Below are positions 1 to 64,000 of a stretch of 64,000 nt of DNA, piece after piece. Location of the stretch: NCBI RefSeq assembly GCF_035084215.1, contig NC_090356.1, forward strand, positions 20,708,001 to 20,772,000. Direction: 5' to 3'. The translations under genes were made by a program, and so were the position numbers. The DNA comes from Heptranchias perlo (taxonomy: Eukaryota). Below the pieces are notes generated by a model, which was not told the origin of the DNA, did not search any database, and saw only the letters and a program-made list of their open reading frames with translations. How positions within the stretch are numbered: position 1 is the stretch's first letter; each line of letters starts with the position of its first letter.

Positions 1-474
1 TTATTTACAATTTATATTTTATTGATAAGCATTGTTGGGCCTCCATGTATGGAAAGATTGAGAAGATGAGGTACCTCACCCAGCAGTGGTTAGGTGACAC
101 CAAACTAGGGTTTAAAAGGTATATTTGGGTTTCTCTCCTCCCGCAGCTGAAGGCAGTGGGGATGCATGAGGATAAATTCACCAATCCCATGTTCCCAGTG
201 GAGTTAAGGTTACAGCAGTCTAGTTAGTGTCTATTCCTTGACCTGAGGTCCAGCTCAATGCGTCTCTCCGCTGGAAATGCGGGATCCCATGTTTCCAGAT
301 GTGTCTCCCGGGACTCCGACACCTGAGCTGAATGGCTATACTTCATTTGAAAGCTGAGATCGTGAATATCATACAGGCGCTGTCTATTACGGTCCCTGGA
401 TATCCCCCCTCCCCAGCTCAGTCATTAATACAATATAATCCTAGCTCATTTACTGCTGTTCTGGCGGAGTGGTG

Positions 475-790
475 TCAGCCATAGCTGAGGGAGTACCGAG
501 GGAGCACTGCACTGTCCGAGGCGTCACCTTTCGGATGAGTCTTTAAACCAAGGTCCTGTGATCCCATGGCACTATTTCGAAGAAGAGCAGGGGATTTCCC
601 CCTCAATATTTATCCCTCAACCAACATCGCTTTAAAAAACCAAGATTATCTGATGATTATCACGTTGCCGTTTGTGGGATCTTGCTGTGCGCAAATTGGC
701 TGCCATGTTCACAAAAAGTACTTAATTGGCTGTAAAGCACTTTGGGGTGTCCTGAGGTCGGGAAAGGTGCTATATTAATGCAGGCCTTCT
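475..790 (+). mobile_element. SacSINE1-like SINE, partial
   Basis: Same core and tail as 2782-3243. Confidence 0.75.
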
Positions 791-2781
791 CAGCACAGAG
801 CAGGCATTTAACTTGTGACCTCCAACTTGATTATTTTACACTATAGATAATTTATCTGTTTTTTAAAAATGGGTGCTGAGTGTTTGCTTCTGAGGGAGCT
901 GTTGGTCCATGGGCTCTGAGATAAACAATGATCCATTCATGAGTTCAGATTGGTTACTTTCATTTTCCTGAGGGAGGTTTTTAAGAAGTACCACTTTATA
1001 AAGATTTGGGTTTACTTTCTGTATCTCATTCAGTACTTTATATAACTCCATAAGGTCCAATCTGAGACATCAGTTTTCAAGGTTGATCAGATGATTCCCA
1101 ATAGCTCTTCAATTTGCCATCAAGGATCAGCCGAGTTCCTCTCCTCGGCACTGCCTGAAGGGGGCAGTAGTCCAGGAGGCCACAGGTTTGGGTATTGGAT
1201 AATGGCAAATTGTGGACAGACAGCTGGGGGAGTCTCTTTACACAGAGGGCAATGAGCAGGTACAATGGGTTGCCAGTGCAGGTGTCAAGACAATGGATTT
1301 ATTTACAAAACAGCTAGGTGCCGTAATGGGAAGATGATGGGGTTGCTTTTCTGGAAGGAAGAGATCAAATGGGCTGAAGGTCCTTCTCCATCCGAACCTA
1401 TCTTGCGATCTATACAAAATTAATTAAGTCATTAGGCTATGAGTAAACTTAGCAGCTTTCCATAATGTAGAAAGACTCCTGTGTCTGGTTTCTCGTTCCC
1501 TATAATCTCGTATTATTGGGTGTAACTTGCCAGGAGTTACAATGCCCCTCTTCCATTGTAACATCACAGTAGGATGTTACATCAGATTTGTGATGTGTTG
1601 GGTACAGTAAGAAGCTGATGGCAGTTTGTTGAGAGAAAGACAGAGATTGTGGTTAATGGTTGTGGTTCTTTGACATAGTTTGAATATTCTGATATAAAAT
1701 GGGAAATGACAAGCACAATCAGAAAATAAGTACAAGCTGTTTTAGATATCAGAAAGCCAAGCAGGAGATTAAGATTGTACAGGCAAATCATCTATATTAT
1801 TAGTCTGTACTTCAAGGACAAAAAAAATGTAACAGACCATTGCGCAGTGTGGTACTGATCCAGACAGGACAGGAAGGCCCTTGGTCTGTGTTGAGTTTGC
1901 AAGTGTCGGCCAGAACATTGGCGTGGGCTTGGGAGGGCAAAGTCAGCCAGGGGTCATGCACGTGATCACTATACACTGACCCCTGACGCAAGTGCGAAGC
2001 TAAGATCAGCCTGATCTATGATGCCTCACATGGTTGAATTGCCTGCTGATACTCAGGCCTAGATTTCCTGCCTTCCCCTGCTGGCATCACTGGGAAATCA
2101 CCTGGGAAAATACTCCACCACATTCGCTCCCATCGTGCGCTCCCTGGGACTACTGGAGAAAGATACACCCACTCATTGGTAGGCAGAGTAAAAGTGTGCA
2201 CGCAGCAGAGAAATATATCCTGTGTCGTATTTCCCCTGATTTTCCAGGTTGGAATGCAAGAGGCATGTGTTAGGCCGAGGTGTCTGGTGTACTCCTGGTG
2301 GCAGTGGCGGCCCAGAATTGTTTGTTTTGCGAGCCAGGGCTGTGCAAGCGAAGGCTGCAGAGTCTTTGGAAAAGAAAACGCTTTTCACAGGGCAGCACTG
2401 CGGCTACCTGCAACCACCGGTGCCCAATGCTACAAAACTCCGCTCCCAGTGTGGCGTGACCCCTCACCACCACCATCCCCCCCGCCGCATCCGCCCACAC
2501 GGCGGGCCGGAGAGCCTGTCTCCAAAATATTAATGAGGCTGAGGCTGGAAGGTTGTCTGGGGTCAAGGGCGCTTATCCACGGCAAAGGGAAATCCCTTCC
2601 CTCCAGAAATGTACTTGAATCAAAGAAGGGCAGAAGATCCTGGCCTCAGTGTCTAGGCTCATGCACGAAGAATGGCCACTTAGATGTGATGGCAGAGGTG
2701 GCAGATGCCCATGAAATGACCCCAACAAGATGCAGAGGACGAGGTGAAAGAAATGATTAAATTAGAATATTGGATTCTGAT

Positions 2782-3243
2782 TCTGTGGCTCAGTTAGTAG
2801 CTCTCTTGCCGCTGAGCCCGAAGGTCATGGGTTCACGTCCCACTCCAGAGACTTGAGCACAAAATCTAGGCTGACAGTCTGGTGCAGTACTGAGGGAGTG
2901 CTCCACTGTCAGAGGCGCTGTCTTTTGGATGAGATATTAATCCGAGGCCCTGTCTGCCCTCTCAGATGGATGTAAGAGATTGCATGGCACTATTTTGTAG
3001 AAGAGCAGGGGAGTTCTCCCTGGTGTTCTGGCCAATATTTATCCCTCAACCAATAGCGCTAAAACTGATTATCTGTCATTATTTCATCGTCGTTTGTGGG
3101 ACCTTGCTGTGTGCAAATTGGCTGCCATGTTTCCTGTATTACCGCAGTGACTATACTTAAAAATAAGTAGTTCATTGGCTGTAAAGTACTTTGGGGCATC
3201 ATGAGGTCATAAAAGGCACTATATAAATGCAAGTCTTTCTTTT
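2782..3243 (+). mobile_element. Full-length tRNA-derived DeuSINE (SacSINE1-like)
   Basis: A/B-box head (TGGCTCAGTTAG...GGTTCA), Deu-domain core, L2-like tail ctatataaatgcaagtctttc; many copies in the window. Confidence 0.85.
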
Positions 3244-4741
3244 ACAATCAAAGTTTGGTTTCTTTCTTCCAGTTAGTTACTTTATCTCATTTCCTCAGGT
3301 ACAATCCACCCCCCTTCCCCCTCAGACAATGCCTCCATACAGAGTGTAAGTAGTGACCTGCTGACCAGCTTCTGGCAGGGCCACTGTGAATCCAGTCACT
3401 AGGGGGCACAAGCCAATCCTGAGCCCCTAGTTGAATATATTTTCTGCCTGAGTTATGCCAGTTTTCTGGAATTACTTGAGCTGGGGGTTGGAAATGTTGG
3501 GCAATGGACCAAATTGGTCACTGCCCAATTCTGCATTGTAATGTGGACCTTCTGGCATCACTTCCGGTGAATGCTGGAAACAGCGGACCAAATCCAGGGG
3601 TGCCTATTCAAATAAGGTGGTTATGACAGAGTGATGTCATATGCACGTTCCAGTCATGACCTCCTTAGTGATGCTGGGCACCAGTAACACCAGCGTTTCA
3701 TTGGCAGTGGGGTTTAAAATTTAACTGGCCCACTCCATTGAGTGCTCTGCCCCCTCCCACCCATCAGATTTTGTTGGCCCCACAATTCTGTCTGCCAGAA
3801 ACCCGCAGCAATTCTCTACCCCCTCAGTGCCACCACCCCCCCCCACCCCATCCCTCCACTCGGGCGGTGGGCTTCCCAGTGCAGGCGGAAACTGGGATCA
3901 GTGGATGGATGGACAGAAGTCCCATTGCAGAGCTTCTGACCGGCGATGTATAAAACCACAAATTCACTCTTCAATAATCAACGATTTTATTAAACAATCA
4001 ATTCAGAAAAAAGAAATGGTCAAACAATAAAATCTACTCACATTGTAATCCAAACTGGTTCGAACAGCCACCTAAAGTATTACAATTGGGGAGCACCGCA
4101 GCCTGTACTGTTACTGGCCCTCTCACACATTGACCGGAAGGCATTAGCACAGTAATGTCACACAGTGTAATTTCTAGCTTTGTGCCCATTCTTCATCTGT
4201 GAGGCTAGACAGGGAATGTCAGCGTGCTATGCCACCACATGGGCCATCACAACGGTGCCCAATCCCGAGAAGAGGGGAGAAAAGCTGGAGCAGAAAAATT
4301 ATTGAAAAAGAAACTCATTATAAAAATACAGAGTGAAGTAGTATTGTGGTTCTCGGTGTCTGAAACACTCGAGGAGATTAGGGTACTGCACATTAATCAG
4401 TCATGGCCATCCAGTACTCTCTGTGTAACAGTGCTGTTTGAGGTACCTCTTCACTGTGCATATAAGGGGTCATATTCTGAGCCTTGCCCACCAGGAGTGC
4501 ATGTTGGAGATTTGGGTGTGCGCTTGCTAATGATTTTCTGATCATTCAAATTGTTAGTTGGAAAATCGTGTAAAATATGCACTCCAATTCCTGATCTGTG
4601 CTCCCCATGGCAAGGTTTACCTGCAGGGAGTGTGAAGTTGGAAAAATGCCCCCATCGTGTAATCTCAGCTCTCTTAACCTCCCCACTCCCCAATGCAGAA
4701 CTGCTTGGTTGGTGCTGTTTCTAATATATTTTTTCCTCCTA

Positions 4742-5180
4742 TTTTGTGGACTGGAAAATTACCAATATCACTCCATTATTTAAGAAGGGTGGGAAAGAGA
4801 AACCAGATAACTATAGGCCTGTCAGTCTAACGTCAGTTGTGGGGAAGCTACTAGAATCTGCCATTAAGGATAGAGTGACTGAGCACTTGAAGAAATATGA
4901 GCTGATCAGAGAGAGTCAGCATGGCTTTGTTAAAGGTAAGCCATGTCTGACTAATTTAGTTGAATTTTTTGAGGTGGTCACTACTGTGGCAGTTAAGGGA
5001 GTGTCTATGGATGTTGTCTATATGGGATTCCAGAAGGCATTTGATAAGGTTCTACATTAAAGATCATTTGATCAAAATGAGAGTGCGCGAATTGGAGGTA
5101 GCCTTTTGATTTGGGTTGGAAATTGGTTGGGAGGTAGGGGACAGAGAGTGGGGATAATGGGTAGGTACTCAGATTGGAGT
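4742..5180 (+). mobile_element. CR1 LINE reverse transcriptase fragment
   Basis: PLFKKG..NYRPVSLTSVVGKLLE..SQHGF..FQKAFDKV. Confidence 0.9.
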
Positions 5181-5532
5181 ATATGCTGTGCTGGTGGGGA
5201 CGTTGGGTCCAAACCCGTCATGGGGCAAATACATCATGCATGGTTCCACAGACTCTAGTACCTTGATCAAGATGGCCATTCTTTATGATTATGACAGTAA
5301 GCGTCAAGTGACTGTTGCAACATAGAGGGCATTACAGTCAATTAACTCAGAACAGGTCCCATGATTTGAACCTGGTACTTTGTCTGAATGGATAAATTGC
5401 ACATTGACTTTACTAACTGAGCCACCGAAGGAGCGACAGTACCTCACAGTTCCGTAGGAAGGAGAAAGCCTGAAAATACACTGTAAAGACAGATGGAAGT
5501 ACTGTGCCTACAACAAGTGCTGTAAAAGTACA

Positions 5533-6316
5533 CTATAGGTCTTTAAGGAAGGTGACAATGTTGTCAATAGCCTTTTTCCCAGACGGGAAGGTCAGGTAAC
5601 CATTATCGAAGAAGCTGACAATGCCATGGAAGCCATCTTGAACATGGTACCAGGATACTGGAACGCCGTTGTCTTCCAGCCTCTTTTTGAACAGCAGTCC
5701 GTCGTCCCGAAGCACGTCGAACTCGCACGTGAGAATGTACGCTGGCGGCAGTCTCTGGATGGCGGCATCGCTGGCAAGAAGAGGAGAGAAGGTCGGCTCT
5801 AAGCTGGGCTTAACAAGGTCATAAACATCATCATCATGGGTTAGGACAAGACTGGGCTTGTAACCTCTGACCTTAAACTCACTGGGGATCAGATCCGCCT
5901 TTAGCCACTTCCTGTAGTTAGTTTTGAGTCCCACTGGAAGGTGTTGGCCTGACAGTACTTCCTCCCCCAGTGACATGTCACCGTTCAGATAGTGCAGGTA
6001 GAAGAAGACCATGCGTGTTCGAAAGAGGATCGGCACCGATTGGTTTTGCTGGTAGGACGGTAGGTTGAAGTCGACCATTTGGAGAGCCGGATAGATCATG
6101 ACCTGGGCACAGAGAGATGGCAATTCTGAGCTCTCCTCCATGGCAGTGATTCTCAGACACACGGCTGCAGTTAAGTTGCCCCCAGCACTGTCCCCACTCA
6201 CAACGATCCTGGTATTGTCAACTCCGTAATCTTCTGCGGTCCTGAGGAAATGCAGAGTGGCGTTTAGGCAGTCTTCAAGCTGAGTGGGATATCTGTGCTC
6301 AGGTGCAAGACGGTAC
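5533..6316 (-). CDS. AADACL4: AADACL exon 4 (YRLAPEHRYP...GDSAGG...FLKDL*), catalytic triad
   Basis: Acceptor tctctag|G; contains ORF 5533..6201; TAG stop at 5535-5533. Confidence 0.95.
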
Positions 6317-9300
6317 CTAGAGAAACCAGTAGGAAAGCATTAAAATCAACTAGGGTTAGCCTTATTATCAACCTCGGCGAGGGGCCAAAGCCCGTAGTGC
6401 AGGGTACCACCAAGGTTGAAGAGAAAGAGAGAGACTGTACTGCTTGAGGTGGTTAAGTCAGATTTGTCCGTCAGATGCCATGTCTCCTTTGACCTGTGGC
6501 CCATGGACTACAGTCCACTGAAGTGGCTTTTTTACCAGGGAAATGGTGGGGGTGGGTAATGATCTGAGATCTGAAGGAATGGAGATTTTCAAGAGTAGAG
6601 GAAAGGCAGCCATGGACCAGAATGATGGAGGTGTTGGTGCTGGCACGAATGACAGGCTTGAGAGTGCAGTTGTGAGTTGTTTTTCTAGGGATAGAAAGGG
6701 AGGGTGCAGGAGTTGTGATGGGCAGATGATGTGTAAGAAGAAAGAGGTGAGTGGTCATAAATGCCCTGTGTGATGGTGAGCTTTACTGGTTGTGTGTGTG
6801 TGTGTGTGAGAGAGAGATGGAGTTTATGCAGTGAGGTTAAGGGAACAGAGAAGTGTGGAAAAATTGGTGGAGGTGGGGAGGGTGAGTCCAGATGTAGTTT
6901 GGAAAGATTGAGGAGTTGTTCAGTGCAGAGACTGAGAATCAACATTAGAAGATTTAGGTAAGGAAGGTACTGGGGGAGGGTAAACAATGAGAGGTTGGGA
7001 CGGTGGTAGTGAGGTCTTTGATCTTTGGTCTTTGGAAGGGAATGAGGAGACTGTTTGGGGAATCAGAGGGGACATGGAATGAGGAGAGGAGGTTTGAAAA
7101 ATTGATTGTTGGGAGCCTCACAAATGGAGAATTTGCCTAAAGAGTATGAGAATCAATTAGACGAAGCCTGAAGATGAGCCTTCTTAGTGAGGCTGGTGGA
7201 TATCTTCAATGAGGGGCAAGGAGTCACCAAGTTTCAATCAAGCCCAAGACAAGTTTGTGAACAGGAAGGGCCCTGTTCATGAGAGAGCGGACATTTTGCA
7301 GTGCGATGCTGAGGGGGCGGGCAGCTGGAAAACTCACAAGGGGGGAATTGGAAGGGAATGAGGAGGCTCTTTGGGGAATCAGAGGGGACAAGTAATGAGG
7401 AGAGGAGGTTTGAAAAGTCGATTGCCGGGGAGCCTCACGGATGGGGAAAGTGCCAAAGGGGCATGAGGCCACTTAGATGGCTACTTGGAGAGAGCTGGTA
7501 GTGTGTGCCATGATAAACGTGGTGGAGGATGCCCAGGGAGGGTCTGGGCTTATCCAGGTGAGACATGGCTAACATGGTGGCAGGATGGGAGTTCAACAGA
7601 AGAGTAGTGATGGATTGGGTGGGAAATCCACAAGATCAAAGAAAAGTACAGAAGGCAGGAGGAGGGGACAGTGAACAGCAGAGATTGGGAGAGAAGGGGC
7701 AGGAGGTGAGGTAGGGAAACAGGACAGGACAGGACAGAGACTCTGGTTTAATATTGAGTTAACTGTTATGAATAGAGTGACTAACGGACCATCAAAAACT
7801 CTCAATGTTTTCATGGAGTAATACATAAAAACTATCTATTTCTAACGCATTTGTTGGGAATGGGGAAGCAAAACAGTCTTTGGACCAGTAGTTGTCCCCT
7901 TTAGCGCTCATGACATTCGTCCTGAGACCAGGGTTGTCCAACCTTTCATAACAATGCACTGGATTGATGTGCCCTGACTATAGTGAGTGGGCCGTGTAGG
8001 ATTACACTGCCTCTGGCAGAACCATGATTAAACAGCACAATTAACAAAACATTTAGAACAGAACCTCCCGCCAGATGAGGTTGATAAGAACAGTAGGAAT
8101 AGAACGTTCTGGAGCAACAGTTATGTAGAAACACATTTCTCTTAGTGATTTAGTAAAGTTGCAAGGAAAGAAGCCTTGCTTTAGTTCTGGGAAATGAAGT
8201 GGGGGCAAATCGCTGATGGGATAGGAGAACAATTGGGAAATCATGAGCACAAAATAATTGGGACCAAAGTAAGAATGGAAAAGGGTCATGAAAAGTGAAA
8301 GGTAAGGTTACTGGAGTGGAAAAAGGCAAAGTTCAGTGAGATGAGGGATCTGGCCCAAAGCAACTGGTCTAAAAAGTTAGCAAACAGAATCATGGATCAT
8401 CAGTGAAGAATCTGCAAATGTAAGATGGATAGAATACAAAATAAATATATTCCTATCAAAGAATAAAGTTCCACGGATAACATAGGAAGATGTGAATTGA
8501 TTAGCATAAAAAGGCCAAGGTCCATCTAGTTCACCTTCTACCATCCTGGTAGTCGCATGATACAATGATAATGGAGTTGTTGACTAATCATAGCAATCAA
8601 TCCCTACAAAGAGAGAGAGATTAAATCTAAACAAACTTACAAAGGAGGCCTGTGATAAAATTAGGGCTCACAATACTGAAGACAATCAAGAATATAGAAA
8701 ATGTAGTGGAGAGTGGAAAAGGGAGATCAGAAGGGCTAAGGAACAAGATAAAAGGCTAGCAGATTATATAAAAGGAAATAGTAACTGCTTTTGTAAGTAT
8801 ACGAAAAGTAAAAGAATTTTCAAGAGAGGATTGCACAGCTCAGGAAGAAAGGAAGGAGTCTGATTGTGACGGATAAAGGCATGACGGTGATATTAAATAA
8901 ATAGTTTACATCAGTTTTTGTTTACAAATGATGGTGGAAATGTAAATGTTAGGATGCTAGAGGGGGATATGGGATGATTGTTAGAGATGACTGTAGAAAA
9001 GCAATTGGTTCTGAAAAAAATGAGCAGAACTCAAGGTGGATAAGTCACTGGGTCCTGATGGCTGAACCCTGGGCTGTTGAAGAGAGGAGATAGCAGGGAC
9101 TCTGGCCACAGTATTTCGGTCTTCCTCAAATATACAAATTGTGGGACTGGATAGCCACCGATGTATAATCTCTGTATGAGAAAGGAGAGAAGGACAAACC
9201 AAGTATTTATGGGCAAATTATGGGCAAACTCTTTGAATCCATTAATCAAGATAAAATTAGAGACCATTTAGAAATGTATGGGTTGGTTGACAGACAGAAA

Positions 9301-12300
9301 ACAAAGAGTTAGAGGAAATGTATGTTACTTTGATTAGAGAAGGGTTGGAAGTGGTGTGTCCCAGGCTCAGTGCTAGGTCCACTTTTGCTCTTGGTATCTA
9401 TCGATGGTTTGGATTTTGGCATTGGGAGCACAATCCTGAAGTTTGCTGATGACACAAGAGGTTTGACAAACAGTGAGGAGGACTGCAAAAGATTTCAGGG
9501 AGACAAACAGTGGAATGGGCATACTGGTAGTGGATCCAATTTAATATGGAAAAGTGTGAGATATTTTGGGAGAAAAAACAAGGTAATGGGAGTATGTACT
9601 GAATGGAAATAAGTCAAAGGGTGTGACCTACGGGTTCAAATACATAAATCCCTAAACATGCGAGTGCAGGTAGATAAGGCCATAAAAAAGGCCAACAATA
9701 TTTTGTGTTTTATAAATTGGAGCATTAAGTACAAGGGTAAAGAACCAAAAATAAATTTGCACGAACATCGGCTAGGACACAGTTAGAGAACTGAGTCCAG
9801 TTTTGGGCAGCCCACTAAAGAAAAGACAGTAAACCATTGAGAGCGGGCAGTGTAGATTCACTAGGATGATACCAGGGATGGGAAACTATAGTTACGAGGA
9901 GAGATTTGAGATACCAGGACTATTTATGCTGGAAGTGACTGACAGGACATTTAATAGAGGTTTTTAAAATAATGAAGGGTTTTGACAGCGTGAATACAGA
10001 AAAGGTTTTCCCTTTGTTGGAGAGTCTATGATGAAGGGGTCACCAATTTGAAATTATCATTAAGAGAGTGAGGAAAGAGTTCAGGAGGAATTTCTTTATA
10101 TAGAGGGTTGTTGGAACATGGTTGAGGCAGAGACCATTGCATCAGCAGGAGGGCATTCAGCCTGTCATGTCTGCTGGCTCTTTACTAGGACGCTCTAAAC
10201 CTAATCTCAAATCCTGCACCCCCCCCCCCCTTATAGTCCCGTATCTTTCTCTGATTCAAATATTTATCCAATTTTCCCATAAAAGTGCTAAAGAGAAAGG
10301 GTGGGACTAGTATGAGTCGGGATTGCGAGCGGTGACTTTCAGCATAACAATAGGATACATAGGAATGTAATAAGAGTGCGATAAGCATTTGCACGTGAAC
10401 ATAAAAGGCGAGAGGTTCTACCCTCTGCTGAGGGGAGATTCGGGCTCAGCTGTGATTCCACCGTAGTTGAATAGCTTTCCAACTCTCCAGACTCTCAGAC
10501 AAAGGACAAAGGGCACCTGGAGGTGTTGGAATTCGATGACCCAACCATCGAGAGGAGAGGGGAAAAATTAGACAGAAAACAAAACCGTCCCCCTCACTCG
10601 TGAATGAGATCACAGACTGGAGTGGACGATTGACCTGCTGGAAGAATTAGGTTCCGCTCTGCACAGCAGTTGGCCCCAAGCAGTGCTGCTTTTAAAAAGA
10701 TTAAGGTGAGCCCAGCATTAACAATTTGCCAATTTTATTAAGCACAGTGTCCCCCTGTGTAAGCAGGTTGTTGGTACTCACTCCACGGACACCACGACCG
10801 AGTCCGTTTCCTTGGCGATGTACCGGCACAAATTGTCATAATCATCTGAGGAAGAAAATCCACATTAGTTACTAGGAATTAATTTTGTGCTCATCAAGAG
10901 GAGGAATGTTAGTGCTGAGAACCCAGTTTCAGCATCAAACATGCACTCCCATGAAGTGATGCCCTGAGCTGGGAGCACTCAATCATAAAATTCACCCCTG
11001 TACACCTTAGTGCAGGGAGTGAGCCTTTGGTTAGCGGTAGCATTCCCGCCTCTGAAGGGTTCGAGCCCCACTCCAGGCAGCCCCGGTGAGTGGAGACTAG
11101 AATATGGTCTCTAAATACTGGGGTGACGTCCAGTGGGGGACTCGTATCCGGATGGAGTGACCACTGGCTCAGGGGTAGTGTTCCCGCATCTGAGTCAAAA
11201 AGATAGGGTTCGAGCCCCACTCCAGACAGCCCCGGTGAGCGGAAACTAGAGCACCGGATCTGAATACTGGATTGACGTCCAACAGAGGTACTTGCCCGAT
11301 GGGTGCAGGTGCCTCCACCTATCATAAGGGGTAGGTGAGGCTTTTTACTCTTGGTTGCAGCCCACCCAGGAGAAGGTAATCTGAAGATATAAACTGTGAG
11401 GAAGGCAATGGGAAACCACCTCAGCTACACATCCCTAGTAAGTGTCTCAAGAATCTCATGTGAGTTTTGAGTTAGGGGAGAACACATCTGAGAGACCTTA
11501 GTGCAGCAGTGTCCATGTTTCCTGTCTTGATGGGCTGCACGGGTCTGTCCCATGGAGTCTCTGGATGTAAAAGGCATGTAAAGTTTAAATCTCTGTTCCT
11601 GTTAATATATCTCAGATCTTGGTTTTCTGATATAGGAATAATCCAACAATGAGGCAATCATGCTAAGAACAGTCCGTTCTAAACCTCCAGGCCCACAAAA
11701 TTTAACTAGAACAAACCAATGAGTACAAATATAAATAGGACTGCGTTGCCTGGGCTTTGAGGGCCAATTGCCAGGGCTCAGGGGCCTTGAGCTGCTGTTT
11801 GGACACCTCTGACTTTGTCAATAGGTGCGCTGGCTGGTGTAGCACTGAGACTTACAGACCAGAAGGTCCAAGGCTCCATCCCCAGCCTGTGCTGAGTTAG
11901 CTGATCTCAGCCTGTACACTGACAAGTGTGCACCAATTACCCTCAGCATCTGTGGCTTAGGGAAAGGAAAATTCAGCCAGAGTTCCTACTCCTGATTGTT
12001 ATCAAGTGACTCCCTGGAATGTGAGTGAGTGTGGATGTCGGGCGAGGTGCTGGCTCATCCTGAGGGTCATTTCCAAGGTTACCAGCCGCACTCCACAATG
12101 AACCTGGCGGCGAGGGGTCAAAGTTCCTCTCGGCTGAAAAGACCCCCAGTCAAACAGCCAGGAGATTAAAATTCCACTGGGTGCTTCTTTTAAAAAAAAA
12201 GAAAAGTAAGAACTTGCATTTATATAGTGCCTTTCACGACTTCCGATGTCCCAAAGCGCTTTACAGCCAATGAACTGTGGGGCATGGCTCTGCGCAAATT

Positions 12301-15300
12301 AGCTGCCGCATTTCCTACATTACAACAGTGTGATAAAGACCAAATAATCTGTTTTAGGTGTTGGTTGAGGGAAAAATATTGGCCAGGACACTGGGGACAA
12401 CTCCCCTGCTCGTCTTCAAAATAGTGCCATTGGATCTTTTACGTCCACCTGAGAGGGTTTAACATCTCATCTGAAATTCGTCACCTCCAATAGTGCTGCA
12501 TTCCCTCAGTACTGCACTGGACTGTTAGCCTAGATTTTGTGCTCAAGTCTCTGGAGTGGAACTTGAACCCATGACCTTCTGACTCAGAGACGAGAGTGCT
12601 ACCAACTGAGCCACCGCTGACACCTTTAACCTTTATTGGACATATCTTAATAACGATTAAATTAGCAAAGAGAGGAACTTTGACCCCTCGCCGCCAGGTT
12701 CATTGTGGAGTGCGGCTGGTAACCTTGGAAATGGCCCTCAGGATGAGCCAGCACCTGCGGGTGAGGAGGGAGAGAAACTTGGCAGAATTGTTCTCAAGTT
12801 GCAAATCGTGGAACCAACGCATAAAACAACTGACCCTACACAGTCACGCATATTCCTGAGGAACTGCCCTATAGGAGCAGGGGTCCATGAAACCGGACAC
12901 ACAGCTCAGTTGTCGGGGAGTACGTCTCCGGCACTTACTTATGCTGCCAAACACCCAGCCGCCACCGTGAAAGAACATGACCCCTCGTCTTGTTCCCGCA
13001 GACGCTGACTGTGGTTGGTAAACCCTCACGGGGACACCGTCAAATTGCACGTCTTGGATGATGAGCCCAGCTTCTTCCTTGTGTTTTGTCCCATGTAGTT
13101 TTGTTCTCAGGTAGCGAACGATGGTGATCTGGGGTCCGAAGCCCATGTTCTGAGCGATGTTTCCCTGGGAGTGGGGGGAGGAAGAGAGAGGAGGTTAAAA
13201 CAACAACAACCTGCATTTATATAGCACCTTTAACATAGGAAAACGTCCCAAGGTGCATTGCCAAACAGAACATTGACACCAAGCCACGTAAGGAGATATT
13301 AGGACAGGTGACCAAAAGCTTGGTCAAAGAGGTAGGTTTTAAGGAGCGCCTTAAAGGAGGAGAGAGAGGTGGAGAGGCGGAGAGGTTCAGGGAGGGAATT
13401 CCAGAGATTAGGCCTAGGCAGCTGAAGGCACGGCCACCAATGGTGGGGTGAATGGACTGAGGGATGGATCCTGGAGGGTTGTAGGGCAGGAGGAGGTTAC
13501 AGAAATAGGGAGGGGCGAGGCCATGGAAGGATTTGACCATTAGGATGAGAATTAAAACAGAATGAAAGCAGTTTGAGAAGGAGCAGACACAAAACAAACT
13601 ATCTATCACAGTTATTCCCTTTTCTCTGCAACGCTCTCTCCTCCGTTCCTGAAGACCCTGCCTCCCTGCGGGGGTACAGGTACCATGGGCACCCTCTGGC
13701 ACTTTAACCGAGTGGCCGCACTTTGTGCAGGCTGCTCGAGAGTGGTATTTGAACGTGTCCTTGCCTGATATTCATACATAGGCACTTTCCAGTCACTGTA
13801 TTAACTGCTTGCGACGCTCCCTGCAGTTGAATAGCCTGCTGACACTCACTGTCCTGCCTGACTGAATAGCCGTTTGGGTGAGGTCGGCAGAGTGAACAGT
13901 GCCCGTGGTCCATGCCCTGGCAGGAGTCATTGCCCCTCCCCCACACCAATCCCCCGGAGGGAAGAGGAGAAAATTGGAGGGCAAAATTAATTAGCCACAA
14001 ATTTTTAAAATTATTTTCAGCCACCACACATGTAGAATCACAGAAATCTCGAGGCTGGAAAAAACCATCTGGTCCACTCTCTTTGTGTCCTAGGAGTTGC
14101 ATTTAACAATGTGTTTTTCTTCAAGCTCCTTGAATTTGACCCTGAAGAACTCTAAGTTACTTGGCCCTACACCCTCCCTCGATGTGAGTAATCGATCACC
14201 CTCTCAGTAGAGTCTCTCCATGGTCCTCACTGAATCCCCCCGTTCTCCTCTTCTACTCATGTCTGCTGCTGTCTTGTGATGCTACAAATACCCCCGGACG
14301 AGGCACTTCGTCCCTCAGTCTTATCTATTTGAATAACTCTATCCTATCCCTCAGTCTCCTCTCCAGTGAGAAGGGCCCCAGTTCTGTGAGTCTACCCTCA
14401 CGAGATAGATTCCCAAGTCCCCTTATCAATCATGGCAGTTCTTCTCGGCACCTTCTCCAGTTCAGCTACGTCCATTGTGTAGTGTGGGTTCCTGATCTGC
14501 CTGATACCCTAGTGGGGACCTGACCAATGCTCTATATAATGGCGGGATTACTTCCTTACCCTCTGTGCCTCTGTAGAGTAAAGGGGGGGGAGAGGGGGGC
14601 TTTGAAAGGAGGACAGACATTACTCAATTTTCATTCAAACTCCTCCCCTCATGGCAAGATCACCATTGAGATTCTGGTGGACGCACGTCATTGTTCAACG
14701 ACACTCTTCACTGCTCTGCCCCTTGGTTGAGTTCTATGACGTAGTTGACATTCGTTCCATTGACCTATCCTATCTCAGCTGTACAAAACACTCCTATTGT
14801 ACCGTGACCTTGTTCAAACTCAAAACAGGCTACAATGAAACCTTTACTTCCACTCATTCTGTATCGTGCTGGAGAACCGAGCAGGATTAGGGTGAGGACA
14901 GTCGGCTAACTGAGACTCTATGGGGGTGAAGGGACGTTTGACCCTTTAATTAATTGAATGCATTACAGCAAACTGAACCGTGACTCTCACTAAAGGGAAT
15001 CACTGCCGCTCTCCCCGAAAGTTCAGTGAGCATAGGCACGCCTGGTTTGCAATTAAACCGTAGAGGTCACAATGCCCTGGTATAGACTCTCAGTCTGTGC
15101 TGATTTAACTAATCTCAGTAGTTCGGCTGTGACAATTTGCGTCAATGTCTCTGGAATAGGAGGGGGAGGGGGGGTGGAATCAGGTCCTTACTGGAAACTA
15201 CATGCGTGAAGGACAGGATCAGGCTCAGCTATGATGCCCTCCACAGTTGACTAGCTGGTTGACACTCGGTGGCTGGACTCCTGCATCTTGGGTGAGGTGG

Positions 15301-16625
15301 TGGAGAGGATTTTTCTGAGGAGAAAACTGATGGGGGCGGGGGGAGGGGGGAACGTTTCCAGGCCTTGTCAGTAAAGTGTGATTTTAATGGATAAAATTTC
15401 AAATAGCACGCTCCCTGCTCAGAGTCTCACCCACTGGGAGCACACATCAAAAACCACACGTGTGATTTAAAATGGGCCGGGAGCGTGCATGTGGACGACA
15501 CACGCCATTGTTAATATACAAATCAGCCAGCAAGTTCAGGGGATGAAGAGATACGCCCTGATTAGCGAATCTTCAGAACTTGCTGGTCGATTTATGCCTC
15601 TCCGCCATTTGCCTCACACAAGCGGCAGCTCGCCCTTATCTGCCCCGTTATTTTTAAGAACTTGTTGGATTTGCACATTAATGACCATTAAATTCTCCGC
15701 AGAAAGTTAAGTCTGGTAATTAAGAGCGTAAATACCTTTTTAACAACATGATAATTGTTAATGCAATGACATTCAACCTCTCTGGCCCAGAATGGGATCA
15801 ATTTAAACTGTTCAATCTCATTCCTTCAAGCTGGTGAATTGTTGGAGGTTTAAAAATGTCAAATTTTAAAATTTTACATTTTATTACTTTTCCTTTTTGT
15901 CCCTTTCTTCGCTCTCCCTGAATCCAATCTTTCTTTCCCTCTCTTTATTTCTCTTTCTGTACCTAATTTGACTCTAATTCACCCTCCTTCTCAGTCGTTC
16001 CTCAGTTTCTTTCTCATTCCTTAAATCTCATTGATTAAGGAGATAGACTGTTGGTCCCATCATTCACTAAGGTCCCAGATGCCCCATTGCCCTTGCTGCT
16101 CCGTTCCGAGCTCGCACTTCCAGCAAGTTGGGGCACAAAAAAATCTTGAGCTGAAGGGTGCAGGAAAAAGTCTAATTAATGGTGTACACCGCGAGATGCC
16201 CCGCCCCAAGTCTGGCCCGTTGTGCACTCCCCTGTGCGAGGCTCAGTTCTGGGAGTGCACAATCAGAACATTTATCCATTAAATCTCATACTGGGATTTT
16301 CCTTTAAGATCCCAGTCTGGATGACATGCAGCTTCCCTTTAAGTCAAAAGAAATTAATTAGTAACTGCCTGTGTTAGCCGAGCTTTTTGTATCACTAAAC
16401 TGCTGCCTCGAGTTTGTCGAGTCGTCTGATTCTCGCAGAGCTTCTTACCAGTGTGCATGTTGCGATTTGCATTCCATGGATGAGCCGGAGTTTCCCCGGT
16501 CCCTGGATACCTGGTGGCAGAACCGAGTCGGTGAAGACGGAGTAAATGACCCCGGAAACCAGCAGCACAAACAAGCCCACCACAACAGCCACCGTCATAG
16601 TCAACATCCAAAGCAACAGATCCAT
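5533..16625 (-). CDS. AADACL4: Arylacetamide deacetylase-like 3/4 esterase, 4 coding exons: complement(join(5533..6316,10782..10845,12939..13164,16449..16625)), 1251 nt, 416 aa
   Basis: Spliced frame is open with GT-AG introns (phases 0,1,2). It has an N-terminal hydrophobic anchor, HGGG oxyanion motif, YRLAPEH, GDSAG nucleophile elbow, EFDVLRDDG and GFHG motifs of hormone-sensitive-lipase-family hydrolases. Head-to-head with DHRS3, as AADACL4 is in human. AADACL3 vs AADACL4 orthology cannot be resolved by eye. Confidence 0.9.
6350..7350 (-). mobile_element. L2-clade LINE ORF2 endonuclease-region remnant
   Basis: ALQNVRSL...IETW N-terminal APE motif; strand-biased purine-rich composition. 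Confidence 0.6.
8280..10335 (+). mobile_element. Degraded CR1 LINE (RT to 3' UTR)
   Basis: DKSLGPDG, LGPLL..KFADDT, LGHS*ENCVQFW-like remnants. Confidence 0.8.
10782..10845 (-). CDS. AADACL4: AADACL exon 3 (DYDNLCRYIAKETDSVVVSV), 64 nt, absent from the ORF track
   Basis: Acceptor ttcttcctcag|AT, donor GA|GTGAGT; phases join exon 2 to exon 4 in frame. Confidence 0.92.
12045..12756. repeat. 87-bp inverted repeat (12045-12131 / 12670-12756), 1 mismatch
   Basis: Manual reverse-complement alignment. Confidence 0.93.
12190..12625 (-). mobile_element. SacSINE1-like SINE in AADACL intron 2
   Basis: Reverse complement of the family consensus, head at about 12620. Confidence 0.8.
12939..13164 (-). 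CDS. AADACL4: AADACL exon 2 (GNIAQNMGFG...FHGGGWVFGSI)
   Basis: Acceptor tcccag|GGA, donor A|GTAAGT; FDGVPVRVYQP and HGGGW motifs. Confidence 0.93.
13198..13560 (-). mobile_element. L2 LINE 3' end, abutting the AADACL exon 2 acceptor
   Basis: KSFHGLAPPY...GGRAFS; tail tatataaatgcaggttgttg. Confidence 0.85.
16449..16625 (-). CDS. AADACL4: AADACL exon 1 (MDLLLWML...ATCTL), signal-anchor segment
   Basis: ATG at 16625, 59 codons, donor CTG|GTAAGA; hydrophobic stretch followed by LPPGIQGPGKLR. Confidence 0.88.
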
Positions 16626-16799
16626 GATACTGTTTCTGGAAATAAACCTTCAGCAGGCCCAGGGAACGTCCAGACAGACTCTCCCCTGCTCTCTTGCCCC
16701 TGTCAGTCTGGTCTCTGCGCTGCCCAGTGTCCTTGTGCTGTAACCGTTGGAAATTGAGGAAGAGGAATGACCTCACTGTAAACTCAGGAACTGGAAGTG

Positions 16800-18393
16800 G
16801 TTGTGTGTGTGAGGGGTGGGGGCTGTGTGTGTGGGGGGGAGGGGTNNNNNNNNNNNNNNNNNNNNNNNNNNNNNNNNNNNNNNNNNNNNNNNNNNNNNNN
16901 NNNNNNNNNNNNNNNNNNNNNNNNNNNNNNNNNNNNNNNNNNNNNNNNNNNNNNNNNNNNNNNNNNNNNNNNNNNNNNNNNNNNNNNNNNNNNGGAGGGT
17001 GGGGGGGGTCTGTGGGGGGGGGGTGGGGGGGTGTGTGTGTGGGGGGGTGGGGGTGTGTGGGGGGTGGAGGGTGGGGGGGTCTGTGGGGGGAGTGTGGGGG
17101 GGGTGGGGTTGGTGTGGGGGGGGTGGGGGTGTGTGGGGGGTGGGGGGTGGGGGGGGTCTGTGGGGGGGGTGGGGTTGGTGTAGGGGGGGTGGGGGTGTGT
17201 GTGGGGGGTGGGGCGTGGGGGGGGGTCTGTGGGGGGGGGGTGGGGGGGTGGGGTGTGTGTGTGGGGGGGGTGGGGTTGGTGTGTGGGGGGGGTGTGGGTG
17301 GGTGGTGGGGGTGTGTGTGGGGGGGGGTCTGTGGGGGGGTGGGGTTGGTGTGTGGGGGGTGGGGGGTGTGTGGGTGGTGGTGGGGGGGGGTGTGGGGGGG
17401 GTGGGGTTGGTGTGGGTGGTGGTGGGGGGGTGGGGGTGTGTGTGGGGGGGTTGGGGTTGGTGGTGGGGGGGTGGGGGTGTGTGTGGGGGGGTTGGGGTTG
17501 GTGNNNNNNNNNNNNNNNNNNNNNNNNNNNNNNNNNNNNNNNNNNNNNNNNNNNNNNNNNNNNNNNNNNNNNNNNNNNNNNNNNNNNNNNNNNNNNNNNN
17601 NNNNNNNNNNNNNNNNNNNNNNNNNNNNNNNNNNNNNNNNNNNNNNNNNNNNNNNNNNNNNNNNNNNNNNNNNNNNNNNNNNNNNNNNNNNNNNNNNNNN
17701 NNNNNNNNNNNNNNNNNNNNNNNNNNNNNNNNNNNNNNNNNNNNNNNNNNNNNNNNNNNNNNNGTGTGTGTGGGGGGGGGTGGGGTGTGTGTGGGGGGGG
17801 TGGGGGTGTGTGTGTGGGGGGGGGTCTGTGGGGGGGGTGGGGTTGGTGTGTGGGGGGTGTGTGGGTGGTGGTGGTGGGGGGTGTGGGGGGGTGGGGTTGG
17901 TGTGGGTGGTGGTGGGGGTGTGGGGGTGTGTGTGGGGGGGTTGGGGTTGGTGTNNNNNNNNNNNNNNNNNNNNNNNNNNNNNNNNNNNNNNNNNNNNNNN
18001 NNNNNNNNNNNNNNNNNNNNNNNNNNNNNNNNNNNNNNNNNNNNNNNNNNNNNNNNNNNNNNNNNNNNNNNNNNNNNNNNNNNNNNNNNNNNNNNNNNNN
18101 NNNNNNNNNNNNNNNNNNNNNNNNNNNNNNNNNNNNNNNNNNNNNNNNNNNNNNNNNNNNNNNNNNNNNNNNNNNNNNNNNNNNNNNNNNNNNNNNNNNN
18201 NNNNNNNNNNNNNNNNNNNNNNNNNNNNNNNNNNNNNNNNNNNNNNNNNNNNNNNNNNNNGGGGGGGGTGGGGTTGGTGTGGGGGGGGTGGGGGGGTCTG
18301 TGTGGGGGGGTGGGGTTGGTGTGGGGGGGGTGGGGGGGTCTGTGTGGGGGGGTGGGGGTGTGTGTGGGGGGGGGGGGGTGGGGGGGTGTGTGT
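16800..18393. repeat. G/T-only low-complexity tandem array with three N gaps (16846-16993, 17504-17763, 17954-18260)
   Basis: GGGGT/GTGT/GGGTCTGT units read directly. Confidence 0.95.
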
Positions 18394-18504
18394 GACTTCA
18401 ATGGAAATATAAAGGGTGAGATGTGAAGCGAGCTCTTGTCTTGCTATTGCCCTTTCCAGTTGATCGCACAGAGTCGAGATCTACCCAGAGGTTCTACAAA
18501 ACCC

Positions 18505-21100
18505 TGGCCTAGAAATCCGGTCGCTCAGCATTGCTTCTTTCAGGCAGTAATTGGCCTATTAAGGTCCTAATATGATGGGCAGGAAGTGGCGCACATTTCT
18601 GGATGGAAGTGCGCCTCCCGCCATATTGGATACGGTGGATGTGCTGGCGTCAGGACCGCATGTCGGGATTGTTTAAATGGGGGAATAATTAATTCAGATT
18701 AGGGTGCGGCCCTTCTTGCCGGACCTCTTTCTATATTCGATCACCCCAGCACCTCACTCGCCAATGCTGAACTCACACAGCTCAATGTGGCGCTAACCCG
18801 CAGGAAGGACCCCTCACCAGCGCTATTTGAAGGGGCCATGCAGTAATCACAGGGCAGTTGCTGGTTCCTTATTCCAGGCTGCTTGTTAACTTCTGGACGT
18901 TTCTTGGTGTGTTTTATCACTCTGGGACGTTCACTTTGCACAGAGCAGGATTCTGCTGCTCTTGCACCTTTTTTTGACTGCCTCACAGATAGTTTGGCTG
19001 CAGTCCTGGGTGGCCTGGTCGGGCTGCCTTTGGGGCTGGAGGAAGAGGGGGAGCAGTAAGGAAGAGGCCAGAGAGCAGGAGCAGCTGCCAGGAGGCGAAT
19101 ATTCGGGGAGCACTTCTCCTACATTAACATTGCTCAGGAGCAATGTCTCAGTCGCCTTTGCTTCACCAAGGAGGCTGTCACCGAGATATGTCACCTGCTG
19201 CAGCCACAGTGCGAGCTCGTAACAGGCCATGGGCAGCACTTTTATGCCACTGGCTCCTTTCGGGCTGCAGCAGGTGACTTCAGTGACATCTCCCAGTTTG
19301 CAGTCCACCTTTCAGGGAGTTTGCTGAGGCTCTCTACACCAGGAGGAACCCCCTCCATCTCCTTCCCCGTGGACCAGGGCGAAGCAGGAAGAGAGAGCAC
19401 TAGGCTTCACCTAGATGGCAGGTTTCCCCAGGGTGCCATAGATTGCACACGCACATGTTCCCTATCACCAGCCTGGCATCTTTATCAATCGAAAATGATT
19501 CCACTCACTCAACGTACAGCTGGTGTGTGACCACAGGCAGCGCATCATGCAGGTCTGTGCCCGCTATCCAGGCAGCAGTCGTGACTCCTTCATCCTGCGC
19601 CAGTTCTCTGTGCCACCTTTATTCCGACCAGGCCATCAAGTTCCAGGCTGGCTAGTGGGCGACAAGGGCTATCCCCTCCAGATGTGGCTCATGATTCCTG
19701 TCACGAACCTGCACACAGCTGCAGAGCAGGCCTGCAAGAGCCAGGCTAAGGCAGGACAGGTCAACATAATGAACGTCAAATATCTCTCAGAACCCAGCCA
19801 AAGGGGAGTGTAGGGAAGTGTGTCGTTGAACAATGATGTGAGTATGCCAGAATCTCAGTCCTCCTTCCAAACCCCCCACCCCCCTTTACTCAACAGATTG
19901 GAAGGAAGTAATCCTACCATTGTATAGAGCGTTGGTCAGGTCTCCACTAGGTTGTGTCAGCCTTGGCTCAGTGGGTTGCACCCTCGCCTCTGAGTCAGAA
20001 GGTCATGAGTTCAAGTCCCACTCCAGAGACCCGAGCATGTAATCAAGGCTGAGACTCCGAGTGTTGTACCCGAGGGAGGTGCTGTCCTTTGGATGAGATG
20101 TTAGACCCAGGCCCTGTCTGCCCTCTCAGGTGGATGAGAGCCATGCGGCCACAAGAAACATGACTGAGCAAACCATTGGCCTGCTCAAGCAATGCTTCCA
20201 CTGCCTGAACCATTCCATCCGGAGGACCTTGCGGTACATCCCTGCGCAGGATTTGTGGTCGTCTGCTGCATGCTGCACAACTTCATGAGGGACCTGCCTT
20301 TACCGCCACCTGGGCAACAACAAGTGCAGGAGGAGGAGGGGATGCAGCGACCAGCTCATCGAGGAGGGCTTTGACCTAAATCAAACCTTCAACCCAATGC
20401 ACCAACCGTCCCACAGTCCTTACCACCACAATCCAATTGCCTTCCTTCTGTCTGGATTTATGGGTCTTGCTCTCACTTCACCAACACCAAATCCAGAACA
20501 AAAAACAAAATTATCAATCAACTCAATGACATGTCTGTCTAACAGTGAGCAGAAATAGTTAAGAATCACCCTTAGGTGCCTGTCTTGTGTGCTCCGTTCC
20601 CTATCCTGGTGCGCCCACGAGTTTCCCCAGTGCCTGCGGCTCGGGAAGTGGGAGGCTGCTGAGCTTCTGTTCAGGACACTTCAGATGGCCTTGGTGAGCG
20701 ACCTCTAGCAATCCTGGGCTTTGAGGGCTCGGCTGCAGACTGCACCATCCTGGCCTGGGCCGGGGCTGTGTGGCTCGAGTAAGGGCACTGGCGGTGTGGC
20801 TAGCGGGGGAGCGGGGATGTTACCCTGAGAGAGGACAGCAGGTTCCTCCCCCATGGAGCCAAGGCCAGTCTCCTGGGACGGGGCCTCAGCACTCCACCTT
20901 ACTGCTCTGTGCAGGACCGCTGTGACGCTTTGAAGGACCCCCCCCCCCCCCCACAATCTCCTCTTCCTTTTTCGCCGTTCATGGGTTCTGATGGCGCAAA
21001 TCCCCAGGCAAATCTGGGCCATTGTTGTCTGTCTCAAACTCAGTGGCTGCTGGACTTAAAAAAACGTGTCAGCTCTCATTTAATTATCAACCACAGCCCT
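18505..21100 (+). mobile_element. Decayed PIF/Harbinger DNA transposon (HARBI1-like DDE transposase pseudo-ORF about 18990-20380); outer boundaries approximate
   Basis: Fragments QGAIDCT, FINRK*FHSLNVQLVCD, ARYPGSSRDSFIL, LVGDKGYPL, TEQTIGLLKQCFHCL, VVCCMLHN with stops, frameshifts and a 400-bp insertion. Confidence 0.85.
19955..20136 (+). mobile_element. SacSINE1-like SINE 5' half, inside the Harbinger remnant
   Basis: Head through caggtggatg, then abrupt return to transposase sequence. Confidence 0.8.
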
Positions 21101-21802
21101 TGAGTAAAACCAGGCAGTTGGTATATTCTGTAAAATATGGTAGATGGTGAAAGGCCGTTGCCCATTTGTGCTGTGACCAGCACTTATCTGCTCCACTAGG
21201 TGGAGATATAAGGCCATTCCAGGAACTTGGCTACACAAGGATCCTCACACTGGACTCCTTTCCCCAAATTGCTCCTGTTTCACGAGCACTGGCCAACCTC
21301 TGGTGCTTCACACGTGTCCATTCGCCACGTCCGAGCTATTGAGAGGTTATTCGACTGTGGAGGGCTTCATAGCTAAGCCCTTTGCTGTCCTCACCTGATG
21401 TCCACACACATACAGTCAGCAGGTTACTGACAAGTAATCACGAACTGAAAACCTTGCCTGGTTTTGTCCCTCCTTAGCTCCAGGGGCCCTGAGGAGAACT
21501 GTAGTGCCCCCAGATTGGACTTTTAATGTGGTGGGTGGGTGGATTATTACCGGCCCCTGACCCCTAGCCCCTAACCCATTGGAGATACGAATGAGAGATG
21601 AGCCCCATTAAGTGAGAGCGGCCATTGACTGCTGCTGGCTACATCTTGTTCTCTGGAAACGGTTCTAAAGAAAGTTGCCCCCTGTGCTTGGCCTGGACTC
21701 CAAACGCTTTATCTGGGGACACAACAGATAGATCTCCCCCAATCCGGTTACCTCATTCCGAGCAACATCCCACTGCTTCCCTCCAGTAACCCCGTCCAAG
21801 TT

Positions 21803-22918
21803 TTTTTAATTTATTCGTTCATGGGATGTGGGTGTCGCTGGCGAGGCCGGCATTTATTGCCCATCCCTAATTGCCCTCGAGAAGGTGGTGGTGAGCCGCC
21901 TTCTTGATCCGCTGCAGTCCGTGTGGTGAAGGTTCTCCCACAGTGCTGTTAGGAAGGGAGTTCCAGGATTTTGACCCAGCGACGATGAAGGAACGGCGAT
22001 ATATTTCCAAGTCGAGATGGTGTGTGACTTGGAGGGGAACGTGCAGGTGGTGTTGCTCCCATGTGCCTGCTGCCCTTGTCCTTCTAGGTGGTAGGGGTCA
22101 CGGGTTTGGGAGGTGCTGTCGAAGAAGCCTTGGCGAGTTGCTGCAGTGCATCCTGTGGATGGTACACACTGCAGCCACGGTGCGCCGGTGGTGAAGGGAG
22201 TGAATGTTTAGGGTGGTGGATGGGGTGCCAATCAAGCAGGCTGCTTTGTCCTGGATGGTGTCGAGCTTCTTGAGTGTTGTTGGAGCTGCACTCATCCAGG
22301 CAAGTGGAGAGTATTCCATCACACTCCTGACTTGTGCCTTGTAGATGGTGGAAAGGCTTTGGGGAGTCAGGAGGTGAGTCACTCGCCGCAGAATACCCAG
22401 CCTCTGACTTGCTGTTATAGCCACAGTATTTATGTGGCTGGTCCAGTTAAGTTTCTGGACAATGGTGACCTCCAGGAAGTTGATGGTAGTGGATTCGGCG
22501 ATGGTAATGCCGTTGAATGTCCAGGGGAGGTGGTTAGACTCTCTCTTGTTGGCGATGGTCATTGCCTGGCACTTGTCTGGCACGAATGTTACTTGCCACT
22601 TATGAGCCCAAGCCTGGATGTTGTCCAGGTCTTGCTGCATGCGGGCACGGACGACTGCATTATCTGAGGGGTTGCGAATGGAACTGAACACTGTGGAATA
22701 ATCAGCGAACATCCCCATTTCTGACCTCATGATGGTGGGAAGGTCATTGATGAAGCAGCTGAAGATGGTTGGGCCTAGGACACTGCCCTGAGGAACTCCT
22801 GCAGCAATGTCCTGGGGCTGAGATGATTGGCCTCCAACAACCACTACCATCTTCCTTTGTGCTAGGTATGACTTCAGCCACTGGAGAGTTTTCCCTCTGA
22901 TTCCCATTGACTTCAATG
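21803..22918 (-). mobile_element. 5'-truncated young CR1-clade LINE (RT C-terminal half and 3' UTR)
   Basis: Uninterrupted 272-aa ORF 22098..22916 with GVPQGSVLGP, FADY (catalytic FADD mutated), YKAQVRSVMEY. Confidence 0.9.
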
Positions 22919-23251
22919 GTCAGTTTTCACCTGTGAGCCTGGACAATGAAGGTCAGTGGCTTTTTTCAACCAGGAGAGGCATCACAGCTGAGCCTGACCC
23001 TGTCCCTCCCCCGACGTGCACATTGGGGTCACCGGATACGGATCAGGAGTGGAAAAGAATGTGGAACTCCATGGAGTGGTTGAGGCGCATCGCATAGATG
23101 CATTTAAAGGGGGTTAGATGAAGAGGGGTGGAAGGAGGCTCGAGCAGAGCACAAACACCGGCATAGACCTGTTGGGCCAAATGGCCTGTTTCTGTGCTGT
23201 AAAATTCTATATAATTCTATGTAGAATGTGGAACCTGCTACCACATGGAGT

Positions 23252-23407
23252 AATGTAAGGAATCTTACAACACCAGGTTATAGTCCAACAGTTTTATTTG
23301 AAAATCACAAGCTTTCGGAGGCTTTCTCCTTCGTCACTCACCACCTGGTGTTGTAAGATTCCTTACATTTGTCCACCCCAGTCCATCACCGGCATCTCCA
23401 CATCATG
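23252..23407. mobile_element. Penelope-like retroelement terminus with inverted 5' piece and 12-bp target-site duplication
   Basis: Perfect 27-bp inverted repeat (23252-23278 / 23343-23369); flanked by ACCACATGGAGT at 23240 and 23408; inserted in a CR1 3' UTR. Confidence 0.7.
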
Positions 23408-23511
23408 ACCACATGGAGTGATTGAGGAGAATAACATTGATGCATTTGAAGGGAAGCTAGATAGGTAGATGAGGGAGAAAGGAATAGACGAATACATTGA
23501 CAGGGTGAGAT

Positions 23512-25103
23512 GAAGTAAGGTGGGAGGAGTCTTGTGTGGAGCATGAACACCGGCATAGACCTGTTGGGCTGAATGGCCTGTTTTTGTGCTGTAAAATTCT
23601 AGGTAATTCCATGTAATGCTGTCTGATTTCTTTTGCCCCCTCCCCAGCCCAGGCACTCTGAGGCTACTTATGCTCTGTAAGCAGCCCGGAGTTCCGCAAG
23701 CTCAGCACAGGTTGGGATCGGACTCTGGGGCCTTCCTGGTTGCTGTGGCTCGGGGCCATGAGGGGGAGGTACATTCATCCAGCGAACAGAAGGGCGGGGA
23801 GCTGAAGGTGGGGTGAGAATGAAAGCTCGCTGCTTCCTGTAGCCAGAAACTGATTTGCCTTCATTCCCAAAATGATTACTCACTTTGCCTACTGCCCACA
23901 CAGTGCAGGTATGTCTGTCCCTGTTGTTGTGCCTCTTCAAACGTCTCATTCATGACAATGGTCCAAGGATTGCTGAATGATTTTTTGAATTTTGGCTGCA
24001 TTACTGTGTGGGAAATAGATGCTAATAATTACCTTTTAACCCACTAGGACTATCAACTGCTTATTCTGGATCCATTGTCTGGTGTTTGGCCTTGGGGAGA
24101 ATCGTCAGCATCAGTCACTTCTGACAGCTAAAGCAGGCGCCAAGACTGCTCGGAGGTAGAGTCTGTCTCTGAGCCAACGAGTCAATCATCGGGAGAGGGG
24201 GGGGGGGAGAAAACTGGGAAAAAGAAACTATTTCCACTGGCAGGAGGGTCGGTAACCAGAGGACACCAATTTAAGATAATTGGCAAAAGAACCAGAGGGG
24301 AAATGAGGAGAACTTTTTTTACGCAGCGAGTTGTTACAATCTGGAATGCACTGCCTGAAAGGGCGGTGGAAGCAGGTTCAATAGTAACTTTCAAAAGGGA
24401 ATTGGATAAATACTTAAAAAGGAGAAATTCTCAAGGGCTGTGGGGAAAGAGCAGGGGAGTGGGACTAATTGGATAGCTCTTTCAAAGAGCCGGCACAGGC
24501 GCAATGGGCCGAGTGGCCTCTTTCTGGGCTGTATGATTCTATTTGAGAGAAGGTACTCTTGCCAGACTTTTCTTTCTCTTTAAGAATCTGTTTGCCTCAG
24601 AGTTGCACCATACTCTGGGCCTGGCTCCAACACTGTTGCACAAGTTGAGTGTGTGTCTGCAGTGAAGGTGCCTGGACAGAGCGACTAATGCTGCACACAG
24701 TTCTTTCACAACGGGGCTTTGGTTTTAATCCGACTCGAACTCATGAGATGAAAGTCTCCTCTTTCTGATGGTAAACACCTGCACAGACTCCCTTCAGCTG
24801 GAAGTAAGGTGGGAGGAGTCTTGTGTGGAGCATGAACACCGGCATAGACCTGTTGGGCTGAATGGCCTGTTTTTGTGCTGTAAAATTCTAGGTAATTCCA
24901 TGTAACGCCATCTGATTTCTTTTGCCCCCTCCCCAGCCCAGGCGCTCTGAGGCTACTTATGCTCTGTAAGCAGCCCGGAGTTCCGCAAGCTCAGCACAGG
25001 TTGGGATCGGACTCTGGGGCCTTCCTGGTCGCTGTAGCTTGGGGCCATGAGGGGGAGGTACATTTATCCAGCGAACAGAAGGGCGGGGAGCTGAAGGTGG
25101 GGT
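23512..25103 (+). repeat. 303-bp local direct duplication (23512-23814 and 24801-25103)
   Basis: Near-identical copies; both translate to MLCKQPGVPQAQHRLG... Confidence 0.93.
24215..24542 (+). mobile_element. CR1 LINE 3' end
   Basis: [13 protein letters not shown]...FFTQRVV..WNALP; tail tatgattcta; same family at 38480-38915. Confidence 0.85.
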
Positions 25104-25367
25104 CACTTGCTGGGCTCTCACAGGGGCTGGGTGTCCTTCAGTACAAGTGGCCGTTTTTCGCCTGCGAGCCTAGACGGCGAGTGCCAGCAAGCCATTCAAG
25201 CTTTACAGCTGAGCCCGAGTTTCCAATGACCTAACCCAAGGATGCTGTGGCCAACTGTAGCCCCTCCTGCTGCCCCGGCTGAGATCAGCTAACTTAGCCC
25301 AGACTGGGAAGCCAGCCTGAGGACTTCCTGGGCTGTGTGCCTCAGTACCATATCGCATACGGGCACT

Positions 25368-25732
25368 TCAGTACTGAGGGAGTGCTGCACTGTCGGAGGT
25401 GCCGTCTTTTGCATAAAACGTTAAACTGAGGCCCCTTCTGCCCTCTCAGGTGGCCGTAAAAGATCCCATGGCACTATTCAAAGAAAAGCAGGGGAGTTCT
25501 CCTGGGCGTCCTGGGCAATATTTATCCCTCAACCAACATCACTAAAACAAATTATCTGGTCATTATCTCTTTGCTGTTTGTGGGAGCTTGCTGTGTGCAA
25601 ATTGGCTGCTATGTTTCCTACATTACAACAGTGACTACACTTCAAAAGTACTTCGTTGGCTGTAAAACGCTTTGGAACATCCTGAGGACGTGAAAGGCGC
25701 TATATAAATGCAAGTTCTTTCTTTTTTCTTTC
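25368..25732 (+). mobile_element. SacSINE1-like SINE, 5'-truncated
   Basis: Core and tail match. Confidence 0.8.
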
Positions 25733-26069
25733 GATATCCTTATAGACTGAGCCTTCGGGGAAAGACGGAATGACAGTCTGAGGGTAATATTTTCTACTCA
25801 GTGGCTTATTGAAGCTTGTGGGACGGCATGGGCTCTTTTGTTGTATAACAATTGTTTAAACAGACGAGTAGATGAACTGTAGTGATACCTTCAATGCTTA
25901 TCACCATCTCCCTTACCCATTAACTTCAATATAAACCCGTCCTGACATTAACCCCTGACAACATTTGGAAGTGCTTGAGAATCACATTGCACCAACACAA
26001 TTCCCTGCAGCTCACTGTACAGATGTGCAGAATGTTAAGCAAGGGTCCACTGGAGGGCAGCACAAGTCT

Positions 26070-26270
26070 AAAGGAGAAAGCGAAACATTGCAGAGGCTGG
26101 AAATCTGAACCAAACTCGCTGGAGACACTCAGCAGGTCAGGCAGTGTCAGTCGAGAAAACACCAGCCAGTTGACGGTGTAGTTCTGAGGAAGGGTTTTTA
26201 TCAGAAACGGCAACAGACTTCTGTTTTCTCGACGGATGCTGCTTGACCCGCTGAGCGTCTCCAGCAGTCT
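26070..26270. mobile_element. Penelope-like fold-back remnant (related piece at about 52710-52820)
   Basis: About 45-bp imperfect inverted arms 26118-26161 / 26222-26265 around CTGAGGA...GAAAC. Confidence 0.6.
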
Positions 26271-26820
26271 GAAGCAGCCATATTGCGATCTGACGCCCTT
26301 TTCCATCTCTCTGCTCTCCTCTTTCATATTCTGCTCCCTCCAATACTCTGATCTCCTCTCTGTCACTCTGTCAGTCAATGGAGAGTAATATTGGGCGAGG
26401 TGTAAAACCAGCATTCCTCCCGATCCTGTGGGCTTCCCGCCTGACGAGTTAGGTTAAAATCGGCCCCGAGCGTCAGCAACAAATCCTGTCATTCACTCCT
26501 CGGCCAGATGTGCACCTCCCAGCAGGGGTTACTGGGCGGGACCCAGAGTGGGAACCCTGGCTAGCCCTGGGGGGGGGGGAGGAGGGGGGGGGGCGCTGAG
26601 TCCACAAGACGGAATCCACAGGGGGTCACCTGCGCTTATTTGCAGCTTTAAATACTGTAGCAGGGGTGTTAGATCCACTGCAGATTGACAGCTCACTCCT
26701 CTGACCACAACACATGACTCACACTGCAATGATAATGAGTTTTATGTTGCAACATGTTAATGTGAAACTGCACGCCCTGTATATAGATTTTTTAAGTTCC
26801 ACACTGGACTCGCCAAGTTC

Positions 26821-26833
26821 TGACCTTTGACCC
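26821..26833 (-). promoter_or_regulatory. Perfect DR1 nuclear receptor element GGGTCA-A-AGGTCA
   Basis: Plus strand TGACCTTTGACCC, about 2.2 kb upstream of the DHRS3 ATG. Confidence 0.55.
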
Positions 26834-27137
26834 ACACTCTCGAACACATGCCTGATTCAGCATGGAGTGTTGAAATAATTTATAAAAATATACAAACTCT
26901 GCGGCGGTGGAGTGCACTAAAGCCCCAGGGCGGGGGGGTTGGGAGTGGGAGGGGGTGGTTTGGGGGGCGCCCAGACACAATTCCAAACACGTGCATCCAC
27001 ACTGCTCTGCGGAGATGCCAAAGGCCTGACTCTTCCTCGTAGAGAAGGAAAACCGGGAGAGGAAGGGGAAAGAAGGAGACATCGACAAGGTGAGACAGAG
27101 AGTAAAACAGCAGGGGGAGAGAGATGGACAAGGGGCA

Positions 27138-27138
27138 G

Positions 27139-27170
<32 letters not shown>

Positions 27171-27205
27171 CGAAAGAGAGAGACAGAGACAGGGAGACAG
27201 ACAGT
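27138..27205. repeat. (CA)n and (GA/GACA)n microsatellite
   Basis: Direct reading. Confidence 0.9.
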
Positions 27206-27479
27206 CCTGGGCCAGTCTCATGATCCCTCTAGTGGTTAGTTTCAATGGAGCATCAATCAAAACCTGGAAGCAACTTGCTATTCTCAGCCACATTAAACAA
27301 GGTAATGGGAATGGGGCTGGGGGGTGAAAACCAATATCAAAAACACAGGCTCGCTATAACAGTGGGTGGAGGTACTGGTTTATAAGTTAAGTCAGCTGCT
27401 CTCAATCGGAACACATGGAGGACACGGTGTGGGGCAGGGGCTGTGAGTGTTCCTTTTTAAAAGTGTGTGCCTATTTGCA

Positions 27480-28020
27480 CTAGTGAGCAACAGCAGCGAC
27501 ACGATATACCCCCCCCTCCTCCACACACACACACACCCCCCCCGAGCAGAACGTCACACTGCAAGTGACCGCACGCTCTGCGCGTCCCCGGGGAACACCT
27601 GCATTACATTCTCGCCGTTTCGGTAAGCTCCAGGTCTTCGACCGCTTGTCGAAAGAACAAGACAACAAGATGGGACACCTGCCCTGGTGCTGCGGGCCGG
27701 GCCGGGCCGGGCCGGGCTGTGCCTCCCGAAACTGTCAGCGGCACTGCCCGAGAGGCTGGCAACAGTCAGGAAGCTGCTGTCTCACGTGGCACGGGCGAGG
27801 CATGCCATTGGGCAACACTCCACCATGCATTAACCATCTGAGGGACTCTGGAAATGATTATTCCCAACAGCCAAAAGTCTTAAAGGAGCACCACTTCCAA
27901 TCAACACTATCTTTTTTTCACAACGACACGATTCACATCGAGACACGTCACCACGCCGCTTGTGTGTGACATCACTGTGAAAAATACGCTGCGTGCTTAT
28001 TCTCGCCCCGGGTATGAGGA
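27480..28020. promoter_or_regulatory. CpG-enriched upstream region of DHRS3 with (GGGCC)n
   Basis: Visibly high CpG density relative to flanks; not computed. Confidence 0.45.
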
Positions 28021-28507
28021 TGGTGTCTCTTTAATTAAAGGCACAGGCATCCCCTTGCAAAGTGCTGAAAGTACCTTTCTCAATTTAAAAAAAAGAAAAT
28101 TGTCCAAATAATTGTTTTTTAAGCAGGAGATGATTTGTAATCCATCTTGCAATCAAAAAGTACACCATTGGCTGCAAAGCGCTTCGGGACGGTCCTGAGG
28201 CCGTGAAAGGCGCCATATAAATGCAAGTTTTTGTTTTGCAATCTCCTGATTATTATACTTGATGTCAGGCGAGCATCCTTAATGGTTGCTGGGCAGGAGA
28301 AAGCTGTGCAAGATCATCGTGGATGGGGGAACCAGAGCTGGGTGCAAGCGAACAGTTGTGTGTCTGTGAGTTGGAGGGGGAGGGAGAGAGAGTCTGTAGT
28401 TCTGATGCAGAGGCTGGCGTGTTGCCGCTGACTACAGGGGGGGTGTGGGCTGAGGGCTTCACACAGTAGTACCGAGCGGATCAGCTCCCTCCCGACACTT
28501 AAACTCG

Positions 28508-28545
28508 TCAATCAGGATTAATGGACTGCCGTATAAAAACTCACT
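28508..28545 (+). promoter_or_regulatory. Candidate DHRS3 core promoter (TATAAAA at 28532 with upstream CAAT-like motif)
   Basis: gTATAAAAac about 460 nt upstream of the ATG, next to CpG-enriched unique sequence. Confidence 0.5.
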
Positions 28546-28608
28546 GCGCCTTTCGGAACACACACAACACACACACACAAACGGTTCCAGCTCTTTTATT
28601 ATATATTA

Positions 28609-28621
28609 TACACACACACAC

Positions 28622-28656
<35 letters not shown>
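28609..28656. repeat. (CA)n(TA)n microsatellite in the probable DHRS3 5' UTR
   Basis: Direct reading. Confidence 0.9.
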
Positions 28657-28657
<1 letters not shown>

Positions 28658-28990
28658 TTTGCGTGTGTGGCAAATCGGTCTGGAACGATTAACCTCCGTG
28701 TGATCCCGGACAACAGCAAAGAGAAAGAAGAAAAAAATAAAATATTTGAAAGAAAAATATGGTTTTAAAACCAAGAGAAATTGATTGAACAGGAAGGCGC
28801 TCAGCCAGTGAAATTGACACGCACTTAAAGGTTTTTTTTTTGGCTGGGGCAAAAAAAAAGTTTTTTTTTGGCCAAACTTTTTTTTTTGTCTAGGTGAACT
28901 TTTCTGCTGCAGAGGACGGGGTGCAGTTCCTTTTTTTTTTGTGTGTGTGTGGTTTTTGTTGGTTTGTTATTGTTTAGGATGAGCCCGGAG

Positions 28991-29185
28991 ATGGATTGGA
29001 GGAGCCTGGGTTCGCTGCTGCTCTTCCCGATGCAAATGGTCTTTTACGTGGTCAAAGCCGCCGTGTTACTGCTGCTGCCCGTCAGACTGAGGGAGCTGAG
29101 CCGGGACACCGTCCTCATCACCGGGGGAGGCAGAGGCATCGGTCGCCACCTGGCCCGGGAGTTCGCCAAACAAGGGGCTCGAAAG
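28991..29185 (+). CDS. DHRS3: DHRS3 exon 1 coding part ([13 protein letters not shown]...GARK)
   Basis: gagATGg Kozak context; TGGGRGIG; donor AAG|GTGAGT. Confidence 0.95.
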
Positions 29186-32100
29186 GTGAGTCTCTGGATT
29201 TTCAGGTTGCACTGAACAGTTTTTTTTTTTGAAAATGCATTTTGGGGATAAAACAACGAGCAGTGATGGGTTACAGAGGGAGTCAGGCAGCGATCTCACA
29301 GGATTTACATAATGTCTTAATTCTGATCACGGATGGGAGCAGACCCTGAAAGAGCAATCTGCAGAAATCTGTTTGCATTCGCTCCAAAAGGATTGCTTTT
29401 GGCATTTGAATCTTTTAAGGAAAATGCAATGTCCAGATACTCCGTGTAGGGGAAGCAGGATTTAAAAGCCCCCCCCCCCACTGACTGTGCTTAGTGGCTA
29501 TAGAGTGTGTCAAGAAGGGACTAAACTTGCAGATGCTTTTTTGGAGTGTGTCAAAAGAGTGTCCAGATCCTGCTCTGTTGTATGAATGTGGGATTGTTCC
29601 TGTGCTGAGTTTAACCTTCAGTCTCTGTGCACGCTTAGAATTTGCTCACAGGAGTTGCTATTGCTGATAACCTTCTAATGGGCGCATCATTCATGGTTAG
29701 AGACCTCTGTGGATTTTTATATAATTGTTATAAATGTACATGCAACTGTTCGATGTTCCACAGAGAGACCAGTGTCATGTTCCCCCTCGATCTCTCAATA
29801 CCTGTTTAAACTGGTCAGTTCATCCCCCCACGCCTAACCTGCCCCAAGAGACACTTCGTGTTCTGCAGGACGCATTCGACTGGTTCTGTGTAATTCTTTA
29901 AACACTTCCCGGTCTGTATTTCTTCTAGAACAAGCTGCAGTAAATGGCTCCGGGGGCGAATGCAGAGGCGGCTGAGGGCTCCCAGGCTCCAGTCCTTGGT
30001 CTGTGCTGTGGGCTCAGGTGGGACCTCAGTGCGAGAGCTCCCATTTAGTCCTCGGTGCCTCTGGGCTGAAGGAGAGGCGAAACAGGCAGGTTTCGCCACT
30101 GCTGCTAGTTACTCTCTCAGCCCCGTGTGTGTGTGCATGCACCATCAGGTGAGACAGGACTGGGCTTGTTTCTGATGCCTCTCACTTCCCCTGTTGTGTA
30201 CCCCACCGGACCGATAGCTTATCAACACTGGCTGTGCTGGGCTCACACGTGGGGTTTGACCAGCAAGAAGACAACACCTTCAGAAGTTGAATGGGAGGGA
30301 AAAACCCCTGATCCTCTGAATAGATCTGACGCAGTGAGAGTTGTTTGAAACAGAAAGAGGCCATTCAGCCCTCCAGTCTGTTCCGCCATGGCTGATCTGA
30401 ATCTTAACTGCATCTACCCACCTTGGTTCCGTAACCCTTAATATAATCTCTTGCCCAACTAAAATCTATCAATCTCAGTTTCGAAAATTTCAATTGACCC
30501 CCAGCCTCAGCAGCTTTTTGGGGGAGCGAGTTCCAGATTTACACCACCCTTTGTGTGAAGAAGTGCTTCCTGACATCACCCCTGAACAGCCTAGCTCTAA
30601 TTTTAAGGTTATACCCCCCCTTATTCTGGACTATTCCATCAGGGGAAATTGTTTCTCTCTCAGGTCTTTGAACACCTGAGCAATGGGCAGATCACAATAT
30701 ACAATTATATAGTACTCTGTGATGTGGTAAATACCTGCTTTTGTAAAATTGTGATTTTAATATTTTGAAAACTGATAATCCCGAACGCAAGAAAGCGGAG
30801 ATTGCAACAGAAGCATTGTACATGGTACCTGTTAGATAAAACATCTCTGTCACAATCAGGAGTCATTACAAAGCCATTGTTCGACAAAATGTACAAGACA
30901 ATCAGAACCTGTACCCCGGGGACCCGTACCCCAGCCCTGTACCCTGGTCCGGGGGACCTGCACCCGGCCCCGTACCCAGCCCTGTACCCTGGTCCTGGGG
31001 ACCTGCACCCCGGCCCCGTACCCCAGCCCTGTACCCTGGTCCTGGGGACCTGTACGCCAGCCCCATACCACATGCCCCGTACCCTGGTCCTGGGGACCTG
31101 TACCCCAGCCCCATACCCCAGCCCTGTACCCTGGTCCTGGGGACCTGTACCCTGGCCCCATACCACATGCCCCGTACCCTGGTCCTGGGGACCCGTACCC
31201 CGGCCCCGTACCACATGCCCCGTACCCGTACCCCAGCCCCGTGCTCCGTACCCCGGCCCGAGTCTTCAGAGGAGTGAAAAGTGGAGCTTGCTCTGATAAT
31301 TAGCTCCCCACAATCTAACACGACTGATGTCACCCACAAATCATTGTCTTGATTTCAATATTGAAATTAATTTGAGGGTATGCCTCATAGAGTAAGGGAT
31401 ATCCAGGAGTGAGTCATAGGCTGGCATCTAAACAAGGAGACTATTTACATCCATTAAATGAACCTTGAGATTTAAATTAATCCTTTGTTTTCATTCAGGT
31501 AGTGAATTACTTTTATAAACCATGTATGACCTGGAGGTACGTGAGGGTTGACATGACCAGAACCTGGCAGTTTTAACAGTAGTCTACATGCTTGTTCTCC
31601 ATCTGGTGTTCATTATGGAACTGGTGTACATTCTGACTCCGTGCCCTGGAACTGTACCCACTGGTTTGATGCCAGTGTGAGCTGGCAGGGCTGAGCTATA
31701 CTCAGCTGCACACACCAGTCTTTAACAAGGGGACAGTGGCGCAGTGTTGCTGGGGTGTGCATGTAGAGTATGTGTGTAGAGTGGAGTATGCTGCATGCAT
31801 TGCATGTACATGTGTGTGTGTATATGCATGTGTGTGCATGTATGTGCTCAGCTGCCTCAAACTACTGGCAAGAACAGCTGACAGGATCCCAACATCAGAA
31901 ACATGAGCACTGTTTAAAGGGAACTTTTCAAAGTTGGTTTTGCCCCAATTGCAGTTGTGAAGCCAGCAACTACCGCCTCACCCGGCTGCCTCCTCCAGGT
32001 GGTGCTACCCCGGCACAAAATGCCAACATGATACCAGTTGTACTAAAGTGTGCCGGGGCACGAGTCCCTGTGAACAGGCTCCTCCCTGGTAACGTGGCCA

Positions 32101-35100
32101 CGGCCGGATGCCTCTGATGCCCCCCCCCAATGCGGAACTACCTATTAACATTCACTCTTTAGCCCGTAAAGACGGGACACGCGGACCGAGCGTGTTTGTC
32201 ATCAGAGGTGGTGGGCGCCCTCCCGGGCGGAGGGGAGAAAACTAGAGGAAATTTTTTTTAAAAGTTAATGGTGATTTTTACTGTTATTGGCCCAGGTTCC
32301 CCATTGGGCTGAATAAAAGCAAACTTCTTTACATTGGGCAGCATTCTGAGGAAGTTGTCCAGTTTCAGAATAATCAGTAGAACTGCACAAAACGTCCTCA
32401 GCTTTGTTTACAGGGAGCGTCCAGCAAATCTAGAACTTCAATCTGGTTCTGGAATTCTCCGACTGTTTTCATAGAACCAGATCTCCCACTGGTTACGGCC
32501 TGCACCGATGGGAATCTGTCGATTCGTTTGGATTGAATGAATTGTCCACATGGAGTGACTGAGAGCAGCCAGTTTGCATGTTGGCCAACCTAAAGGGTTT
32601 GTTTTTGTCATCTCCAGACCTTGCTCTCCTCTGCTGATGCTGCATCTGGTGTCTCTACACTGACATCAACTACTTTGTGGTGTCCCTGAGTCAGCTGTGG
32701 CTCAGTGAGTAGCGCTGATGCCTCTGAGTCAGAAGGTTGTGGGTTCAAACCACACTCCAGAGACTTGAGTATAAAATCTAGGTTAACACTCCAGTGCAGT
32801 ACTGAGGGAGTGCTGCACTGTTGGAGGTGCCATCTTTCAGCTGAGATGTTAAACTGAGGCCCATGTCTACCTGCTCAGGTGGATGTAAAAGATCCCATGG
32901 CACTATTTCAAAGAAGAGTAGGAGAGTTCTCCCCAGTTTTCTGATCAATATTTAGCCTTCAACCAACATCACTAATACAGATTATCTAGTCATTATCACA
33001 TTGCTGTTTAGTGGGAGCTTGCTGTGTGCAAATTGGCTGCCGTGTTACCTATATAACAACAGTGACTACACTTCAAAAGAAAGTACTTCATTGGCTGTAA
33101 AGCGCTTTAGGACGCCCTGAGGTTGCGAAAGGAGATATATAAATGCAAGTCTTTCTTTTTTTTCAGTACTGTTATTGAGACGATGCTAGTGCCTCTGTCG
33201 TCATGGAGACCTTTTCCAGAAGGTGTTCTTTCCCCTTCCCTCCCATGTCACCAGAGGTAAAGTCAGTGGCAATGGGAAAAGCAAATGGCTGATGACGACG
33301 CAAGCTGCCATTTTGTTCCTGCTGTAGGTGGGCTGAGATGTCAAACCTGGACTAGCTCAGAATCACACCAGAGTGACCTGCACCCACTGAGCCATCAGGA
33401 AACCCAACCACACCAGCCCTATCCAGAGTTGAGCTGCCAGCATTGGCGAGGACATGCTGGGCTGTGCAGTAACCTCACAGCAATACGGCCTGGCCTTTAC
33501 CGTAACAGAGCCAGATACCGGCATTCAGGACTGGTTTGAGCTTTACTCACGGTAACTAATATGTACTAATATGGTCTGCTAGTCTCATGTAGGGTAAAGT
33601 GAGACAACAGATATCACTGGGTGACTCAGTGGGTAAACGCAATGACCCATGTGGTACTGAGCCATTCAGACCAGGAAAGATCCCAAGTTCCATCATCGAT
33701 TTTGTGCCGACTCAGTTGATCTCGGCTGGGGGCAGTGTTTCGGGTCCCCTAATTTGCCTCAGTGCCTCTGGACAGCAGAGTGGAGGAAAATGAGCCAGGG
33801 TTCCGGTGTGTGATCCAGCGACTCCTGCTGGTAAGTGGGACAGTGTGGAAGTTGGGGCGAGGGCAAGATTGGGCTTGGCTGTCATGCCTTTCACGGTCGA
33901 ATAGCCTGCTGATGGCTAACCACCTAGGCTCACAGATGAAGAATGACCAGCGAAGTATGGTGTGGGGGTGGGGGTCGGTGGGGTGCCAATGCTGGAGTAA
34001 CTTCAGGAGAGAAGGGGAAGGAATCATATAACTTTAAAAAAAATCTCATCACAAAATCCAGAAGCTCTGTTTAATGCAGAACTGCAGTAGCTGGTTACAG
34101 CAGTTATGAGTGAACGACTAGTTCAGTTGTTGAATTAAAGCCACGTGGAGCAGTTTGATTGTGTCGAGGAATTTGGGGCTGGATTGTGAATCTGTGTCAG
34201 GCAATGAGACGCTTTGGATTAAAGTGACGGCTGGAGGAAGATAAATTGTCTGGCAGTGATGTGTTGTTTAAATAATTGGGACTGGTCTCTTGGAAGGTAA
34301 TAGGATGAAAAATCTCAAGCCTTTCTGCAGCATCCAGTGAACACTGGATCACCTCTCCGCAGCTAAATGCTGCATTTTGCGATACATTATTTTTTAATAA
34401 GTGTAAAATTAGTGTTTGCACTGCACTGTTCCTAAAATGAGGTTTGTTCTGTCAAAGCCGAGTCTGATCCTGAACCTCTCCCTATATCCCTGCCCACACA
34501 TTCCCCCCCCCCAAACCAGGGTCACCCCAATAGTGATGAGGAGAGGGAATCCTGGCTGATTTTCCCCCTCCCCTGTAATTCCTCAACTGTTGCCCTGGCT
34601 GCGATCAGCTAACTCAGAGCGGGGTTGGAGTCAGACCTGGGACCCTCTTGGCCTGAGTGTACTTTTTATTCCTTTGGGACGTTCTGCAGCTGTCACTTTC
34701 TCTTCCCCATCCCTTGCCCCAACCATTGGATATAGAGAGGACTGTACTGTAGGTTTAGTGTTTTGGGACTGACAACAACAACAACTACTTGCATTTATAT
34801 AGCGCCTTTAACATAGTAAAACGTCCCAAGGACGGGAGTGTTACCAAACAAAATTTGACACCAAGTCACATAGAGATATTAGGACAGGTGACCAAAAGCT
34901 TGGTTAAAGAGGTGGGTTTTAAGGAGCGTTTTAAGGAGGAGAGGGAAGTAGAGAGGTGGAGAGGTTTAGGCAGCCACCAAAAGTGGGACGATGGAAATCG
35001 GGGATGCGCAAAAGGCCAGAATTGGAGGAGTGGAGAGGTGGACCACACTGGTTGTTTCCATTCCTGTGACCTCTACTGCTTCTGTTCAGATCACAGACAG

Positions 35101-38100
35101 GAGGGGAATAAGGGGCGGATTTGGGAGGGTTAAAAACAGATTCAAAAAAGCAGTCTTTTTCCTAATTTGATTTGGAATTTCCTTGAGATGTTCTTTCTTC
35201 CTCAGCTCTGCCACCTTGCTCCTGCTCTCCCTCACTCCCTCCCTCGCGCCCTCGCTCCCTCCCTCGCGCCCTCGCTCCCTCCCTCGCGCCCTCGCTCCCT
35301 CCCTCGCTCCCTCCCTCGCGCCCTCCCTCCCTCCACTCTCTTTCTTCACTCTCTTTTACTTTTCGCTCTCTGTCTTTGCTCTTTTCTTTCTTTTTGCACT
35401 CTCACTCTTTCGCTCTCTATCTTTTTACTCTGTCTGTGTGTCTCTCTCACTTTCTCTGCCTGCCTCTTTCTCTCTGTTTGTGTGTGTCTCTCTCTCTGTC
35501 TCCCGTTCTCCCCCTCTCTCTCTGTTTTGTTCTATGTTAGAAAGCTCCTGAGTTTCTCTGGACCAGCTGGGGGAGGGACAGGAGCACCTTGCAGTTTAGT
35601 CACAGCCTTGAGTTCAACAGCAGGTCAGCCGAGTGCTGATGATTTCATTAATCTTGTTTACCACTTAGAGGAAATACTCGTTGGGAGGGGGGGGGGGGAG
35701 GAGGGGGGAGAGGGGGAGGGGGGAGGGCTGGCGTGCAGTGGGGGGAGTGGGTTGGAGCCAGGGATCCATTCCACTCCATTCAGACCACTGCGGACGGCCG
35801 CCAACCCCTCCTTTAAAGACACGAACAGGGACCTCGTCGTAGGGTAAGCCAAATCTTTTTGATCAGTTACGAGAGACGTAAGACGTTCTGTAAATAAACT
35901 TAAACCGAAGGAGGGCACCTCGTAACGCTGGGTTATTGAGCCAGAAAACTCAGCGAAGGCTGAGAATATTTTAAGGTGTCACTGTAGAAGCATGTATAGT
36001 CTTTATTTTGCAATTGTATATATTTAAGGGAAGGGCTATATAGTCTTGGTAAATTAATTTTAGAATTCCAGTAAATCTGGATGCTCCCAATGGATTCCCT
36101 TTCCTCCCCGGAAAGCGCTGGCTCTTCCCAGGGGTCCACAGGCCCCAGCCACCCGTTGGTACCTCACCAGTAGAAATTGGAAGGCTATTTGACTGTGTCG
36201 GACCTCACCACTGAACTTGATCCAGTGTAGGCCTAATGTTTGTCCACGGCCAATACCTTATCTTGAAGGGGTGGCTGGATAGCGATCAGGAGTTGGGAGC
36301 TCGGGCTGATTCCCTTTCCTACCCTCAGGCTATTGAGACCGATTGTAAGCATCTTAACAGCTGACGTGACCGAGATCAGCTAATTCATCACAGTCCAGGG
36401 ACGAGCCTCGATTGTGGTCTGTATGGAGCGGTGCCACACTGGGCAGCGGATTTACCAAAACAGCCATTGTAGGGGGAGAGAGTCGGAGCTAAATCTGATC
36501 AGTTATCGGTGTCTCTTTGTAAGGGACCGTCCATCATTTTCTCATTTTCCTTCACAATGATAATGAATTACTCCTTTTCTTAACTTTCCTCCCTTGTTTA
36601 AAAAAAACATAATTATGAAAATGGACCATTTATATGTAATTATGTTTTAAACATTATTCTCAAATACTTGTGTGATATTGTCACCATACTTAAGTTAAGG
36701 CCAGATTAACAATTATTGAGTGCTTTCTAGAATGTATTTGAGTCAAAAGTTCAAAGTGAAAAATCCCTTTGTATATCCCCACTGTGGGGCTCTTTCCACC
36801 CTCTCTCCTTCCCCCCCACCACCCAGTCCATAAACAGTAACACTGGTTTGCCCAGTGCTGGCATTGCATTCCAGTTTGAGGGGACGGGAGGGGGAGATGC
36901 AGAAGGGTGCAGTCTAACACTGCTTTCTGTTGGAGGTGACCTCTGATTGACCCTGGCTCATTGCTAACAGGCTTGGTAGTGGTGACTCCCATCTGAACCC
37001 TTCATCCCCCTCGCACAGATAACCGGCTCAAAGTCCTACACTAGATTACCGCAAATCACACCGAGGCTTTGCCACAAAGCATTGCTCTCGTGTTCTCATT
37101 CATTTTCTCGTGCTCGCTCTTTATCTCTTTCTCTTGTGCTCTCTCGCACGTGTGTACGGTGTTTGTGTTCCCTCACTCGCATTCTCGTGTCCTCTTGCTT
37201 GCTCCGAGTGTCCTCTTTCTCTCTCTCTCTCTCTCCATTTACAATCAAAATGTGAATAGAGCTTGTTTTTTTTGCCAATGTCCCCCCTTTCCACAACTCC
37301 TCAAAAATAAAGCCCATTTTGTTATGTTTTTGAAGCTCTCCCCTCAAAGCCACCCTTAACCCCTTCCTTCGCAGTGGATCTCTGCTGCTTAGTGCTGTAT
37401 AGGGAATGGCTGAAGAAAAATGAGTTCAAAAGCAAATCACCACACTGCAGCCACAGGTGGGCACAGACTGGCATCCGACTGCTCTGTTGTTTGGCATTGT
37501 TGCACCTGTGACGGAGGGGAGAATTTCTACACATGGGTGACGATGTTCATTTAGGGGCATCGGCTCTTTCGTTCTCCAGGTCACCCCACTAATTGCGTTG
37601 TGAGGCCTCCGCCGGTACAATAGGCTACCATTCACTGCTTAGACTCCCACATGAAGAATGGGCACTTGGCAGTACTGCGGGGCTTGCTGGCACTCGTAGA
37701 CTGGTCCCCCAGCACCACGCGGCATTTTTGGGGCACTTTATTCTCCTGCCCTTTTTGTAACTATAACTGATCTCTGAGAGCTTCTCCAACGTGCTCTGAA
37801 AACTCTAAACTCCGCCCGGTGTTTGCCATATCCAATGCTAAAGAAACTTAGTGCCGCAGTGGTTATAAAATGAGATCACTATACCTTCCCTATCTCTGTA
37901 ACCTCCTTCAGCCCTACAACCCTCTGAGATCTCTGCGTTCCTCCAATTCTTGCCTCTCGTGCATCCCCCGCTTCCCTCGTTCCACCATTGGCGGCCGTGC
38001 CTTCAGCTCTGGAATTCCCTCCCTAAACCTCTCCATCTCTCTACCTCTCCCTCCTCCTTTAAGACGCTCCTTAAAACCTATCTCTTTGACCAAGCCTTTG

Positions 38101-41100
38101 GTCACCTGTCCTAATATCTCCTTAGGTGGCTCAGTGTCAATTTTTTTTGTCTGGTAACACTCCTGTGAAGCACCTTGGGGCGTTTTACTAGTTAAAGGCG
38201 CTATATAAATGCAAGTTATTGTTATAAATCAAATGAAGTGACTTGCAAGACCGTCAGTGCCCTATCAAACAGCATAAAAATGATGCTTCACACCTGCTTA
38301 AGGACAATGGAAATCCCTCAGTGAGTAAATGCACTGTCCGCTTTGGTCCTGAGCAATACAAACTAGGAAGGTTCCAGGATCGATCCCCGTCTGTCCCGTG
38401 TTAACTGATCTCAGCTGGGGTGACAGTAGGGTTGCTGAAACTGGTCTTGATATCTGAGCTTCGCAAGGGCAAAATCTACCAGAATGGTACCAGGGATGAG
38501 GGACTGCAGTTTATGTGGAGAAGCAGGGAAGGTTAAGGGGAAATTTGATAGAGGTGTTCAAAATTTTGAGCGGTTTTGATGGAACAGATGGGGAGAAATT
38601 GTTTCCACTGGCAGGAGGGTCGGTAACCAGAGGACACAGATTTAAGATAATTGCCAAAAAGTTCAGGGGGAAATTAGGAGAATTTTTTTTTTTACTCAGC
38701 GAGTTGTTATGATCTGGAAGGCACTGCCTGAAAAGTTGGCAGATTCAGATTCAATAGTAACTTTCAAAAGAGAATTGGAAATACACTTGAAAAGGAAAAA
38801 TTTGCAGGGCTGTGGGGAAAGAGCAGGGCAGTGGGACTAATTGGATAGCTCTTTCAAAGGGCCGGCACAGACATGATGGGCCGAATGGTCTCCTTCTGTG
38901 CTGTATGATTCTATGGTCCCTGGGCCTGATCGGTATCTCATGATTCCTGCTGGAAAGAGCGCTGGTGAGGACTGGTTTGGGCTGCCTGTGATGCCCCTGT
39001 GGTTGAACAGCCAGTCAACGCTCACTGGGCATGCACGTGAAGAATAGTCATTTGGTTGAGATACTGGAGGGTGGTTATCGCCTGCGAAACTGCACTGCAA
39101 CATGAGTCAGGTGAGGAGGGAGAGTTGCAGGGAGTAAGGAGTGAATGGTGAAGGGTATTTTGGTTTTTCTCAGTGCTGTGCTAGGATTATCGTCTTTCGC
39201 TCTGCTTGAAAAGTGGTCCCTGGTTTGGCATCCAGCCAGCATCCCCTGAACCCGACACACTTTCAATTCAGAACTCGCTGACCATAAAATTAGGGAGGGC
39301 AGCTTCTCACTGAAGTGGAAAATCCTGCAGGGACTGCCTGCCTGCCTGCCTGCCTGACTGACTGCTCCTCCGAGCTTCCTGCCCCTTCCTTACCTCTGGG
39401 TGACCCCAGCAGATGACTGCCTGAAAGGCAGGTGAAAAAGTCAAACTGGCGGAAGGCCACAAAAACGTTTCAGCAAAACTGTCAACAGACTGTGCCCGAG
39501 CTGCTGGTCTGTCACCATAGTAACTCGTGTCAGCACTTTAACTCCGAGGGAAGTTTTCAAGCCTATTATCTAGTCGGGAGGAGGATGGGAGGTGCGGTTG
39601 GTTCAGATGACAGGAATGAAACTCCATCATGTCTCTGAAGGCTGTTATAATCCCAAACTTGACCAGCAAGCTCAGAGCCCTTCCCGGGACATTGTATCTT
39701 GCAGTGAACCAGACCTTTCGCAACCTTGGCATCCTATTTGACCCTGAGATGAGCTTCCGACCACATGTCCGCTCCATCACCAAGACCGCCCACTTCCACC
39801 TCCGTAACATTGCTTGTCTCTGCCCCTGCCTCAACCCACCTGCTGCTGAAATCCTCATCCACACCTTTGTTACCTTCAGACTTGACTATTCCAATGCTCT
39901 CCCATCTTCGACATTCCGTAAACTTGAGCTCATCCAAAACTCTTCTGCCCGTATCTTAACTCGTGCCAAGTCCCGTTCACCCATCACCCCTGTTCTCGCT
40001 GACCCACATTGGCTTCCGGTCCGGCAATGCCATCTTAAAATTCTCATCCTTGTTTTCAAATCCCTCTATGGCCTCGCCCCTCCGTATCTCTGTAACCTCC
40101 TCCAGCCCTACAACCCTCCGAGATCTCTGCGCTCCTCCAATTCTGGCCTCTTGAGCATCCCCGATTTTAATCACTCCACCATTGGCAGCTGTGCCTTCAG
40201 CTGCCTAGGCCCTAAACTCTGGAATTCCCTCCCCAAACCTCTCCTCCTCTCTCCTCCTTTAAGACGCTCTTTAAGACCTACCTCTTTGACCAAGCTTTTG
40301 GTCACCTGTCCTAATATCTCCTTAAGTGGCTCGCTATCAAATTTTGTTTGATGACGCTCCTGTGAAGCATCATGGGATGTTATACTACGTTAAAGGCGCT
40401 ATATAAATGCAAGTTGTTGTAAATATTCAAGTTTAATTCTGTGATTGGTTTTCAAAAGACTTTTTTCATCTGTGGCATTGTCTGTTGTGTGAATTTGTTT
40501 AGATGCATTTAAGGGGAAGCTGGATAAAGACAAAGGCAGAGGAGTAAATATGACTCCCTTAAGTGATGCAGTAAGATGATCTCAGTTGTTTATCGAAACA
40601 GCAGTTGAGCAGTGAAGGGGTTAACCGGTTGAGGTCTGTAATTCTGACTCTCTGGCAGCCTATGGTTGTAGAAACCAATGAAAGGGATGTTGTCTCTTTG
40701 AGGAACTTCTCATTTATCTTTGTGTTAACTACACAGCATCACCTCGTCACTGGTCCGTGTGAGGGCTGTGGCTGTTGCATAACACGGCCTACTGCCCCTC
40801 GCATGAACCTTCCAGAACTTCAACCCACAAGATGCTTAGAGACACTGTTCTCTCCCCCCTGCCCTCATCTCGGTGTGTTCCTGTGTACACTACACTGCAG
40901 TTACAAATTACATCCCCTCTCGGGCTGTCAGGATTGCTTCCTTTTCCAATCCTGCATAAAGCCTGTTAAATATCTATCAGTCTGATTCCCATGACGATTT
41001 AAAGGGGCCTTGTCCCTGTTTAGAGGGCGGGCACCTCGTTCTACCAGACTTGTAGACTGATGATGTGATTAAGTCGTCGCTCTTTGACTAAATGGGTAAG

Positions 41101-44100
41101 TGCACTGCCGGGTGTGATACTGAGCCACATTCCCCGGAACGGGCCCTCCGATTTCATCCCTGGTCTGTGCTGAGTTAACTGATTATAGCCGAGGCAGCAG
41201 GTGAGCTGCAGTTGTCCTTTGAGAGCAGGTGGGATGTTCCCACCCCCATCTGGATACCAGCAACCGCTGCTGGAAAGTACACGTGTGTGCATGCTGGGTG
41301 AGGCCTGTGATGCCTCCCAAGGCCGAGCAGCCTCCCACCACTCACTGTCTAGGCTCACAATGAATAGTGCCCATGAGGGTGCGATACCCGGGGGTTTGTA
41401 GTGCCCATTGAACTTTAACCCAGCAGGAATCAGCAGACATTAAACTGTTTAAAGAAGCACATTTTAAAAAAAAATCAGTCTTTTATCTCATTTGATAATT
41501 GTGGGATCTTGCTGTGTGGAGATTGGCTGCCACGTTTGCCTACATAATGAAGGTGGCTGCACTTCAGAAAGTAACTTCTTGGATGATTCCCCGATCCTGC
41601 GCGCCAAGGGGGGAATGGCTGTCACAATCGCCAGGCCACAGCCTGTGGTTTTCCAACACACCCTCCCCTGAAATGCTGGATTGCAGAATCCCCCCACCAC
41701 CACCTCCACCGAGAAGCGCCTTGGAATGTCCTGAGGATGAGAAGGCGCTATGTGAATTCAAGGAGGGAGAGAAATGGAAATAATGGGGGTTCTGACTGAC
41801 CAACTGTCATTCTCTTCTTGCAGATCATTATTTGGGGTCGGACAGAGAAGTGTCTGAAGGAGGCCTGTGAAGAGATTCGGAGCCTGGGCGTAGAGTGTCA
41901 CTACTTTGTCTGCGATGTAGGCAACAAAGAGGAAGTTTACCAACAAGCCAAGGCTGTACGGGAGAAGGTGGGTCTCTACCAGCAACACTCCTGCAATCTA
42001 TGATGTGTTTACAAGCCAGTGACTATTCTTCGGCTGTAGGTAGACCTGGGCAAGTAAAGTCCTGTAAGGTTTTAATGTGAGCTGTTAAACCAAGGCCCAG
42101 TCTGTCTGTTCCGATGGATGTTTAAAGATTCTATGGCATTATTTTAAGAGCAGGGAGTTCTCCTGGTGTCCTGGCCACCATTCAAAGCTCAGAGGGCGTA
42201 AGCAAGCATTACCTCACTGAGAAAATGGTCGGCTTTTGGAATAGCTCATCAAAGGGCAAAGAGCTTGAAACTCTACAAGATCAAATTGGACAAATATCTC
42301 CGTGCAATACAACTGTTAGCACGGCAGGAGAGCAGGATGGATGGCCGTCTGGTTGATGCCCATCTTCAGATTTTCTCTCTGAAAGACTGATCATTCATCT
42401 CAGTGTTGTTTGTGGGATCTTGCTGTGTGCAGAATGGCTGCTACACTTCCCTTTAAAAACACTGCACTTTAAATTAACGGATTTTGAGGTGTGACTAGAT
42501 GCTGTATAAATGGAAATAGTTTTTGATGCTAATCTTTGAAGATTTGATAATCTTTGTCTGGAGTGCGTGTTCAAGCCCCTCGTATTGAATGCTATTTTTA
42601 AACGTGAGGGATGAAACGTTTGTGAGAAATCACTTTGTTTGTGTGCAGGTGGGTGATGTCACCATTCTGGTGAACAATGCTGCAGTGGTTCATGGGAAGA
42701 CTCTGATAGACAGCGATGATGATGCTCTCCTGAAATCCCAGCATATCAACACGCTCGGCCAGTTCTGGGTCAGTACAAGACCTCTTTGCATCTCCTAGAT
42801 AACTCCAGGATTCATCTTTATTGCAAACTTAGTTACCTTCTTGGTCTCCCCTCTCCTGTCTCATTACTCTGCTGTTTTATCACCAAAGCTTCTGGTAGAA
42901 TGAGACTCTACAATCTGTTTGTAAATCCCAATGGCACAATCCAGGATAAGCCACTCCCAGCGTGTGTCACACACCAACACACAAGCATTATAATCGATGC
43001 TTCAGTGCAGTACCGAGGGAGTGCTGCATTGTCAGAGATGAAATGTTAAACCAAGGCCCCCTCTGCCTGTTCAGGTGGATGTTAAAGATCCCATGGCAGT
43101 ATTTGAAGAAAAGCAGGGAGTTTTTTTCCCGGTGTCCTGATCAAGATTCCTCCCTCAACCAACACTGCATCTTCATTGTTGTTTGTGGGATCTTGATGTG
43201 TAAAAATTGTTTTACCCATGTTTACCTCCAAAACAGTCACCACATTTCAAAAAATTCACTGTGTGAAGTATTTTGAGATATTTTGACAATCTGTTAAGAT
43301 GCTATATAAATGCAAGGATCTCGTTTTAAAGTTCACCCCTATATTTCTGAATTCTGCTGCCTGCATTTGGCCTCCTGATTATAAAGGAGATCCTGGTAAA
43401 TTCCAGCAGCCAACCTTGGACTGGGCATCATCTCCTTCCCCCCCCTCACTCCTCACTCAAATCATAGATTTTTTAAAAACGTAATTTTATATTAAAACAA
43501 AATGCTGTCTGTCTTGTGGGAGCATCTGTCTGGACTTAAATCCAGTCCAGCCCAGACAGGTGACGTTCTCTCTCTGATGGAGGATGGGGCTGGTGCAGTC
43601 AGTTAGGATGTGGCTTTTTTCACCTCTGACTTGGTTTGAGCCCAGTACAAGGGGAGTGGGAGGGGGCAGTGCTCCCTCATTCAGATTTATGTTTTGAAAA
43701 TCCACTGGCAACTGCCACACAACTGTTGCCCCAATTCAGAACTGACAGTAACGCAATTAAATTTGATGCAAAAACCACCAAGTTTAATCCAGAAGCCAGA
43801 ATGAAATGATTAAATCTGAAAATCCTCCTTGAGTAATTCTATTTTTCCATCACTCCCACCCAGACAACAAAGGCTTTCTTGCCTCGGATGCTAGAACTGC
43901 AGCACGGGCACATTGTGTGCATGAACTCTGTGCTGGCACTGTCTGCCATCCCGGGTGCCATCGATTACTGCACCTCCAAATCCTCCTCCTTCGCGTTCAT
44001 GGAGAGTCTGACACTGGGCCTCCTCGACTGTCCTGGGGTCAATGCCACCACAGTGCTACCGTTTCACACCAGCACAGAGATGTTTCATGGGATGAAGACA

Positions 44101-47100
44101 AGGTCAGTGCTGAGGATAATGTTTCTGTACCCGGTTACTGTAGAGATTGTTGATCGACATTCTTTTATCAGGAAGGCCGGGTGAAGGATGAAGGCCTGCA
44201 GTGCAGGATCACCGCAGCTGCAGAGTAGGAGAGAGATGTGGTGATTCTTTCACACCAGGCTTTGCTTACCTAATAATGACTGCACTTCAAAAGTAATCCA
44301 CTGATTGTAAAACACATTGGGATCTCCTGCTGCGACGAGCTGCTTTATAAATAGAAGTTCTTCCTTTAAAAGTCTGTAGGTTGTGGGAGGTAAGGAGGAT
44401 TGAAGGAGGCAAGGGATTTTACAGTGTTGAGGCACCTAGAAAAGAATGAGTCGGAGTAGGAGACAGGATATAGAGAAGAGAAAGAGCTCGTACTGCAGTG
44501 TATTTGGAGCTCAGGAGGGAAAAGAGAGGAAAGCTCAGAGGAGCACCTAGTAGTATTTCAATAAAATAGATGTAAACGTGACTGCTATGGGAGAGAAATG
44601 AGGGAAGAACCAATAATACAACAACAAGCTGCGTTTCTACCTGGTCCAGTACTGTGGTGTGTTATGTCGACTGATAAGATTCAGTCTTCAGCGTGAAGCA
44701 CATCAAAACCACTCACAGGAGCATAGGAACAGGAGTAGGCCATTCAGCCCCTTGAGCCTGTTCCGCAATTCAGTTAGATCATGGCTAAACTGTATCTTAA
44801 CTCCATCTACCCACTTTGGTTCTATAACCCTTAACACCCTTGTTAGAAATTGAACAGTTTGGAATGAACTGCTCAGCTTTAACATCCTTTTGGTGTGTTC
44901 CGGTTTCCACAGATGGTTTTTATGAGGCTAATGGTGTGATTGGGTTACAGTGGCAGTAATTGCATCCATTGATCGCTGGAGCAGTGTTGATTTCAAGTAT
45001 TAATCCAGTCAGTATCCGGGAGATCACCACCAGGAGGCCTGAACCTGCCCTCAACCTTTGCTCCTTTTCCACTGAATAGTGCTCAGGCTGGGCCCTCCCT
45101 AACTCGTGGAGGCCGAGTCCAATGGTAGGTCCCCAGGCTGCGAGCAGCTGATTGAACCTGGGAGACTGGGCTCAGGTATTGGTAAGTGGCACACCAGGCA
45201 GTGCACATTACTGGCTCACCCAGTGAGGGAGCTGCAACTGTACAACGTTGGAACGTGACCCAAGGCTAGAAATTAGGGCAGTGAGTGGGCTGGAACTCTA
45301 GTGCTATTAATGCGGGTGGGCAGGGGGGGCAACGGAGGCTGCTGGCAACTTGAAGTGGAACCCTCACCCACCGGTTTTATGCCCTCAAGTTCCAGAGAAA
45401 TTTTGCCTGCCCCCCGTTATGTTCAGAAACCTTGTTGACAGCATGTCTGGTGGCGTTCCTGGGTTTCCATGGGAATCCTGCCCAAAGTGCCCGATAGGCC
45501 CAGCGAGATCTATATCTGTTGAAAGCAGGCATAAGTTCCATTCTGGGCCCCCATCATTGCTGAAAAACAACTAGCTTTACAAAGCTGCTCGTCTGTTTTC
45601 TGAGGGAAATGTACATGCAGTGGCAGGGTGCTGCTCAGAGTGCCATCTCCTCAGTGGAGTGGGTGCCTTTGTTGTGCTCGTACAGATGCCAGCACCTGCC
45701 CTGAATATTTAAGTGACCCCCCACCCTCAGTCGGGTGGGTCAGTGGCAGGTCAAAGCGACGGGTGGGAGGGTGGAAGCACTTCTGTCCTCGCAAAAGGAG
45801 TCCGCAGACTTTCCAGCCTTCGCTCTTTAAGAACCATTTCCTGTGGAATCGTGTTTTGAACCCCAGTGTGGTGCTAGACTGAAGGGACGTGGGTTCATCC
45901 TCGCTCTGCCTACCTCCCAAGATGCTGAGAGCCCAGCTTCGTGCCAGGCACGGAGATCTGATCACTTGGTGTATTGATTTGATTTTTCTGCTGTAGGTTT
46001 CCAAAGCTGTTCCCACCCCTAAAACCGGACACCGTTGCACGCCGGACAGTGGAAGCGGTGCGGACTAACCAGGCCCTCCTACTGCTACCCTGGACCATGC
46101 ACTTACTCGTCATCATGAAAAGGTGAGTTCAGTTCAAAGTCTTGCCTGTATCACTCCCTCCAAACTGCAGCTATTCTGCCTTGAAAGGGGCCCTCATAGA
46201 GGTGTGTATATAATAAGTATTTAAAGAAGGTACTTCAGTACTTGAAGCCAAAACCATGAGGCAAGAGGAGATACAAATTCAAACAGGCAAAAGGCAAATT
46301 TAGGTCTGATCTTCACACTGAGTGATCAATGCAAGGAATGGACGACTGCGTTTTGGAATAATTTAAAGAAAAAGGTGGTGGGGGGGGGGGGGGGGGGGGA
46401 AGGAGAGGGGCTGCAGCTTTCCTCTGGATGGAAGAGTTGGAGGGGGCCTCCCTTATCTAGATTTATCTAGTGATCTTAGAGAAAGAAAGTAAAAGTTGTC
46501 TGGAGTTCAGATGGACTAAAGAGCTGCAGTACCCTTTACATAATTGGATACCACCCACAGCGCAGCTACTATGGGTCTCTCATCACTGACAGCCTGCGAA
46601 GGTCACAAGTGAAATGAGTTTGTGATGACATTTTCTGTCAAGCTTCCAGGGGCCGGCTCCGTACGAAAGTAGGCCAGAGTGACTCAAAGAAAATTCACTG
46701 CATACAAGTAATTGACAAAGCTTTAATTGGAGGGTGATGTAACCAGTTTATGATGTTCACTTCATGCTTAACTCTTTTTAAGAATGGGTCAGTTGGTAAA
46801 TGCATCAAATTTGAAACCTGACCACACAGCCCAGGAAGGCTCAGTCCTGGTGCTTGCTGAGTTAGGTGGGGTGTTGAGGTGGCCTTGGCTGTGGGAGGGA
46901 GGAAATCAGCAAGGGTTACTACTATCTGGTGGACTGCACTGGAAAGTGTGGGCGTGTGCGGTTATTGGGAATAAGGATTGGACCTTGCTCGGCTGTGATA
47001 TCCCTCACAATCTGATATCCAACATTGCCCAGGCTCACTCATGAAGAAAGACTAATTGGGTAAGCTACAGAGAGCAGCCAGCACCTATGGGACTATAGCC

Positions 47101-47766
47101 CAGAAACCCAGTAAAAGTGAGAACTTTTAGACGAGGGGAGAAAACAGGAAAGCAAAATAGTGCTGAGTTAAACCACTGCCACTTGCCTTGGTGGTGGGAG
47201 ATTGTGGGTTTAAGCCCTACTTCAGGACTTGAGCACATAATCTAGACTAACACTCCAGAGTGATACTGAGGGAGTGCTCCATTGTTGTGATAAAGTAAGG
47301 CTCCCTCTATTTACTCAGGTGGCATTACAAATCCCATGGTGCTAACAAGGAACGGGAAGTTCTGGTGTCCTGGACAACATCCCTCCCTCAAATCGACACC
47401 ACCAAAAAACATACTAACTGGTCATTCAGCTCATTCGCTGTTTGTGGGGGCTTGCTTTGTGAAAATAGCCTCTGTATTTGCCTGCACAACAGTGAGTGCA
47501 CATTGATTTAACTCATTGTACGTGAAGCATCTTGGGATAATCCCAAGTGAGGTGAATTTTCGTGGTGTCCAGTTTAATTACAGTTGTTAAAATGCAGCAG
47601 CTGTTTGGGGAAACATAACAATTTAAAAAAAAACAGAACTCTTTTTGAACTTCCTTTTTCTCTCCCCACTCTCGCCTGCAGTATCCTCCCACAAACGGCC
47701 TTGGAAGAGATTTACAGGTTTACCGGAAGCTACGCTTGTATGAACAGCTTCAAAGGGCGAACATAA
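28991..47766 (+). CDS. DHRS3: Short-chain dehydrogenase/reductase 3 (retinaldehyde reductase, retSDR1): join(28991..29185,41824..41967,42649..42768,43864..44102,45997..46122,47682..47766), 909 nt, 302 aa
   Basis: Spliced ORF with TGGGRGIG cofactor motif, NNAAV, YCTSK catalytic motif and C-terminal MNSFKGRT*. Length 302 aa equals my recollection of human DHRS3. An in-frame ATG at 28979 would add MSPE. Confidence 0.97.
30908..31260. repeat. GC-rich compound minisatellite (GTACCCTGGTCCTGGGGACCT / GTACCCCAGCCC units)
   Basis: About 7 imperfect higher-order units in DHRS3 intron 1. Confidence 0.92.
32690..33163 (+). mobile_element. Full-length SacSINE1-like SINE in DHRS3 intron 1
   Basis: Complete head, core and tail. 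Confidence 0.85.
33615..34022 (+). mobile_element. Second, older tRNA-headed SINE-like family (other copies at about 1845-2050, 11830-12790, 15075-15320, 41090-41440, 46785-47150, 49945-50480, 53660-53990)
   Basis: Recurrent blocks agaccaggaaggtccc, ctgtgctgagttagctgatctcagc, gaatagcctgc, tgaagaatggccac; family name not recognised. Confidence 0.65.
34772..35038 (-). mobile_element. L2 LINE 3' end
   Basis: (CAA)n tail, ggacaggtgaccaaaagcttgg. Confidence 0.8.
35225..35525. repeat. (CCCTCGCK)n microsatellite and CT-rich polypyrimidine tract
   Basis: Direct reading. Confidence 0.85.
35611..35627 (+). promoter_or_regulatory. DR5 retinoic acid response element AGTTCA-acagc-AGGTCA
   Basis: Exact RGKTCA-N5-RGKTCA match in non-repetitive DHRS3 intron 1. 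Confidence 0.75.
36937..36953 (-). promoter_or_regulatory. DR5 retinoic acid response element GGGTCA-atcag-AGGTCA
   Basis: Plus strand TGACCTctgatTGACCC in DHRS3 intron 1; a one-mismatch DR5 follows at 36983-36999. Confidence 0.75.
37880..38225 (+). mobile_element. L2 LINE 3' end
   Basis: [19 protein letters not shown]...GGRAFS. Confidence 0.85.
38480..38915 (+). mobile_element. CR1 LINE 3' end
   Basis: [12 protein letters not shown]...[13 protein letters not shown]. Confidence 0.85.
39700..40420 (+). mobile_element. L2 LINE 3' fragment
   Basis: [13 protein letters not shown]...RLDYSNAL...IQNSSAR...HWLPV. Confidence 0.9.
41824..41967 (+). CDS. DHRS3: DHRS3 exon 2 ([11 protein letters not shown]...AVREK)
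   Basis: ttcttgcag|ATC ... AAG|GTGGGT, 144 nt. Confidence 0.96.
42649..42768 (+). CDS. DHRS3: DHRS3 exon 3 ([14 protein letters not shown]...GQFW)
   Basis: gtgcag|GTG ... TGG|GTCAGT, 120 nt. Confidence 0.96.
43000..43320 (+). mobile_element. SacSINE1-like SINE, diverged
   Basis: Core caggtggatgttaaagatcccatggc and tail. Confidence 0.7.
43864..44102 (+). CDS. DHRS3: DHRS3 exon 4 ([10 protein letters not shown]...YCTSK...GMKT)
   Basis: cccag|ACA ... AG|GTCAGT, 239 nt, catalytic YxxxK. Confidence 0.96.
45737..45753 (+). promoter_or_regulatory. DR5 element GGGTCA-gtggc-AGGTCA in DHRS3 intron 4
   Basis: Exact consensus match; may lie within a DNA-transposon-like remnant. Confidence 0.55.
45997..46122 (+). 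CDS. DHRS3: DHRS3 exon 5 ([21 protein letters not shown]...VIMK)
   Basis: ctgtag|G ... AG|GTGAGT, 126 nt; not in the ORF track. Confidence 0.95.
47160..47550 (+). mobile_element. Diverged DeuSINE copy
   Basis: Degenerate head and core. Confidence 0.6.
47682..47766 (+). CDS. DHRS3: DHRS3 exon 6 coding part ([27 protein letters not shown])
   Basis: Polypyrimidine tract + ctgcag|T; TAA at 47764-47766. Confidence 0.96.
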
Positions 47767-48331
47767 GAAGGGGTTGGGGGGGGGACCGGGGACCGCACTC
47801 TGAGATTCCTCTTCAACCTCCCAAGCAAGCTGGAAAATGGACTTTGAACAGACTGTGGGCTCTCACGGCCGGCGACTCTGTGGACGTTTTCCCGTCAAGT
47901 CTTGCGGAATGTTAAGCGTCAGACCCTCGCCGTGGCAACGCAGCTCCCTCGCGGCAAACTGAATTGTGTACAATCAAACTGGACGTTAATGGATGGACAG
48001 AAAAAAAAAATCGAGGTGACTCGTTTCTTGTGAGAGTTAAATGTAACTTTGGAGTGTCGGAAATCTACGTGACTTCTACATCTTCTAAACATGCTGATGG
48101 TATTCCACGGGGCAGACTGTTCCACCAGATGTTTTTTTAACGTTGCGGCAATGACTCTGTGAAGTTCCACTCGGCTCTGTGTTTTGTTCTGTTTAATAAC
48201 AGGAATGCCAGAGAAAATTCATCACTTTTCTTTTTAAATCATACTGTAAATTTTAATATTTAAACTGTAATTTTGCCATCTGGCCAAAAACCTTAACTAT
48301 TATTTTTCCTCCTTCTTGGGTTTAGCGAATG

Positions 48332-48371
48332 AATAAAATAGAAAAGAACAAACTGTCTCAGGAACATTAAA
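48332..48371 (+). terminator. Candidate DHRS3 polyadenylation signals (AATAAA 48332, ATTAAA 48366)
   Basis: Hexamers at the end of an AU-rich, apparently repeat-free stretch about 570 nt after the stop. Confidence 0.6.
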
Positions 48372-48929
48372 ACATTAATGACTAGCTCCGCACTGGTAAC
48401 CCGGCCCAGCCCCATGGCTGAAAGTAATAGCCTGCGTACTGAAAGTTAGTCAGAAACTCCGCACCATACCTGTCCACTGTAACGGCCTCCCTTGGGAATA
48501 GGAGACTCCACCCATGTACATTGATCATCTTCCCAAGTGACCTGGGACCAACTTTAGTTGTTGATGCAGGCATGAGGGAACTGGCAGGTGGGCACAGAAT
48601 TTCCTCTGGTGCAGCCTGACTTACCTGGCATCTCTCTGTTGGTCCTGCATAAAGTTGAAAAGGGGCGGAGGGGGATTCACATTAGGTGTCAGCAATGGAG
48701 CTGGTGGGGAAACATGGAAGCAGCAGGATAATTACTAGAAAGGGTCATAAGAACCTAAGGGCCAAAAAGGAAAAAAAGCACAAGCANNNNNNNNNNNNNN
48801 NNNNNNNNNNNNNNNNNNNNNNNNNNNNNNNNNNNNNNNNNNNNNNNNNNNNNNNNNNNNNNNNNNNNNNNNNNNNNNNNNNNNNNNNNNNNNNNNNNNN
48901 NNNNNNNNNNNNNNNNNNNNNNNNNNNNN

Positions 48930-49365
48930 GCACCCCCCCACGCACAGACGCGCACCACACACAGACGCGCACCACACACAGACGCGCACCACACACAGAC
49001 GCGCACCACACACAGACGCGCACCACACACAGACGCGCACCACACACAGACGCGCACCACACACAGACGCGCACCACACACAGACGCGCACCACACCACA
49101 CGCGCACACACCACACGCGCACACACCACACGCGCACACACCACACGCGCACACACCACACGCGCACACACCACACGCGCACACCGCACCCACGCGCACA
49201 CACACACCGCACCCACACACACACCACACGCACACAGACACACGCACAGACACACACACACCACACGCACAGACACACACACACCACACGCACAGACACA
49301 CACACACCACACGCACAGACACACACACACCACACGCACAGACACGCACCACACACAGACACGCA
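48930..49365. repeat. CA/CG-rich compound minisatellite (18-mer CACACACAGACGCGCACC, then 15-mer and 21-mer variants) after an N gap (48787-48929)
   Basis: Direct reading. Confidence 0.93.
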
Positions 49366-49988
49366 CAAAAAGGTTCCAGAAATAATCTCAAAAGACTGCA
49401 CCCTTTTTTAAGCGAACGTCTGTCTTTTCCCCAGTCCCGAACAACCCTGGATGCCCCATTTCCGATGCACAGAATTAACACTGCACACATGAATGTTACA
49501 AAATTACATTAGGATATCCTTCACCCACATTTCAATATGCTTGTTGCAGAGTGAACAGAATTCCACAAGATTGATTGGCCGTTTCTGTGCTCTGTTACTT
49601 CCTGTCTACTCCGGTGGATACTGTAGGGATTGGGACTGGACCCAGCTTAGGGACGATGCCTACAGATGAAGTAGGCCCAGGTACTGTGCTTACTGCTGAT
49701 TGGAGTCTAAACCCTACTCAGATGCCATGCATACTGATCCAGGCCTGTCAGCAAACCTTAACCTTGTCTCTACAAGGTACAGGAGAGCAGCCTATAGTCT
49801 CGATGTTTTATCATCTTGTGGTTCCAATGGGCCTGGATAAGACCAGGAATATTCCACGAGGCAGGCGTGTAGGTGAATGAGTTCCACTGCTCATTGAACC
49901 TGCTCAATACGGACCATCCTTCTTAATACTGTCTGACTTAGTTAGGCATAGAGACCAAAAGGTCCCAAGGTTTGGTTTGCAAGCTGTA

Positions 49989-50210
49989 CTGAATTAGCTG
50001 GTGCCATGGTAAGGGGTGCTGAATTAGCTGGTGCCATGGTAAGGGGTGCTGAATTAGCTGGTGCCATGGTAAGGGGTGCTGTAATTAGCTGGTGCCATGG
50101 TAAGGGGTGCTGTAATTGGCTGGTGCCATGGTAAGGGGTACTGAATTGGCTGGTGCCATGGTAAGGGGTACTGAATTGGCTGGTGCCATGGTAAGGGGTA
50201 CTGTAATTAG
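49989..50210. repeat. 30/31-bp minisatellite, 7 copies (CTG[T]AATTRGCTGGTGCCATGGTAAGGGGTR)
   Basis: Direct reading; sits within a SINE-like copy. Confidence 0.95.
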
Positions 50211-51349
50211 GCACAACAGCCCTGGTCTAGGGAGTAGTTTTTGGCCCTTGCTTGCTATGCAGTAACTCCTGTTAGAAAGTGTGTGTGGAAATTGGGTGAG
50301 GAATAGGATTGGGTTCTGGTGTGGTTCCTCCCGACTGTTGAATAGCCTGACAAATACACTCTGTTTAGGGTCACAAGTGAAGAATGGCCACTTGGGTGAG
50401 GTATTAGAGGACTGCTGGCATCTATGGATCCATCCCCAGCAACAGGTAGTGTCTTCAGAATAGGAAGGGAGAAGGCGGGGAGGGAGGTTGGTATTTGCTG
50501 CTCGTGTATTTGCCTCCATTATCTCGAGGGTATCAGCTGGGATTCTGACCTAATCTAAGCACAATAGTGGAACTCCACATCTACCTGAATACACTAATTA
50601 CCCAATTTTAATTACAGACTGCAACTGATAGCAGTTTTGTTTAGAGATAAAGTCCAAGGCTTACCGACTAAACACAAACCAATTGGTGAATATCCATGCT
50701 CAAGCCTGCTCTGAGACACCCTTAGTTATAAACGCTAAACAGCATCGTAAATTGTGACTTTTGCATCTATCTGCACATATTTATTAAGAGGATGGAGGTA
50801 TGGAAAGAAGTCCTTTTTCTCCACTTAAGTTGAATAACAGCAGCTAACATCTGTTCTGATACAATAGTCCAGATGTAATATTCTAGGTCAAATCTAATTT
50901 TGTGTTGAAGGTGAGGATATTATTGCTGGAGAATGGAATGCTTTCCATTTCAACCATCCTGTGTCAGCATCCGGCACCTCCATGTCAGGTACAACCCAGT
51001 TAAAGGTAAACCAAAGGTCCCTCTCCTCTTTACCCTCTGTTTATACACCCGTATTGTATTTTTCCATTTTCCACATCATGCATCTTGTGGCCTCTGTGAG
51101 GAGCTTGCAAATTATTGCCAGTTTTGTACTGTGGGGCTACGTTCACAGGACCGGAGTGAATCTGCCCAAACTCATTTCACACAGTACTCACAGCCGAAGG
51201 AGACTTTCATTCCCAGCGCATTAACATTGAAGAATGGAAATGGAATGAGGAATGGGATCAACACTGGAACATTTTTCCTTTTTTCCCCCCCACACTAGTG
51301 ACAATATGAAGTACTTCCAAATCAAATATAGAGCCAAACTGCCTCTGAT

Positions 51350-51782
51350 AAAGCCAGAATCCAGGGATGGGAAACCTCAGATATTGAGTCTATTTCCACT
51401 GGGTAGAGGACATTTAATAGAGGTTTTTAAAATTCTGAATGATTTCGATAGGGTGATGGGGAAAGACTATTTCTTCAGGTTGGGGAAGCAATGACGAGGG
51501 GATCAACCATTTAAAATTGTCAGAGAGGGGAGATTTGTTAAGGAGAAATTTCTTTACAAAGAGAGTTTTTAAGAGCATGGAGTGCTCTGCCACAGGGGAA
51601 GGTTGAGGCAGAGATAACTGCACCTTTTAAGAGAAAAATGGGTAAATATTTTAAGCAGAGGAATATACAGAATGATGGGGTGAAAGTAGGGCAGTTGGAT
51701 TAGTTTTGGATTGCTTCAGCAAAGAGCCAGCACACACAATGGGCTGAATGGCTTCCTTTTGTGCTGCAAATGTCAATGGTTC
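51350..51782 (+). mobile_element. Old CR1 LINE 3' end
   Basis: [11 protein letters not shown]; gggctgaatggct tail. Confidence 0.75.
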
Positions 51783-52061
51783 CTGTGCTCTAATCCAAAC
51801 ACTCAGTAGAGCAGACCCTCTACTATTACTGTGTGAATTTGATTTTCACTCCCCATACTAGCTACCCTTAAAATCAGAGAGACTGGTGATTTTAACAAAA
51901 GGGCTCTCAGTCCCTGTAAACTGGGGTCTTATTGAGGTCAAGCTGGCTCCAAGCCTTGTGATGGGAATTGGAACTGACACCATGCACTGTGACAGACTTG
52001 ATAATCCGATAGCCGAGCCACGCAGGCCTGTAGGCCTCTGTTGATGATTGACCAGCCAACC

Positions 52062-52185
52062 CTGATTCACTGATGGGACCTGGAGAGGTATATCTGTTAC
52101 TAGAGGCTGGCATTCTTCCTGCTTGACTCTAGAATGCTAGCCTCCAGTAACAGATCTGCCCCTTCAGGTCCCATCAATTAGTCAG
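52062..52185. repeat. Long hairpin: 45-bp core stem with 14-nt loop
   Basis: 52072-52116 pairs with 52131-52175 (39 Watson-Crick, 3 G-U, 3 mismatches on the plus strand). Confidence 0.85.
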
Positions 52186-53999
52186 ACTTGTACTGCAAAA
52201 CACTCGCCTAACAGGAACAGTGATTCTACCTGAATAAGCAGTCTGAAGCTGTGTGCTAGTAAACTGTGTGGCTTTAGGTGGTTAAACTCCAGCAGTTACT
52301 CCTCTAAGGGAATCAAGGGGTATGGGGATCGGGTGGGAAAGTGGAGTTGAGGTCGAAGATCAGCCATGATATTGAATGGCGGGGCAGGCTCATGGGGCTG
52401 AATGGCCTACTCCTGCTCCTATTTCTTACATTCTTATGTACTTTTATGCACGGCCTGGGCGGCTCCTTTGCCAACCTGTGTTAAACTCAGAGAACTTAGG
52501 TAAGTGGGCTGTGGCCCTCCGGGGGTTTACTTATGCACTCTATATTGGAGACTCATGCAAGGTGATCGGCACCCACACGTATCAGACACTTACCCATCTG
52601 TACAGAAAAGTGGGAAGCGGATCAGTATGACAAGATACTGAAAACTGTCAACCAGCCAAAATTAAACATTTCAACAAACAGAAACCAGGAACCACTAAAA
52701 TACCACTAAAGCAAAATACTGTGGATGCTGGAAATGAAAGGTCATCGATCGGAAAATTTAACTGTTTCTCTGTCCGCAGATGCTGCCTGACCTGCTGAGT
52801 GTTTCCAGCATTTTCTGTTTGTACCACTAAAATACCCTCTGCCTCTCAGAATTAGAAAAAAAAAAGTCCATATTGGTATAAATGGTTTTAGAAATAATTT
52901 TCATTGAAGATTAAACAAGGTGGAATAAACAGCACTAGACAGATGGGGAAGTGTCGTTGTCAAATAAAATATCCCTCCATTTTCATTAAGTTCAATGCGC
53001 TGCTGTCGCTGGGAATTATAGCTGCCTTTGAATGTGTTTAATGCTGTGTTAGTGTTGCCAGCTCCCGATGTGTTTTTTTTAATGGGTTTTCCTGGCCACT
53101 GATCTTAGTGAATCTGGCAAGCTACAGAGATGGTGCTGCCAACGGTGTACAACTGGTACATTGGGATTAGGTGGGACGAGCATGGCATCAAACCAGTCCA
53201 AAAGCAGTGTAAACGGAACAAATACTAGGGTACTTACCAGGGATGAGCAGTTCTCATTAAAAGAATTTGATTTGTACACACAGATGCTTTTCTATATTAT
53301 ATTACAGATGACATCTTTCTGAGTCAGGTTTGGAATAATTATACCCGTTCAATTAAAGAGTGATTTTTTTCACAAATATTCTATCAATGGCTTTGATTGA
53401 GAATCACATTGAAGCTTCTGAGGGAAAAAAAAACACACTGGTCACTTGGAAAAGTTATGGGGATCAATATATTCTTGACGGTTTAAGCTTTTGATAAGTA
53501 AAACATTAGGGAAATCTTATCAGGTGTCACATTGTTGGTGGAGCCTTGCAGGCAGCCAGGGCATTTTGGAAAATCGCACACTTTTCCAATACACGTTGGC
53601 TCCATGCAAGGTCTCTTACATTTGCCCTGTTATTTAACCGCTCCATGGGTAAATACATCTCCTGATGTGGTAACAAGCCATACGGAGCTTTAAAGCCCTG
53701 TCTGTGCTGACTTAACCGATCTCAGCAGGGGCAGTAGTTGGGACTCTACAGTTGGCCCTTACTTCTTTGGGGGGGGAAAAAGTCGGCTGGGAATAGGTCC
53801 CCACTGGAAAGTGCATGTATATGGATAGATCTGGCTCAGCTGTAATGCCTCTGTGGTTAATGGTCCACCGGCTCTCACTGTTTAGACTCACCTGTACAGG
53901 AGGTCACTTTGGGCAGTACTGGTGGGTTCCGATGGAATTATACCCCAGCAAGAGTCAGCATCTTCAGGAAAGAAGGGGAGAGAGAAATTAACAATGCAT

Positions 54000-54445
54000 G
54001 TCAAGTCTCAGCTTGGTTCAGTGGTGGCACTCTTGACTTCTGGGCCAGAAAGTTGTGGATTCAAGCCCCAGTTCAGGACTAGAGCACATAATCTCGGCTA
54101 ACACTTCAATGTAGTACTGAGGGATTTTTGTTTTGTTGAAGGTACTGTTCTTTGGATGAGACTTAAAACCAAGGTCCTGTGCAGGTACATGTAGAATGGT
54201 ACATCTATGGCAATTTTTTCTGAATTTCCTGTGTTCATCCATCACTGATCCGTAACCAACGCCACAACAACAGATTATCTGGTCATTTATCTCATTTCTG
54301 TTTGTGGCACCTTGCTGATCACAAAATGGCTGCTGTGTTTGACTGCAGAATAACAGTAATTACACTATAATTCAATGGCTTTGAGGCACTTTGGGACATC
54401 CTGAGGACATGAGAGGCTCTCTATAAAGCCAAGAACTTTCTTTGC
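54000..54445 (+). mobile_element. Diverged DeuSINE copy
   Basis: Head, core and tail recognisable. Confidence 0.7.
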
Positions 54446-54659
54446 TACTCATAGTATAAATTCTGAAAGATTGGGGGGTAGAATTTCTGTGAAGGTTCTC
54501 TCGATCTCCTGCTGTAACTTTGGGTGGAAGCCCTGGAGAAACGGCGAAAGCAGCTGTTTATCTGGAGTTTCTGCTGAAGTTATGACAGGAGGTTGGGATG
54601 ACTCCTGTGGAAATGCCGGGCGTTTAAATTAAATGCTTCTATTTTTGCATTTTCTAATG

Positions 54660-55242
54660 CATGCCTTTGTTACCTCCAGACGCAACTATTTCAATGCTCG
54701 CCTGGCCGCCTCCCACCTTGACCCCTCCGTAATCTTGAGCTCATCCAAAACTCTGCTGCTCGTATCCTAACTTGCACCAAGTTCCGTTCACCCATCATCC
54801 CTGTGCTCGCTGATCTACATGGCCTCCCGGTCCGGCAACACCACGACTTAAAAATTCTCATCCTTGTTTTCAAATCCCTCCATGGCCTCGTCCCTCCCTA
54901 TCTCTGTGACCTCCTCCAGCCCTACAACCCTGCGAGATCTCTGCGCTCCTCCAATTCTGGCCTCTTGCGCATCCCTGATTTTCATCGCTCCACCATTGGT
55001 GGCCGTGCCTTCAGCTGTCTAGGCCCTAAACTCTGGAATTTACTCCCGAAAACTCTCCCTCTCTCTCTCCTCCTTTAATACGCTCCTTAAAACCTCTCTC
55101 TTTGACCAAGCTTTTGGTCACCTGTCTTAATATCTCCTTATGTGGCTCGGTGTTAAATTTTGTCTGATACCGCTCCTGCGAAGCGCTTTGGGACATTTTA
55201 CTATATTAAAGGCGCTATATAAATGCAAGTTGCTATTGTTGA
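54660..55242 (+). mobile_element. L2 LINE 3' fragment
   Basis: [33 protein letters not shown]. Confidence 0.9.
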
Positions 55243-57439
55243 TTTACAATTTTAAATCTAGACTTTTTTTAAGCAATTGAGGGGGCCCAGCAACATTTGG
55301 TTGTCTGGTTGTGACTAAAACACAGATTCTTGTAGAATAGAAACTGTGACCAGTCTTAATTTCAGGACTGAAAAAAATGGTTTGGCGGAGATTAGTTTTG
55401 TGTCGAGGTGTCCAATTTCTGAGTTCTCTTTAAACTGACCTACTGGCAAGTTTAAGCATCAGCCGAGAAACTAGAACTCTCCCTTGCCCTGGTAGTGAAC
55501 CCTTCTCCGCATTCTGTTTGAGGCTTTGGGCGGGGGGCGTTGGGGGCTGACAGCAGCCTGCTGAGGCAGTGAGAGGGGAAGAGTCCTGGCGGCCGGGGTC
55601 ACAGCAAGGTTAGCTAAATAACGGATTAATTAGGAGAAACGGCACCTGGCCTCACCGTGAACTCTTCACCGGGCTAACCTGTACATAACCTGGCCAAGAA
55701 CAGGTGGAGAGCAAGCAAGTCAACCTCAGCTCCAGCCCCAGCACTGCCGGCCTGAAAGGGAGCTTATTTTTTTAAGACGCATTGTGGGGGGGGGGGGGAA
55801 ATGGGGGAAGAGGGTCAGTTCTTGAAGGCCACCAAGGAAAGGGCTCATTTTATTTAGATCTTGTACTGGAAAGCAGCCATCCTCTGCTTATTAGATTTTC
55901 TTCTAAGTTCCGTCACCTTTCCTCTAGCTTTGTGTATCTAATGCTGCATTTATACTCCAGCAATTTGCGGTTAACATTTCCATTTTCTATTACTCTGAAG
56001 GCCAGTCTCCAAAATACAATGTATACACAACACCAGATTAAGCAACTGAGACTTAGCTCAGAATATAACACTATGTCAGTGATGTTGTCAGGAACACACT
56101 TTAAGGTGATATTTTTATTATTGGCAAAAAAATGACTTAAGGGTTCCACCCAAACCAGTAACCTGTCATCGTCCTTCGTTGACTGGCCTGCTGTACACTT
56201 TCTGTTTATCTTGATGTTCAAGTACCTTGAACCTAAACAAAAACGGGAAATATTGGAAATTCACAGTAGAACCACTTTGCACTGACGGCTGCACCCCTGA
56301 AACTCGAGAAACCGTACAATGGAAATAGAAACTTAAAGGACATGTTTACCCCACATTGAACCATGAATTATTACAGTTCATGACAAGTCCATTGAGTATT
56401 TTTTGTGTATGTTTTCATGGTGATGTATAATTGAAGTCTCAATCATTTTCACTTATTCCACCCATCTTTTCTAATAGAATCCAGTGTATGGGTGAGTGTC
56501 TGTATTAAGGGCTGTGTGCATTCCTGCGACTCTGAGCACTGTCCATTGTTTGCACACTATAAGAAAGGGTCAAATATCTGATAATGGAATGGAATATTTT
56601 AGTGAAGGAGCATGGAGACAAATCTGAACTCTGACCTTGGTTACTTTGCTGCAGAATGTATTATATTCAATGACAGATAAGCCTGTTGCTACTCAAGAAA
56701 ATTTCTAAGTTAGATTAGATTTCTCAAGATATGGGGCAGAACTAATTAATTTCTAGTATTAGCTATGTCTGAAATGATTATTAATCAATTCAAATTTTAA
56801 AAATTATTTGCGCCCATTTTATATTTAACTTCTTCTTTCCCCTTTGTAGTCACCGCCGCAGTACCTCTAGAATGTAGAAGGACCAGGTGTAGTCTTTCAT
56901 GATCATCAACTGCTCTCTGAATAGCTAACCAAAGACTACACAATTCTCAGAGGACCAGTTAGCTAACCTGAAACTTACCTGTTACAAGATATGGGTTTGC
57001 ATTAACCATTGCTTCCTCGCCTGGGGCACCGGACAACTTCTGCCTGTCTCGGTGAGGCTTGTGGTTAGTGAGGTGACACAGTTAACAGACTGACAGACAT
57101 AACTTCACAACTAATATTAACATGTTTAAAGGGTCAGGTAGCCCTGGGGCTTCAGCTTCAATGGTTTACTAAAAATAACAAAAAGCAGACTCCAATATGG
57201 TACTGAGCTATACGGGCCAGGAAGATCCCATGTTCATTCCTCAGTCTATGTTGAGCTAATTGGTCTTAGCACCTGTGAGGGAAATAAAAATCAGTGAGGG
57301 TTACTCTTCCATTGCTGGTCTGTGTTTGTCTCCCCGTTCCATAAAATACCTTGGGATGTCTGCTACGTTGGAGGCATTATGTTAAGTGCATGCTACTGTT
57401 GTTGAGTGGTAGACATTAATCTTGGAATGATGTATGGAT

Positions 57440-58014
57440 AGAACATAAGAACATAAGAAATAGGAGCAGGAGTAGGCCACACGGCCCCTCGAGCCTGCTC
57501 TGCCATTCAATCAGATCACGGCTGATCTTCAACCTCAACTCCACTTTCCCGCCCGATCACCTTGATTCGCCTACAGTACAAAAATCTATTGATCTCAGCC
57601 TTGAATATATTCAATGACTCAGCATCCACAGCCCTCTGGGGTAGAGAATTCCAAAGATTCACAACCCTCTGAGTGAAGAAATTCCTCCTCATATCAGTTG
57701 TAAATGGCCGACCCCTTATCCTGTGACTATGTCCCCTAGTTCTAGACTCTCCAGCCAAGGGAAACAACCTCTCAGTATCTACCCTATCAAGCCCCGTCAG
57801 AATCTTATATGGTTCAATGAGATCACCTCTCATTCTTCTAAACTCCAGAGAGTATAGGCTCATTCTACTCAACCTCTCCTCACAGGACAAGCCTCTCATC
57901 CCAGGAATTAATTTAGTGAACCTTCGTTGCACTACCTCTAAGACAAGTATATCCTTCCTTAGATAAGGAGAACAAAACTGTACACAGTACTCCAGGTGAG
58001 GTCTCACCAAAGCC
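57440..58014 (-). mobile_element. CR1 LINE 3' part (host element; continues at 59688-59936)
   Basis: ALVRPHLEYCVQF...RRMRGDLIE; (AACATAAG)n tail. Confidence 0.9.
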
Positions 58015-59687
58015 AAAATTACGGTTGAGAAAGGCATGGATGTTAGGGAACTTGGGGAAATAAATAGTGATGTCTTGAGGAGTGTACATATTACAGAGAG
58101 GGAGGTGCTGGAAGTCTTAACGCGCATCAAGGTAGATAAATCTCCGGGACCTGATGAAATGTATCCCAGGACGTTATGGGAGGTTAGGGAGGAAATTGCG
58201 GGTCCCCTAGCAGAGATATTTGAATCATCGACAGCTTCAGGTGAGGTGCCTGAAGATTGGAGGGTAGCAAATGTTGTGCCTTTGTTTAAGAAGGGCGGCA
58301 GGGAAAAGCCTGGGAACTACAGACCGGTGAGCCTGACATCTGTAGTGGGTAAGTTGTTAGAGGGTATTCTGAGGGACAGGATCTACAGGCATTTGGAGAG
58401 GCAGGGACTGATTAGGAACAGTCAGCATGGTTTTGTGAGAGGAAAATCATGTCTCACGAATTTGATTGAGTTTTTTGAAGGGGTAACCAAGAAGATAGAT
58501 GAGGGGCTGTGCAGTAGACGTGGTCAACATGGACTTTAGCAAAGCCTTTGACAAGGTACCGCATGGTAGGTTGTTACATAAGGTTAAATCTCACGGGATC
58601 CAAGGTGAGGTAGCCAATTGGATACAAAATTGGATTGACAGAAGACAGAGGGTGGTTGTAGAGGGTTGTTTTTCAAACTGGAGGCCTGTGACCAGCGGTG
58701 TGCCTCAGGGATTGGTGCTGGGTCCGCTGTTATTTGTTATTTATATTAATGATTTGGATGAGAATTTAGGAGGCATGGTTAGTAAGTTTGCAGATGACAC
58801 CAAGATTGGTGGCATTGTGGACAGTGAAGGTGGTTATCTAGGATTGCAACGGGATCTTGATAAATTGGGCCAGTGGGCCGATGAATGGCAGATGGAGTTT
58901 AATTTAGATAAATGTGAGGTGATGCATTTTGGTAGATCGAATCGGGCCAGGACCTACTCCGTTAATGGTAGGGCGTTGGGGAGAGTTATAGAACAAAGAG
59001 ATCTAGGAGTACAGGTTCATAGCTCCTTGAAAGTGGAGTCACAGGTGGATAGGGTGGTGAAGAAGGCATTCAGCATGCTTGGTTTCATTGGTCAGAACAC
59101 TGAATACAGGAGTTGGGATGTCTTGTTGAAGTTGTACAAGACATTAGTAAGGCCACACTTGGAATACTGTGTACAGTTCTGGTCACCCTATTATAGAAAG
59201 GATATTATTAAACTAGAAAGAGTGCAGAAAAGATTTACTAGGATGCTACCGGGACTTGATGGTTTGACTTATAGGGAGAGGTTGGATAGACGGAGACTTT
59301 TTTCCCTGGAGAGTAGGAGGTTTAGGGGTGATCTTATAGAAGTCTATAAAATAATGAGGGGCATAGATAAGGTAGATAGTCAAAATCTTTTCCCAAAGGT
59401 AGGGGAGACTATAACGAGGGGAGAGATACAAAAGGGTCCAGAGGGGCAATTTTTTCACTCAAAGGGTGGTGAGTGTCTGGAACGAGCTGCCAGAGGCAGT
59501 AGTAGAGGCGGGTACAATTTTGTCTTTTAAAAAGCATTTGGACAGTTACATGGGTAAGATGGGTATAGAGGGATATGGGCCAAGTGCAGGCAATTGGGAC
59601 TAGCTTAGTGGTATAAACTGGGCGACATGGACATGTTGGGTCGAAGGGCCTGTTTCCATGTTGTAAACTTCTATGATTCTATGATTC
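58015..59687 (+). mobile_element. 5'-truncated CR1 LINE inserted into an opposite-strand CR1
   Basis: ORFs 58036..58539 and 58499..59530 (frameshift) with KSPGPD, NYRPVSLTS, KFADDTK; (ATTCTATG)n tail. Confidence 0.93.
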
Positions 59688-60378
59688 TAGTAAGACTCCC
59701 TTACTCTTGTACTCCAACCCCCTTGCAATAAAGGCCAACGTGTCAAATGCCTTCCTAATTGCTTGCTAACTTTTTGTGTTCCTTGTACGAGGACACCTAA
59801 ATCTCTCTGAACACCAACATTTAATAGTTTCTCACCATTTAAAAAATATTCTGTTTTTCTATTCTTCCTACAAAAGTGTATAACCTCACATTTCCCCACA
59901 TTATACTCCCTCTGCCACCTTCTTGCCCACTCACTTAGGAACATAGGAACAGGAGTAGGCCATTCAGCCCCTCGTGCCCGCTCCGCCATTCGATAAGATC
60001 ATGGCCGATCCGTGACCCAACTCCACACACCCGCCCCCGGCCCATATCCCTTAATACCCCTGGTTGCCAAAAAGCCATCCATCTCAGATTCAAATTTAGC
60101 AATTGAGCTAGTATCAATTGCCGTCTGCGGAAGAGAGTCCCAAACTTCTACAACCCTTTGTGTGTAGAAATGATTTCTAATCTCACTCCTGAAAGGTCTG
60201 GCTCCAATTTTTAGACTGTGCCCCCTACTCCTAAAATCCCCAACCAGCGGAAATAGTTTCTCTCTATCCACCCTATCTGTTCCCCTTAATATCTTATAAA
60301 CTTCGATCAGATCACCCCTTAACCTTCGAAACTCCAGAGAATACAACCCCAATTTGTGTAATCTCTCCTCGTAATTTA
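59688..60378 (-). mobile_element. Upstream remainder of the host CR1 (59688-59936) followed by the 3' end of another CR1 subfamily (59937-60378)
   Basis: KCEVIHF..QRDLGVLV; then YEERLHKLGLYSLEFRRLRGDLIE. Confidence 0.85.
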
Positions 60379-61089
60379 GGGCACTAGCCAACTGGAATAC
60401 TTATCCCTTTAAGAGACTTTTAGTCACAATCACATGATCTTAAAGGAGTCCTTTCACTACGACACAAGGGTAATGTCAGTAGCCGCCCTCTTCATTTTTT
60501 GACTGCTTGTTAGGTTAGGACCCACTGAGATCTAATGTCACATCACCAGCCGACTAGTCCACCAGTCCAGAATGGAGGAGGTTATCAAGTGCCAAACGTC
60601 TCAAAATGAGAAGTGATCTACTGCCCTTCTTTTGTTATCGTTCACACATCATATGTAAATACACATTCTTCCCTCCTCCCTATATTTTCAGTATTGAAAT
60701 CAAGATCCATTGCAGTCTATTGTTACATTTGATTCTTTCCCAGGATCTCAGAACTGTGGAACTCTCTCCCTCCCTCCTACAAGATAAAGGTAACAAAAAC
60801 AGAAGTGGTCACCTCAGCTGCCTGCTCCATTCCAACAGGACTGGCAATTGTAAGTTAGCACCTCTTTGACTGGTAAATGCAAGTCCAGCTATTTGTCTCA
60901 ATGTAACATGTGCCCCAGTTTGACAGAAAGTGAGATTACTTACCTTATAGTGCCTTCCTCATTCTTCAAATGAAGATGTTTCAGACGCTGCAAGACATAC
61001 CCTCGGTTTGTTTTTCAATTGAATGAGCACGAATGTAAAATTCTCTACCTCGGATCTTCCTTTTTTTAAAAAAAATCCTCATCCAAATT

Positions 61090-62708
61090 CCAATTCTCCC
61101 TGGATACAGGCGTGGTGCCGGAGCATTGGAGGACTGCTGACGTTGTACTGTTGTTTAAAAAGGGAGAGAGAGGTAGACTGAGTAATTATAGGCCAGTCAG
61201 TCTAACCTCAGTGGTGGGCAAATTATTGGAATCAATTCTGAGGGACAGGATAAACCGTCACGTAGAAAGGCATGGAGTAATCAAGGACAGTCAGCATGGA
61301 TTTGTTAAGGAAAGGTTGTGTCCCACTAACTTGATTGAATTTTTTGAGGTGGTAACAAGGAGGGTCAATGAGGGGAATGCGTTTGATGCAGTCTACATGG
61401 ATGTTAAGCAAGGCTTTTGACAAGGTTCCACATGGCAGATTGGTCAAAAAAGTACAAGTTCATGGGATCCAGGGGAAAGTGGCAAGTTGGAATCAAAATT
61501 GGCTCGGTGGCAGGAAGCAAAGGGTAATGGTCGACGGGTGTTTTTGTGACTGGAAGGCTGATTCCAGTGGGGTTCTACAGGGCTCAGTACTAGGTCCCTT
61601 GCTTTTTGTGGTATATATTAGTGATTTAGACTTAAATGTCGAAGGCATGATTAAGAAGTTTGCAGATGATACAAAAATTGGCTGTGTGGTTTATAGTGAG
61701 GAGGAAAACTGTAGACTGCAAGAAAATATCAATGGACTGGTCAGGTGGGCAGAAAAGTGGCAAATGGAATTCAATCTGGAGAAATGTGAGGTGATGCATC
61801 TGGGGAGGGCAAACAAGGCAAGGGAATACACAATAAATGGGAGGATACTGAGAGGTGTAGAGGACATGAGGGACCTTGGAGTGTATGTCCACAGTTCCCT
61901 GAAGGTAGCAGGACAGGTAGATAAGGTGGTTAAAAAGGCATATGGGATACTTTCCTTTATTAGCCGAGGCATAGGATATAAGAGCAAGGAGGTTATGCCA
62001 GAACTGTATAAAACACTAGTTAGGCCACAGCTAGAGTATTGCGTACAGTTCTGGTCACCACATTACAGGAAGGATGTAATTGCACTAGAGAGAGGGTACA
62101 AATGAGACTTACGAGGATGTTGCCAGGACGGGACAATTTTAGCTATGAGGAAAGATTGGATAGGCTGGGGCTGTTTCTTTGGAACAGAGGAGGCTGGGGT
62201 GAAAAAATTGAGGTGTGCAAAATTATGAAGGGCCTAGATAGAGTGAATAGGAAGGACCTATATCCCTTAACAGAAAGGTCAATAACCAGGGGCATAGATT
62301 TAAAGTGATTGGTAGAAGGATTAGAGGGGAGCTGAGGAAAAGATTTTTTCACCCAGAGGGTTGTAGGGGTCTGGAACTCATTGCCTGAAATGGTGGTAGA
62401 GGCAGAGACCCTCATATCACATTTAAAAAGTACTTGGATGTGCACTTGAATTGTCATAATCTACAAGGCTACGGACCAAGTGCTGGAAAAGTGGGATTAG
62501 GCTGGGTGGCTCATTTTCGGCCGGCGCGGACACAATGGGCCGAATGGCGTTTGTGCCGTAAATTTTCCATGATTCTATCAAGGGATATGGGCATCGGGCA
62601 GGAAAGTGGAGTTGAGGTCGAAGATCAGCCATGATCTGAGTGAATGGCGGAGCAGGCTCGAGGGACCGTATGGCCTACTCCTGCTGTTTCTTATGTTCTA
62701 TGATTCTA
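61090..62708 (+). mobile_element. CR1 LINE RT fragment with 3' UTR plus a second short CR1 tail
   Basis: ORFs 61112..61420 and 61368..62105 (KFADDTK, LVRPQLEYCVQFW). Confidence 0.92.
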
Positions 62709-63444
62709 AATTATCATCTCCATGCGGTAAATCTCCAATCTGGAGGTTGGCTGCTTTAATGGCAAATATCCTTGATTCATGCTCTCCGTTAAAGTTTAGT
62801 ATGGGTAAACGCACAGTCTGTTTCCAAAGTCCTCCTACAATGGATGACGTTGACTTTTCTGGAAGGTTCTTTCACTATGCATTCCAACTGCCCACAGATC
62901 GTTTACTTCCCCCTCCTAATGGTTTGAAACTAAGTTTTCATTCTCTTAGTGATGCTGTTGATCAAGACTTTGAGACAGTATTGACTGCTAGCATAACCAT
63001 TTTATGGCCTCCACCACATATTACAGGCGATGGACAATGAGATACAATGCTTTGCCTTGCCTATGACTCACCGCACGATGAAACACTGATCTTGTCTGTA
63101 CTATCAGGAAGATGTAGCACAGAGGCCAGGTATTTGCCACATACAAGGCAGGAAGGAGTAGTAGAGAGAGAAAAGCAGGTAGACCCTGCACTCAGAATGA
63201 TACACCTTAAAGCAGCTGGCTAGATCAATGGTGACAGAAGCCCACCTACTCTTTCAGCCTGAAAAAAGGAGAAATTAAATACTTTCAAAGCATTAAGAGT
63301 GATTTTAGAAGAGTACAGTAGCTGTTTGATGTGGGCAGCTTACATTATACCAGTTCCCTTACAATATTGAGTGCAGTACTTAGCTCAGAAAAGCTTATTT
63401 ATAGCAAGGGTGGGGCACAGAACTTGGAATTACAAGATATAGTG

Positions 63445-63790
63445 CATTACAACAACAACTTACACTTATATAGCATCTTTAACATATAAAGAACATCCCA
63501 ATGCACTTCATAGATGTGTGAGGAAAACAGATGCTGAGCCAAAGGAGAGAGATTAGAAGGGGTGACCAAAAGCTTGGTCAAAGTAGTGGATTTTAAGAAG
63601 GATCTCAGAGTGAAAGGGGATGGAGAGGCATAGAGTGGGAATTCCAGAGCATTGGACCTAGGTGACTGAAGGCAAAAGGGAGAAAATGCACAAGAGGCTG
63701 GAGTCAGAGGAACAGAGAATATGTTGGGTGGGGTGGTGGGTTTAGAGCTGGAGAAGGTTATAGAGAGGGGCGAGGCCATGGAGGGCTGAA
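63445..63790 (-). mobile_element. Old L2 LINE 3' end
   Basis: (CAA)n tail, gtgaccaaaagcttggtcaaa. Confidence 0.75.
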
Positions 63791-64000
63791 ACTATAATTT
63801 CGGTTGAATTAATGTGATATGGCGTGCATATAAAGTATAAATTCAGAACATAACTGAAGTAGCTGTACTCAATTCAGAGGTAGTCTGTCATTAAGATGAA
63901 AAATGCTTTGTTGAGCAGTTGGATGCAGAAATGCTATTTCAGGGATCGGAGGGGGTCACTGAGTCTCTCTGCTGCTAGATAGGAATAAGTTGTTAAGTGT

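What the first reader, a model, noticed from the sequence alone, without database searches (positions are those of the whole stretch)
2822..20013. SINE head repeatedly yields a perfect DR2 RARE, apparently via CpG deamination (Alu-like mechanism in a shark SINE)
Seen: three SacSINE1-like copies carry perfect DR2s overlapping the Pol III B box: AGGTCA-tg-GGTTCA (2822-2835), its reverse complement TGAACC-ca-TGACCT (12564-12577) and AGGTCA-tg-AGTTCA (20000-20013). The copy at about 32734 instead reads AGGTTG-tg-GGTTCA. CA versus TG at the same two positions points to an ancestral CpG (AGGTCG) deaminated on either strand. Known: primate Alus generate DR2 RAREs by the same AGGTCG->AGGTCA route. Inference: this very abundant SINE may have seeded large numbers of RAR/RXR sites in chondrichthyan genomes. 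One copy lies between the AADACL and DHRS3 promoters. I am not aware of this being described.
Basis: partly seen in the sequence, partly recalled or inferred. Interest (0 to 1): 0.7.

Follow-up and report, generated by a model that had tools for sequence, protein, structure and literature searches.

The report
Shark SINE spawns retinoic-acid-element lookalikes
Copies of a very common shark jumping element carry a perfect match to a retinoic-acid receptor binding motif, likely made copy by copy by ordinary decay of a methylated CG as in human Alu repeats, but nothing yet shows that these sites are used, and they are likely mostly passive.

Summary
The three perfect DR2s are real (3 found, 0.19 expected). 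All sit at one position in the tRNA-like head of a SacSINE1-like SINE at a shark AADACL4/DHRS3 locus. CpG deamination is the likely source of CA. Real tRNA genes with this motif read CG or TG, never CA (0 of 121). A CG state exists family-wide. The family's other CpGs decay the same way.

1. TG is the family majority in contig data from four organisms. An older group of copies reads TG, so probably only a younger, CG-bearing subfamily makes DR2s.
2. CA shows no excess over neutral decay (3 of 4 young copies, p about 0.06).
3. Alu matures the 3' half-site (AGTTCG to AGTTCA), not the 5' one.
4. The intergenic copy is nested in a dead Harbinger-type transposase 9 kb from the DHRS3 start. DHRS3 has three perfect DR5s outside this SINE, which are likelier response elements.

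Verdict: a new, convergent case of a known process (repeat proto-motifs maturing by CpG decay). I did not find it in print. Function is untested.

The parts
2781..3244 (+). Near full-length SINE copy, younger group; perfect DR2 at 2822-2835; 2.7 kb past the AADACL4 stop
12201..12620 (-). SINE copy, younger group; perfect DR2 at 12564-12577; AP-1-like TGAGTCA at 12580-12586; AADACL4 intron 2
19957..20136 (+). 3'-truncated SINE copy, likely younger group; perfect DR2 at 20000-20013; TGAGTCA at 19991-19997; intergenic
19499..20288 (+). Broken Harbinger-type (DDE_Tnp_4) transposase interrupted by the 19957 SINE: profile positions 28-109 before it (E 1.9e-12), 116-148 after it (E 3.6e-4)
32691..33161 (+). 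Full-length SINE copy, younger group; TG state AGGTTG-tg-GGTTCA at 32734-32747 (no DR2); DHRS3 intron 1
54009..54445 (+). Older-group SINE copy; TG state at 54050-54063
47182..47540 (+). Older-group SINE copy; TG state at 47199-47212; DHRS3 intron 5
11025..11261 (+). Two degenerate head fragments (site deleted; site TA with a gap)
5533..16625 (-). AADACL4, four coding exons (about 16625-16449, 13170-12950, 10860-10790, 6320-5533)
28979..47766 (+). DHRS3, six coding exons
35611..35627 (+). Perfect DR5 AGTTCA-n5-AGGTCA outside this SINE, DHRS3 intron 1
36740..36999 (.). Cluster outside this SINE in DHRS3 intron 1: perfect DR5 at 36937-36953 (-), one-mismatch DR2 at 36740 (+), one-mismatch DR5 at 36983 (-)
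45737..45753 (+). Perfect DR5 outside this SINE, DHRS3 intron 4
54700..55232 (+). LINE-like 3' end whose last ~45 nt match the SINE tail (same at 13205-13600 -, 34782 -, 38221 +, 40417 +); likely the mobilising partner

Best explanation
The three DR2 motifs lie at one position in the tRNA-derived head of a shark SINE, where the 3' half-site (GGTTCA, part of the B box) is carried by most copies and the 5' half-site likely turns from AGGTCG into AGGTCA, copy by copy, by deamination of a methylated CpG, giving sites that are likely mostly passive. Steps: (1, shown) the motif is the tRNA variable loop plus T arm; real tRNA genes read AGGTYG-TG-GGTTCA. (2, inferred) The family has at least two kinds of source: older or other lineages with TG, which need two ordinary changes to reach CA and so rarely give a DR2, and a younger lineage with CG. 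(3, inferred) After insertion, copies are methylated and the CpG decays about equally to TG (motif lost) or CA (perfect DR2). In the young copies here, other CpG-type sites split TG 0.38, CG 0.27, CA 0.27. (4, inferred) This leaves a DR2 in roughly a quarter of head-bearing copies in the window's organism and about a tenth in three relatives, probably of the order of 10^4 sites per genome. (5, untested) RAR/RXR and other DR2 binders would bind such a sequence as naked DNA, but most copies are expected to be closed, methylated repeat DNA. DHRS3's retinoic-acid response more likely runs through its non-SINE DR5s.
For: CA is derived: among 121 matches of the same motif in 120 viral loci (108 under an ARAGORN tRNA) the dinucleotide is CG 68, TG 50, AG 2, GG 1, CA 0. 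The A breaks the first T-stem pair with no compensatory change, and the partner C changes in only 2-4% of depth. CG exists: laid on the CA copy, G at position 6 exceeds T at position 5 by about 14, 19, 13 and 5 points in organisms A, B, C, E. Background A>G is 2-8% and T>C 1-5%, so E is not clearly above background. CpG decay is strong: 18 CpG-type sites in six young copies give TG 33, CG 24, CA 24, other 7; window CpG o/e is 0.38; a neighbouring CpG in the head decays symmetrically (CA 25.6%, TG 25.9% in A). The CA copies form no well-supported clade (best support 71 for two of three). SINEs are hypermethylated in elephant shark (PMC5437953, passages). Passive reading: CA does not exceed TG in the reference-matched comparison in any of the 4 organisms; P(at least 3 CA of 4) = 0.065 before allowing for ascertainment; the intergenic copy is nested in a dead transposase.
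Against: No copy in the window retains CG (0 of 4 young copies, P = 0.28). The CG share is derived from single-position totals, not from phased copies. The contig data are strongly reference-biased: in organism A, CA is about 49% on the CA reference but at most 4% on the TG reference. The tool warns that depth is no copy number. CG looks scarcer relative to CA (ratio about 0.3-0.9 in A, 0.2-0.7 in E) than at the control CpG (439 versus 570 clipped contigs in A), which leaves room for a CA source copy. The two-group tree rests on 9 copies, with support 89 for only two of the three old ones. Passivity is inferred from sequence alone; Alu DR2s do bind RAR in cells (PMC1785376).
Confidence: 0.62

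Rival explanations
1. A source copy already carried AGGTCA and spread the DR2 by retrotransposition; CA and TG are subfamily markers, and CpG decay per copy is minor.
For: Subfamily variants are plain at neighbouring sites (12532, 12537, 12561, 12595). 3 of 4 young heads here are CA. CG is scarce in organism E (about 5%). Some AluS subfamilies amplified a ready-made DR2 (PMC1785376).
Against: CG stands well above background in A, B and C. The tree of young copies is star-like, and the TG copy 32734 belongs to the same group. CA breaks the T stem uncompensated.
Confidence: 0.18
2. The SINE DR2s arise by CpG decay and a measurable share has been co-opted as RAR/RXR enhancers, including the copy upstream of DHRS3.
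For: Three perfect DR2s lie within 27 kb of a textbook retinoic-acid feedback gene (PMC11808460). The head also holds a TGAGTCA AP-1-like site and a third near-half-site. Precedents are Alu and mouse RSINE1 (PMC8240256).
Against: No CA excess. The copy nearest the DHRS3 start (intron 1) is TG. The intergenic copy is nested in a dead transposon. Local CpG o/e is 0.31-0.43 around the three CA copies, like bulk DNA, against 0.78 upstream of DHRS3. Mouse Dhrs3 elements are at -1.36 kb, -0.98 kb and an intron-1 DR5, which fits the non-SINE DR5s here better.
Confidence: 0.15
3. The single ancestral state is TG, and CA arises by two ordinary transitions or by gene conversion.
For: TG is the majority state and a normal tRNA state.
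Against: Ordinary transitions run at 1-8% per site here, so double hits would be well under 1%, against CA at 8-28%. The other intermediate, TA, is near background (A at position 6 is at most 3.9% on the TG reference), while CG is above it.
Confidence: 0.05

Closest known systems
AluS DR2 elements (Laperriere et al. 2007, PMC1785376; parts 1-2 of 6 and passages read)
   Same: Pol III SINE head; DR2 whose 3' half-site overlaps the B box; perfect motif completed by CpG deamination; the opposite outcome (TG) destroys it; large copy numbers.
   Different: Alu is 7SL-derived and matures the 3' half-site (AGTTCG to AGTTCA) with the 5' half-site fixed. Here the head is tRNA-derived, the 3' half-site is already perfect and the 5' half-site matures. 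In AluS the three states are of similar size (102,657 CG, 93,278 CA, 80,444 TG), whereas here TG dominates. RAR binding is shown for Alu and untested here.
Mouse RSINE1 proto-motifs (Judd et al. 2021, PMC8240256; passages read)
   Same: tRNA-derived SINE whose imperfect motifs mature after insertion by CpG deamination; nuclear receptors including RXR occupy a subset; only a minority become enhancers.
   Different: The CpG route there concerns E-boxes at the 3' end, not a DR2 in the tRNA head, and occupancy was measured.
SacSINE1 / SacSINE1-CM / LmeSINE1 (DeuSINEs; PMC5499810 parts 1-2 of 6 and passages, PMC2746220 passages; the original description was not held)
   Same: About 460-470 bp, tRNA-like head, tail shared with a LINE, chondrichthyan host, very abundant (218,294 insertions reported in elephant shark).
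   Different: 'Retinoic' occurs 0 times in either main text, and 'CpG' 0 times in PMC5499810.
Mouse Dhrs3 RAR-bound elements cRE1, cRE2, cRE5 (PMC11808460; passages read)
   Same: Same gene; the best human-mouse-conserved elements include an intron-1 DR5, and this shark intron 1 holds two perfect non-SINE DR5s.
   Different: Orthology of the shark DR5s to cRE5 was not tested. The SINE DR2s lie much further upstream than cRE1 and cRE2.

Membership tests
SacSINE1 (DeuSINE) | tRNA-derived head with A and B boxes | tested here: met
   Heads carry TGGCTCAGT..GG and GGTTCAAGT. The same motif marks real tRNA genes. No intact tRNA is called in the window.
SacSINE1 (DeuSINE) | Length about 463 bp | tested here: met
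   Full copies span 464-471 bp; profile of about 460 positions; 463 bp in PMC2746220.
SacSINE1 (DeuSINE) | 3' tail shared with an L2 LINE | tested here: inconclusive
   The last ~45 nt align with five LINE-like 3' ends in the window. That these are L2 is recalled from the look of the C-terminal peptide; Pfam gave no hit on the one piece scanned.
SacSINE1 (DeuSINE) | Central Deu domain and identity to the published consensus | not testable with these tools
   No consensus obtainable.
SacSINE1 (DeuSINE) | Abundant in cartilaginous fishes | tested here: met
   The window's AADACL4 last exon is 100% identical to a record its source names as Heptranchias perlo, and the next hits are sharks and rays. 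The family covers 6.75% of the window. 25,016-46,603 contigs per run lay on one head.
DR2 retinoic acid response element | RGKTCA-n2-RGKTCA sequence | tested here: met
DR2 retinoic acid response element | Bound by RAR/RXR in open chromatin and needed for a response | not testable with these tools
   No binding or chromatin data. Local CpG depletion fits methylated DNA.
DR2 retinoic acid response element | Conserved at the orthologous place in relatives | not tested
Alu-type DR2 by CpG deamination | CpG present in a source element at the maturing position | tested here: met
   CG about 14, 19, 13% in A, B, C on the CA reference; about 5% in E, near background. Indirect, from single-position totals.
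Alu-type DR2 by CpG deamination | CA and TG outcomes about equal across the family | tested here: not met
   Reference-matched CA/TG is 0.44, 0.14, 0.13, 0.09. TG exceeds CA even on the CA reference in B (54 vs 27) and E (73 vs 22). This points to TG-bearing lineages on top of the decay.
Alu-type DR2 by CpG deamination | Maturing CpG lies in the 3' (B-box) half-site | tested here: not met
   The last A of GGTTCA is G in only 2-8% of depth; the variable CpG ends the 5' half-site.

The most novel reading that the evidence does not exclude
The tRNA variable loop plus T arm is a built-in DR2 proto-motif, so tRNA-derived SINEs can seed retinoid-type sites independently of Alu. In sharks a CG-bearing SacSINE1-like subfamily scattered of the order of 10^4 perfect DR2s, each beside an AP-1 site, and a measurable share became real RAR/RXR (or other DR2-binder) enhancers that reshaped retinoic-acid regulation in cartilaginous fishes, possibly including DHRS3 feedback.
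Probability: 0.13. Interest if true: 0.7.

Novelty: new member of a known kind. Interest (0 to 1): 0.35.

Why it matters
It gives a second, independent vertebrate case in which a Pol III SINE head sits one CpG decay from a perfect DR2, reached through the other half-site and from a tRNA rather than 7SL. It also supplies a built-in control: CA, CG and TG copies of the same age and sequence differ by one or two letters. That makes the open question of how often repeat-borne motifs become functional directly testable in sharks. As it stands the pattern fits neutral decay, so the value is the test system, not a demonstrated regulatory innovation.

Tried and rejected
No whole genome is held, so the phased genome-wide table could not be built. 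Scans for more copies found none in metagenome contigs or prokaryote genomes. Viral scans returned tRNA-type motifs rather than SINE copies and were reused as a tRNA control. No RNA holder was listed for window 21000-30000; this is no evidence on expression. ARAGORN and Rfam found nothing in the window. Single heads did not fold better than shuffles (z 1.69, -0.97, 0.02, -0.79). The first T-stem count was mis-registered and redone; it shows no covariation. No SacSINE1 consensus was found: PMC5499810 has no readable supplement, searches of two other supplements gave 0 hits with one file not searched, and the original paper is not held; these unseen files bear on family membership and on the published consensus at this site. 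Four look-ups of earlier scan findings returned nothing. Summed contig depth was rejected as a copy number. Either single reference was rejected as an allele estimate, because the two disagree about tenfold. The shuffle p-value was rejected as evidence of function, because the three sites are copies of one element. No clear target-site duplications were seen at three copies.
Full report
Observation. All three, and the TG copy at 32734, are the same position of one repeat. A profile search found 8 heads at E up to 0.0011: CA in 3, TG in 3, TA with a gap in 1, site deleted in 1, CG in none. The family gives 22 profile hits covering 6.75% of the window. The excess over chance is repetition of one element.

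Locus. The minus-strand gene is AADACL4. Its last exon is 100% identical to a record named by its source as Heptranchias perlo, and its ATG is at 16625. The plus-strand gene is DHRS3, ATG at 28979, six coding exons. The DR2 copies lie 2.7 kb past the AADACL4 stop, in AADACL4 intron 2, and between the genes (9.0 kb from the DHRS3 ATG). The copy nearest the DHRS3 start, in intron 1, is TG. The intergenic copy is truncated and interrupts a dead DDE_Tnp_4 transposase, with consecutive profile parts on either side.

The element. It is about 465 bp, with A and B boxes in the head and a tail whose last ~45 nt match five LINE-like 3' ends in the window. This fits the published description of SacSINE1 (PMC5499810, parts 1-2 of 6 and passages; PMC2746220, passages). 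No consensus could be had, so the Deu domain is untested and I keep 'SacSINE1-like'.

Is CA derived? The motif is the tRNA variable loop and T arm. These are viral, not shark, tRNAs. In the SINE heads the A breaks the first T-stem pair with no compensation. So CA is derived, but TG is as good an ancestral state as CG.

Family-wide counts. With no genome held, I laid contigs of 4 of the 24 listed runs (organisms A, B, C, E) on the CA head and on the TG head at 80% likeness. On the CA head 46,603, 46,442, 25,016 (55% of that run read) and 40,315 contigs lay. T at position 5 was 36, 54, 39, 73% of depth and G at position 6 was 51, 73, 56, 78%. This gives CA about 49, 27, 44, 22% and CG about 14, 19, 13, 5% if TA is negligible. 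On the TG head, C at position 5 was only 7.6, 5.2, 1.7, 2.2% and A at position 6 was 3.9, 1.8, 1.0, 1.6%. Reference bias is therefore large. Taking each allele from the reference that matches it gives CA/TG of 0.44, 0.14, 0.13, 0.09 and a CA share of about 24-28% in A and 8-11% in the others. These are rough, because depth is no copy number and the two references differ in divergence. Three points survive the bias: CG is above background in A, B and C; TG beats CA even on the CA reference in B and E; and a neighbouring CpG decays roughly symmetrically (25.6 vs 25.9% in A, 17.6 vs 22.1% in E). The last A of the 3' half-site is G in only 2-8%, so that half-site is ancestral.

Subfamilies. With CpG-type columns removed, six of nine copies are 79-88% alike and star-like (CA 3, TG 1, two headless). 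Three are only 63-79% alike to the rest, sit on long branches and share some diagnostic letters (TG 2, one headless). Support for the old group is partial: 89 for two of the three. In the young group 18 other CpG-type sites give TG 0.38, CG 0.27, CA 0.27. Against that, 3 CA of 4 has P = 0.065 and 0 CG of 4 has P = 0.28. Those sites were chosen for being polymorphic, so the rates are approximate. The simplest model is TG-bearing lineages plus a younger CG-bearing lineage that decays both ways. A CA source copy cannot be excluded, since CG looks somewhat scarce relative to CA. Elephant shark SINEs are hypermethylated (PMC5437953, passages), which supplies the substrate.

Function. Nothing here shows binding. 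CA is not in excess of neutral decay, and CpG o/e around the three CA copies (0.31-0.43) is like bulk DNA (0.38), against 0.78 upstream of DHRS3. DHRS3 has three perfect DR5s (35611, 36937, 45737), and a perfect DR1 lies 2.1 kb upstream (26821). None is in this SINE and none is repeated elsewhere in the window; repeats outside the window were not checked. In mouse, RAR binds Dhrs3 at -1.36 kb, -0.98 kb and an intron-1 DR5 (PMC11808460, passages); zebrafish dhrs3b also has RAR sites nearby (PMC11040003, passages). The DR5s are the likelier response elements (inference). The number of perfect SINE DR2s per genome is probably of the order of 10^4. That is an inference from contig counts and the CA share, not a measurement.

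Comparison. Alu DR2s arise as AGGTCAnnAGTTCG to AGGTCAnnAGTTCA, in the 3' half-site within the B box (PMC1785376; one figure legend prints the 3' half-site as AGGTCG, still the 3' one). The shark case is the mirror image and convergent. Mouse RSINE1, a tRNA-derived SINE, shows the same principle for E-boxes, with a minority of copies becoming enhancers (PMC8240256, passages). It works like these cases but is not the same route.

Novelty. Eight searches of the open library (listings and abstract starts) gave no paper on DR2s in a shark SINE. Most subscription papers and several supplements were out of reach. Verdict: observation confirmed, mechanism likely right for part of the family, Alu detail wrong, function unshown. 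New member of a known kind; interest 0.35.

Noticed in passing
window 12580-12586, 19991-19997, 32725-32731: The head carries a perfect AP-1-type TGAGTCA, whose GAGTCA ends 2 nt before the DR2 and forms a third near-half-site (GAGTCA-n2-AGGTCA-n2-GGTTCA). The listed changes at these positions are mostly under 4% of depth in three of the four runs, so it is probably far commoner than the DR2.
   Followed up: partly
window 35611-35627, 36740-36999, 45737-45753, 26821-26833: Three perfect DR5s in DHRS3 introns, one in a cluster with two near-matches, and a perfect DR1 2.1 kb upstream; candidates for the real DHRS3 retinoic-acid elements.
   Followed up: partly
window 18880-20400: Broken Harbinger-type transposase with the SINE nested in it, next to a long GT-rich simple repeat with assembly gaps (about 16770-18400) just upstream of the AADACL4 ATG.
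   Followed up: partly
window 3205-3210, about 33120-33125 and other SINE tails: The SINE tail holds a second AGGTCG-like site with mixed CG, CA and TG states, which yields lone AGGTCA half-sites.
   Followed up: no
window 12276-12330: A short inverted piece of SINE body inside the 12201-12620 copy.
   Followed up: no
window 11025-11261: Two head fragments in tandem, each followed by a similar GC-rich stretch; may be a chimeric or tandemly duplicated derivative.
   Followed up: no
window 22098-22919 (-), 58000-59530 (+), 61070-62105 (+), 4725-5060 (+): LINE reverse-transcriptase fragments (RVT_1 hits).
   Followed up: no
window 30900-31260: GC-rich tandem array of short units in DHRS3 intron 1.
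   Followed up: no
L001-L124: Viral tRNA genes carry AGGTCG-TG-GGTTCA itself, so the DR2 proto-motif is a general property of many tRNAs and may recur in other tRNA-derived SINEs.
   Followed up: partly

What the first reader, a model, noticed from the sequence alone, without database searches (positions are those of the whole stretch)
35611..36999. Cluster of retinoic-acid response elements in DHRS3 intron 1 (candidate RA-feedback enhancer)
Seen: perfect DR5 AGTTCA-acagc-AGGTCA (35611-35627, +), perfect DR5 GGGTCA-atcag-AGGTCA (36937-36953, -), a one-mismatch DR5 GGTTCA-gatgg-GAGTCA 30 bp further on (36983-36999, -) and a one-mismatch DR2 GAGTCA-aa-AGTTCA (36740-36753), all in apparently unique sequence. 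A perfect RGKTCA-N5-RGKTCA occurs about 1e-6 per position per strand at uniform composition, so about 0.04 are expected in the 19-kb gene; I count three including intron 4. Known: DHRS3 reduces retinaldehyde to retinol and is RA-inducible, and RAR/RXR binds DR5. Inference: this is the cis-module of the negative-feedback loop, possibly conserved across jawed vertebrates.
Basis: partly seen in the sequence, partly recalled or inferred. Interest (0 to 1): 0.75.

Follow-up and report, generated by a model that had tools for sequence, protein, structure and literature searches.

The report
Ancient retinoic-acid switches inside DHRS3
Several docking motifs for the vitamin-A (retinoic acid) receptor lie in the first intron of a shark's DHRS3 gene and line up with matching motifs in a bird's copy of the gene, so they are likely ancient switches that would let retinoic acid turn on its own brake, a loop already described in mouse.

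Summary
All four motifs are at the stated coordinates, in single-copy DNA of intron 1 (29186-41823) of a shark DHRS3. The gene holds three perfect DR5s against 0.04-0.07 expected.

A bird DHRS3 locus (L001) keeps the DR5 pair on the same strand at the same 46-bp spacing (40/63 identical; next best placement 31). It probably also keeps the 35611 DR5. These two blocks are the best-conserved stretches of the intron compared. The DR2 and the intron-4 DR5 are not conserved.

Best reading: RAR/RXR enhancer modules of the retinoic-acid feedback loop. Binding and activity were not tested. The mechanism is published for mouse Dhrs3 (RAR-bound intron-1 cRE5, weaker than two upstream elements), so this is one of several modules, not 'the' module. 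My searches found no report of shark-to-bird conservation of these sites. The scan earlier found a different, distal DHRS3 enhancer on other DNA. New member of a known kind.

The parts
35611..35627 (+). Element A: perfect DR5 AGTTCA-acagc-AGGTCA; probable counterpart at L001:1139-1155 (+), one mismatch to consensus in the bird
   Evidence: Same strand; 1326 bp (shark) against 1285 bp (bird) before B1; anchored flank score 21 against null 6.4+/-4.5, reached by 2 of 300; gapped local alignment reached by 10 of 200 shuffles; not among the peaks of the unbiased scan
36123..36493 (.). Low-copy diverged repeat fragments separating element A from element B
   Evidence: Short pieces of other contigs laid at 80% likeness
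36740..36753 (+). One-mismatch DR2 GAGTCA-aa-AGTTCA; shark-only as far as tested, may be chance
   Evidence: No DR2 with at most 2 mismatches in L001:1900-2430; best ungapped placement 20/34, no outlier
36937..36953 (-). Element B1: perfect DR5 GGGTCA-atcag-AGGTCA; bird counterpart L001:2424-2440 (-), GGGTCA-aacgg-AGTGCA
   Evidence: Anchored flank score 29.5, 0 of 300 null placements reach it
36983..36999 (-). Element B2: DR5 GGTTCA-gatgg-GAGTCA, 46 bp start-to-start from B1; bird counterpart L001:2470-2486 (-), AGGTCA-cgcag-GAGTCA, same spacing and same non-consensus half-site
   Evidence: Pair 40/63 ungapped, next best 31; linker 16/29, nominal P 5e-4; flank score 33.5, 0 of 300
39246..39437 (.).
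   Evidence: blastn E 1.8e-4 and 0.008 against L001; best 60-bp window of the intron, 45/60; three-way alignment; three-way 7-mers
39390..39406 (-). Element C: one-mismatch DR5 GGGTCA-cccag-AGGTAA; 17/17 identical to L001:5123-5139 (+); both half-sites identical, spacer 1/5, to L002:1686-1702 (-) in teleost dhrs3b
   Evidence: bird flank score 41, 0 of 300; teleost flank score 14, 16 of 300
45737..45753 (+). Perfect DR5 GGGTCA-gtggc-AGGTCA in intron 4; single copy; no bird counterpart found
   Evidence: No DR5 with at most 2 mismatches in bird intron 4; intron 4 against intron 4 peaks at 32/60
28979..29185 (+). DHRS3 coding exon 1
41824..41967 (+). DHRS3 exon 2
42649..42768 (+). DHRS3 exon 3
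43864..44102 (+). DHRS3 exon 4 (holds the YxxxK motif)
45997..46122 (+). DHRS3 exon 5
47682..47766 (+). DHRS3 coding exon 6 with stop

Best explanation
DR5 motifs in three single-copy modules of shark DHRS3 intron 1 (A at 35611, the pair B at 36937/36983, C at 39390) align with DR5s in a bird's DHRS3 intron 1, clearly for B and C and probably for A, and are likely RAR/RXR-bound enhancer elements that would raise DHRS3 transcription when retinoic acid rises. Shown: motifs, host gene, single copy, excess over chance, shark-bird alignment of B and C, half-site conservation of C in a teleost. Known from other species: DHRS3 reduces retinaldehyde to retinol; mouse Dhrs3 is a direct RAR target with an RAR-bound intron-1 element; RAR peaks lie around zebrafish dhrs3a and dhrs3b. 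Inferred: RXR/RAR occupies these shark DR5s, ligand switches them on, they contact the DHRS3 promoter 6-10 kb away, and the extra enzyme drains retinaldehyde and closes the negative-feedback loop. They are probably some of several modules (upstream, intronic, distal), not the only one.
For: Three perfect DR5s against 0.04-0.07 expected. With at most 1 mismatch, spacer 5 is the commonest of spacers 0-12 in the shark gene (10 against 0-6) and in the bird intron part (5 against 0-2). Four of the bird's five such DR5s in 21.1 kb match shark elements in order and distance (1326/1285 and 2453/2699 bp). The two top peaks among 12,579 60-bp windows of shark intron 1 are C (45/60) and B (40/60); three shuffled controls peak at 35-37. 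Shark-bird half-site columns 42/48 identical against spacers 11/20, and 4 of the 6 changes stay within RGKTCA (counted from the motifs printed). The same non-consensus half-sites are kept: GAGTCA in shark and bird, AGGTAA in shark, bird and teleost. Block C is inverted in the bird, which fits an orientation-independent DNA element. Mouse precedent: PMC11808460. Zebrafish RAR ChIP: PMC8608873, PMC11040003.
Against: No binding, chromatin or reporter data for these sites. The two DR5s that are perfect in shark (A, B1) each carry a consensus-breaking change in the bird. A is weakly supported: 10 of 200 shuffles reach its alignment score and it is absent from the unbiased peaks. The teleost match is weak by alignment alone (12 of 200; 16 of 300). 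Only one bird and one teleost locus were available, both host contigs in metagenome assemblies, and the inversion could be a misassembly. The anchored tests were chosen after seeing the motifs, so half-site identity is partly built in. At least 150,000 DR2/DR5 matches in mouse show no RAR binding (PMC3091300). Mouse cRE5 is the weakest of three enriched regions (PMC11808460).
Confidence: 0.8

Rival explanations
1. The conserved direct repeats are read mainly by another nuclear receptor (COUP-TF/NR2F, or an NR4A/RXR dimer), and RA induction of DHRS3 runs through the upstream and distal elements.
For: RGKTCA half-sites are shared by many receptors (recalled; PMC4446430 passages note COUP-TF and GCNF on direct repeats). 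A lone conserved half-site-like anchor (CTGACCA) sits about 110 bp from C. None of the bird DR5s is a perfect consensus.
Against: The 5-bp spacer is kept in all four shark-bird pairs and in the teleost, and spacer 5 is the enriched one in both species. DR5 is the top RAR ChIP motif in zebrafish (PMC8608873). The shark 3' half-sites are not preceded by the AA of the NR4A-type site (sequence; motif recalled).
Confidence: 0.08
2. The sites are real RAR elements but serve a neighbouring gene (the alpha/beta-hydrolase gene upstream on the minus strand, or a gene beyond the window), not DHRS3.
For: RAR enhancers often sit in introns of bystander genes (skap1/HoxB in PMC8608873). An Abhydrolase_3 gene lies upstream at about 5.5-16.6 kb (extent read).
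Against: The host gene is itself a direct RAR target in mouse and is RA-induced in zebrafish. The elements stay inside DHRS3 intron 1 in shark and bird, and C also in a teleost.
Confidence: 0.04
3. The motifs are chance matches or relics of repeats, and the cross-species matches are noise.
For: The window holds 20 DR5s with at most 1 mismatch. Its 3 perfect DR2s come from a repeat. The DR2 and the intron-4 DR5 are not conserved. No other organism's run held the stretch.
Against: P of 1e-5 to 5e-5 for three perfect DR5s. Sites are single-copy at 80% likeness. B and C exceed all shuffled controls and all 300 null placements. Chance remains likely for the DR2 and possible for the intron-4 DR5.
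Confidence: 0.03
4. The conserved blocks act at RNA level (cryptic exon, splicing element or structured RNA) and the DR5 look is incidental.
For: They are conserved intronic blocks in a long first intron.
Against: No Rfam match in 28000-58000. Block C is on opposite strands in shark and bird, which a sense-strand RNA element would not survive if the inversion is real. Conservation follows half-sites more than spacers.
Confidence: 0.02

Closest known systems
Mouse Dhrs3 intron-1 cRE5 (Varshosaz, O'Connor and Moise, FEBS Lett 2024, PMC11808460)
   Same: Same gene, same intron, DR5-type RARE, proposed role in RA negative feedback; the mouse DR5 is conserved with human, RARa-enriched by ChIP-qPCR and gives agonist-induced eRNA.
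   Different: The paper compares mouse and human only. Its element sequence is in a figure I could not see, so which shark element is its ortholog is open. The cRE5 eRNA primer pair places best on the bird counterpart of element A (29/45), but 6 of 60 shuffles reach that score and the best shark placements are elsewhere. Here three modules are seen, with shark-bird conservation.
Mouse Dhrs3 upstream cRE1 and cRE2 (-1356 and -978 bp; PMC11808460)
   Same: RAR-bound elements of the same feedback gene.
   Different: Upstream, and stronger than cRE5 in mouse. In shark 26500-28979 holds one perfect DR1 and only 2-mismatch DR2/DR5 motifs; orthology not tested.
Distal Dhrs3 DR5 pair, mm10 chr4:145034810-863 (Berenguer et al. 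2020, PMC7259794)
   Same: Two closely spaced DR5s, conserved from mouse to frog, assigned to Dhrs3.
   Different: About 140 kb from the Dhrs3 H3K27me3 peak in the same paper (coordinates); 20-bp gap against 29 bp here; best match in the window only 13/17. A different element.
Conserved zebrafish RAR sites near dhrs3a/dhrs3b and in skap1 intron 4 (PMC8608873, PMC11040003)
   Same: RAR ChIP peaks at the orthologous genes; deeply conserved intronic DR5 enhancers as a class.
   Different: The passages read give no positions or sequences for dhrs3 intronic sites and include no cartilaginous fish.

Membership tests
DR5 retinoic acid response element (RAR/RXR) | Two RGKTCA-type half-sites in direct repeat, 5 bp apart, at most one mismatch | tested here: met
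   A and B1 perfect, B2 and C one mismatch
DR5 retinoic acid response element (RAR/RXR) | Excess over background, specific to RAR-type spacers | tested here: met
   3 against 0.04-0.07 expected; perfect repeats only at spacers 1, 2, 5 among 0-27
DR5 retinoic acid response element (RAR/RXR) | Evolutionary constraint on half-sites and spacer length | tested here: met
   Met for B1, B2 and C against a bird; one bird locus only
DR5 retinoic acid response element (RAR/RXR) | Evolutionary constraint, element A (35611) | tested here: inconclusive
   2 of 300 in the anchored test, 10 of 200 in local alignment, absent from the unbiased peaks
DR5 retinoic acid response element (RAR/RXR) | Evolutionary constraint, intron-4 DR5 (45737) | tested here: not met
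   No DR5 with at most 2 mismatches in bird intron 4; peak 32/60
DR5 retinoic acid response element (RAR/RXR) | Bound by RAR/RXR in vitro or in chromatin | not testable with these tools
   No binding data; no ChIP or ATAC run was returned
DR5 retinoic acid response element (RAR/RXR) | Confers RA-dependent transcription that is lost on half-site mutation | not testable with these tools
   Needs a reporter or deletion
DR2 retinoic acid response element (36740) | Consensus match with conservation or binding | tested here: not met
   One mismatch; no counterpart in L001:1900-2430; one-mismatch DR2s are not enriched in the gene (1)
Ortholog of mouse Dhrs3 cRE5 | Located in intron 1 of a DHRS3 ortholog | tested here: met
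Ortholog of mouse Dhrs3 cRE5 | Sequence homology to the mouse element | tested here: inconclusive
   Only four primers were available; no match above shuffles in shark; a suggestive placement on bird element A
Distal Dhrs3 DR5 pair of PMC7259794 | Sequence match to the two printed DR5s | tested here: not met
   Best 13/17 for each anywhere in the window
Repeat-derived response element | Motif lies within a multi-copy repeat | tested here: not met
   No self-BLAST cover; no other locus laid on A, B or the DR2 at 80%; bins holding C and the intron-4 DR5 at single-copy depth at 95%

The most novel reading that the evidence does not exclude
DHRS3 intron 1 carries a three-module DR5 array inherited from the last common ancestor of jawed vertebrates. 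Its fixed 46-bp tandem pair and its conserved imperfect half-sites (GAGTCA, AGGTAA) are selected low-affinity sites that set the retinoic-acid threshold at which the brake engages. Element C, kept in shark, bird and teleost and surviving an inversion, is an unrecognised core RARE that also exists in human DHRS3, where non-coding variants could cause retinoid embryopathy.
Probability: 0.25. Interest if true: 0.62.

Novelty: new member of a known kind. Interest (0 to 1): 0.42.

Why it matters
DHRS3 is a main brake on retinoic-acid synthesis; its loss is lethal in mouse embryos, and hypomorphic human alleles are reported with craniosynostosis (PMC11808460). A 2022 review said no functional RARE had been demonstrated (PMC8950952). 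The 2024 paper added ChIP-qPCR and eRNA evidence but, in the text read, no mutation or deletion. Conservation between shark and bird picks three short modules out of a 12.6-kb intron as the ones to mutate first, and dates the wiring to before the split of cartilaginous and bony vertebrates. The mechanism itself is expected, so a specialist would find it useful rather than surprising.

Tried and rejected
Whole-genome background: no genome is held for this window, so expectations come from the window itself.

Other sharks: the sequencing-run search returned 4 runs of one sample that may be the source. Conservation among sharks and rays was not tested.

A strict pattern of the B pair (24 fixed letters) found 0 matches in metagenome contigs; the bird pair differs in its half-sites, so the pattern was too strict.

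Of 5 loci, L003-L005 (31-33% identity) were set aside as distant SDRs and not analysed. L001 could not be extended upstream, so the 5' part of the bird intron, and any counterpart of the shark DR5 at 31516, were not compared. L002 holds only 2.1 kb of intron 1, so A and B could not be assessed in the teleost.

Mouse cRE5 primers gave no match above shuffles in shark intron 1. A 10-letter match of one ChIP primer to bird B2 was rejected, because joint placement of that pair is no better than shuffles. A 25/37 match of the intron-4 DR5 region to L001:5077 was judged likely chance, because that bird stretch already aligns with the shark's block C.

Rfam: 0 matches. ESM Atlas gave only the SDR family. 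PMC3190930 was not held. Homozygosity of the region extends well beyond the motifs and was not used as evidence.

Full report
Observation. I call them A, B1, B2, the DR2 and the intron-4 DR5.

Host gene. Six exons (28979-29185, 41824-41967, 42649-42768, 43864-44102, 45997-46122, 47682-47766) with GT-AG introns give 306 aa without an internal stop. Exon 4 finds named DHRS3 proteins, with sharks at 99-100%. The model is 95-96% identical to three shark DHRS3s and 81-84% to five coelacanth, frog, lizard and mammal ones. The window is therefore from a cartilaginous fish, most likely a shark. The motifs lie in the 12,638-bp intron 1. An alpha/beta-hydrolase gene lies upstream on the other strand; I recall AADACL genes as the human neighbours, which no call checked.

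Chance. Among spacers 0-27, perfect repeats occur only at 1 (2 cases), 2 (3 cases, all in a repeat) and 5 (3 cases). With one mismatch allowed, spacer 5 leads spacers 0-12 in the gene, 10 against 0-6. One-mismatch motifs are individually weak: the window holds 20 such DR5s including the perfect ones.

Single copy. Contigs from 4 runs of one sample, possibly the source, span about 35,350-35,470 to 37,912 with no substituted letter. Relaxed to 80% likeness, nothing from other loci was laid on the bins holding A, the DR2, B1 or B2, while short repeat pieces cover about 36123-36493. The sites are not repeat-derived, and A is separated from B by repeat debris.

Conservation. A search of metagenome contigs with a 14-protein DHRS3 alignment gave 5 loci, 2 of them vertebrate host DNA. 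L001 is a bird DHRS3 (best matches avian; exon 4 79/79 to an avian protein) with 9.6 kb of intron 1. L002 is a teleost dhrs3b with 2.1 kb. L001 holds 5 DR5s with at most one mismatch in 21.1 kb, all in intron 1, and 4 of them correspond to shark sites; of the 7 such DR5s in shark intron 1, 4 have a counterpart.

The bird has two minus-strand DR5s 46 bp apart start to start, as in shark. The 63 bp align without gaps at 40 identities; the next best placement in L001 is 31 (mean 15.6, SD 3.4). Outside the half-sites 20 of 39 columns match, and in the linker 16 of 29 (nominal P about 4e-4 and 5e-4). Anchored flank scores were reached by 0 of 300 random placements; a wider gapped alignment was reached by 1 of 200 shuffles.

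It is 17/17 identical to L001:5123-5139, inside a block of about 190 bp that is inverted in the bird (blastn E 1.8e-4 and 0.008; 0 of 200 shuffles). The teleost has the same two half-sites on the same strand as the shark, with a different spacer, and all three share a second anchor about 75-110 bp away. The teleost link is weaker: 12 of 200 and 16 of 300 nulls reach it. The bird-teleost 11-mer at the anchor is one of 19 shared places; by hand, the chance of one falling this close to the DR5 on the right strand is under 1%. Shark and teleost share the orientation, so the inversion is on the bird's side, if it is not a misassembly.

An unbiased scan of all 12,579 60-bp windows of shark intron 1 against the bird intron put C first (45/60) and B second (40/60); three block-shuffled controls peaked at 37, 35 and 36. 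Element A did not reach 35 in that scan. Its support is positional and anchored: same strand, 1326 against 1285 bp from B1, flank score reached by 2 of 300, local alignment reached by 10 of 200. I count it as probable. The DR2 has no bird counterpart with up to 2 mismatches, nor has the intron-4 DR5.

Pattern of change. Across the four shark-bird pairs 42 of 48 half-site columns are identical against 11 of 20 spacer columns, and 4 of the 6 changes stay within RGKTCA (counted). Part of this is built in by selecting motifs. What is not built in is that the imperfect sites keep their exact non-consensus half-site (GAGTCA in shark and bird; AGGTAA in all three). The two sites that are perfect in shark are both imperfect in the bird.

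Mechanism. Most likely RXR/RAR heterodimers sit on these DR5s and, on binding retinoic acid, raise DHRS3 transcription; the enzyme then reduces retinaldehyde to retinol and limits further synthesis. Motifs, location and conservation are shown; binding, ligand response and promoter contact are inferred. The inversion of C and the mixed strands of A and B fit a DNA-level, orientation-independent element, and Rfam has no match in 28000-58000.

What is known. PMC11808460 (parts 1-5 of 6 of the text read; figures and supplements not seen) shows that mouse Dhrs3 is induced 22-fold by an RAR agonist, with only a modest loss under cycloheximide. RARa is enriched at two upstream regions and, less, at intron-1 cRE5, whose DR5 is conserved with human and gives induced eRNA. 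PMC7259794 (passages and section 11) lists a distal DR5 pair conserved to frog; it does not match this window. Passages of PMC8608873 and PMC11040003 report RAR peaks near zebrafish dhrs3a and dhrs3b. Passages of PMC13635163 report distant RAR sites contacting the mouse promoter, and of PMC12774775 RARg peaks at human DHRS3. Passages of PMC8950952 say no functional RARE was demonstrated by 2022, and of PMC3091300 that at least 150,000 DR2/DR5 matches are unbound. Passages of PMC3458940, PMC4446430 and PMC11959543 were also read and add no site positions for DHRS3. Which shark element is orthologous to cRE5 is open: the cRE5 eRNA primers place best on the bird's element A (29/45, 49-bp span), but 6 of 60 shuffles do as well and the best shark placements are elsewhere.

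Novelty. Eight full-text searches listed no paper on DHRS3 intron-1 RAREs in cartilaginous fish or their conservation to birds; most hits were seen only as listings, and subscription journals are not covered. Earlier notes of this scan describe a different, distal DHRS3 enhancer in other genomes; none was found near this place or by sequence. The class of element, the gene and the loop are known. New are the depth of conservation, the modular layout and element C.

Verdict. Observation confirmed; interpretation partly supported; new member of a known kind. Confidence 0.8 that these are RAR/RXR modules regulating DHRS3; interest 0.42.

Noticed in passing
window 55485-56637: A second cluster 8-9 kb downstream of DHRS3: five one-mismatch DR5s (55485, 55596, 55647, 56346, 56375) and a perfect DR1 (56625) in 1.3 kb, against 0-2 for other spacers. 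The site at 55485 has the same two half-sites as the second mouse distal DR5 of PMC7259794. No match in the 7.5 kb of bird downstream sequence held, which may end too early.
   Followed up: partly
window 2822, 12564, 20000: All three perfect DR2s lie in copies of one abundant short repeat, probably at the B-box of a tRNA-derived SINE (recalled), so this repeat seeds DR2 motifs genome-wide.
   Followed up: partly
window 26821-26833 (-): Perfect DR1 in sequence without self-BLAST cover, 2.1 kb upstream of the DHRS3 start codon; a possible counterpart of upstream elements.
   Followed up: no
L001:5092-5246: Block C is inverted in the bird contig while keeping its place between B and exon 2; a real local inversion or an assembly error.
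   Followed up: partly
window 39278-39284, L001:5207-5213, L002:1589-1595: Second three-way conserved anchor (CTGACCA followed by an A-run), about 75-110 bp from element C; the factor that reads it is unknown.
   Followed up: partly
window 45727-45763 and L001:5077-5113: The intron-4 DR5 region matches the bird sequence next to element C at 25/37; probably chance, as that bird stretch also aligns with shark block C.
   Followed up: partly
window about 5530-16630 (-): Multi-exon alpha/beta-hydrolase gene (Abhydrolase_3, E 4.6e-39 for the last exon), head to head with DHRS3; probably an AADACL family member (recalled synteny).
   Followed up: partly
L001, L002: The metagenome collection contains vertebrate host contigs (a 24-kb bird contig and a 3.4-kb teleost contig) that can serve as outgroups for non-coding comparisons.
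   Followed up: yes
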